Shown piece by piece: positions 1 through 64,000 of a DNA stretch of 64,000 bases (its first letter is position 1; each line of letters begins with the position of its first letter). Under the pieces are notes generated by a model that made no database searches, had not been told where the DNA came from, and worked only from the letters and a program-made list of their open reading frames with translations. Source of the DNA: Macrostomum lignano (Eukaryota); contig NIVC01000926.1 of the NCBI GenBank assembly GCA_002269645.1, positions 310,001 to 374,000 on the forward strand. Reading direction: 5' to 3'. The position numbers were made by a program, and so were the translations under genes.

Positions 1-479
1 ATTAATGCTTCTCTCAACCCTTTCATGCCAATGTAGGAAGTAAATATGCCAGTAGACCAGCAGCAAGAATTGCTAGCCATGCAGCAAACGATTGCATTGC
101 TGGAGGCCAGCCTGTGCATTGCACGGCAACACCTACTTATGGCCACCCATAGTGGTATCCATATCCAGCCACTAAGATAGGTGCTATGGGCACTGGGCAT
201 GAATTTGCCTACTGGCTGCTGGTCATCGGACCTATGACTATGCAAGGGATCCTGCCACCCATATGCTACCAGCACCTTATGGCACTATCCTCGGTGCTGT
301 TCTGGCTATTCTACAAAGGAGCCTCATTTACAGAGTTCATGTGTGTGACCACAACAGTTCGACAGTTCTTCCAGTACCTCCCCATGCTGTACTCTGTTGC
401 TGCCATCACGTACAATGCCCACCAAGTTTGCAAGCACCTTGTACAGTTGGCACTAGCCTTTGGCCCCATCTTTTAGCAG

Positions 480-1860
480 TTGGCTGGCCTGTTTGAGACT
501 AGATTGGGCAGTAAAGTTAATTCACCTGCATTTCTGGACCTAAAGAAGATGCATTTGATGTTTCACTTGCACAAAGAGGCCAAGCGGTTGCAGGTCCGGC
601 TGGCAGTAAATATCCAGCAGCCAGCTCCACTACCTCTTGCTATCAGTGCCAAGGTACATATTGCATGCATCAAAAAATCATCCATTAAGCCAGACACAAA
701 ACTGTACCTGGCAACTACTGTGGCCGGCCCCTACGGTGATGCCAAGGAGGCAGACAAGGTCATGCACAACATGTTGACCAGTGGCCAGAGAGCAGCAGAC
801 CGCATGTTGACTCCTGCACTTGCGGTACATTTGCTAGAAAGCTGCGTCTGCTGCAAAAACCTTGGAAGGGAGGTTGCTGACCTTTGTGAAGCAAATGAAA
901 TCTTGTGATGCCAGGTTTCAAAAGAAAGAGAGAAATGCACAGCAATTTTAGAAGAAAAGGAGAGGCTTCAGGTGGCATTGGGCAAGCACGACAGAAAGCT
1001 GTCACAGCTTTCACATGACTATGACACAGAGGTGCAGACTGTCGAGGGAAAAATATCTAACCTGAAGGCTGATTTGTACCAGCTTGCCCTGGAGTATAGG
1101 CGGACTTGCAGTACCTTCCATAACTTGGTGAGGATCATTTCATCAGTGGATAAAATGCTAGAGGACACAAATACAATATATGTGCATGCTTGCAACAAGA
1201 TTGCCAAGCTGACAGAATTGTGCTCAGACTCTCCAGCTACAACCAATGACTCCTTCATGGCCACCAAAGTGGAGTCATTAGGCATCACCATGGCTATTAA
1301 CAGTTGTGTGGATGATAGTTCCGGCAGCACCACTATCAAAAAACCACTGTCTTTGCTTCAAAATGTCGCCCTTGTTGACTAGTTCCCCACTGTAAAAGTG
1401 ACGGAAGACAGCATGTGCAGAATTGAAAAAGCCATAAAGAAATGCAATAATGCCAAGGAAGTAGGGCAACAAAAGTGCCTACTTGGCGCCATTTTCACCA
1501 CTATCCTGCAGGCTGTCTTTTCTGAGGAGCAGCTTTAGATGTGCATCTAGGAAGGATGAAAAGTAAAAAAATGCACCAACCGGTCAGCCGTTGACCCAAT
1601 GCAGAAAGAGGCTATCATAAACTTTGTACAATCTAATGGCTTAGACCCAAGCCATCTTTTGCTATATTTCAACCGCATCGCCACTTACGGCCCCAGTAAA
1701 CTGTTGGGTGCCGGTGGCAAGATGGAGCTGATGGAGGCCAGTGGCAAGATGGAGGCTGGTGGCAAGACAGAGGCCGGTGGCAAGACAGAGGCCAGTGGTG
1801 AGATGGAGGCTAGTGGTGAGATAGAGCTGATGGAGGCACTCAATATGAACACCAATTTAA
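480..1860 (+). pseudogene. Decayed coiled-coil + BEN-domain ORF, probably transposon- or virus-derived
   Basis: ORFs 480-908, 972-1382 and 1599-1967 share one frame and are separated only by stops. The middle part is heptad-like (ERLQVALGKHDRKLSQLSHDYDTEVQTVEGKISNLKADL). The C-terminal ILQAVFSEEQL*MCI*EG*KVKKCTNRSAVDPMQKEAIINFV resembles the BEN consensus (LL.ALF..EEL....G.....R.ALDP....AI..FV). The sequence is rich in TG/CA and poor in CG. Confidence 0.5.
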
Positions 1861-3126
1861 ATATCAATATATCAATATATCATATATATCATATTATATA
1901 TTTTAATATTATTACATTATATACATACATGCGCAACCTCCAAAATTCGGTCGGCCATGCGACTTAGTTTAAAAAAAAATGCGACATAGTTTTTGGCCAA
2001 AAATGTGACTTACAAAAACCCTAAAGCAAAATTAATGCAACTTTGGGTAAACGGCAGGAGTAACTATGACTGTCCTATTAAGCCAAAATGCCTCGTCAGC
2101 TACTTAGTACTACTACTTGGCCATTTTTTCAGGTGGGCATTTTTGCGACTTTCTTGGTTGGCTGCCGAATCAGTTGGCCAGATTGACTGACTCGGCCAAC
2201 TGTTGTGCATGTATGATTATATATGATACATATCATATATCAATTTGATGCTTAAGATAGCACAAGTTTGTTGTTCCTAAATATAATGACCATATTGAAT
2301 TAAGGTGAATTAAATTGACTCTGACAATGTCTATTTCCTACTATTTGTTAAGATGAGCATACTTCAATAGTTCTTTGGACCAAAAAAACAAAAGTATTTT
2401 TTAGACTTCATGTTCATATGACTTTGTAAATGTACATCCATGCAATAAAAAAATTGGGCAATTGCTCGGGCCTAGCAGATAACTGAATTCATCAATAGTG
2501 TCTATTAAAATAGCTGAATTTGTCAATAGAGTTACTGAATTAGATGTTAACAAATTTGGTGGCACCCAAATAGGAGGAGGGCAAGGCACCATAGTTTAGA
2601 TTGTGCATTAGTGTACACCACGTTTAATGCTAGAAGAAATGACAAGACCTTGTATGCTAGGTTTGTATATTAATATGAAAAAATTGTTATTTAATACAAT
2701 GTATCTGCTATATCATGTATGCTGGGATATATCCTAATATATCTAAATATACTAAATCTCTAATAGGCCTACTACAAATAATAAGACCCTTGTTATACAC
2801 TGGGAAATCCTGGCATATATATTGTCTTCCAAATTATGGGCAAGGCAGAGGCATGCCTTTCCATTTTAAAGGGTATCAATAGTACCTCCCTACTAACTTT
2901 TTAAAATGTTCCAATGCCTATAAATGCTACTGGAATATATTGCTATTATATACTCTTATTAGTCACCACCTAGAGAATACAAAGTAAAAAAGATTATATA
3001 GTCTAGAGTAAATATATTAAATTCTACTAAATCAGCAGTCACATAACACATTATTTCCCCAATAGGAAATTCCTGGCTATGCCCCTGAAAATTATAGTAC
3101 TATGTTTATAGTACATTTAAATTACA

Positions 3127-3480
3127 TCTCTACATATAAAAATCAAAACTCTGTCTATCTGTGTGTGGACAATAAATTATAAATCATACACGCATCAATT
3201 TTAACTTGAATTAGATATGGCCATGGCGATGATCGGCATGGGTTCGATTCTGACAGCTGACAATGGTATTGCAATAAAATATTAAAATAAATAAGAGTAA
3301 AAACTACTTTTCTTTTAGTAATACGGTAATATAGATCGAATTACTCTGAATCATATGCGTCTGAATGTTTTCTAATATTTCATATTAGTAAAGACGGCTG
3401 ATTGATTTGCATTGTTAATATAACGCCAACAGTCGTTAACTCTTGCTTGCGCGCTTAACAGCTGGCTTAAGGCTAGGCTA
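3127..3480 (+). mobile_element. Non-autonomous Helitron-like fragment (5' end)
   Basis: Starts A|TCTCTACATATAAAAATCAAAACTCTGTCTATCTGTGTGTGGACAA, nearly identical to the 5' ends of the two minus-strand copies at 6377 and 8974. The 3' end is not clearly defined. Confidence 0.55.
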
Positions 3481-3559
3481 ATTAAAAGTAGCAAAAAATT
3501 GAATAACCGCGATGTGATGCCTCCTTAAAAATATCAGATAAAGTATTTGTATATATACA

Positions 3560-6377
3560 CAAGCTGTTGAAACCCGCGGAATTTGAACCCGGGGAATTCC
3601 AATCCCCGGAACTATTTTTGCATGTATTCTGAATTCTGAGCCCATACTCAAACAAAAACTTGTTAATAGTTAGTATGATAGAGGTAAACAAAATTGAGTA
3701 CATTCGCGTAAAATTAGGATTTGAGGCAAACATTGATATTGTTGGCTGGGGGGGAGGGGGTGCTTTTTACTTTAAATAGGCAATTAATGTCTGTCTTGAC
3801 TCAAAAAAAATGTATTGGCAAACTCTGGCCTCTGCCTCTGACTCTCCCTACATCCCTTGGATCCTTTGAAACTTCTATCTTCTCTTCTGTTTCCTCTCTT
3901 CTTTCTCGTCCCTCGTCTCTCCTCTCTGCTCTCTCTCTCCTCTCTTCTCTTTTTCCTCTCTCCTCTCTCCCCTCTTCTCTCGTATCTTCCCTCATTTCTC
4001 TTCTTTTTCATCTCTCTTATCTCATTTCTTTTCTCTTCTTTTCTCTTTCCTCTCCTCCCACTCTTCTCTCGTCTTTTCCTTCACCTCTCTTCTCTCTCGT
4101 CTTTTCCTTCACCTATCTTCTCTCTCGTCTTTATTTGCGCTCTGATCTCTCCTTTCTCTACTCTCTCTTCTCTTTTATCTCTTCATTTCTCTCTGCTTCC
4201 CCCTCTCTCTCTGCTTCCCCCCTCTCTCTCTCTGCTTCCCCCCTCTCTCTCTGCTTCCCCCCTCTCTCTCTGCTTCCCCCCTCTCTCTCTGCTTCCCCCT
4301 CTCTCTCTGCTTCCCCCCTCTCTCTCTCTGCTTCCCCCCTCTCTCTTATCTCTCCTCTCCCATCTTTCTTCTCCTCTCTACTCTCTCCTCTCTACTCGCT
4401 CCTCTACTCTCTCCTCTCTACTCGCTCCTCTACTCTCTCCTCTCTACTCGCTCCTCTACTCTCTCCTCTCTACTCGCTCCTCTCTACTCTTTCCTCTCTA
4501 CTCGCTCCTCTACTCTCTCCTCTCCACTCGCTACTCTACTCTCTACTCTTTTCTCTCTACTCGCTCCTCTACTCTCTCCTCTCCACTCGCTACTCTACTC
4601 TCTACTCTCTCCTCTACTCTCTCCCTCCATTCTCTTCTCTCGTCTTTGCACTCTGCTCTCTCTTCCTTCATCTTTCATCTCTACTCTTTCAGCTTTACTT
4701 TCATCTCTCCCATCTCTATAATCTCATCTCTTTCCTCTCTCCTCTTCCCTTTACTCTATCATCTCTCCTTTCTCCTCTCTTCTTTCGCAACTCTATCTCA
4801 TCTCTCTCCTCTCTTCTCACTCCTCTCTCCCCCTCTTATCTCCTCTCTTCTCTATCCTTTCTAATCGCTCCTCTCAATCCTCTCTCATCTCCTCTCTGTT
4901 CTCTCATGTCTACTCATGTCTACTCTCTTCTCTACCCTCCTCTCTCATCGATTCTCTGTCTTATCTCTTAACTCTTCTGTCTCCCTCTTCTCACCTCTAC
5001 TCTTTCCTCTCCCTCTTCTATCCCTCCTTTCGCTTCTTCCTCCCATATTTTCTGCTTTCTCCTCACCCCCTCGTCTCTCTTATTTTCTATCTTTTCTCTG
5101 ATCCTCCTCTCGCCCATCCGCTCTTTCTAATAGTCTATTCCTTCTCCTTTTCACTCTCATATGGCCCGGAGCCATGAGCTTGATTCTTTATCTGGCCTTC
5201 GACGTAAAAAATCCGCCGATCCCTGCTTCGAAAGCCAGTTTGTGGGACATAGTACTATCATGGTTGTTATCATTTCTCACGCTTTAATCACGTCATCTTT
5301 CTGGCCAATTAGCAGCTCTGAGAGGAATTTGTGTATCTCCAGCTCCACCACCACAGTCTGCAGCAGTCTAACAACCACCAAGGAAATACGCATTTCTTAG
5401 GAGCCATTTAAATTTTAAAGTACCTTATGCTAACTTAATATTGAACTTTTCATGGTGTGCGTAACTAATTTAGTAGGATTGCATTGTAATCAGTTATTCA
5501 TTAATTTTTCGCTATTTTTACAAACCATCCCATATCGCCTTGATTTGCCATCCACTGTTAAACTGCTGCAGACTTGTCTATACAGAGAACAGTGGTTTGA
5601 ATCTCTCGCTAAACTGTCTCTCCTCTCCACGCCCCTCCACTCGCGGGGTGCAGAGAAGGCTATTAAAAAGTTATTCCAAAACACTGTACATTCGCTATGT
5701 ACATTGAGCCCTATCGCCTGACCCTTCGTCTGGGCTGGCGCTGAGGAAGTGAGCAGCCCAAACAACAGAAAAAGCAGACAAACTTCACATGCTTACAGTT
5801 TCCGTCCTGATTGAGATACAGAGTTGAGACTTTACATTTAGACAGAGAATGAGTCAATGAAGAATTGTGTCAAGTTTGAAGTTAATCGCTTCACATGGAG
5901 CAAGCTTATGGCAGCCGAAAGTTAGTAGTTTTAAAACCTATATACACCCTTTGCCCAGATCGGGAAAGAGAGGCAGGCGGGCGGAGGTTGGGGTGGCTGC
6001 CTCGCTGAAAAAAACAGCCTAACTTTAAAAGTGCACAGCGCCATTCAGGATTAACTTTGAGACTCAAAACTTTACACGATTGTGTCAAAATAGTTGAAAA
6101 TTGATTGTGTCAAATTTGAAGATGATCGGTAGAAGTGGAGCGGCGCTATGGAGGATTAAGTGAAAAAATCGCGCATTTTGAGCAGTTTTTTGTACTTTTA
6201 GGTAGGAAGACTTGAGTCTGGGAAATTTAAAGGTAGCCTAAGACATTCTCCGTAGTAAGTTTAGGGTGGGTCGTGGGTGTAAAGTTTGGTGTCATTTGGT
6301 TGAGTGGTTTGGGAGTCCATAGCGAAGTAATTTGTCCACAGACAGACAGACAGAGTTTTGGTTTTTATAGGTAGAGA
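3560..6377 (-). mobile_element. Non-autonomous Helitron, downstream unit of a tandem dimer
   Basis: Minus strand starts TCTCTACCTATAAAAACC followed by a (TCTG)n tract. It ends with hairpin CCGGGGA-TTGAAT-TCCCCGG-type sequence then CCGCGGGTTTCAACAG-CTTG|T. It shares the 5' ~400 bp, the GA-rich body and the 3' ~330 bp with the neighbouring copy. Confidence 0.7.
3840..5160. repeat. Degenerate CT-rich low-complexity tract inside the Helitron copy
   Basis: Pyrimidine-rich (CTCT/CTCCT) sequence that generates the spurious Leu/Ser/Pro ORFs. Confidence 0.9.
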
Positions 6378-6679
6378 CAAGCTGTTGAAACCCGCGGATT
6401 TTGAACCCGGGGAATTTCAATCCCCGGAACTACTTTTGCATGTATTCTGAAATCTAAGGTCATACACAAACAAAAACTTGTTAATAGTTAGTAGGATAGA
6501 GGTAGACATAAAATGGACACATTCGTTTAAAATTAGGATTTGAGGCAAACATTGATATTGTTGGCTGGGGTACTGCACAGAATGTCAGGCAATGTCTGTC
6601 TGACTCTAAAACATGTATTGGCAAACTCTGGCCTCTCCCTGACTCTCCCTATGTCCCTTGGATCCTTTAAAATTTCTAT

Positions 6680-7770
6680 CGTCTCTTCTGTTTCCTCTCT
6701 TCTCTCTCGTCCCTCGTCTCTCCTCTCTCTTCTCTCCTCTCTCCTCTCTTCTCTCATATCCTCCCTCATCTCTCTTATATCTTGTCTCTTCTCCCTACTC
6801 TTTCCTCTCTCTCTCCTCTCTACTTTTCGTTTTCTCTCTTCTCTCCTCTCTCCTGTCTCCTCTCTACTTTTCGTTTTCTCTCTCCTCTCCTCTCTCCTCT
6901 CTACTCTTTCGTTTTCTCTCTCCTCTCCTCTCTCCTATCTTCTTTCGTATCTTCCCTCATCTCTCTTCTCTTTCATATCTCTTATCTCATCTCTTCCCTT
7001 TTCTTTTCTCTCTCCTCTCCTCTCTCCTCTCTACTTTTTCGTTTTCTCTCTTCTCCTCTCTCTCCTCTCTCCCCCTCTTCTCTCGTCTCTTCCTTCTCCT
7101 CTCTATTCTTTTCTCTCTTCTCTTAACTCTCTCCTCTCTCCTCTCTACTCTTTCCTCTCTCTCTCTCCTCTCTCCCCTCTTCTCTCGTCTCTTCTCTCAC
7201 CTCTTTCCTCTTTCTCTTTCCTTACTCCTCTTTTCTTTTCTCTTCCCTCTTCTATACTCTCTCTCCTCTATTATCTTCTCTCGTCTCTCTGCACTCTCCT
7301 CTCACCTTTTTCATCTCTCATCTTTACTCTCTCATCTCTCCTTTCATTTGTCTCATCTCTACAATCTCATCTCTCCTTTCTCCCCTCTTCTTACACCCCT
7401 CTCAGATCTCTATCTCTTCTCTTCTCACTCCTCTCTCCCCCTCTTATCTCCTCTCTTCTCTATCCTTTCTACTCTCTCCTCTCCTCTTAACCCTCTGTCA
7501 TCTTCTTTCTGCTCTCTCATCTCTACTCTCTTCTCACTCTTCTCTACTCTCCTCTCATCGATCCTCTGTCTCATCTCTCCCCTCTTCTCACCTTTACTCT
7601 TTCCTCTCCCTCCTTTCTCCCCTCCTCTCGCTTCTTCCTCCCTTCTTCTCTGCATGCTCTCTGCTCACCACTTATCCTCTTATCTTCTTATCTTCCATGT
7701 TTTCTTTTATCCCCCTCTCGCCTCTCCTCTCTTCTAATAGTCTATTCCTTTTCTTTTCCACTCTCATCTG
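6680..7770. repeat. Degenerate CT-rich low-complexity tract inside the second Helitron copy
   Basis: Homologous position and composition to 3840-5160. Confidence 0.9.
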
Positions 7771-7883
7771 GTCCGCACATAAGCTGGATTCTTTATCTGG
7801 CTTTTGAAGTAAAAGTCTGCCGATCCCTGCTTCGAAAGCAAGTTTGTGGGACGTACTACTCTCATCGGGGGGGGGGGGGGGGG

Positions 7884-7950
7884 CGTAGCCCAGCGGTCTA
7901 GCGCAGGCTCTGGTGTGCCAGCGACCCAGGCTCGATTCCAAGTGCAGTCA
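7884..7950 (+). other. tRNA-derived (SINE-head-like) sequence, non-functional
   Basis: A box TAGCCCAGCGG and B-box-like GGCTCGATTCC. A possible GTG loop sits in CTGG-TGTG-CCAG, but the acceptor stem does not pair. Preceded by a poly-G run. Confidence 0.45.
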
Positions 7951-9403
7951 CATTAATTTGCTGTTGAAACCCGCGGATTTTGAACCCGGGGAATTCAAAT
8001 CCCCGGAACCATTTTTGCATGTATTTTAAAATCCAAAGTCATACTCAAAACTTGTTAATAGTTGGATAGAGGTGTGAACGAAACTTGCTATAAATGTGTA
8101 TTAAAAAGTATATTTCTAGAATAGAATAAAGCAGAACAGAATAGAAACTAAGACTACACAAACGCTTACAGCATTAGGACAGTATAGAATCTGTCTGAAT
8201 ATTTTTAAGTAAAGGAGATGGGATTAATACGTAGCTTTTAAGCATAACAAAAAAGAAGCTGTACAGCAGTTGCTGTCTAAGACTAAGTAAGCTGTCTGCT
8301 TCCTCTGTGCTATGTGATGTTCCTGCTTCAGCCGCATTGCTTTGCCTTGTAGATCTCCATCGTCTAGCTGCAGCAGTGAAACGACCCAATGCGCTTTTCT
8401 TTGGGGGCATTTGAATTTTAAAGTGCCTTTAAATAGGACTTAGTGTTACAAATTCTATTTTGTGTGACTAATTCAGGAATCAGGATTGCATCGTATCGCT
8501 TTTTGTACCACAGACAACTATGCTAGTCTTATCGATTGCCATCTTCCTCATCCAAGAAAGAAAGAAAGGCAGGCGGGCGGAGGTTGGGGTGGCTGTCTCG
8601 CTGAAAAAAACAGCCAAACTTTAAAAGTGCACAGCGCCGTTCAGGATTAACTTTGAGACTCGAAATTTTACACGATTGTGTCAAAATAGTTGAAAATTGA
8701 TTGTGTCAAATTTGAAGAGGATCGGTAGAAGTGGAGCGGCGCTAAGGAGGCTTTAGTAAAAAAATCGCGCATTTTGAGCAGTTTTTTGCACTTTTAGGTA
8801 GGAAGACTCAAATTTAGGAAATTTTAAGGTAGCCTAAGACATTCTCCGTAGTAAGTTTAGGGTGGGTGTAAAGTTTGGTGTAATTTGGTTGAGCGGTTTG
8901 GGAGTCCATAGCGAAGTAATTTGTCCACAGACAGACAGACAGACAGACAGAGTTTTGATTTGTATATGTAGAGATGTATACTTTCATTGAAAAAAATTAA
9001 AAAAGTACAATTACTATTTTCTTTCTGTTATTTGAAAAGTGTACGTTTTGTTTTAACTAAAAAAGAACTGAGTATTTTCAATTTATTTTTATTTAGTAAG
9101 TCACGTTTTCTTTCCTACTAACCTACTAACCCACTAGGCCCTAACGTATCACCACCCACGACACATAAGTAGCCTAATGTTAGAATCTAAAGCAGTTATC
9201 TGACGAAGTGTAAAGAAGTTACAAAGTAGTCATATACTAGATAGCTCTTTTGTAAGGGAAAAGTTGCGATTTTCTATAAATTATTAAATTTTGGATTAGA
9301 ATTAGAACTTGCATATTTCTTTTAGGCCTACTTTTAATTTCATTGTCTTCTAAATAGCTATTTTAGCATTGAGCCAGCTAGGCCTATCTTAAAGTTTTAA
9401 AGA

Positions 9404-12400
9404 ATGTCTGTTTACAATAAAGGCAAAACTGATTTCCTGGATAATCTAGAAGATATTGCAGACAAGGTTTGTAAACTATTAAATTAGGCCTATCTGTGCA
9501 GTGCTTACTAGGCTAGGCCTAGGTATTTACTAGTGTTTACTTTTACTTTTACTAGTGCCTAATAGCCAGCCTAGTATGGTATGCAGTGATTTTTTCTGCC
9601 ACCTTTTTGTTTGCTGGCTGACTAAAAACTTTTAATAGATAAATAATAAGATGCAACATGCAAGCCTAGTTCTATAGTTTATAGCATATAGCAATTGACT
9701 AGTGAATTAAAATAAGAACAAGGTAGTTATTATTTGTTTGGTAACTAGACAAATTGCAATGCTATTTTTCATCTAGTTACTAGATTAATAGCTAGAGTCT
9801 AACTAAGATCTTGATCTTAGTCTCAATCTCTAAGACAAAATTTCAAGACTTGGTCTTTTTTAGGTCATTTTAAGAAATTCTCAAAATTAAAAAAATGGAC
9901 TTGGAATTCAAGTACAGTTGAGTGAGATTGAATTCAAAAGGCCTATACAAAGTGTAAAAGTATTATAAAGCTTTGCCACACTGCATCTCCTATTGCTTTC
10001 TGCCACTACCACATGTGTAGGCTCTTTAAATATTCTCCCAACAGATATTTTTCCTTCAAACAGATAATTCAAACAAAAAATGAAATGCCTTGTCATCTAA
10101 TTAGTACTAGGCCCATTCCATATAAGATAGACATATTTGGAAAATAGAAAAATCTATATTTTTGCTTGTCATTGCCTTATCAGCCAATTTTTTTACTAAA
10201 TCTTTTTATATGTAATGTATACAATCTATGAATAAATAAATGATAAAATTTTGGATTAGTATGTTATCAATTGGCAAAAAGTTATTTTTGTAAAAAATTG
10301 GACATTTTCTAAGCAAAAGTCATCATTAAGTTTATGTACCTTTTAAATTGGCTATAGGTCAAAAGGGCGACAGATCAAAAGGGCGACAGTTAAAAGGGCG
10401 ACAGTCAAAAGGGCGACAGTCAAAAGGGCGACAGTCAAAAGGGCGACAGTTACAGTGTATTTATATTGAAAATACGAGTTCCACGTACATTAAAAGTATT
10501 TGTTAAAAGCAGTAAACATGTATCATACTTGTATTTGTTAAAATGCGTTGTTAAAATTGTACAAGCAGTTAAAATGGGGTTGCATAAAAGCTGGACACGT
10601 ATTGGACACACTATTAAATGTTAAAATGTGGTTCAGTGAGGTCCATTTATTTCACTAACCGCCTTCAGTAGATCATCCGCCGAGCAGTTGCCACGCCTGA
10701 ATTCTCTCCAGTATTTGAAGTACTGGGCCTGCATACTTCGGTATCTGTTGCGCTGTACAAGGCGCATTACTCCTTGGGAGAGGAGCTGCACCTCTACGGG
10801 GATCATTCGCGCTTCATTGAATAGGAGCTTGATGAGCAGGTAGAATTGGATATTTCCTCGCTGGGCTCTGTAGTTTAGAGTGCGATGCCAGCTCTCTAAG
10901 TCGTTGTTGGTCCTAACCGCCTGTTGAAGTAAAGAAAAATATATTTTTTCTGGCTGCCTAGCAGTAGCGGATTAAAAGGGGCGGCGCACAGGGCGCGCGC
11001 ACCCCGTCGAGTTTGATTTTTCATTTTTTTCTATGGAAAGTACACATTTTCAGGTACATATATGTGTACACCATGATATGCATAAACATGCACCTTAATT
11101 AGTACTCTGCGTCCATGTGCACTTTTATTCCTACATGTGCACTTTACTTGTACATGTACTTTTTACATGCATTGTACTGTCTTTTCCAAGTTCTCTCCAA
11201 GATTGCAATGATATTTTTCCGGGTATATAACAGATTTTTTTCATAACTTCACCTGTCTGTATACGGAGATGTCATGGACGTTCCAGATGGAGCTGGTGAT
11301 CCACGTCACTTGGACATAGTCGCACAGGGCAGACAGGAGAGGTGTTAGAGTAGTCTCAACGCGGAGACGGTAAAATGTTATCGCGATATGCTGAGGTGGC
11401 AGGAAGGGGAGCGCCATCAGCTTTCGGCAGAATCGCTGAGTTCCATCATCGTCACAGTATGCTGGCTGCAAGCCTAGCTGCTGAATGTGACGCCAAACAG
11501 CCTGCGTGTAGTGGAAGACACATCCGCGAATAGATGCTTGTGGGAAGACAGTTTGGATGGCTCTCCAAACTGCAGCCTCAAGCCTTGCTGACGTTGGCGG
11601 ACCTCATTTTCACATACTATGCATGAGTTATCCATTTTAAAGAAATCAATATGCAGCCTGCTTCCATCAGCTTTCTACGAGCATAACTACATGTAGCTAT
11701 ATATGCACCCAACTAAACCAAATGGCTACATGTACACACTCAAGCTCAACACGGCCCTTACCTATCCCCTTATTCCCCCCAAAAAAATGTACATCATTAG
11801 ATCAACAATAAATAGAATTTCACAGTCCTAGTTTGGTGCCAACAAAAAACTTAAGACAGTAATTGTAAGAGAGCAGCTTTTTTAAATTCAGGCGTGGCAA
11901 CCACACTCAGCACTTATATGGTATGGTGATTTCAGTGAATGAAATAAATAAACCCCACTGATCTATGTTTCAATGTACAATGTATGAGTGTACATTAAAT
12001 ATTAGAACCCCATTCTAACATGCAAGTACAAATTGTCAGCACAAAAATTGTTATTGCTAAGATTCTAAGATTTTCTAAGAAACGAGGTTTCCCGTCCTTC
12101 CACTTAAGTAGTTCTTGGTCTAATACCCTGTCGCCCTTTTGACTGTCGCCCTTTTAACTGTCGCCCTTTTAACTGTCGCCCTTTTCATCTGTCGCCCTTT
12201 TCATTGGTTGCCTTAAAAACAAATAGAAAGCTTTAGAAGGTTAAAACAAACTATAAATAAAATTATAGTACCTGTATCATCAGCTAAAAACATTAGCAAC
12301 CATAATGTTACAACCATAAGGCTGCCTTTTCTTTTGTATCTTTGTTGCCTTTTTGAGTTTATATATTCTAATAAAAGAGTATGACTTCTAAAGATGTTCT

Positions 12401-14305
12401 TAGTCAAATTTAAAAAAATTTTTTTGCAAAATATCAAAAATGAAAAATGTTATAAGACTTTTACCTTTTAGTTTCTATATGTCAAAAATCCTGTTGTTAC
12501 AACCATAAGTGCCATTCAAGGTTTAATAGCATCTATACTAATGATGTATCTATATGAAACTTTATAAACATATTCTTGACAAAATAATCTTTCATTCAAA
12601 ATATTGGTTTAGTATATTCTATTATTAGATTTCATTTTATACGTAAAAATAGTCTGTCATGTTACAACCATAATTATATGGAATGGCCCACTATGTTTAA
12701 GGTGCCTTAACTTAGCTGGGCCCCTCACCAGCCAACCAGATCAAGTGGGTGTTGCGCATATATGACGTGGCAGTACCTTCTAAGCGAAAGCTTGTTAATT
12801 AATTAGTTATTATTCAATACAAAGATTAATTTTGTTATATTACAACAGGTGCTACGCCGAAGCAAACATCTTATACCAACTGTGGCTCGCCTATGCCTAA
12901 TTAGCACCTACTTAGAAGATGGCATTCGAATGTGGGTGCAGTGGTCTGATCAGGCTGAGTACATTCAGCACCAGTGGAATGCTCCGGCAGTTGCTGGGCA
13001 CAGTTTTGTAATTGCCAACATGGTTTTGCAACTGGCTGGCTGTGCTATGGTGCTGCTCCGGTGTCGCGTTGAAATTGCTTGCGCTATGCTGGCCTCTGTA
13101 CTGCTGCTGCAGTCTGTTGCCTACCAGATTCTGTGGGAGTCCAATTTTCTATTGAGAAATTTGGCCATTGGCGGTGGCGTTCTGCTTCTCTTTGTTGAGT
13201 CCAGGTGAGTGGCATTAGTTGGGAAAGATTGCTCCTTGACTAGCTGCTTATCTAAATGAAACAGATGCTGATAGAAAGTGACTCAATTGTGTAAAATTTC
13301 ACTCTTCTGAGTGGGATTTCACTGAAGGGGATTCCACTGATGTGGGGTTCTACTAATTGTTGATTCCACCATAGGGGAACTCAACTTAGGGGGGGATTCC
13401 ATTAAAAGGGAAGTTAAATTTGAAGGGAATTCTTCTAAGAGTTGATTCACTGAATGAGAATTCCACTGGAGGGGATATTTTCCACTAAAGGGGATATTCC
13501 ATCAGAGGGATATTCCACTGGAGGAGATATTCCACTGGAGGGGACATTCCACTGGAGGGGATATTCCACTGGAGGGGATATTCCACTGGAGGTGAATATT
13601 TCACTGTGTGGAAATATTTCGCTGTAGGTGAGGGGATATTCCACTAAAGAGGGATATTCCATTAAAGGGGATATTCCAATGGAGGGAATATTCCACTGGA
13701 TGGGGATATTCCACTGGAGGGGGAATATTCTACTTAAGGGAGATTCTACTGGAGGGTTCCACAGAGGGGATCCCACTGAAATCTTGTAACTCATGGATTT
13801 ATACTATGACGATTTGAGCGCCTAAATTCTGTCTAAGTTTTGCCTCAACAAGTTATTCCAATAACATAGCTGTACACTTACCTGTCTCCCCCCTGGCAGG
13901 GTGGAGGCCCGCTCCCTGTTTGCTGGATTGCCCAGCACAGGCGAAGGCGGCCGGCACCGCCGTTGGCTGCTGCTGTCTGGTCGCCTGCTGGTCCTGCTAA
14001 TGCTGGCCACCCTGGCCAGGTTTGACACCGCTGTCTACATGCTGAATTTCGGCATTGATCTGCTGCTAGTACTACTCATAGCAGTCGGTTATAAGACAAA
14101 ATTATGCGCACTGGCTGCTTCGTTGAAATTATTAATCATCAATTTGATTGCCAATCCCTGGTGGAGTTTGGCGGCTACGTCTACTAGGCGTGATGTGATG
14201 CGCTTCGACTTCTTCCAGACTATGTCGGTTATTGGCGGCCTGCTGCTTGTGGTGGCCGTGGGACCTGGCGGAGTCAGTCTGGACGAGAGGAAAAAACGAT
14301 TTTAA
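9404..14305 (+). CDS. SURF4: Surfeit locus protein 4 (Erv29/SURF4 ER cargo receptor), 274 aa; exons 9404-9466, 12849-13204, 13900-14305
   Basis: Exon 1 MSVYNKGKTDFLDNLEDIADK|gt matches the SURF4 AEDFADQ junction. Later motifs: ARLCLISTYLEDGIRMW, FLLRNLAIGGGVLLL, DFFQTMSVIGGLLLVVAVGPGGVSLDERKKRF with a C-terminal dibasic ER-retrieval motif. GT-AG junctions keep frame (phase 0, phase 2). Confidence 0.95.
10110..12689. mobile_element. TIR DNA element (outer host of a nested insertion) in SURF4 intron 1
   Basis: Left end GGCCCATTCCATATA, right end TATATGGAATGGCCC (one mismatch in the IR). Flanked by direct repeat ACTA (10106-10109 and 12690-12693). Subterminal GTTACAACCATA repeats lie near the right end. 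Confidence 0.55.
10350..12212 (-). mobile_element. Internally deleted MULE (Mutator-like) DNA transposon
   Basis: Inverted termini built of ~15-bp AAAAGGGCGACAGT repeats (10350-10450 vs 12127-12212). Minus-strand transposase remnant: EAAVWRAIQTVFPQASIRGCVFHYTQAVWRHIQQLG...ISVYRQ|AVRTNNDLESWH, with the MULE GCxFH and RTNNxxESW motifs. The 5' part of the gene is missing. Confidence 0.85.
13445..13790. repeat. ~18-20 bp minisatellite (GGGGATATTCCACTGGAG) in SURF4 intron 2
   Basis: Directly visible tandem units. Confidence 0.9.
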
Positions 14306-14444
14306 CATCTGTCATCGTGTGACTAAGGGATATGGTTTAGCTTGACTGCTTGCTCTGATGGGTATTTGTTTTTTGTAATTTGTGTATTCATTTTTGCTGC
14401 TTTTTTCAATTAGTTTCTTCAATCTACTTACCCCCTAATCCTCT

Positions 14445-15670
14445 CCTCTCTTCCCTCCCTTTCTGTCCTCTCCCCTCTCCCTCTCTTCTCCTTTCTTCCC
14501 TCTCTCTCTCTTCTCTCTCCTATCATCTCCCTCTCTTCTCTCTCCCCTCTCTCCCCTCTCCTCTCCCCTCTACTCTCCCCTCTCCTCTCCCCTCTCCTCC
14601 CCTCTCCCTCTCCTCTCCCCTCTCTCCCTCTCTTCTCCCGTCTCCCCTCTCTCCCTCTCTCCTCTCCTCTCCCCTCTCTCCCTCTCCTCTCCTCTCTCCT
14701 CTCCCCTCTCCCTCTCCTCTCCCCTCTCTCCCTCTCTCCCCTCTCTCCCTCTCTCCTCTCCTCTCCCCTCTCTCCCTCTCCTCTCCCCTCTCTCCCTCTC
14801 CTCTCCCCTCTCTCCCTCTCCTCTCCCCTCTCTCCCTCTCCTCTCCCCTCTCCTCTCCCCTCTCCTCTCCCCTCTCCCCTCTCTCCCTCTCTCCTCTCCT
14901 CTCCTCTCCTCTCCCCTCTCCCCTCTCTCCCTCTCTCCTCTCCTCTCCCCTCTCTCCCTCTCCTCTCCCCTCTCCCTCTCCTCTCCCCTCTCTCCCTCTC
15001 TCCCCTCTCTCCCTCTCTCCTCTCCTCTCCCCTCTCTCCCTCTCCTCTCCCCTCTCTCCCTCTCCTCTCCCCTCTCCTCTCCCCTCTCCTCTCCCCTCTC
15101 CTCCCTCTCCCTCTCTCCTCTCCTCTCCCCTCTCTCCCTCTCCTCTCCCCTCTCCTCTCCCCTCTCCCCTCTCTCCCTCTCTCCTCTCCTCTCCTCTCCT
15201 CTCCCCTCTCCCCTCTCTCCCTCTCTCCTCTCCTCTCCTCTCCTCTCCCCTCTCTCCCTCTCTCCTCTCCTCTCCTCTCCTCTCCCCTCTCCCCTCTCTC
15301 CCTCTCTCCTCTCCTCTCCTCCCCTCTCCCCTCTCTCCCTCTCTCCTCTCCTCTCCTCTCCTCTCCCCTCTCCTCTCCCCTCTCCCCTCTCCCCTCTCTC
15401 TCTCTCCTCTCCTCTCCCCTCTCCCCTCTCTCCCTCTCTCCTCTCCTCTCCTCTCCTCTCCCCTCTCTCCCTCTCTCCTCTCCTCTCCTCTCCTCTCCCC
15501 TCTCTCCCTCTCTCCTCTCCTCTCCTCTCCTCTCCCCTCTCCCCTCTCTCCCTCTCTCCTCTCCTCTCCTCTCCCCTCTCCTCTCCCCTCTCCCCTCTCT
15601 CCCTCTCTCCTCTCCTCTCCTCTCCTTTCCCCTCTCTCCCTCTCTCCTCTCCTCTCCTCCTCTCCCTCCT
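14445..15670. repeat. (CT/CCT)-rich microsatellite, pure pyrimidine tract of ~1.2 kb
   Basis: Almost exclusively C and T on the + strand; generates spurious ORFs on both strands. Confidence 0.95.
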
Positions 15671-17924
15671 CTTCGTACTCTCCAATTCTGTCTTGTCCGT
15701 TCCCCCTCTCTCTTCCTGTCACCATCTCTTTCCCTGAGAATTTTGCATCACGTATAGAAGTCACAGCTACTCAGAGCTATAAAATATGTTAACCCAATTT
15801 ATCAGTTTGATATAAATTCCTTAAATGGTAGTTTTATTTAGCAACATAATTTCTGACCTTCACCAACTGCAATCGACATCGGTCTCTGAATTCTCTAATT
15901 TAGCTCTCTTGCCAGATCATTAGTGCCATTAAAATAAAGATAATTAATAAATTATAAATTATAAAGCGCTTTGCTTCGTGTTAAAATAGGAATTTTACTC
16001 ATTTTACTACTTAATAACCACTTAATTGCGTCAGTAGAATGTTTAGCAAGTTTTGTCAGTTTTTTTATTTTGTCTTCCTAATATTATTAATAGAAATATT
16101 GTCAAGTTTTTGGTGCAATTTAGTTTTTTATTATCTATTTTATCCAATTCAGTTTACAGGTGTTGGGAGTGCTTTCTTGTACTTTATTTTATTCACCAGA
16201 TAAAAATGCACATTTAATGAATTTTCAATTATGCTTTTATAGATTTCATAGGTTCTTCATTTTTAGCTGCCACTGTGCCTTCGTAATTGTCTTGGGTCAC
16301 TTACAGTTATACTTTATTTCTTTTATTCTTGCATCTGTTTCAATGCTTTGTCAAGAAATTCCTCAGTGTACTTGTTTTGATCTGGTGCCAGCCAATAAAA
16401 GATGGTTCCATGCTAAAAAATTAATGCTATTTAATTATTTACATTACTGAATGGATGATTTTTTGGTTAATTTCTTTTTCAAAAAATTAATAAAATTGAT
16501 TGAGTCAGTGCACTCTGTTTTGAGTTGAAAAAAAAATAATTTTGCTTACTTATTTGAATTGCTGAAATTGTGAATTGGGCCTAAGATTCAACTCTGCTCA
16601 CCCGTAACTCTCCTATGTATGTATATCTTATTTTAAACCACTTTAAAGCTCACTTTCAGGGAGGTTATTGACATAGATTTTATTTTGCGGGATTTAATCG
16701 ATCACTTTCCCGGACATGTTGCAAGGATTATTGTATGTATCTAAATAAGCGAGTTTCTCTCTTCTCTTCCTTCGTGACTCAAGAAATTTCTTAATGAAAT
16801 TTTTCTATGGTCAGAATGTGGGGGCTTCGCCACCACACCCCATCACCAAATTCAACCATAGAAATACAAGTATGGCTCCAGGATTTATCTGAATACATCC
16901 CGCAGAATTAAAGTAGTTTAAATAAGATATTCTATGGGTTTTTCGGTCGGTATTTCACTTAATCACCTACCGACCTCAATCCCATAGAATATCTTATACA
17001 TAGGTTAATTTTAGGAATTCGAGAATTCCTTTTCAGGCACTGCCAATCATATTCAATCAATATTTCTACTTTCGTCTATGGTCAAAACACCGCGAATAGT
17101 CTGTGGCGCAGACACATGCAGAGCATTGAATTTAAGACACTAAGCAATTTAAACGAAAGTACGTACGGTCAAGTACTCAATTCAATCACTCAACTATAAC
17201 AAGTAACAGCCAAAAACAACACCTAAAAAGTTCTATAGCTAATCGTAAATCGTCATTTAGAATCAACAAAAGAAGCCAAGAAAGAGAAATAGCATTTTCC
17301 AAGCCAATTGAGCTTAGGAGCAAGCAATTTAATCCTTATTGGGAGAATCAAGCTCCATAGACCCCTCTCGGGTCGGGCCATAGACAATAAAAAGCAAGTC
17401 TTCAACAGCTTAATTCCCCTCCAAGGATTTAATTTCTTGCTCCTAGCCTCAATTGGCTTGAAAAATGCTATATTAAAGCTTTGAAGTTTAGCCAATCTTT
17501 CCTTTTCTTTCCTTTGCCACCAGTTTACACCATAGACATATTGTAGCATCCATCTCACTTGTAGGATCGCCCGCCCCATTGCTCGCTGATCTGGCGTCCT
17601 TTGCCCTTGGTGCTTGTAGATTTCTCATGAAACTGGCCCCTATTGAACATATTGTAAATTAGTAAACGCATATTTCGTTGCTGCGTGTTCATACGAGTAT
17701 GTCGGTTTTGACTATAAAGACAAAATCTCGGTAACAAAATGAACCAAAGTGATCGGGCCATAGGTGTAAACTGGCCAAGAACAGCATAAAGATCTACTTA
17801 GTAAGTAGTATACTGGAGTAAGTAGTAATACTAGAAGCATATTATTATGTTTCTTTTTTTCACATTCAGTCCCCGTTTGCTGATCGATGGTGCAGAGATA
17901 CGCCAATAAATCAACCAGTCGCCA

Positions 17925-19844
17925 ATGGTTGTCAAGAAGGTTGAGGCATTGGCGGCAATGCCTTCGGGCCCTCATCCGCAATTGATGTCTGCTCTGACAC
18001 GACTGCGCAGCCATTTGTCTCTGATGGCGCCGGTCTGTCTGGCGCCCTGTTGGCGCCAGGTTGTGCGCGGACTGCGGCGGATTAGAAGTCCGCGCCGACC
18101 GGAGAACCGAGTTCCAGGTGTGGCTGACGATCGAAAACTTGTGTTGGTCTTTTTCATGCAGCTTCACTATTGCTGTGTAAATTCTGAGACAGTTTAGAGT
18201 TCCTCCTTCTAGTCTAAACCTCAAAAATCGCCTCACAAACCACTCCAAGAATCGCCCACAAACCAGTTCCCTTCCAAAAATCGCCCCACAAACCACCCTA
18301 AGAATCGCACCACAAACCACTCCAAGAATCGCACCACAAACCACTCCAAGAATCGCACCACATACCACTCCAAGAATCGCCCCACAAACCACTCCAAGAA
18401 TCGCCCCACAAACCACCCTAAGAATCGCACCACAAACCACTCCAAGAATCGCCCACAAACCAGTTCCCTTCCAAAAATCGCCCCACAAACCACCCTAAGA
18501 ATCGCACCACAAACCACTCCAAGAATCGCACCACAAACCACTCCAAGAATCGCACCACATACCACTCCAAGAATCGCCCCACAAACCACTCCAAGAATCG
18601 CCCCACAAACCACCCTAAGAATCGCACCACAAACCACTCCAAGAATCGCACCACAAACCACTCCAAGAATCGCCCCACATACCACTCCAAGAATCGCCCC
18701 ACAAACACTCCAAGAATCGCCCCACAAACCACTCCAAGAATCGCCCCACAAACACTCCAAGAATCGCCCCACAAACCACTCCAAGAATCGCCCCACAAAC
18801 ACTCCAAGAATCGCCCCACAAACCACTCCAAGAATCGCCCCACAAACACTCCAAGAATCGCCCCACAAACCACTCCAAGAATCGCCCCACAAACCACTCC
18901 AAGAATCGCCCCACAAACACTCCAAGAATCGCCCCACAAACCACTCCAAGAATCGCCCCACAAACACTCCAAGAATCGCCCCACAAACCACTCCAAGAAT
19001 CGCCCCACAAACCACTCCAAGAATCGCCCCACAAACCACTCCAAGAATCGCCCCACATACCACTCCAAGAATCGCCCCACAAACCACCAAGAATCGCCCC
19101 ACAAACCACTCCAAGAATCGCCAGAAAATCACTTATTCGGGACTCGAACCCGGGACCTTCCGCACGCCTAGGCGACTCAATTGACCGCTCTGCCCCTGCC
19201 AAAGCCAATCATTGCCAGTCGCGAATTATCTATTTTTCGATAATGAATTGATTTTACCTCCAGATCCTCTCCAAGCCTGTGCCATTGCAAGCGACGGCAG
19301 CTTATCAACTGATCGGATTCAACAGCCGCTGTACACCACGGCCTTGGCACTTGCCGGGGTGCCTCGGACAGTTCCGTCCGACCACCTTGTGGCCGACATT
19401 GGCTGCGGCCCGGTGGCTCGGCTGCCGCCCGAACTACCAGTGCTGGGCCTGGATCTCTGCTTGCCTGCCGATTTTAACCAACAACAACAACAACAAAGAC
19501 CAACAAAGACCCTGTTAGCTGGCAATTGCTATTATCAGGTCCGCTGCGATCTGACTAAGCAGCAATGGCCTGTCAGGCGTGGGATAGCTGACTCGGCAGT
19601 CTCAGTGTCTGCGATGCAGTGCCTGCTAACCGGGGGACAATCAATGGCCTTTGTTTTGTTAAGCAATGCTACAGGAATTGTCAGACCCGGTGGTTTAACT
19701 GTTATGCAGTTCTATCCTACTGGTGTGGAACAGGTTGCCATGGTGATGAATGCCGCCGCGCTAACTGATAGGCCGCATATGTTGGTGAACTGTCGGCCGG
19801 TGTTGAACAGAGGTGTGAAATTGTTTCTTGTCCTGGTGGCTTGA
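17925..19844 (+). CDS. Divergent BUD23/WBSCR22-like class I SAM-dependent methyltransferase, 257 aa; exons 17925-18117, 19264-19844
   Basis: Splicing CCAG|gtgtgg...ctccag|ATCC (phase 1) gives RRPENRVPDPLQ...DRIQQPLYTTALAL. Then VADIGCG, LGLDL, DL...WPVRRGIADSAVSVSAMQCL, VRPGGLTVMQFYP..VEQVAMV, KLFLVL. This is co-linear with BUD23 (RRPE...IQ...ALELL, [50 protein letters not shown]). The start codon is uncertain. Confidence 0.8.
18230..19122. repeat. 23-24 bp minisatellite (AAGAATCGCCCCACAAACCACTCC) in the methyltransferase intron
   Basis: Tandem units visible; responsible for the CGAILGVV and GRFLEWFV ORFs. Confidence 0.95.
19136..19206 (-). other. tRNA-derived Pol III-type head (SINE-like)
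   Basis: Minus strand reads GGCAGAGCGG (A-box-like) ... CCGGGTTCGAGTCCCG (T arm / B box). No complete cloverleaf. Confidence 0.55.
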
Positions 19845-19859
19845 TGTGAACCGGTGTTT

Positions 19860-20645
19860 CTCTGCTTTTGGATGGAGTGTCTTCTGCTTTTAGTTTGGGG
19901 TGTCTTCTGCTTTTAGATTGGAGTGTCTTCTGCTTTTAGTTTGGGGTTTCTTCTGGTTTTAGATTGAAATGTCTTCTGCTCCTAGATTGGAGTGTCTTCT
20001 GCTTTAAACCTGGAGTGTCTGCTGCTTTTAGCTTGGATTTTCTTCTGCTTTTAGCCTGGGGTGTCTTCTGCTTTTAGATTGGGGTTTCTTCTGCTTTTAG
20101 ATTGGAGTGTCTTCTGCTTTTAGTTTGGGGTTTCTTCTGGTTTTAGATTGAAATGTCTTCTGCTCCTAGATTGGAGTGTCTTCTGCTTTAAACCTGGAGT
20201 GTCTTCTGCTTTAAACCTGGAGTGTCTTCTGCTTTTAGATTGAGTGTCTGCTGCTTTTAGCTTGGATTTTCTTCTGCTTTTAGCCTGGGGTGTCTTCTGC
20301 TTTTAGATTGGGGTTTCTTCTGCTTTTAGCCTGGGTGTCTTCTGCTTTTAGATTGGGGTGTCTTCTGCTTTTAGCCTGGGGTGTCTTCTGGTTTTAGATT
20401 GGGGTGTCTTCTGCTTTTAGCCTGGGTGTCTTCTGCTTTTAGATTGGGGTGTCTTCTGCTTTTAGCTTGGGGTGTCTTCTGCTTTTAGATTGGGGTGTCT
20501 TCTGCTTTTAGATTGGGGTGTCTTCTGCTTTTAGATTGGGGTGTCTTCTGCTTTTAGATTGGGGTGTCTTCTGCTTTTAGATTGGGGTGTCTTCTGCTTT
20601 TAGATTGGGGTGTCTTCTGCTTTTAGATTGGGGTGTCTTCTGCTT
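19860..20645. repeat. 23-bp minisatellite (GGGGTGTCTTCTGCTTTTAGATT)
   Basis: Tandem array starting about 15 bp after the methyltransferase stop. Confidence 0.95.
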
Positions 20646-21212
20646 TAAACGAGGGTGCGCTTTCTTAGGCAATCAGGCAGTCATTGATATAGAGCTTTTA
20701 TTGGATATAATGTTTCATTATTTTGTTCTGTGCTACAACTAATGCATTTCGCACCTGGGTTACAATATCTGTGCAAATTGCTTGTAAATAAAATAAATAA
20801 GTGCTGGTAGATCCATCGTTTCTACGTGTGATTTCTCGCCACAGAGAAAAGCTTGCACTGGCAGTGCATTTTGTTCGTTTCTAATTTCATAGCGATGACA
20901 AATGCAAACCCTAAAAATAATTTGTTTATACTTGAAGTAGCTTATTCGATTGGCAAAAACTTTTAATTTCTCTCAACAACACAGGAAGCCAGTTTTTCTA
21001 ACAGCTGTTTACGTAGATTAAGATAAACTCATCATGGATTTCATGTAGGTCTTTCTGTGTGTGTGCGTGTGTGGCGCCGCTCTTCCGTCTATATATACAT
21101 GGATATGTAACAAATAAGTGCAGATATAAAATCGTATAATATCGTTTCTTAAAGCGAAAGTTTTCCCTGCAATTATCGTTTATTCAACACAATTGCCTTA
21201 GCGATAGCCAAG

Positions 21213-22794
21213 ATGAAGAGGCTGTTTGCCTGTACCTGCTGGTCGTCAGGGCGACAGAAACGAGGTGGCTTCGATGTTGGCGACTGCGACACTGCTGGAT
21301 CTCAGCAGGTGTTTTCGACCGTTACTAATGTACGTGTTAATGCAGGTTAATGTGTTAATGTGTTAATGCACGTGTTAATGTACTAATGTACGTGTAATGC
21401 AGGTGTTTTCGACCGTTACTAATGGTGCTAATTTAGGCCTGAGTTGGTGAGCGTTAATCGCATGTATTGTATACGTAGAAACAAAGAAGATTTTCAAGGT
21501 ATTAATATTATTGATATTATTATTATCGAAAAATTGAAAAATTAATTATTACTCTTGTGCGAAAATGGCACCGAATACTACAGGGCAGTTGCTATTTATA
21601 AATTAAACAGACAGAAGCCATTACCAGGTACATGTATCTCACATACTTGTACATGTACAGTCGACAGTATGCTGCATCCTTTCTTATGCGTGTTTCCTAA
21701 ATTGCATTTCAATAAAACAAAACGTTTTTTAGTTCACAGAAGACATGCACACCGCCATCCGCACCGAGTGCTCAGGAGGCCACCATCAGCAGAAGCAGCC
21801 GGCGCCGTTATGCTCTGGTATTTTGCTTCTTTCACCAACAATTTGAATCGACAAGCAGTTCGGCTGCACAACGCGCCGCTCGTGACCTGCTTCGAGGTCT
21901 CGGCTTTATCACGCACTCGTTTTTTAATCTCGATAAGTTGGATGACATCCTGAGCGAGCTTCGGGCAGGTGAGAACTCTGTGGGGGGCACTGTGCTAGTC
22001 CACAATACTAAATTTTTGCCTAGTACATGGGCGATCATTTGGCACTCCTTTATCATCTAGATTAAATTGGCACTCCTTTATCATCTAGATTAGCACACCT
22101 TTATCGTCTAGATTAAATTGGCACTCCTTTATCATCTAGATTAGCACACCTTTATCGTCTAGATTAAATTGGCACTCCTTTATCATCTAGATTAGCACAC
22201 CTTTATCGTCTAGATTAAATTGGCACTCCTTTATCATCTCGATTAGCACACCTTTCGCATCATCTAGATTAGAATTTCGTGATTCATTATTCTACCAATC
22301 CTATTTTCCTACTTATAGTAGACAGTGTGGAACACAGCCAGACAGACTGTCTAGCCGTGATGCTGCTACTGCACAGGTCCGCCCCTGCCATCGCCCAGAT
22401 TTCTGCCAATCCCGCCGCCCTGCTCCAGCCGCTCATCGACTGCTGCAGCCTCAACGGGAAGCCGAAAATTTTGCTAATTTTGCAACACGACGAAACTGAA
22501 AACCCGAATGCTCTGCTGCCAATGGATCATTTGAGTAGTGCAGTTCGCCTGAACAAAGATTTATTTATCCATTACGGCTACTCCCTAGAGACTGCGGAAT
22601 CTGGTGACGATTGCTGCGGTTGTTTGAAGGTTTTGAAGGCTCTGGCGAATCGAATCACGGCAGATCCGCATCGGATTGATCTCCCGGCTTGCCTGTCGCA
22701 TGCAGCTAAAGACGTGCAGCAACAGGAAGAGGAACAAATCTGCACTACGCGCGTGTTTTCGTCTCTTAGTAGAGACTTGATCTTTGTTGATTGA
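21213..22794 (+). CDS. Caspase-fold (peptidase C14-like) pseudoenzyme, 266 aa; exons 21213-21308, 21740-21968, 22319-22794
   Basis: GT-AG junctions in frame (phase 0, phase 1). RRYALVF...DLLRGLGFITHSFFNL...EHSQTDCLAVMLLLH...CSLNGKPKILLI...KDLFIHY...SSLSRDLIF follows the caspase p20/p10 pattern. QACRG is replaced by LQHDE. Confidence 0.8.
22035..22265. repeat. ~51-bp tandem repeat (GGCACTCCTTTATCATCTAGATTAGCACACCTTTATCGTCTAGATTAAATT), about 4 copies, in caspase-like intron 2
   Basis: Directly visible. Confidence 0.9.
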
Positions 22795-23464
22795 TGCCGC
22801 AAAAATTCGCACTTAATCAAGGACTAAATTCGTAGAGTAGAAATTGATTATTTTTATTGACTAATAAAAAAAATTAAAATCACAGCAAACGATGCGTTAT
22901 TTTGCTAGAAAGCATTTTTAATATCAATACATAATCAACTGTTCTTTTTTGTTTATTTAACTCTTCAAAAGATTTAGTCAGTATCATTGCTGTATAAAAC
23001 AGACAAGATTATAAGCGCGGAATTTTCTGGAACAGAGCTAAAGAAACAGATCCGAGGGAAGGGGATTTGGGGTGGCTTTCAATTCAAGCATTTCAAAACA
23101 AACCAGAAATTCTGACACCAGATAGCAATGAGGCTTACTGTGAAGAGACAAAAATACGGCAAAGAATAGCTACTAAAATACTTTTTTATTTACTGGCTAA
23201 ACAGCGCAGAAAATGAAAACACGCGCCGCTAATATATTGACTGGCATAAAAAATTAGCAATACATGTTTAGTTTTTAGCACTTTGACTTGTCTTTGGACC
23301 AAAATAAACCTGGATTACAGCGAAGAGGTTTGGTAAATAAAATCGCAGAACTGAAGCAGCAGTACATGGCGGCGTTTTGATGTGAGAATACAGCTGGAAT
23401 TTTTTGTAATTGCTGTTTAAACCGTGTCATTTCTTAGATTTAAAGCCGTGGACTAAATGGATGG

Positions 23465-23838
23465 CTGGTGGGGGTTAGAATTGGCTGGCTGTGGGGTGGG
23501 GGTTAGGATTGGCTGGCTGTGGGGTGGGGGTTAGGATTGGCTGGCTGTGGGGTGGGGTTAGGATTGGCTGGCTGTGGGGTGGGGGTTAGAATTGGCTGGC
23601 TGTGGGGTGGGGGTTAGGATTGGCTGGCTGTGGGGTGGGGGTTAGAATTGGCTAGCTGTGGGGTGGGGGTTAGAATTGGCTGGCTGTGGGGTGGGGCTTG
23701 GATTTGATTGGTTGTGGTGTGGGGTTAGAATTGGCTGGCTGTGGGGTGGGGGTTAGAATTGGCTAGCTGTGGGGTGGGGGTTAGAATTGGCTGGCTGTGG
23801 GGTGGGGTCAGAACCAGCTGGCTGTGGGGGCGGGGCAA
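23465..23838. repeat. 28-bp G-rich minisatellite (GGGGTGGGGGTTAGAATTGGCTGGCTGT)
   Basis: About 13 tandem units between the converging caspase-like and hexokinase 3' ends. Confidence 0.9.
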
Positions 23839-24687
23839 GTTAAAATAAAATGAATAATTTCTTACTTTTTAGTGACTGTAGTAGTAATCGTTTCAATCTT
23901 GGAATCAATAGCAAAGGGACAAGACGTACGCAAATTAGTGAATATAAAAATCTAACAAATGATCACAACCCAGATAAAGTAGCCAATAAATAAACAAAAA
24001 CTTTACTCAATAATAAAAAACTTTCTGCAACTTAGCAAACGCAAAATGAGGCACGATTAGAAACAATTTTAGTAATAACAAGAAATTAACAAACAACCAA
24101 AATATATTTGTTTAAAAAATAACGCTGCATCACTGACACGTAGGCTACTAAAAACAATGGACTTTTTCATCTAATAAGGGAATTGTAAAAAACTTCAAAA
24201 AAGTATTCAAAACTTCAAATAGCATTCAAAATAGAGTGAAGGGTGCAAAACCTGTGTAAGCACCCGCAGGCTAAACTACCCCAGCTGAGAAGTTAATGAT
24301 ACAAAATTAATTGCCGAAAAACAGAGAAAACTGATATATAATTGGTTGATTAGTAAGGCCAGCAGGGGGGAGACAGACAGATCCACAGCAGATACATACG
24401 TAATAGTAAATAAATAAAATTTTGAACAAAATACCGCGGATGAGATTATACTTACTTCTTAAACAAATCTATTGAAAATTATGCATTGAAGAACTATTAA
24501 AAAGAAGGCTATAGTGCATTTACCTTAGCAAACATGCTGAGCGGCTTCTTCCGAAGGTTCCTTTTATGCAGAATATTCATTCATCTGGTTAACCAATGTC
24601 TGATTAAAGCAAGACACCAAACAGACTTATTTGATCAACGGTTCTAATAGTGTTAGGTGTGCATTTGCTGCAACAGACTCGCTTCGC

Positions 24688-27600
24688 TCAGACCAGAGCA
24701 GCAATAGCAGCCGCCCCTTTGCCGCTGCCGTCCTCTGACAGCTTCAGGGTGAACTGCAATTCAATGCAAGAGGGCTTTCCATTGTGTATTCTGGGAATAA
24801 AATCGGTGATTGTCTGAGAAGATCCAAGCCTTTTTATACATTGGATCTGCTGAAGTGTCTTGAGCATAGAATTATGAATCCAGGTATTTAGACTTGGGAT
24901 TTACAAGTTACAACTTAAAATCGGGATTTAAATGTCTGACATCGGGATTCAAGTACTGAGAATCGGGATTCAGGTACTGAGAATCGGGATTCAGATACTG
25001 AGAATCGGGATTCAGATACTGAAACTCGGGATTCAGGTACTGAAACTCGGGATTCAGATACTGAAACTCGGGATTCAGGTACTGAGAATCGGGATTCAGA
25101 TGCTGAAAATCAGGATTCAGGTACTGAGAATCGGGATTCAGATGCTGAAAATCAGGATTCAGGTACTGAGAATCGGGATTCAGATGCTGAAAATCAGGAT
25201 TCAGGTACTGAGAATCGGGATTCAGATGCTGAAAATCAGGATTCAGGTACTGAGAATCGGGATTCAGATGCTGAAAATAAGGATTCAGGTACTGAGAATC
25301 GGGATTCAGATGCTGAAAATAAGGATTCAGGTACTGAGAATCGGGATTCAGATGCTGAAAATCAGGATTCAGGTACTGAGAATCAGGATTCAGATGCTGA
25401 AAATCAGGATTCAGGTACTGAGAATCGGGATTCAGATGCTGAAAATCAGGATTCAGGTACTGAGAATCGGGATTCAGATGCTGAAAATCAGGATTCAGGT
25501 ACTGAGAATCGGGATTCAGATGCTGAAAATCAGGATTCAGGTACTGAGAATCGGGATTCAGATGCTGAAAATCAGGATTCAGGTACTGAGAATCGGGATT
25601 CAGATGCTGAAAATCAGGATTCAGGTACTGAGAATCGGGATTCAGATGCTGAAAATAAGGATTCAGGTACTGAGAATCGGGATTCAGATGCTGAAAATAA
25701 GGATTCAGGTACTGAGAATCGGGATTCAGATGCTGAAAATCAGGATTCAGGTACTGAGAATCGGGATTCAGATGCTGAAAATCAGGATTCAGATGCTGAG
25801 AATCGGGATTCAGATGCTGAAAATCAGGATTCAGGTACTGAGAATCGGGATTCAGATGCTGAAAATAAGGATTCAGGTACTGAGAATCGGGATTCAGATG
25901 CTGAAAATAAGGATTCAGGTACTGAGAATCGGGATTCAGATGCTGAAAATAAGGATTCAGATGCTGAGAATCGGGATTCAGATGCTGAAAATCAGGATTC
26001 AGGTACTGAGAATCGGGATTCAGATGCTGAAAATCAGGATTCAGGTACTGAGAATCGGGATTCAGATGCTGAAAATCAGGATTCAGGTACTGAGAATCGG
26101 GATTCAGATGCTGAAAATCAGGATTCAGGTACTGAGAATCGGGATTCAGATGCTGAAAATAAGGATTCAGGTACTGAGAATCGGGATTCAGATGCTGAAA
26201 ATCAGGATTCAGGTACTGAGAATCGGGATTCAGATGCTGAAAATCAGGATTCAGGTACTGAGAATCGGGATTCAGATGCTGAAAATCAGGATTCAGGTAC
26301 TGAGAATCGGGATTCAGATGCTGAAAATCAGGATTCAGGTACTGAGAATCGGGATTCAGATGCTGAAAATCAGGATTCAGGTACTGAGAATCGGGATTCA
26401 GATGCTGAAAATCAGGATTCAGGTACTGAGAATCGGGATTCAGATGCTGAAAATCAGGATTCAGGTACTGAGAATCGGGATTCAGATGCTGAAAATCAGG
26501 ATTCAGGTACTGAGAATCGGGATTCAGATGCTGAAAATCAGGATTCAGATGCTGAGAATCGGGATTCAGATGCTGAAAATCAGGATTCAGGTACTGAGAA
26601 TCGGGATTCAGATGCTGAAAATCAGGATTCAGATGCTGAGAATCGGGATTCAGATGCTGAAAATCAGGATTCAGGTACTGAGAATCGGGATTCAGATGCT
26701 GAAAATCAGGATTCAGGTACTGAGAATCGGGATTCAGATGCTGAAAATCAGGATTCAGGTACTGAGAATCGGGATTCAGATGCTGAAAATCAGGATTCAG
26801 ATGCTGAGAATCGGGATTCAGATGCTGAAAATCAGGATTCAGGTACTGAGAATCGGGATTCAGATGCTGAAAATCAGGATTCAGGTACTGAGAATCGGGA
26901 TTCAGATGCTGAAAATCAGGATTCAGGTACTGAGAATCGGGATTCAGATGCTGAAAATAAGGATTCAGGTACTGAGAATCGGGATTCAGATGCTGAAAAT
27001 CAGGATTCAGATGCTGAGAATCGGGATTCAGATGCTGAAAATCAGGATTCAGGTACTGAGAATCGGGATTCAGATGCTGAAAATAAGGATTCAGGTACTG
27101 AGAATCGGGATTCAGATGCTGAAAATCAGGATTCAGGTACTGAGAATCGGGATTCAGATGCTGAAAATCAGGATTCAGGTACTGAGAATCGGGATTCAGA
27201 TGCTGAAAATCAGGATTCAGGTACTGAGAATCGGGATTCAGATGCTGAAAATCAGGATTCAGGTACTGAGAATCGGGATTCAGATGCTGAAAATCAGGAT
27301 TCAGGTACTGAGAATCGGGATTCAGATGCTGAAAATCAGGATTCAGGTACTGAGAATCGGGATTCAGATGCTGAAAATCAGGATTCAGGTACTGAGAATC
27401 GGGATTCAGATGCTGAAAATCAGGATTCAGGTACTGAGAATCGGGATTCAGATGCTGAAAATCAGGATTCAGATGCTGAGAATCGGGATTCAGATGCTGA
27501 AAATAAGGATTCAGGTACTGAGAATCGGGATTCAGATGCTGAAAATAAGGATTCAGGTACTGAGAATCGGGATTCAGATGCTGAAAATCAGGATTCAGGT

Positions 27601-30600
27601 ACTGAGAATCGGGATTCAGATGCTGAAAATCAGGATTCAGATGCTGAGAATCGGGATTCAGATGCTGAAAATCAGGATTCAGGTACTGAGAATCGGGATT
27701 CAGATGCTGAAAATCAGGATTCAGATGCTGAGAATCGGGATTCAGATGCTGAAAATAAGGATTCAGGTACTGAGAATCGGGATTCAGATGCTGAAAATAA
27801 GGATTCAGGTACTGAGAATCGGGATTCAGATGCTGAAAATCAGGATTCAGGTACTGACAGGGAATCCTATTTGTTTCACCAGGAACCGACACTGGTCCCG
27901 CCCCACCCCACCTCCCCTACAAGTTGAGGCCCAAGCCTTCGAGCCTTCGAGACGCGGGAGCTTTTGTGAGTAAACCCTTCCTTGTAGGGAGGGTTCCCAC
28001 AAATGGGGACGAAAAATAAGGACATCGAAGTTTATGTGCACAGTAAAAAACTGAATGGGCAGGAGATCCTCGCTGCGCTCCTGTGTACGAGTTCGTGAAA
28101 CAAAGAGCCTTTCCTGGGGGACGGAAGTGCATAGGAAAACTAATGTGCGTTCTTCCCTCACACTGTACTCTACTGCATATTATTCACTGTTCTTTGCCCC
28201 TATATACATTGCGAGTTTGTCTCGAAGGGCACTGACTCGCAGTCTTCTAAATTCCACTCTATCGCATTTTGAAACTACCTGATCGTTCCCACTATGGGCT
28301 ACAAGTGCTGCGTTCCTCTGCGTCATCAACTATGCTCGCTATGAGAAGAATCCAACCGTGACTATCCACAAGTTTCCATCATCTACGCAGTTGGAGCTCC
28401 TGAATAAGTGGATCACGGCCATTCCAAGCGTGTGGACCGATTCCGAGTTGGAGCAGCTGAGAACAAACCCGAACCACAGCTACAGGGTCTGCTCGCTTCA
28501 CTTCCCTGAGAAGTACTTCGTGATCAACTCTCAGGACTCCAATCCCCACCGCAAACGGACCGAAGCAGATGGTCAGCCTGCAGGCAAGCTAAAGCTTCGG
28601 CGTCTAGCCGCTGATGCCCTGCCTTGCATCTTCCCAAATGCACCCTCCTACCTGAACAAGACCATCACTGAGGAGCGCCCCACTCAGCTGGCATCGGCCG
28701 AGACCCGCCGGGAGAACGACACGAGGCGGTGCGAGGAAGAAGCAACAGCGACAGAATCCGACAAACCTGGAGAAGACAAACGTCCAGCACGATACCAATG
28801 TTTTCAGCGAGTCCACAGTGGAGGCTGCCAAGTTCCACAGGTTTCCCATCGGTCTGATCACCTTACAGCTCATTCTGAGTCTGTGGACGATGTGGAATGT
28901 TAGGACCACGAAGAAGGCAAAGGAGAAGCGGCTTCCGGACGCTGCTCCGTTGGTTGTAAATGATCCAAGGCTCTCAAAGCTGCGCCAGTTTGCCACTTTT
29001 TTTCATCGATGGGAGAAGTCAAAGCTGCCTGGCTTGACTGCTCCTACATTCTTAGCCGTGAGATCCTGCTGCCTCACTCTTGCTGACCTCACAGAGCACC
29101 TGTTGGCCAAGCATTCGTTTCCTTCCGTTTTGACAGGCTGCATTGTCAGCGATTGGATTGAGCGCCGCTTCGGTCGCTACCGCCAATTTCACGGTGGCAA
29201 CTTCTTCATTTCCGTGCGTCAGATCTTTCAGGCGGAGAAGATCCGCATCTCGATCTTGCTCAAGTTTCATGGACTTAAGCTGAGGGACTTTCAAATTCTT
29301 TATCAAGGAAATCCGTCTGACTTCTCAAGCCAACTGTTGTCTTTGTCGCTGCCTGGCCTGGAGCATCTGAGTGCTGCTCTTTCATCAACTGATCTGAACC
29401 TGTGCTCCTATCTTGGTGGGTATGTCGCGAAGTCTCTGTGTGGTCAGCTGAAGTGCCAGGATTGCAGGAACTTCCTGGTCACTGCCGACTATTTGGAGTT
29501 CCTAATCCTATCCGATGATGAGGCCCGCGCTGAGGATTTTGCCTTGATCCAGATGCGTGATCGTTGTGGTCTGAAGTGCCCCAGTGACTTCTTGTTTCTT
29601 TTAATGAAGGTATCCTACTTCGTGTTCGGCCACCTGAAGGATAAGAGTTTGCTGACTGCTGATCTGCTGTACTCAGGAGGAGCCGTTCAGAGTATCGTGG
29701 AGCTCTACCAAGATTGCATCAGCAGATCCGGTGAGTTCCGCGACATGCTGAAACAGAAGTGTCCTTGCGGAAGACCTGGGGTTATTTTCTCCTCCAGGAT
29801 CCTCACCCCAGCAGTCAAGAATCTATCTGAAGAATTTCATGAATGAGACCAACGACAACTTGAAGAACGAGAAAGCTTTAAAGAGAAAGAAGGTAAAGTT
29901 ATCGGGTGAGTGAGTCTGTCTGTAGTCCTACTGGAGTCAATGAGTCTTGAAGAATTGCTTTTCAGTGGGAGTTCTTGCCTGTCATTTGCCAGTGCAATGG
30001 AGGATTTTTATATTGATTTATTCTCCAAAATTGAGCAATATAGAACATATATATTAAATTAATGCAGCGAATATTTTCTTCGAAACTGTCTTAACTATTT
30101 TTGTTTACTTCTTTTCAACGATTTCTTATGCGAAAGGCATGCTAACCAGGCAAGAAATTGGGGGAATGGGGAGGGGACTTGGGCCTCAACTTGTAGACCC
30201 CATTTTTCAGTGTCGCTTCCTGGGGAGCGCAGCGAGCCAATAGGATTCCCTGGTACTGAGAATCGGGATTCAGATGCTGAAAATCAGGATTCAGATGCTG
30301 AGAATCGGGATTCAGATGCTGAAAATCAGGATTCAGGTACTGAGAATCGGGATTCAGATGCTGAAAATCAGGATTCAGGTACTGAGAATCGGGATTCAGA
30401 TGCTGAAAATCAGGATTCAGGTACTGAGAATCGGGATTCAGATGCTGAAAATCAGGATTCAGGTACTGAGAATCGGGATTCAGATGCTGAAAATCAGGAT
30501 TCAGGTACTGAGAATCGGGATTCAGATGCTGAAAATCAGGATTCAGGTACTGAGAATCGGGATTCAGATGCTGAAAATCAGGATTCAGGTACTGAGAATC

Positions 30601-33600
30601 GGGATTCAGATGCTGAAAATCAGGATTCAGGTACTGAGAATCGGGATTCAGATGCTGAAAATCAGGATTCAGGTACTGAGAATCGGGATTCAGATGCTGA
30701 AAATCAGGATTCAGATGCTGAGAATCGGGATTCAGATGCTGAAAATCAGGATTCAGGTACTGAGAATCGGGATTCAGATGCTGAAAATCAGGATTCAGGT
30801 ACTGAGAATCGGGATTCAGATGCTGAAAATCAGGATTCAGGTACTGAGAATCGGGATTCAGATGCTGAAAATCAGGATTCAGATGCTGAGAATCGGGATT
30901 CAGATGCTGAAAATCAGGATTCAGATGCTGAGAATCGGGATTCAGATGCTGAAAATCAGGATTCAGGTACTGAGAATCGGGATTCAGATGCTGAAAATCA
31001 GGATTCAGGTACTGAGAATCGGGATTCAGATGCTGAAAATCAGGATTCAGGTACTGAGAATCGGGATTCAGATGCTGAAAATCGGGATTCAGCTGATACA
31101 TTTCTCAAGCTATAAAAGGGCAGCAAAAAGCGCCTCAAGTTCACCTCGTAATCGGGGCACAATTCCTGCACTTTGCGTGTCATTCGCTCGGGAAAGTGCG
31201 GATGAAACTTGAACAGCGATCCGTCGATGCCAACAGTCACGTGACCGCTAGGCTTAATCCGTTTCAACAACGAGGCGATGCCCGTAGCAACCAGAAAAGC
31301 GGACCTGGTCGAAACGGCCTCGCAAATGCTCCGAACGATGACAGCTTCGATGGGATGGACAAGCTTCAAGCCCAAGTCAACAGTGAGCAGCTGGTCCGTG
31401 CTGTAGTAGTGCTTTGGCGGATCTCTCTCAATCTCGCTCAGGTATTTGGTCAGAAAGGTCATGGGCTGTACAAGGGACTCGGGCATGCGGCCGCCAAATA
31501 TGATGCCATCATCCACTAGGGATTTGATAGCTAAGCGAACTATTTCGCCAAGGTACATGCCGCTGATGAGCTTCTCGAACACCTGAGTTGGAAAGGAATG
31601 GGGGGTGTTCGAACAGGCTTATTAAGTAACATAAATACAAATTTGGAAAGTAGAAACAAACATCCCCACAGTAGAATCCCATATCCAAAAGTACTCAGAA
31701 AAACTTAAATCTCCACAGTAGAATCCCTAATCCCAAAGTAGAATCCCACATCCCAACATTAGAATACCACATCCCTAGGGTAGAACCCCACATCCCTACA
31801 GTAGAATCCCACATCCCTACGGTAGAATCCCACATCCCTACAGTAGAATCTCACATCCATACGGTAGAATCCCACATCCCTACAGTAGAATCTCACATCC
31901 ATACGGTAGAATCCCACATCCCTACAGTAGAATCTCACATCCCTACGGTAGAATCCCACATCTCTACAGTAGAATCCCACATCCCTACAGTAGAATCCCA
32001 CATCCCTACGGTAGAATCCCACATCCCTAGGGTAGAATCCCACATCCCTACAGTAGAATCCCACATCCCTACAGTAGAATCTCACATCCATACGGTAGAA
32101 TCCCACATCCCTACAGTAGAATCTCACATCCCTACGGTAGAATCCCACATCCCTACAGTAGAATCTCACATCCCTACGGTAGAATCTCATCCCTACGGTA
32201 GAATCCCACACCCCTACAGCAGAATCCCACATCCCCACAGCAGAATCCCGTACAGCGAAGAGGTTAAATGGGGACATACCAAATCCCCGCAGTGGAATCC
32301 TAAACTACACGCACCTGAAACCCCGGATTAAGACTCTTCTTATCGATCTCCCTATCAAAGTCGGTTTGGAACCGGTCCAAGCAGCCGTCGGCTCCGAAGT
32401 TGCCCCACTCTGTGTTGACAACCACCGGACCGTCCGGGCCGCCGTCGGACACTCCGGCCAGACTGTCCGAGTACCGCTCCATAGACGAGCGTCTCTCAAC
32501 GTAGGCGGCATTGGAGCCCGTGCCAACGATGGCTGCAATTTGGCAGCGAGGATCTTCCAGGGCGCAGGAGGCCAGCGTGCCGACCGTGTCGTTGACCAGA
32601 GCGACGCAGACGATCGGCAAAGCTGCCTTGTCGATGGCTTCCTGGAAAGTTTGCCGGATTTAACTAAATGTTTACTAGTAATCGAGATCCCAGTTCAGAC
32701 CCTGTTGATCCCGATTCTGACCCTATTGATCCCGATTCTGATCCTGTTGATCCCGATTCTGATCCTGTTGATCCCGATTCTGATCGTGTTTATCCCGTTT
32801 CTGATCCTGTCGATCCCGATTCTGATCCTGTTTATCCCGATTCTGATCCTGTTTATCCCGATTCTGATCCTTTTTATCCCGATTCTGATCCTGTTTATCC
32901 CGATTCTGATCCTTTTTATCCCGATTCTGATCCTGTTTATCCCGATTCTGATCCTGTTTATCCCGATTCTGATCCTGTTGATCCCGATTCTGATTATTGA
33001 TCCCGATTCTAATGTTATTGATCCCGATTCTGATCCTGTTGATCCCGATTCTGATTATTGATCCCGATTCTGATCCTGTTGATCCCGATTCTGATCCTGT
33101 TGATCCAGATTCTGGCCGTGTTGATCCAGATTCTGGCCCTGTTGATCCCGATTCTGATCCTGTTTATCCCGATTCTGATCCTGTTTATCCCGATTCTGAT
33201 CCTGTTTATCCCGATTCTGATCCTTTTTATCCCGATTCTGATCCTTTTTATCCCGATTCTGATCCTGTTTATCCCGATTCTGATCCTGTTGATCCCGATT
33301 CTGATTATTGATCCCGATTCTAATGTTATTGATCCCGATTCTGATCCTGTTGATCCCGATTCTGATTATTGATCCCGATTCTGATCCTGTTGATCCCGAT
33401 TCTGATCCTGTTGATCCAGATTCTGGCCGTGTTGATCCAGATTCTGGCCCTGTTGATCCCGATTCTGATCCTGTTGATCCCGATTCTGATGTTATTGATC
33501 CCGATTCTGATCTCGTTGATCCCGATTCTGATCCTGTTGATCCCGATTATGACCCTGTTGATCCCGATTCGGACCCTGTTGATCCCGATTCTAATCATAT

Positions 33601-36237
33601 TGATCCCGATTCTGATCCTGATTAAGCTTAAATCTGCAAAATTGGTTTCGCTCACCTGCAGCAGCTTGCAGACATCATGGCCCACAACCCCTTTAGCCGC
33701 AAAGCCTTTAGTCCACATAATCAAACTGCCGCTGCTCAGCCCGTGCTGTTCAACAGGGAAGGAGAAGGTGAAGCCCAGCTTCAATCGCTCGCCATCAGGT
33801 CCGGCAGACAGTTGATTAGCTTGCAAAAAATCCCGAAGAGTTCCAGCAATGAAGGTAAAAAGGGCGGCACCATCGCCGAGCATCAGCTCCTGAGAGTTTG
33901 ATATAAAATTAAGTTGAGTGTCTATTTATGCTACTTCAAGTAGCAATGAAAACATTCTAGAAATAAAAACTGAAAAAATATAGTAGCTAAAATTAATTGA
34001 AGCTCTAAAATTGTAAGCTACTGAAAGTAGACATGCATGACTAGCTAGTTTGCGAGTTCGCACCTGCGGAACGGCGTACACGTCTTCGAGTATCTCCGGC
34101 TCCTGGTCGCTGCCACGCAGTCGGACCAGCAGCACGCGATAGTTTGTGCCGCCCAAATCTAGCGCCAGGTAGTCGCCAGTCTCGCTACCAGCCGGCAGTT
34201 TGGTCACGTAGGAACAGAGCATTTTCACGGCCGGCTTCGGCCCGCCCGAGGCTTTGAGTCCGGCTTCGAAACTTGACGCCATCAGGTCGCCGATGGCTTT
34301 GTAATCGTCTGTGCTCAGACTGAGACTGGCTATGATGGAGCGGGCCTGTGCGGGTAAGCGGGTTGGACAGGTATTCCTTGAGTGAGTGACAAGATCCCGA
34401 AGCCCGCTACTGAGAATCTGACAAGATCCCAAAGCCTTGAATGACAAGATCCCGAAGCCTTGAGAGACAAGATCCCAAAGCCTTGAGAGACAAGATCCCA
34501 AAGCCTTGAATGACAAGATCCCAAAGCCTTGAGAGACAAGATCCAAAGCCTTGAATGACAAGATCCAAAGCTTTGAATGACAAGATCCCAAAGCCTTGAG
34601 AGACAAGATCCAAAGCCTTGAATGACAAGATCACAAAGCCTTGAGAGACAAGATCCCAAAGCTTTGAATGACAAGATCCCAAAGCCTTGAATGACAAGAT
34701 CCAAAGCCTTGAATGACAAGATTCCAAAGCCTTGAGTGACAAGATCCAAAGCCTTGAGAGACAAGATCCCAAAGCCTTGAGAGACAAGATCCAAAGCCTT
34801 GAATGACAAGATCCAAATTCCAAAGCCTTGAGAGACAAGATCCCGAATCCTCTAGTGACAAGATCCCGAATTCTCGAGTGACAAGATCCCGAATCCTCTA
34901 GTGACAAGATCCCGAATCCTCTAGTGACAAGATCCCGAATCCTCTAGTGACAAGATCCCGAATCATTAAGTGGCAAAATGTACGTAAAACGCAAAACTGA
35001 CAATAGATAAACATGTAAGTGACTTCGCATTCTAAAAATAACCCAATTAACAGGTCTGTTTATCAGCCTGGAAAAGGCAAGGTACAATCACACACGTATA
35101 ATAAAACAATCTTTAGACTTTAGACTCTTTTTTTATGATGTCTGTCAATGTATGACCAATAATAAAACTCCAACTCTTATCTTGAGTGGGTGCAAAGGTC
35201 TAAAACCTGTTTTAACTGCCGGTACAGACCTCAGCTTGATAGAGGAATCTATTTTTAAGAAAATTCCGACTTCGATAAACTTCATTTACACGTAGTACCT
35301 ACCCAACTAATTGACAAAAAGGACGTTAAAAAAACCTACAACTCGCCCACAAACCATTAAACTCTGCGTAACACAGACTTAGTCACATGATATAGTTCCT
35401 TTAGTTTGTATAAACAGTAAGTTGTAACAAAAATTTGTTAGTAACCAACTAGCTTGTGTCATATAGGGAACTGATGTGTCATAGACAGCTTGTGTCATAC
35501 ATAGGGAACTGATGTCATATACAGCTTGTGTCATATAGGGAACTGATGTGTCATACTGTCATAGACAGCTTGTGTCATATAGGGAACTGATGTGTCATAG
35601 ACAGCTTGTGTCATAGGGAACTGATGTGTCATAGACAGCTTGTGTCATAGGGAACTGATGTGTCATATGGAACTGATGTGTCATAAACAGCTTGTGTCAT
35701 AGGGAACTGATGTGTCATAGACAGCTTGTGTCATATATAGGGAACTGATGTGTCATAAACAGCTTGTGTCATATAGGGAACTAATTTGTCATAGACAGCT
35801 TGTGTTATATAGGGAACTGATGTGTCATAGACAGCTTGTGTTATATAGGGAACTGATGTTTCATAGACAGCTTGTGTTATATAGGGAACTGATGTGTCAT
35901 AGAATAGGCAGCTTGTGTCATATATAGGGAACTGATGTGTCATAAACAGCTTGTGTCATATAGGGAACTGATGTGTCATAAACAGCTTGTGTCATATAGG
36001 GAACTGATGTGTCATAAACAGCTTGTGTCATATAGGGAACTGATGTGTCATAGACAGCTTGTGTTATATAGGGAACTGATGTGTCATAGACAGCTTGTGT
36101 CATACTGATGTGTCATAGACAGCTTGTATTATAGGAAACTGATGCCATAGTCAAAATTAACAGCACCATTAAGAGATTTTTAATCTCACCTTTTCTGGCA
36201 GCTCGGGAGTTTTCTTGTGTGTTTCCAGCACTTCCAT
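24688..36237 (-). CDS. HK: Hexokinase (single-domain, ~464 aa); exons 36237-36190, 34345-34064, 33889-33656, 32641-32315, 31582-31145, 24753-24688
   Basis: Motifs [84 protein letters not shown], and last exon [21 protein letters not shown]. All five junctions are GT-AG, phase 0. The first coding exon ([16 protein letters not shown]) is less certain. Confidence 0.95.
24930..27857. repeat. 42-bp (2x21) minisatellite, left arm, in hexokinase last intron
   Basis: Unit GGGATTCAGATGCTGAAAATCAGGATTCAGGTACTGAGAATC, about 70 copies, grading into 21-bp monomers at the left edge. Confidence 0.97.
27858..30252 (+). mobile_element. Internally deleted P-superfamily (THAP9/Galileo-like) DNA transposon, 2395 bp
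   Basis: 14-bp TIR CAGGGAATCCTATT / AATAGGATTCCCTG and 7-bp TSD GTACTGA (27851-57 and 30253-59). A perfect internal 19-bp IR lies at 27917-35 and 30178-96. THAP domain from ATG 28294 (MGYKCCVP, frameshift, HKFP..W..VCSLHF..ALPCIF) is joined to the P-transposase C-half ([32 protein letters not shown]). Confidence 0.9.
30253..31092. repeat. 42-bp minisatellite, right arm
   Basis: Same unit; phase continues exactly across the transposon insertion. Confidence 0.97.
31660..32255. repeat. 21-bp minisatellite (CAGTAGAATCCCACATCCCTA) in hexokinase intron
   Basis: Tandem units with degenerate edges. Confidence 0.93.
32684..33622. repeat. 21-bp minisatellite (GATCCCGATTCTGATCCTGTT) in hexokinase intron
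   Basis: Tandem units with a ~310-bp higher-order repetition (32997/33308 and 33058/33369 ORF starts recur). Confidence 0.95.
34385..34965. repeat. 22-23 bp minisatellite (GACAAGATCCCAAAGCCTTGAAT) in hexokinase intron 1
   Basis: Tandem units. Confidence 0.93.
35455..36145. repeat. 36-bp minisatellite (CAGCTTGTGTCATATAGGGAACTGATGTGTCATAGA) in hexokinase intron 1
   Basis: Tandem units. Confidence 0.93.
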
Positions 36238-38689
36238 ACCGTTGTAGTTCCTCCTGAAAATCATTATGTAAACAATAATTTTAATTACAACAAAACTGCT
36301 ATGGTTGTAGTTGGATTAAAAATGAAGCTGACAAAATGCTTCACTGTACTTCGAAATTTAAGTTAATGCGACACAGTACACTTTGCGCATAGGCACTGAG
36401 CTGCTCATACAAAATAATCGGAACAGACAGACAGACTATCAATAACTGCGAGTTACTTAGTGCAGACAAACTGTTGCAGATTACTGTAAGACACTGGGCA
36501 AGGTGTTTAACCTGCTAACAAAATAATGTTTTGCAGTAGACACACGCAAACCAACTATTAGGCAGTTTAATGATTCGTTGCCCTTTCAGGCCTGGTATTA
36601 TGTTGCAGACGAAAATACAAGTAAGCTCGTGAGAAATTAATACTGCGTTGTGGCACAGACATTTAGTACTGTGTTAGGGCACACAGACACGCACAGACAC
36701 ACTTGTTATATTCAGACCAACTTTTAGCTTAATTATTTAATAAATTAACTGTAATCTCTGAGATATGAGCTGCTGGAATATTGGGGCTTCTTCGATTTTG
36801 GGGTCACTGTGCAATTTACACTCCTGAGGACCAACCCCAAGGCATAGAGTTCACATGCCTGCACTAATTAGAAATTCTGGGCCATATTTGAATGCATATT
36901 TGACAAAGTATTTAATTAAAAACACTAATTTCATAGAGAAATTACCTGACCCTAACTGTACCAAGGCACCAGGTCAGAGGAAACAACTAACTTCCCAAAG
37001 ATAGGCACTAAACATAATTATTACTCACTTCAATAACTTAGGGGGAATATATTATATAGAATAGTGATTGCTGAGTCAGTATAGCTGAAAATAATCAGGT
37101 GGCAAAGCAAACAATGATAAAAAAATTTGTTTAAATTGATTTGTTAATTTTAATTTAATAGTTGCATTAGTGATTGCATGGTAAATTTATAACTAAGATT
37201 ATTTAAAGTGCAATTTTTATCTACTATAAATATTTTGCTAGCTGAAATGCATGTCAGATAGTAACCTTAAAAAGCAACCAATTAATCAATAACTTACATT
37301 TTCCAAAGTGCAGAGATTTCAAGCTGATTATTAAATAGAATATGTAGATCACAAGGACATGAAATTGAAAGTTTATAATTAATTTATATATACAAATTTA
37401 TTTGATTGGTGTATAGAATGGTGTATATTGATATGAATAATTCTAAAAATGGGCCTATTTTTACAATAATTTTATGTGAAATAGCAATGATTTCCCAATG
37501 TTGTTTTCTTTATTCCTTTTTTATCTTCTATCTCTTTTTGTTTCTATTGTTCTTTTCATTTTGAATAGAGTTCAAAATGAAGAGTTCAAACTCTTTCATA
37601 GTTATGAATATGGCTATGGAAGCATATGGATATAGAAGTTTTAGATAGAACATATAGATACAGATATGGTTATAGGAACAAATATTTCCCATATCTAGTT
37701 CTTATATTGAGGCCACTCAATAACTTAGAGAGTCAAGCAATATAGATGTTTGAAAATAAATGCATTTTGTTGTTGGGTTAGTAGGGGTTAAAGTTAAGAT
37801 GAATGTCTTTATTTTCAATGTGAAGGAAGCTCATAAGTCCCTAGGGTGGGGGATTCAAGCAATAGAGATGTTTGACACCAAATACACATTATAGTTAAGA
37901 TAGTAAAGACTCAAGTTAAGCTAAATTAAGCAAATAAAAAGCTGCCTAGTATTTGCCACCATCAACGAAGGTTAAACTACAAAAATTCAAGAGCCTTTTG
38001 CTGCCCAATCTTCCTGGGAACCAACTGATTAGCAGGCCATTATTTTACTTTACTTAAACATTACAAGAACAGATATATGGGGAGACAAGGAAAAAAAAGA
38101 GAGAGAAAAGGAGAAAAGGGAGAATGGAAAAAGAAGAGAGATTAGAGAAGAAAAAGAAAAGAAATAAGAAGGGAAAAGGGAAAAGGGAAAAGAATGATCA
38201 AGTTGATAGACATTAGACATTGAATATCATAGATACATTCTGCACTATCTATATAATACCATTCAAAACTTCATTATGCATTCTTGCAACTAGGCATATA
38301 ATAGCCAATAGCAAAAGTCCCAGTGTCCTATCTATGGCATTCTTGCCAAGTGTTGCTAGCAGGTGGCATATTGCAAATATATGCCTAGCAGGAAAGTTAT
38401 AAAAATTTTATTGGCTAGCCTATTGATTGGATATAGGTATAGATATATTATAGGAAAAAAATCAGGATATAGTTAGGCCTATGTTATATTATATAGTGAC
38501 CTTTGTGAAAGTTTGATATACATGTAGTATGACTTATTTATTTCTAGAAATTTCTCCATAAGGGGCCTAGAATGCAAATTAAATTCTAGAAAGTTCGCTT
38601 ATGTTAGGCCTAAGTAATTTTAATACTTGTATTATACTTAGGTCATTATAGGCCTAGTTACAGATATAGATATAGGCATAAAAAATTGG

Positions 38690-38800
38690 GGCAATCTTCA
38701 AGTTTCGTTCGTTTAATTATTTCCGGAATTATTTCGCCCTCTATTCAAGGGTGGTGGGGGGTGGGTGTTGGAATTAAACGAACGAAACTTGAAGATTGCC
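38690..38800. mobile_element. 111-bp MITE with 29-bp perfect TIR and 8-bp TSD
   Basis: GGCAATCTTCAAGTTTCGTTCGTTTAATT (38690-718) and its exact reverse complement (38772-800). Direct repeat AAAATTGG at 38682-89 and 38801-08. Confidence 0.85.
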
Positions 38801-41294
38801 AAAATTGGCTATGGCAAAACTCAAATATTAGACTTAATGGCCTAGTTAATGAGTTTTAAAATATTAAATAGGCCTAGCTTTATAGACAAGGCCTAGTTAT
38901 CAGTCTTTCTAAGTCTAGTCTAGAAAGGTCAAGTTCACAACCTAAGCCTTAGGCTAAGGTTATCAAAATGAATATAAAATTAAGACATCATATGCTATAA
39001 TATATAGTTAGGCCTAGACTAACAATAACATGTCTAAATAGTAGGGCGTAGGCCCTAATAATAATTTTAAGTTTATTTGGACTATGCCTACTAGACCTTG
39101 ACCATTGACCAGCAGTTTTTCCAGTTTGAATTAATGAATTAATTGTAAATTGGTAGGCCCTATTGGGCTTATTGTTAAAATATAGAAAAAAAATACATTT
39201 AATTTAATTGACAGAGGGCCTAGTTTTTAATTTTATATAGGCCTAGTCGAGCTAGAGCCTAATCATAGGGCCTAATATCAAATGATCTTGATCTGCCTGC
39301 TTTTTAGTTTTGGTCTATCCAAAATTTGGTAAATACTAAATTAATAACACTTTCATAAATACTAATAATATAATTATTAATATTACTAATGCGGGTAATA
39401 ATGACCAGTATTTTCTTGAACCGTGATCCAGTTAGCTGTTTAAGTAGGCTTGGGCCTAGTTCTATATTATTATTTCCTAGCTATTGAGATTTAGCTGCAG
39501 GAAATAAAACTTGGCGATAACGTGGTCACTTTAGTCGTAGTGTTTTATTCTGTAGCAGTTGCATCCGCAAGTAAACGCAATCACTATCAGTCTCAGACCA
39601 AAAGATAGATAGGAAGTTGTATAGGTGTAGGCCTACCGTCGTTGCGTGGGTGGGTGTGGCGCGGGGGAGTGTCTTCTTTCTAAGAATGACAGGTGGTGGA
39701 AGAACGCGCTTAGTGCAAGGTGGCGTCGATGCGAACCAATTCAGTGGAGAGAGACTTTTTTAAATAAATAACTCTAGTTTGAAACAATTAAAAAAATTAT
39801 AATTTATTATAAGAAAGATTGCGAAATAGTTAATTATTTAATTATTTTTAATCATTTTATTTTACTTTACAAAAGTTTTACGCGGTTTTTTAATAAAACT
39901 TTTTTCCCGCGACACATACAGACTGTGGGATTGAGAAAAATATCAAGCAGAAACTACATAAATCGCCCCTTGGTAGGAAGGCGCGTCGCTATAAGAGCGA
40001 CTCCAGGACGACATAAGTCGAGTTGTTTCGATTGAAAATTCAAGACTTACAATCTACTGCATGGGTTCGGGCTCCTACTGTATCTGTGCATTTGATTCAC
40101 GAATAGGTGACATGTACTTGCCCACTTTACATGCCAAGTACATGACATGGGCTTTAGCCCTTAAAAACCTGTTATATTGAGACCCAGATAATATAGCTTG
40201 CGTATGGTGCATTTTTGAATATTGGAATTTAATTGAATTGAATAGCTCTTTTTACATGCATGAAAACCAGTATGTACAACCTCGAACTCCTATTTGACGC
40301 TTTGGTAAAAGCTTTACATGTAGAGTATATATCTTATCTTACATGGTAGAGGTTCTGTGCTGCCAGCTGTATACAATTAGTACATGTAATATGCATGTAC
40401 GCTATTACATTCTGACATTTAAAACAATGAGGCAAAACATGTAATGGTACATGTAATAATTAATGCCGGAAGCAATCCTAAAGGGGCGCCAATAGTATAA
40501 ATGATGTCTAGGGTGGCTGCACCCCTTCTCTCTTGCGGTGGGGTGGGCGCTCGACCTCGACCTGTCCTATCTCTTGGAACCGCCTCCTGTCACTTGGGAG
40601 CGCCACCTGTCTCTTGCCCGGGTCCCCACTTGTCCGCGTCAAATGTCTATGGCCGGCATGGTATGGAAATTTCAGATCCGATTCGCTCTTCTCATTAAGC
40701 TCCTTGAGCACCATCAGTTCAGGTTGATCACTACGTAAAGCACGATTGACAATTTAGGGTTGTTTAATTCTATAATTCTGAGCCAGGAATCCTCGGTGCG
40801 ATTTAATTATCCTCAAAAGTGAAATACTTTATACCATTACTGGCCTAAAAAAAAACAGAATAATTCTGAAATTGCAACACAGCAATCGAATTTACACGAA
40901 AAAGATAACTCAAACAAATGAAACGATAGAAGGTCAGGTCAGCTGGGAAACATGTCCTGATAACAATATACATGTAACAGCCACCATCCAATTCTAAATA
41001 CAAGACAAGGCAAGATGGCAATGGTAAATAGCATAGCAACCGAGGGGCTAGGCCGGCGGGAGCGCAGCAAGGCAGGGACTTCTGCGATATTAACTTACCG
41101 GTAAATTTATATCGCAGAAGTTCCTGAGCAAAGGAGCAGAAAATTGAAAAGGACTCATAACTCACCTCCGCCAATCGCTCTAACTCAAACAAGGCAAAAG
41201 ATGAGTCTATGAGAATTTCCCGCGCGAGTTTTTCCCGCTGCGAGTTTCTCCCGCTGCGAGGTTTTGCCGCTGCGAGGTTTTCCCGCCGACACAG

Positions 41295-41668
41295 CAACTG
41301 ACACTCTGGGAAGCTGGCCCAGCAACTGAGGATCTGGAAGGCTATCCCAGCAACTGACACTCTGGGAGGCTGGCCCAGCAACTGACACTCTGGGAGGCTG
41401 GCCCAGCAACTGACACTCTGGGAGGCTGGCCCAGCAACTGAGGATATGGGAGGCTAGCCCAGCAACTGAGGATCTGGGAGGCTGGCCCAGCAACTGAGGA
41501 TCTGGGAGGCTGGCCCAGCAACTGAGGATCTGGGAGGCTGGCCCAGCAACTGAGGATCTGGGAGGCTGGCCCAGCAACTGAGGATCTGGGAGGCTGGCCC
41601 AGCAACTGAGGATCTGGGAGGCTGGCCCAGCAACTGAGGATCTGGGAGGCTAGCTCAGCAACTGAGGG
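41295..41668. repeat. 28-bp minisatellite (GGCCCAGCAACTGAGGATCTGGGAGGCT)
   Basis: About 13 tandem units. Confidence 0.93.
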
Positions 41669-42568
41669 CTTTGGTTGTCAAGTCCTAGGCAGTGTGAAAA
41701 ATCAAGCCCATTTGCTGTGACTCTTCTACACAAGCTTTGAGCCAAAGGGTGAGCACCGCTGAATATTTTAAGAATTGCAACCCCAACCCCCAGCATGCAT
41801 TTCAATTCGTTTTGCAAAAGAATTAATCTGCTGGGATTAAAACATTTTCAGTGGTTTAGTTTGTCTCTTCTATGCAGAGGTGTTTCTGAAAATCAAATCG
41901 AAATGTTGCTTGATGCAGTCAAAAAATGAGGATTTAATAATTTTTTCTTGTTTCGAAAGGCAGCAATATGACAGTGTGACAATTAGTTAGCAGTAGGGAC
42001 ACTACCGTTTTAACTGGTTGCTTTAGATTCTGCTGTACGTTGTAATTGTTTCGAGGTGTTCACTACTTAAGAAGCGTGTAAAGTAGTGTATTTGGTGCGC
42101 TGTACTATTTTTAGCTGGGTTTTAAAAGCTGATTTCTTTATTCATGCTAGGTTGCTTGTTTGATCACTAATTATTAGCAATAAAAATAGAGAGAAAAAGG
42201 CTTGAAATTTGAAAGCAATTGTCTGGTATTTCGGGCATGGCAGACTTACCTACCGGGCGTTCTTTTAGTCCATACATGTATTTTGACAAGCACTTCTGCA
42301 AGAAAAAACTTCCTTTTGTATTTACCTACTCTAAACTTCGAAAACTGATCTCATCTCGCATGGTCTCATTCTTGCACCTTCATCTACCTATCTTCTTTGT
42401 AAAGCTTTCAGTAAGGTCACCTTGCCCATTACTTCCACTGTTCCTACATAGAATATCCCCATCTCTACAAGCGACTTTCATGCCCCCAACGTGGAACTGC
42501 ACACTCATGTTGGAGCTACATGCAAATTTCAATGTTTTTCTCGCATAGTCCGAAAATTTTCTACTAAG

Positions 42569-43285
42569 TTAGTTGAGACAGAACTTGACCCAGTCGGCGC
42601 TCGTCTCGATCTCCTCCTCCACCTGAGCGTCGGTGAACAGCAGCAGGCGGCAGGCTCTCAGCTTGCTGTTGTACAGCACGTGTCTGCAGTTTCCATTGCG
42701 CATGGCGGCCGCTGTGCACTCGATAGCGCTGCTCACGTCCGTCACGTCTTTGAAGCAGTACTTGGAGTTGTACTGCACTCGCTTGAACTCAGCGGCTCTC
42801 CAGATGGCGACAGACGGCTTTCGGACGCTCGTCTCGCTAGCAAACTCGCAGACAAACCCGGCAGAGAAGCTGCAGGATGTGTCGGCAAGTCGGCCGGAGG
42901 TTTCGGACAGTCGCAGGCAGTCGTCTCCGCTTGGCTCACCCGACTTGAACACGGAATTGTCCTCCGGAAGCTGTCCTCTGCCATTAACCCTCTGCCAGCC
43001 GGACCTGCTGTGGCCTCTTTCATCCGGCAGGTCGCTCACTCAAACCCACAGGTTGCAGTTGGCGCTCGGAATTTCGTTGCTAGCCAGCAGCTGCAGCGAG
43101 CTGTACGAGTTGACTAGCTCGCCCTTGATCGCGGCGCACTGCCGGTTGGCCTCGCACCAGCTGTGACTCTGAGCTGTGCTCACGAACAGGCATTTTTCTG
43201 CCTCGAGTTTGAATGGAGCTGGGCACGGTTGAGCCCATAGCAACACAGGCTGGCTGCACAGGTAGAACAGGAGCAGTAGGAGCAT
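42569..43285 (-). pseudogene. Secreted C-type lectin + PAN/apple-like gene copy A, interrupted by an in-frame TGA (43040-43042)
   Basis: Signal peptide MLLLLLFYLCSQPVLLWAQ, then CTLD (CP..F...EKC..SWCEA...C..GEL...LWV*VSDL..W..GEPSGDDC..LADTSC..FVCE) and a C-terminal C..C..C..Y..C.L module. ORFs 43040-43285 and 42569-43039 are in the same frame. Confidence 0.85.
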
Positions 43286-43897
43286 TTGCTTGACAAGCCA
43301 ATTTTTTTAACGATTCTGCGAGAGGCTGAGCAAGCCTGGCGCTAATCGCATCTTTGCCTGTTCCTTTATACGCGCAGAATTCCGGGGCAAAATTCCTAAC
43401 TAGCTAATTAGGCAGGTAAAAAGGAGGCTTCTAGCATCCGCATGGTGGAGTTTTTCATATATTGGAAGCCCCTTAAACATGAATGGCAATTGTTTGCAGA
43501 GGTTGTGTCTGGTTTGATTTCTAGTTCTCCCCTTCTTGGAAGAACTCACATCTGCTGCGAAACTTTCACACGAGACTCGGCTTAAATTAGGCGTCTCATA
43601 ATTAGAAAAAAGACCTTGACAAGCCTCGAAGTCTAAAATGTCTTTTGTAGCACAATGGGCTCATGAAACTCAGCCAGTTGGCCATGAGAACAGAAAAATC
43701 AGTCATGCAGCTCAACAGAACAAAGCAGGCCCTGTTAAATGACTCAGACGATAACACGGTTCGCTTAATTTGCTTGATAGAATGCCAGAGAATAGACCGA
43801 ACCACGGAGCTTGTGTTTTATTAATCTTAACAGGAAAGTTTCTATTTTAGAGGACCATTCCAAATCGATTTCTTGCACTGTCAAAAGTTTCTTCAAT

Positions 43898-44641
43898 TTA
43901 GTTGAGTCGATACTTGACCCAGTCGGCGCTCGTCTCGATCTCGGCCTCCACCTGAGCGTCGGTGAACAGCAGCAGGCGGCAGGCTCTCAGCTTGCTGTTG
44001 TACAGCACGTGTCTGCAGTTTCCATTTCGCATGGCGGCAGCTGTGCATCTAATAGCGCCGCTCACATCCGTCACATCAGTGAAACAGTAATCGGAGTTGT
44101 ACTGCATGCGCTTGAAATTATCAAGCTTCCAAAAGCCAGAAGTGGATGTCCATGTAGTCGACTCGTTGGAAAACTCGCAGACAAAACCGTAGCGATGGTT
44201 GCAGGATCTGTCAGCAAGGCCGCTATCGTTTAAGCTGCGTAGGCAGTTGGTCCCACCTGGCTCGCTTGGATGGAACAAACTGTTGTTTTCCGGAAGCAGG
44301 CCTTTGCTGTTTATTCTCTGCCAACCAGCCCTGCTAGTGCCTCTCTCATCTGCCAGGTCGCTCAGTCCGACCCACAACTGGCAGCCGCGGTTGTCACTCG
44401 AAATGTTTCTGCGAACCACCAGCTTCACGGACTCGTACGAGTTGACCAACTCACCGCCTATGGAGGCACAGATACGGTTGGCCTCGCACCATGTGTAGCT
44501 GTGCGCTGTGTTGACGAACACGCACTTGCCCGCCTCGAGGTAGAATGGAGAAGGGCACGACAGCAGAGCAAGCAGTGGAGGCAGAGATCCAAGGCAAACC
44601 GCCAAGACGACAGCAACCAAAGTAGTGGTACGAACCGTCAT
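43898..44641 (-). CDS. Secreted C-type lectin + PAN/apple-like protein copy B, 247 aa, intronless
   Basis: Hydrophobic signal peptide, CTLD cysteines, LWVGLSDL, SEPGGTNC, LADRSC..FVCE, and C-terminal CFTDV..RCTAAAMRNGNCRHVLYNSKLRACRL. Confidence 0.9.
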   Translation of the reverse strand: MTVRTTTLVAVVLAVCLGSLPPLLALLSCPSPFYLEAGKCVFVNTAHSYTWCEANRICASIGGELVNSYESVKLVVRRNISSDNRGCQLWVGLSDLADERGTSRAGWQRINSKGLLPENNSLFHPSEPGGTNCLRSLNDSGLADRSCNHRYGFVCEFSNESTTWTSTSGFWKLDNFKRMQYNSDYCFTDVTDVSGAIRCTAAAMRNGNCRHVLYNSKLRACRLLLFTDAQVEAEIETSADWVKYRLN

Positions 44642-45101
44642 GCCAGGACTTAGCGCAAAAGCGAAATTTCATCAGTCTCATCTTGCTTTATTTATAACTT
44701 TATTCAAATGCAGTTACTCCCTTCTTACCGCGTTAATTGTTTAAGAAAAGCCTTCTCGCTAGGCGTCCGTGTTTCCCGTATTGCGTCGGTCGAAGCAACT
44801 TCCTAGCAAAAAACAATGTTCTTTCCGTTTGCTGCATCGATCGCATCAACTTCTATTTAGTAGAGACCAAAAATCCTGCCATTGTTGCATCCCAGCAAGT
44901 CTTCCGTTGTCTTCTTTTTTCTTTCTTTTTTCCTGTCAAATTCCCTATGGCTTGGGAGGCAGTTCCCAACTGTGACTAGTAAAACTCGAGTACAAATTTG
45001 TATGCGGTAAGAGGATGACTTTGTCCATATGATTCTCCTCGTGCCTCCGAGCGGTTTGACAAAGCAACATCGACTGCTTTCCAAGGCTTCTCTGAAAAAA
45101 T

Positions 45102-45390
45102 GGGGTTGTAGCCTTGTGATTGGAGCCTCAGACTCACGACTGGAAGGTCGGTGGTTCGATTCTCGACTCACTACGAGCAATTAGTGTCCTTGAGCAAGAC
45201 GCTTAACTCTGAATTGGTTCAGTTCACCCAGCTGTAAAATGGGTGCCAGCATTAGCTGGGGTAATTGGGGGTGTGTGGCGACCTTCCAGTCCTTGGACTG
45301 AACAGCCGTACGCAGCCTTCAGATGCGCCGCGCAATAGCTGCGGCTGAGCTGTCGGTTGCACGTCTGCCTATTGAGGCAGCTAGGTGTAA
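45102..45390 (+). mobile_element. tRNA-derived SINE with conserved central domain
   Basis: B box GGTTCGATTC (45153) followed by GTGTCCTTGAGCAAGACGCTTAAC and CAGTTCACCCAGCTGTAAAATGGGTGCC. These resemble the conserved cores of metazoan CORE/V/Meta-type SINEs; the exact family cannot be assigned here. Confidence 0.7.
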
Positions 45391-47908
45391 TCAAATTTTA
45401 TTATTATTACTGGAACCGACAAGGACTCGTGGTATGACTGAGACGAACGAAGAAACGCAACGTATGTCTCAATTTCACTCACTTCGCCTTACTTTGGGAT
45501 TCAAAAGGCCCAGATTACTTCAATCGTCCTTGTGTACTGATCCCACCCACTTGAAGACCAATTATGTATATACATATTTTGAGGCCAATATTTAAAAACA
45601 CTGACCATCTCAAGATTATTGGCCCGTAAGTCACAAATCCTACAGCACCTCTTCAAAGAAATTTTATGATGTCTAGAAACACCAAGACATCTTATGTCTA
45701 AGTCCCCTTGGTGTCCTTTGGAGTTTGGAAGTGTGAAATGATAATATACATGTACATGTAAATTTTTAATCAAAGGTCGCGCATAATCTTCCAGGATACC
45801 AAATGCACGATAGCTAAGAGCTTTCATGCACTACATGATGTAACTCCTGCCATTATTATACATGTAGATATCTGTCTGATCGAGCTGCAGATGTCTAAAC
45901 ATACAAATTTGTACATGCATATTTAACAAATTTGTACACGCCGGCATAATTCAGTGTTGAAAACGCAAGTTCATTTTAAACTTGTTAAAGCAGTACAGTA
46001 ACAACTACAACAGGAAGGGTGCCATGATCACACACAAAAGCATAATACATGCACATGCACATGTATATAAATCGACATGAAAAGTTTTATTATTTGTATT
46101 TTCAAGCGAAATGAAAGCATTCCTTGCCATGGATGAGCAGAGCTAGATATTACCTATATAATTTTTGCACTGCATATGCACTGCAAACTAACAAATATAC
46201 GAGGGTATGTGCGTAAGTGCTAGTAACTACTAGCTGTAGGCAATGTACCGCATCATATATGATAACTGACACACTATATATTATAACGCGCGCAATCAGA
46301 CAATCTGAAAAATACACGAAGCAAAAAGCATTTGACGGAGACGAACACAGAAGCTGACAAAAAAAGCTATGTACTGTAAAATACACTAAGCATTAGCTAC
46401 TACTCACAGCCATATCGTTGGTTGTATATGAATCGTAGAGATGTTATAATCACGGTAAAAAAATACAATGACGTGAAATGGAATTGAGCGCAATTGTTAT
46501 AGAGTTATTTTTCATTAAAAAAACCTGTTGCAAATCAAGCAGATCGACAAAATCAGTTTGTAGGAGTACAGATTCCAGTGTGCGCAGACTGCTATTTTAA
46601 TAACATAATATAAAATAGTTGTGTTATCATTATCAGCCAAAAACATTAATCACAGTTATAGTACGGAGTCGTTTCAGGATTTTACAAGTAAAATTAGATT
46701 TTTTAACGTCACATCGATGCAGATTTTATATTACACAAAGTTTGTTTAAATTTGAATTGTCTGAAAAAATGAGCTTACACTCACGTTTTAATCTGAATCT
46801 TTCTGAAAAGTTAATGCCTGTTAGAAAAAATACACAACATAGCTTACAGAGAACAAACTGATATGCACAGGCGTGAAATCTTCCGGCTTTAGTAATCAGT
46901 AACGAAGTAATTACTAATTTCTATTTAAACAAAAAAGTTAATCAAAGAATCTGTATCACAGTCGCAAATAATTCTGAGAGTAGGGTAGTTAAAAAGCCAA
47001 ATTAAAAATAAATTTAAGTTTTAAACTCTACGGAAAAGTATAGCTTGGAATGTTTTCGTTTCAAGAGTTAATCACAAAATACTTTTGAATAAAAATATCA
47101 ACTTTAATTTAACATAAAAAATTCAGCTCTTTTTTGCTGAATTAAGGCATTAACTGCAGGCATAGATAAAATATCCCGAATTTGAGTGGATATTTTTGTG
47201 GGTGGCACTGAGAGTTGCGTAGTAAACGGTTTGGCGGGGCGCTTTAATATCTGTTGTTGGAATTGGAATGATGTCGAATTAAAATTGGGCACAGCAATGC
47301 AGCGTGTGAAAGAGTTCTTACAGAGAAATTGCTACATAAATAGCTGAAATTTTAACTTAGATATTCAAAAAGCATCATTGAGTGACCTTGGTTACTTTTA
47401 GCTACGAGCATAAAAGGTAACAAAATGAGAATAAAGCATTTAAAATCACCTATAAACTTATTTCAACAATGCTCAATGAAAGCGATTAACTGACATTTCC
47501 TTCACCTGCATAGCACTTTCTCTAGCAAATCCTTGTTTAAAAGAAAAGTCGAAAAGCTGCAATGTAAATTAAAACAAAACAATCTCGAAGGAAAAGCACA
47601 CAATTTTATAAAACCCGGAAATGATTTTTAAACGAGTTGAAATATTTCAAAGTGAGCAATTTTGCGAAGAGCTAAGCGGAGCAAGTTATTTAAATACGAC
47701 GTTATTCTCAATCTACATTCAAACTACGCACATCTAACAGTTGCATGGAGAGAAGCAAATAAAGCATAAATAATAAACGCCAATCAAATCAAAAATTGAG
47801 CCGGCTAAAAGCAGCAGAGAGGACAAAAACAAAAATCAACCGACGTAGGTTTGCATTTCCATGAAAAAACAGCCAGTGTTTTTTTTAAAAGCAAATTTAA
47901 AACGTAAC

Positions 47909-60972
<13,064 letters not shown>

Positions 60973-61343
60973 TTTGGTCGGGCTTTATGTAAATTAACCC
61001 GAAAGCCGGAGCGAAGGCAGTTCGGTTGAGTCGACTTTATAATTAGTGCTCAGGTAGGTATATTTAAGGCGTGCCGCAATGACGCAGTGAAAAATTCCTT
61101 TGAGACCAGTTGCGATAAAAAGATAGAGAGATTCTAAGAAAGTCTCGTTTCAAACTGTGACCCTGCGAAGATACGCTGAACTTCTGCTTTGGAAGAAAGA
61201 AAATGTATTTATTTTCTTACCTGCGTTCAACAGAGATCGGAGCTATATAGAAAAATCAGAGACTGCTTAGGGAAACCGAATTGTTCTTTTCTCTCGTTTC
61301 AAACATGACCTTATTTGAGGCTAATACAGAGATTCGCCGCTTC

Positions 61344-61351
<8 letters not shown>

Positions 61352-61407
<56 letters not shown>
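61352..61407. repeat. (CA)n microsatellite
   Basis: Directly visible. Confidence 0.97.
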
Positions 61408-61409
<2 letters not shown>

Positions 61410-62380
61410 TAAATGCACACAGTCTTGCTTTGGTGGGGACTCGAAGCTCTGTTGCTTGTACACGTGCGTACCTTCTCTCTTGAGAAAATAAAGAATTCAA
61501 CGCACAAAACAAATTGCGCAGTATGGCAAAAATGACGAATAGAAAGCCCCCCCCCCGACTGGTGGTCGAATAGTCAGAGAAAATAGGAATTAAAATGAGC
61601 TGCAGGTGGCTGTGTTGCTGTGCCCCACTGCCCCACTCCTGTGCCTTGGCCGACTATGGCTGGCACCGAGTATGCATGCCCCCCGCAGGCTGCCTTACCT
61701 GTTTGAAACGAGTGGCATCATTATTAGCGAACTCAACCTCTCTGACCCACCTCTCACTGTCCCTGTCTATCCTCTGCGTTATTCCTATTTGGCATTTCTT
61801 CTGCTTGACAGCTCATTTCTGACCTTCCTGTTCTCTTGGACATATAAGCTTCTGTTCTGCTCTGTATAAACAGTATGCCGAGTACGTGCACGGGGTTCTG
61901 GGGTGTATAAATTGGATGGAGAGTTACCTAATGCTGGAACTGCACATACAAAAATAAGGGCAAACACACGCAAAATGGCATACATTGATTAAATAAACAG
62001 TCTACTTATTAGCTTACCGAATTTCCTCCTTGATTTCCTCAATAGAAAAGCATTAAAGCAGACAACACGGGATGGAAGTCATCAGGACAAAAATCAGCAA
62101 AACAGTTATAGTTAAGATAAACAAAAAAACAAAAACAACAAGGAGTGACGACACAATTCATAGACATTAAAATTGTTTAAGGAAAAAGGTGGGCAAACAA
62201 AAATTTAATTGAATACCTGCAACTGCTGAGAATTCTAGCTATAATCCCACCACAAACTCAACCAAAACCAGCAAAACTGAAGCATACAGATGCCGAACAA
62301 CATTTATTTGTTTAAATATCGGGTCTACTCAATATTGGGCAGAACCGCATTGAGGCGTCTCGCACTGCTCTCTGGCTTAC

Positions 62381-63910
62381 CTTCGCGTGATGTCGGAACG
62401 CCGTTGCTGCTTCCTCAGCTGCTTCATTGCTGGCTCCGAGGCCAACAGTGCTGAGCTCGTCATAGCTAAAATATCTGGTCATCTTTGCTTTCAGATTCTC
62501 TTCCTCAAATGTGGGAATAGATGCCTCCTTCTTAGGCCTTGTGCTAACAGTAAGGTCTTCTGCGGCATCGAACGTGGCCAGGATGGTTGGATTCTCGTAG
62601 CTAAATATGAAATCGCTAGACTTATTCCTGGTCAGCTGCTGCTCCTTTGACTTGGGCTTCTTCAATATTGACTTCGGCTTCTTCATAGCAGCAACTTGGC
62701 TGGCGCTGGGGCTGGAACCCACTGGGTCCGAGTACAACGACGAGTTGAGGTCGGAGGCCCTGTCAATGTCGATTGACATGCCGTCGTCGGCGCTGGGATC
62801 GATGTACCTGCCCGACTCCGACTTTGAAACCGTTCGAATAGGAATTCTGCGACCGTAAATATCCTGCGAGGACAGCTGCTGCTGGGTGTCCGACATCGCC
62901 TGCTGACTGTGATAAGATCCATCGCTTGACTGTCTGGAGTGCTGGTGCTGATGACCGGACTTCTTCGGCAGAGTGGTGTAGTCGCCGGCTCCCCGCTGCG
63001 CCCTCTGCTGCTTCAGCTGCTCATCTGAGATGTACATGTAGTCCGAGCCTCTGCCGTGAGACTTCGGTGCTGCAGCTGCCAACTGTTCAGCCTTGCTCCT
63101 GCTTCTCTCCGGATCCTCTTTGGTCACCTCAACGAAGGTGCTGCCAAAGCTCGGCCGCTTTTGCACCCGAGGCCTTCGATGCAGTGAACTCGAAGAGCTG
63201 CTCTCGTTGCTGCTGGTTCGTCTCACGCTGCTGGATGACTCCTGAGTCGGCTTCCGGCTCGGCATTGGGGCCGTCTCCACGAATAGCTTGCCCTGCTTGA
63301 TCTCGATAGCTTTCACGATCGGCTGATAGGTGTCCTCTTGTATCGCCTTCCTGTGCCGTGGAGCCTGCGGCTGCGCCACGTTGGCCGTAGATTTGGACAG
63401 GTGGCTGCCCAGACTCTGCTTTGACAATTGACCGTGCGCAGCGCTTGTGTCCAGCACGTAGTAGTGCTTCGCCGCCTCCTTCTTTGGCGACTCGTAGCTT
63501 CTTTGTTGCGTTCGAGAACTGTGCTTTGAATTGTAGGCGTCAAGCGTGCTCGGGGGGTGCTGCATGCGCCTGCTGCTGCTGCTGCTGTTGCTTCCGATGC
63601 TACCGGAATCCATCAGTACCTGCGATGATGTACTCTTTTTCAGTATGGATTGAAGCGGCTTCTCCTGCTGATGATCTTTGGCGTGGAATGTCTTTTTTGA
63701 CTTCATGACCCGGTTTGAAATCATGTGACCGCCGAAGCCCAGCTCCGAGCTGCACACATAGTCGCTCTCTTGCTGCTGCGGAGGCTTCAGTTGACTTTTT
63801 GGACGGTACTCTTTCGGCGTCTCTTGCGTACGGGCACTTGCTTCGCATGTTTGCTCTTGATCGCCAAAAGTAAGATCCGATAAAGAAGAGGATCTAGCAA
63901 ACTTTATCAT
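62381..63910 (-). CDS. Large coding exon (~510 aa) of a Ser/Lys/Gln-rich disordered protein; possibly an upstream Shank exon
   Basis: Non-repetitive open frame of 532 codons with GC-rich codon usage like the neighbouring genes. A strong donor AAG|GTAAGC at 62381/62380 precedes the ORF stop. No recognisable folded domain. Confidence 0.75.
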
Positions 63911-64000
63911 TCCAACAGCGACTAAGCTTATACGGCCACTCTATAAATCTCATAAACGATAATAGTTCTATTGCTACCATAAACACAAAAAATAAGCTCT

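What the first reader, a model, noticed from the sequence alone, without database searches (positions are those of the whole stretch)
21213..22794. Intact pseudo-caspase with no prodomain and an N-terminal Cys-x-Cys/basic motif
The three-exon, stop-free 266-aa model is not visible in the ORF track as one protein. The catalytic His position is retained (LLLHR vs LLSHG), but the nucleophile motif QACRG is replaced by LQHDE. The S1 Arg motifs (RxGT in p20, SWR in p10) are absent and the p20-p10 linker is short. The N-terminus MKRLFACTCWSSGRQKRGG has clustered Cys and basic residues and no DED/CARD (seen). Catalytically dead caspase homologs such as cFLIP regulate active caspases by heterodimerisation (knowledge). 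Inference: a lineage-specific, possibly palmitoylated, membrane-anchored caspase regulator or decoy.
Basis: partly seen in the sequence, partly recalled or inferred. Interest (0 to 1): 0.7.

Follow-up and report, generated by a model that had tools for sequence, protein, structure and literature searches.

The report
Flatworm caspase look-alike without active site
This is a real gene of the flatworm Macrostomum lignano for a caspase-shaped protein that has lost the residues needed to cut proteins; such dead caspases are known elsewhere, this one is already in databases unnamed, and the copy in this window has an extra 94-base repeat in its first exon that may break it.

Summary
The motif observations hold. 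A GT-AG, stop-free 266-aa model exists at 21213-21308 / 21740-21968 / 22319-22794. It is a caspase homologue (Pfam Peptidase_C14 E 5e-4; PDB caspase-6 E 3e-6; AlphaFold model matches only caspases). The catalytic His is kept, the Cys is replaced by His (LQHDE), both S1 arginines are lost, and there is no prodomain.

Two claims need correction.

- **Not unannotated.** The window is Macrostomum lignano. A 98-99% identical copy is GenBank PAA89807.1 (BOX15_Mlig030275g2, from an RNA-derived annotation). The window's own exons 1-2 are UniProt A0A1I8G143, "CASPASE_P20 domain-containing protein".
- **"Intact" is conditional.** The RNA-derived model joins exon 1 to exon 2 at other sites (donor 21447, acceptor 21733). 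Relative to it, the window carries a 94-nt repeat expansion in exon 1 with an in-frame TAA at 21348.

Constraint looks weak. The two copies differ by 8 non-synonymous and 2 synonymous changes (dN/dS 1.2), and no orthologue turned up in 1.84 billion representative proteins.

The most likely reading is a lineage-restricted, non-catalytic caspase decoy or modulator, possibly decaying in this recently duplicated genome. Palmitoylation and membrane anchoring remain untested. It is a new member of a known kind, of modest interest.

The parts
21189..21190 (+). Position matching the inferred SL trans-splice acceptor of the L001 copy. L001 has AG at 9998-9999, directly before the 5' end of its RNA-derived CDS. 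The window reads AC here and has a new TTAG at 21197-21200.
   Evidence: Alignment. CDS start at L001 10001. 5' ends in that annotation are defined by trans-splicing reads (PMC5730564). That this site is the acceptor is an inference.
21213..21308 (+). Exon 1, first part: ATG to CAG|GT, coding MKRLFACTCWSSGRQKRGGFDVGDCDTAGSQQ. It holds a Cys-x-Cys plus basic cluster and DVGD/DCD motifs.
   Evidence: One substitution (F5L) separates it from L001. There is an upstream in-frame TAA at 21150-21152.
21309..21402 (+). 94-nt insertion relative to the L001 copy, made of GTTAATG/TAATGTACGTG-type repeats. It is bracketed by a perfect 26-nt direct repeat (21305-21330 and 21399-21424). It starts GT, ends AG, and carries an in-frame TAA at 21348-21350.
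21403..21446 (+). Exon 1, second part by homology to PAA89807.1 (VFSTVTNGANLGLS plus TG). It is followed by the donor TTG|GTGAGC.
   Evidence: This stretch is 100% identical to L001.
21447..21732 (+). Intron 1 as used in the RNA-derived model of the L001 copy. It ends ttttttag.
   Evidence: Divergence from L001 is 2.5%.
21733..21968 (+). It codes the disordered Ser/Pro-rich tail and the start of the caspase domain: RRRYALVFCFFHQQFE...DKLDDILSELRA.
   Evidence: The Pfam match starts here.
21969..22318 (+). Intron 2 (GTGAGA...TTATAG). It contains a 51-nt tandem array at 22042-22255 whose copy number differs from L001.
22319..22794 (+). Exon 3: the rest of the p20-like part, the short linker, the p10-like part and the TGA stop. 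Retained His is CAC 22372-22374 (LLLHR). LQHDE is at 22480-22494, with His (CAC 22486-22488) in place of the nucleophile Cys. ESG replaces SWR.
22863..22868 (+). AATAAA, the likely polyadenylation signal, about 70 nt after the stop codon.
   Evidence: Sequence. Its function is inferred.

Best explanation
Shown:
- This is one of at least two near-identical copies of a Macrostomum lignano gene.
- It encodes a short-prodomain, effector-type caspase-fold protein.
- The protein has lost the Cys nucleophile (now His), the oxyanion/S1 Gln-Arg-Gly context and both S1 arginines. It keeps the fold-defining core: DHS..DC, the catalytic-position His, GKPK, and the C-terminal QxP..SxLxRxLxF strand.
- It cannot be an Asp-directed cysteine protease.
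- The sister copy is annotated from RNA evidence.

Inferred:
- The protein most likely acts, if it acts at all, as a non-catalytic partner of active caspases. It would pair through the conserved dimer-interface strand and so damp or tune their activation, as cFLIP(L) and the dipteran decoy caspases do.
- Its N-terminal extension is disordered. That extension carries a Cys-x-Cys/basic cluster that could be lipidated, and DxxD motifs that could be caspase-cleaved.
- Constraint now looks weak in this recently duplicated genome.
- The window's copy carries a 94-nt repeat expansion in exon 1. This either truncates the protein after 45 residues or must be spliced out. The copy may therefore be the degenerating duplicate.
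For: Identity and expression:
- The GenBank annotation is RNA-derived: StringTie/TACO, trans-splice and poly(A) reads, then TransDecoder (PMC5730564).

Caspase homology:
- Pfam gives 20.2 to 23.5 bits. PDB caspase-6 gives E 2.9e-6.
- The AlphaFold2 domain has pLDDT of about 80-90, and the top 50 Foldseek PDB hits are all caspases, E about 1e-9, target-normalised TM 0.6-0.73.
- Residue-by-residue loss of the catalytic and S1 residues is seen.

Long-term coding constraint:
- The frame is open across about 285 codons and three exons with canonical splice sites, despite only about 20-25% identity to any caspase.
- A neutral sequence of that length would stay stop-free with probability of roughly 1e-6. 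This figure is my own estimate, (61/64)^285.

Weak recent constraint and the insertion:
- dN/dS, exon versus non-coding divergence, and the 94-nt insertion are.

Precedent:
- The pseudo-caspase mechanism is described in PMC7586951. Dipteran decoy caspases are cited in PMC3141678.
Against: - No binding partner, localisation or phenotype is known.
- dN/dS between the two copies is 1.23. Values of 0.2 or below are rejected at P of about 0.01, which fits loss of function as well as it fits a decoy.
- No orthologue was found in other flatworms or anywhere else, so conservation cannot be shown.
- The structure prediction used an alignment made only of caspases, so the fold match is not fully independent of the sequence match.
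- RNA reads cannot be assigned here to the window's copy rather than the L001 copy.
Confidence: 0.5

Rival explanations
1. Decaying gene. A duplicated effector caspase lost its catalytic residues and is now drifting neutrally. It is still transcribed, perhaps only because it sits downstream in a trans-spliced unit, but it has no function. The window's copy is already a pseudogene because of the exon-1 insertion.
For: - dN/dS is 1.23, from 8 non-synonymous and 2 synonymous changes, plus a 6-nt indel near the last beta-strand.
- Exon divergence (1.0-1.3%) is only modestly below intron and flank divergence (0.8-2.5%).
- The 94-nt insertion puts a TAA in frame under the RNA-derived splice pattern.
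- The AG at the inferred trans-splice site is lost in the window.
- No orthologues were found.
Against: - The L001 copy has an uninterrupted frame of about 285 codons with canonical introns, although it is only about 20-25% identical to caspases. That is not expected after long neutral drift.
- The hydrophobic core and structural motifs are kept, and the domain is predicted to fold confidently.
- Ten substitutions between near-identical copies give little power. At short time-scales dN/dS is inflated by slightly deleterious variants (established population-genetic knowledge).
Confidence: 0.3
2. An intact 266-aa protein is made from the 21308>21740 junction, is palmitoylated on Cys7/Cys9, and works at a membrane as a caspase regulator.
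For: - The junction is in frame with GT-AG borders.
- An independent automatic gene model (UniProt A0A1I8G143) chose the same junction.
- The Cys-x-Cys plus RQKR cluster is conserved in both copies.
- N-terminal Cys clusters next to basic residues are typical S-acylation sites (general knowledge).
Against: - The RNA-derived model of the sister copy reads straight through the same CAG|GTGTTT sequence. It uses the first AG (21731-21732), not the second (21738-21739).
- A0A1I8G143 is a truncated automatic model, and I found no transcript behind it.
- There is no evidence of any kind for acylation.
Confidence: 0.12
3. Neofunctionalised caspase fold with a role unrelated to caspase control. One example would be a metal- or ligand-binding scaffold that uses the His/His pair and the many nearby cysteines (DCCS, DDCCGC).
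For: The nucleophile was replaced by His rather than by a random residue. The catalytic-position His is kept. The protein is unusually Cys-rich around the former active site.
Against: This rests on composition only. No similarity to any metal-binding family was found, and the residues cannot be shown to be conserved beyond two near-identical copies.
Confidence: 0.08

Closest known systems
Effector caspases (caspase-3/-6/-7; Sf-caspase-1; drICE), MEROPS family C14A
   Same: - It has the same fold and the same order of p20-like and p10-like parts, and a short non-domain N-terminus.
- These are the best sequence matches (caspase-6, E 2.9e-6) and the best structural matches.
- DHS..DC, the catalytic-position His, GKPK and the C-terminal QxPxxxSxLxRxLxF are all conserved.
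   Different: - Cys is replaced by His at the nucleophile.
- QACRG has become LQHDE, and SHG has become LHR.
- The p20 Arg loop is deleted, SWR has become ESG, and the linker and the loop before the last strand are shortened.
- Identity is only about 20-25%.
cFLIP(L) / CFLAR, the vertebrate pseudo-caspase
   Same: It has a caspase-like domain without the catalytic Cys. cFLIP(L) regulates procaspase-8 by heterodimerising through the pseudo-catalytic domain (PMC7586951). This is the mechanistic model for the present protein.
   Different: - cFLIP is recruited by tandem DEDs, and none are present here.
- cFLIP derives from caspase-8/-10, whereas this protein resembles effector caspases.
- FADD was not detected in platyhelminths and DED caspases are missing from the parasitic ones (PMC11463336).
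Dipteran caspase-like decoy molecules (Bryant et al. 2010, PMC2902568, cited in PMC3141678)
   Same: These are short-prodomain, enzymatically inactive caspase paralogues. They arose by lineage-specific duplication and modulate a paralogous active caspase. This is the closest analogy in architecture.
   Different: The decoys have a recognisable active paralogue next of kin. Here no close active paralogue was found: the best non-self hit is 32% identical and comes from an insect. I did not read the primary paper.
GenBank PAA89807.1 (BOX15_Mlig030275g2) and UniProt A0A1I8G143 (CASPASE_P20 domain-containing protein), Macrostomum lignano
   Same: These are the same gene. PAA89807.1 is a copy 98-99% identical at DNA level, with the same exon 2/3 structure.
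   Different: PAA89807.1 lacks the 94-nt insertion, has 8 amino-acid differences and a 2-residue insertion, and is named only 'hypothetical protein'. A0A1I8G143 stops after exon 2.

Membership tests
Caspase fold / Peptidase_C14 (Pfam PF00656) | Significant sequence match to the family profile | tested here: met
   P0001 scores 23.5 bits against a cut-off of 21.4. The window's version scores 20.0-20.2 bits, E about 5e-4, just below the cut-off. PDB caspase-6 gives E 2.9e-6.
Caspase fold / Peptidase_C14 (Pfam PF00656) | Caspase/hemoglobinase alpha-beta sandwich with p20-like and p10-like halves | tested here: met
   The AlphaFold2 domain has pLDDT of about 80-90. The top 50 PDB matches are all caspases, target-normalised TM 0.6-0.73. 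Caveat: the alignment used for the prediction consisted of caspases.
Active caspases (C14A) | Catalytic Cys in the QACxG pentapeptide | tested here: not met
   The pentapeptide is LQHDE, with His at the Cys position.
Active caspases (C14A) | Catalytic His in the SHG motif | tested here: met
   The His of LLLHR aligns with the SHG His. The following Gly is Arg.
Active caspases (C14A) | S1 pocket for Asp: Arg of the p20 RxG(T/S) loop, Gln of QACxG, and Arg of the p10 SWR | tested here: not met
   The p20 loop is deleted, Gln is replaced by Leu, and SWR is replaced by ESG.
cFLIP-type pseudo-caspase | Tandem death effector domains N-terminal to the pseudo-caspase domain | tested here: not met
   No Pfam domain lies outside C14. 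N-terminal residues 1-74 of P0001 have pLDDT below 50. An in-frame stop lies upstream of the ATG.
Pseudo-caspase / decoy caspase (functional class) | Caspase-like domain that lacks the nucleophile | tested here: met
Pseudo-caspase / decoy caspase (functional class) | Binds and modulates an active caspase | not testable with these tools
   No multimer prediction or experiment was available.
Pseudo-caspase / decoy caspase (functional class) | Maintained by purifying selection | tested here: inconclusive
   The open frame is kept despite about 22% identity to caspases. Against that, dN/dS is 1.23 on 10 changes between the two copies, and no orthologues were found.
Pseudogene | Frame-disrupting lesion | tested here: inconclusive
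   The L001 copy has none. In the window's copy a 94-nt insertion gives a TAA under the RNA-derived splice pattern. Three GT-AG splicing options would restore the frame: 21308>21403, 21329>21403 and 21308>21740.
Pseudogene | Not transcribed | tested here: not met
   The sister copy's model comes from an annotation built on RNA-seq and a transcriptome assembly (PMC5730564). Copy-specific expression of the window's locus was not testable.

The most novel reading that the evidence does not exclude
Reading A: the 94-nt exon-1 insertion is a newborn intron, present in one gene copy and absent in the other. It was made by tandem duplication of an AG|GT-containing exon segment: a perfect 26-nt repeat brackets an insert that starts GT and ends AG. 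If it is spliced, the mRNA returns to exactly the sister copy's sequence.

Reading B: the protein is a functional, lipid-anchored, caspase-cleavable decoy that tunes cell death in a regenerating flatworm. FADD has not been found in platyhelminths, so the extrinsic cell-death pathway appears to be missing there.

The probability and interest scores below are for reading A.
Probability: 0.15. Interest if true: 0.6.

Novelty: new member of a known kind. Interest (0 to 1): 0.3.

Why it matters
- **Comparative value.** If functional, this would be a flatworm example of a short-prodomain pseudo-caspase, alongside vertebrate cFLIP and the dipteran decoys. It would add to evidence that dead caspase paralogues are recruited repeatedly as regulators. 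FADD was not detected in platyhelminths and DED caspases are missing from the parasitic ones (PMC11463336), so how caspase activation is tuned there is open.
- **Experimental tractability.** M. lignano has RNAi and transgenesis, so the idea is testable.
- **Annotation.** The gene is a concrete correction. PAA89807.1 is an unnamed 'hypothetical protein' and A0A1I8G143 is truncated.
- **Caution on gene models.** In this repeat-rich, recently duplicated genome, frame-driven models can hide lesions that differ between copies.

Tried and rejected
- **Prodomain exon upstream: rejected.** An in-frame TAA lies at 21150. The sister copy's RNA-derived CDS begins 21 nt before the ATG, right after an AG.
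- **Other caspase-like genes in the window: none**.
- **Orthologues or paralogues: none found.** The word-indexed search gave only PAA89807.1. The full HMMER scan of 1.84 billion representatives gave 7 hits at E 1e-3 or better: A0A1I8G143 plus six arthropod multi-domain caspases at 30-35% identity.
- **Direct RNA evidence via exact-protein look-up: not obtained.** A0A1I8G143 is not on record.
- **Literature: nothing on this gene.** The gene identifier gave 0 papers. The lophotrochozoan caspase survey mentions only an M. lignano caspase with a kinase-like prodomain and no pseudo-caspase.
- **Rfam on the whole window: no hits**.
- **cFLIP orthology: rejected.** There are no DEDs, and the best matches are effector caspases.
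- **Upstream gene as a methyltransferase: not claimed.** A DIGCGP...MQFYP motif suggested it, but Pfam found nothing.

Full report
**What is in the sequence**

I enumerated GT-AG combinations around the given coordinates. Exons 21213-21308, 21740-21968 and 22319-22794 give 801 nt and a stop-free 266-aa protein starting MKRLFACTCWSSGRQKRGG. An in-frame TAA at 21150-21152 closes the frame upstream, and 21213 is the first ATG after it.

**Is it a caspase homologue?**

Yes, but a very divergent one.
- Pfam Peptidase_C14 matches residues 55-165 at E 5e-4 and 20.2 bits. This is just below the curated 21.4-bit cut-off.
- phmmer against all PDB sequences returns caspase-6 first, at E 2.9e-6, followed by other caspases.
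- Arthropod caspase domains find exon 3 by tblastn at about E 1e-5, and find nothing else in the 64 kb.
- I aligned the protein with 11 canonical caspase domains and ran AlphaFold2. The domain scores pLDDT about 80-90, and the first 74 residues of P0001 score below 50.
- Foldseek against the PDB returns only caspases in the top 50: caspase-7, -6, -3, Spodoptera caspase-1 and drICE. E is about 1e-9 and target-normalised TM is 0.6-0.73.
- The structure result is not fully independent, because the alignment was built from caspases. The sequence hits are independent.

**Residue-level claims**

The HMMER alignment to caspase-6 and the multiple alignment agree.
- The His of LLLHR aligns with the SHG His. 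The Gly that follows is Arg.
- KPKILLILQHDE aligns with KPKIFIIQACRG. So Gln becomes Leu, Ala becomes Gln, Cys becomes His, Arg becomes Asp and Gly becomes Glu.
- The p20 loop that carries the S1 Arg (RxGT) is deleted.
- The p10 SWR is ESG.
- The linker and the loop before the last strand are shorter than in canonical caspases.
- Fold-defining motifs are kept: DHS..DC, GKPK and the C-terminal QxP..SxLxRxLxF.
- No DED, CARD or other domain is found.

The protein cannot be an Asp-specific cysteine protease.

**Whose gene it is**

The only close hit among 5.8 billion proteins is GenBank PAA89807.1, "hypothetical protein BOX15_Mlig030275g2, partial", from Macrostomum lignano. Its locus is contig NIVC01000137.1, fetched here as L001. 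It is collinear with the window over the flanking genes, and 98-99% identical through this gene. The two are alleles or recent duplicates. The DV1 assembly is known to hold about 180 Mb of duplicated blocks at 95% identity or more (PMC5730564).

That GenBank annotation is RNA-derived. It was built from StringTie/TACO assemblies of RNA-seq, a de novo transcriptome, trans-splice and poly(A) reads for the transcript ends, and TransDecoder.

A full HMMER scan of 1.84 billion representatives found seven hits at E 1e-3 or better.
- One is UniProt A0A1I8G143, "CASPASE_P20 domain-containing protein", from M. lignano.
- The other six are insect and mite multi-domain caspases at 30-35% identity.

So the caspase nature had already been flagged automatically for a truncated model. 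No orthologue was found outside M. lignano, and no close active paralogue either.

**The gene model**

- Exon 1 reads through CAG GTG TTT, continues ...QQVFSTVTNGANLGLS, and ends at the donor TTG|GTGAGC (window 21446/21447).
- Exon 2 starts at the first AG after the T-run (ttttttag|, window 21733), giving ...S-C-SQKTCTPP.

Relative to that copy, the window has 94 extra bases at 21309-21402.
- They consist of GTTAATG/TAATGTACGTG-type repeats.
- They are bracketed by a perfect 26-nt direct repeat at 21305-21330 and 21399-21424.
- With the RNA-derived splice sites this insertion shifts the frame and places a TAA at 21348-21350. The product would be 45 residues long.

Three GT-AG options would restore the frame.
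- 21308>21403 removes exactly the 94 nt and gives a 283-aa protein collinear with PAA89807.1.
- 21329>21403 uses the donor AAT|GTACGT. It removes a 73-nt intron and leaves VFSTVTN duplicated.

It also needs the second AG rather than the first. "Intact" is therefore unproven for this copy.

In addition, the AG that directly precedes the 5' end of the sister copy's CDS is AC in the window (21189-21190). I infer that this AG is the spliced-leader acceptor. A new TTAG lies 10 nt downstream in the window.

**Selection**

Between the two copies there are 8 non-synonymous and 2 synonymous substitutions, plus one in-frame 6-nt indel.
- Nei-Gojobori dN/dS is 1.23.
- A dN/dS of 0.2 or below is rejected at P of about 0.01. 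A value of 0.5 is not rejected.
- Exons differ by 1.0-1.3%. Introns and flanks differ by 0.8-2.5%, with one 60-nt stretch at 6.7%.

However, ten changes between near-identical copies carry little weight.

In the other direction, the frame is open over about 285 codons and three canonically spliced exons, although identity to any caspase is only about 20-25%. That is very unlikely under long neutral drift. My rough estimate is (61/64)^285, about 1e-6. The gene was therefore held as coding for most of its history. Whether it still is cannot be decided here.

**Mechanism**

Shown: a transcribed caspase-fold protein without catalytic or S1 residues, without an adaptor domain, and with a disordered N-terminal extension of about 65-75 residues, depending on the splice model.

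Inferred: the most economical function is non-catalytic pairing with active caspases through the retained dimer-interface strand.
- cFLIP(L) does this with procaspase-8 (PMC7586951).
- Dipteran decoy caspases are reported to do it with a paralogue (Bryant et al. 2010, cited in PMC3141678).

The N-terminal Cys7-x-Cys9 next to RQKR is compatible with S-acylation. DVGD and DCD at residues 21-26 are compatible with caspase cleavage. Both are conserved in the two copies, but this is pattern-matching only.

The protein is not a cFLIP relative. It has no DEDs, and its best matches are effector caspases. FADD was not detected in platyhelminths and DED caspases are missing from the parasitic ones (PMC11463336).

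The main rival is a decaying duplicate with no function. I put it at about 0.3.

**Verdict**

- The word "intact" and the exact junction are not established.
- The functional interpretation is plausible but untested.
- This is a new, uncharacterised member of a known kind (pseudo-caspases), already present in databases under uninformative names.
- Interest is modest.
- The most unusual feature is the copy-specific exon-1 insertion. It has the geometry expected for intron gain by tandem duplication. That reading is speculative until junction reads are checked.

Noticed in passing
window 21309-21402 (flanking repeats 21305-21330 and 21399-21424): The copy-specific 94-nt insertion starts GT, ends AG, and is bracketed by a duplicated 26-mer that contains AG|GT. 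This is the geometry proposed for intron gain by tandem duplication. Splicing it out would restore the sister copy's mRNA exactly.
   Followed up: partly
window 21189-21200 vs L001 9998-10010: The AG just before the 5' end of the sister copy's RNA-derived CDS is AC in the window. I infer that this AG is the spliced-leader acceptor. A C-to-G change creates a new TTAG 10 nt downstream in the window.
   Followed up: no
window 17925-19844 (+), L001 7100-8896: An upstream gene on the same strand is annotated as 256 aa in L001 and has no Pfam hit. It probably has two exons (about 17925-18197 and 19212-19844), with a tandem array of about 24 nt filling the intron (18222-19122). It contains a DIGCGP...MQFYP motif. 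It may share a trans-spliced transcription unit with the caspase-like gene.
   Followed up: partly
window 20011-20646; 22042-22255; 23467-23829: Three tandem arrays lie around the gene: 23 nt x 27.8 copies between the two genes, 51 nt x 4.2 copies inside intron 2 (copy number differs from L001), and 28 nt x 13 copies downstream. They are typical of this repeat-rich genome and are the main source of difference between the two copies.
   Followed up: no
window about 24916-31092 (-), L001 13390-20519: The collinear region corresponds to a hexokinase gene (Pfam Hexokinase_1/2 in the L001 annotation). Large internal tandem arrays there are only 83-87% identical between the copies.
   Followed up: no
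window 4001-8000 and 14001-16000: These blocks have extreme strand asymmetry (GC skew -0.4 to -0.7, AT skew -0.4 to -0.6). They are presumably long simple or tandem repeats.
   Followed up: no
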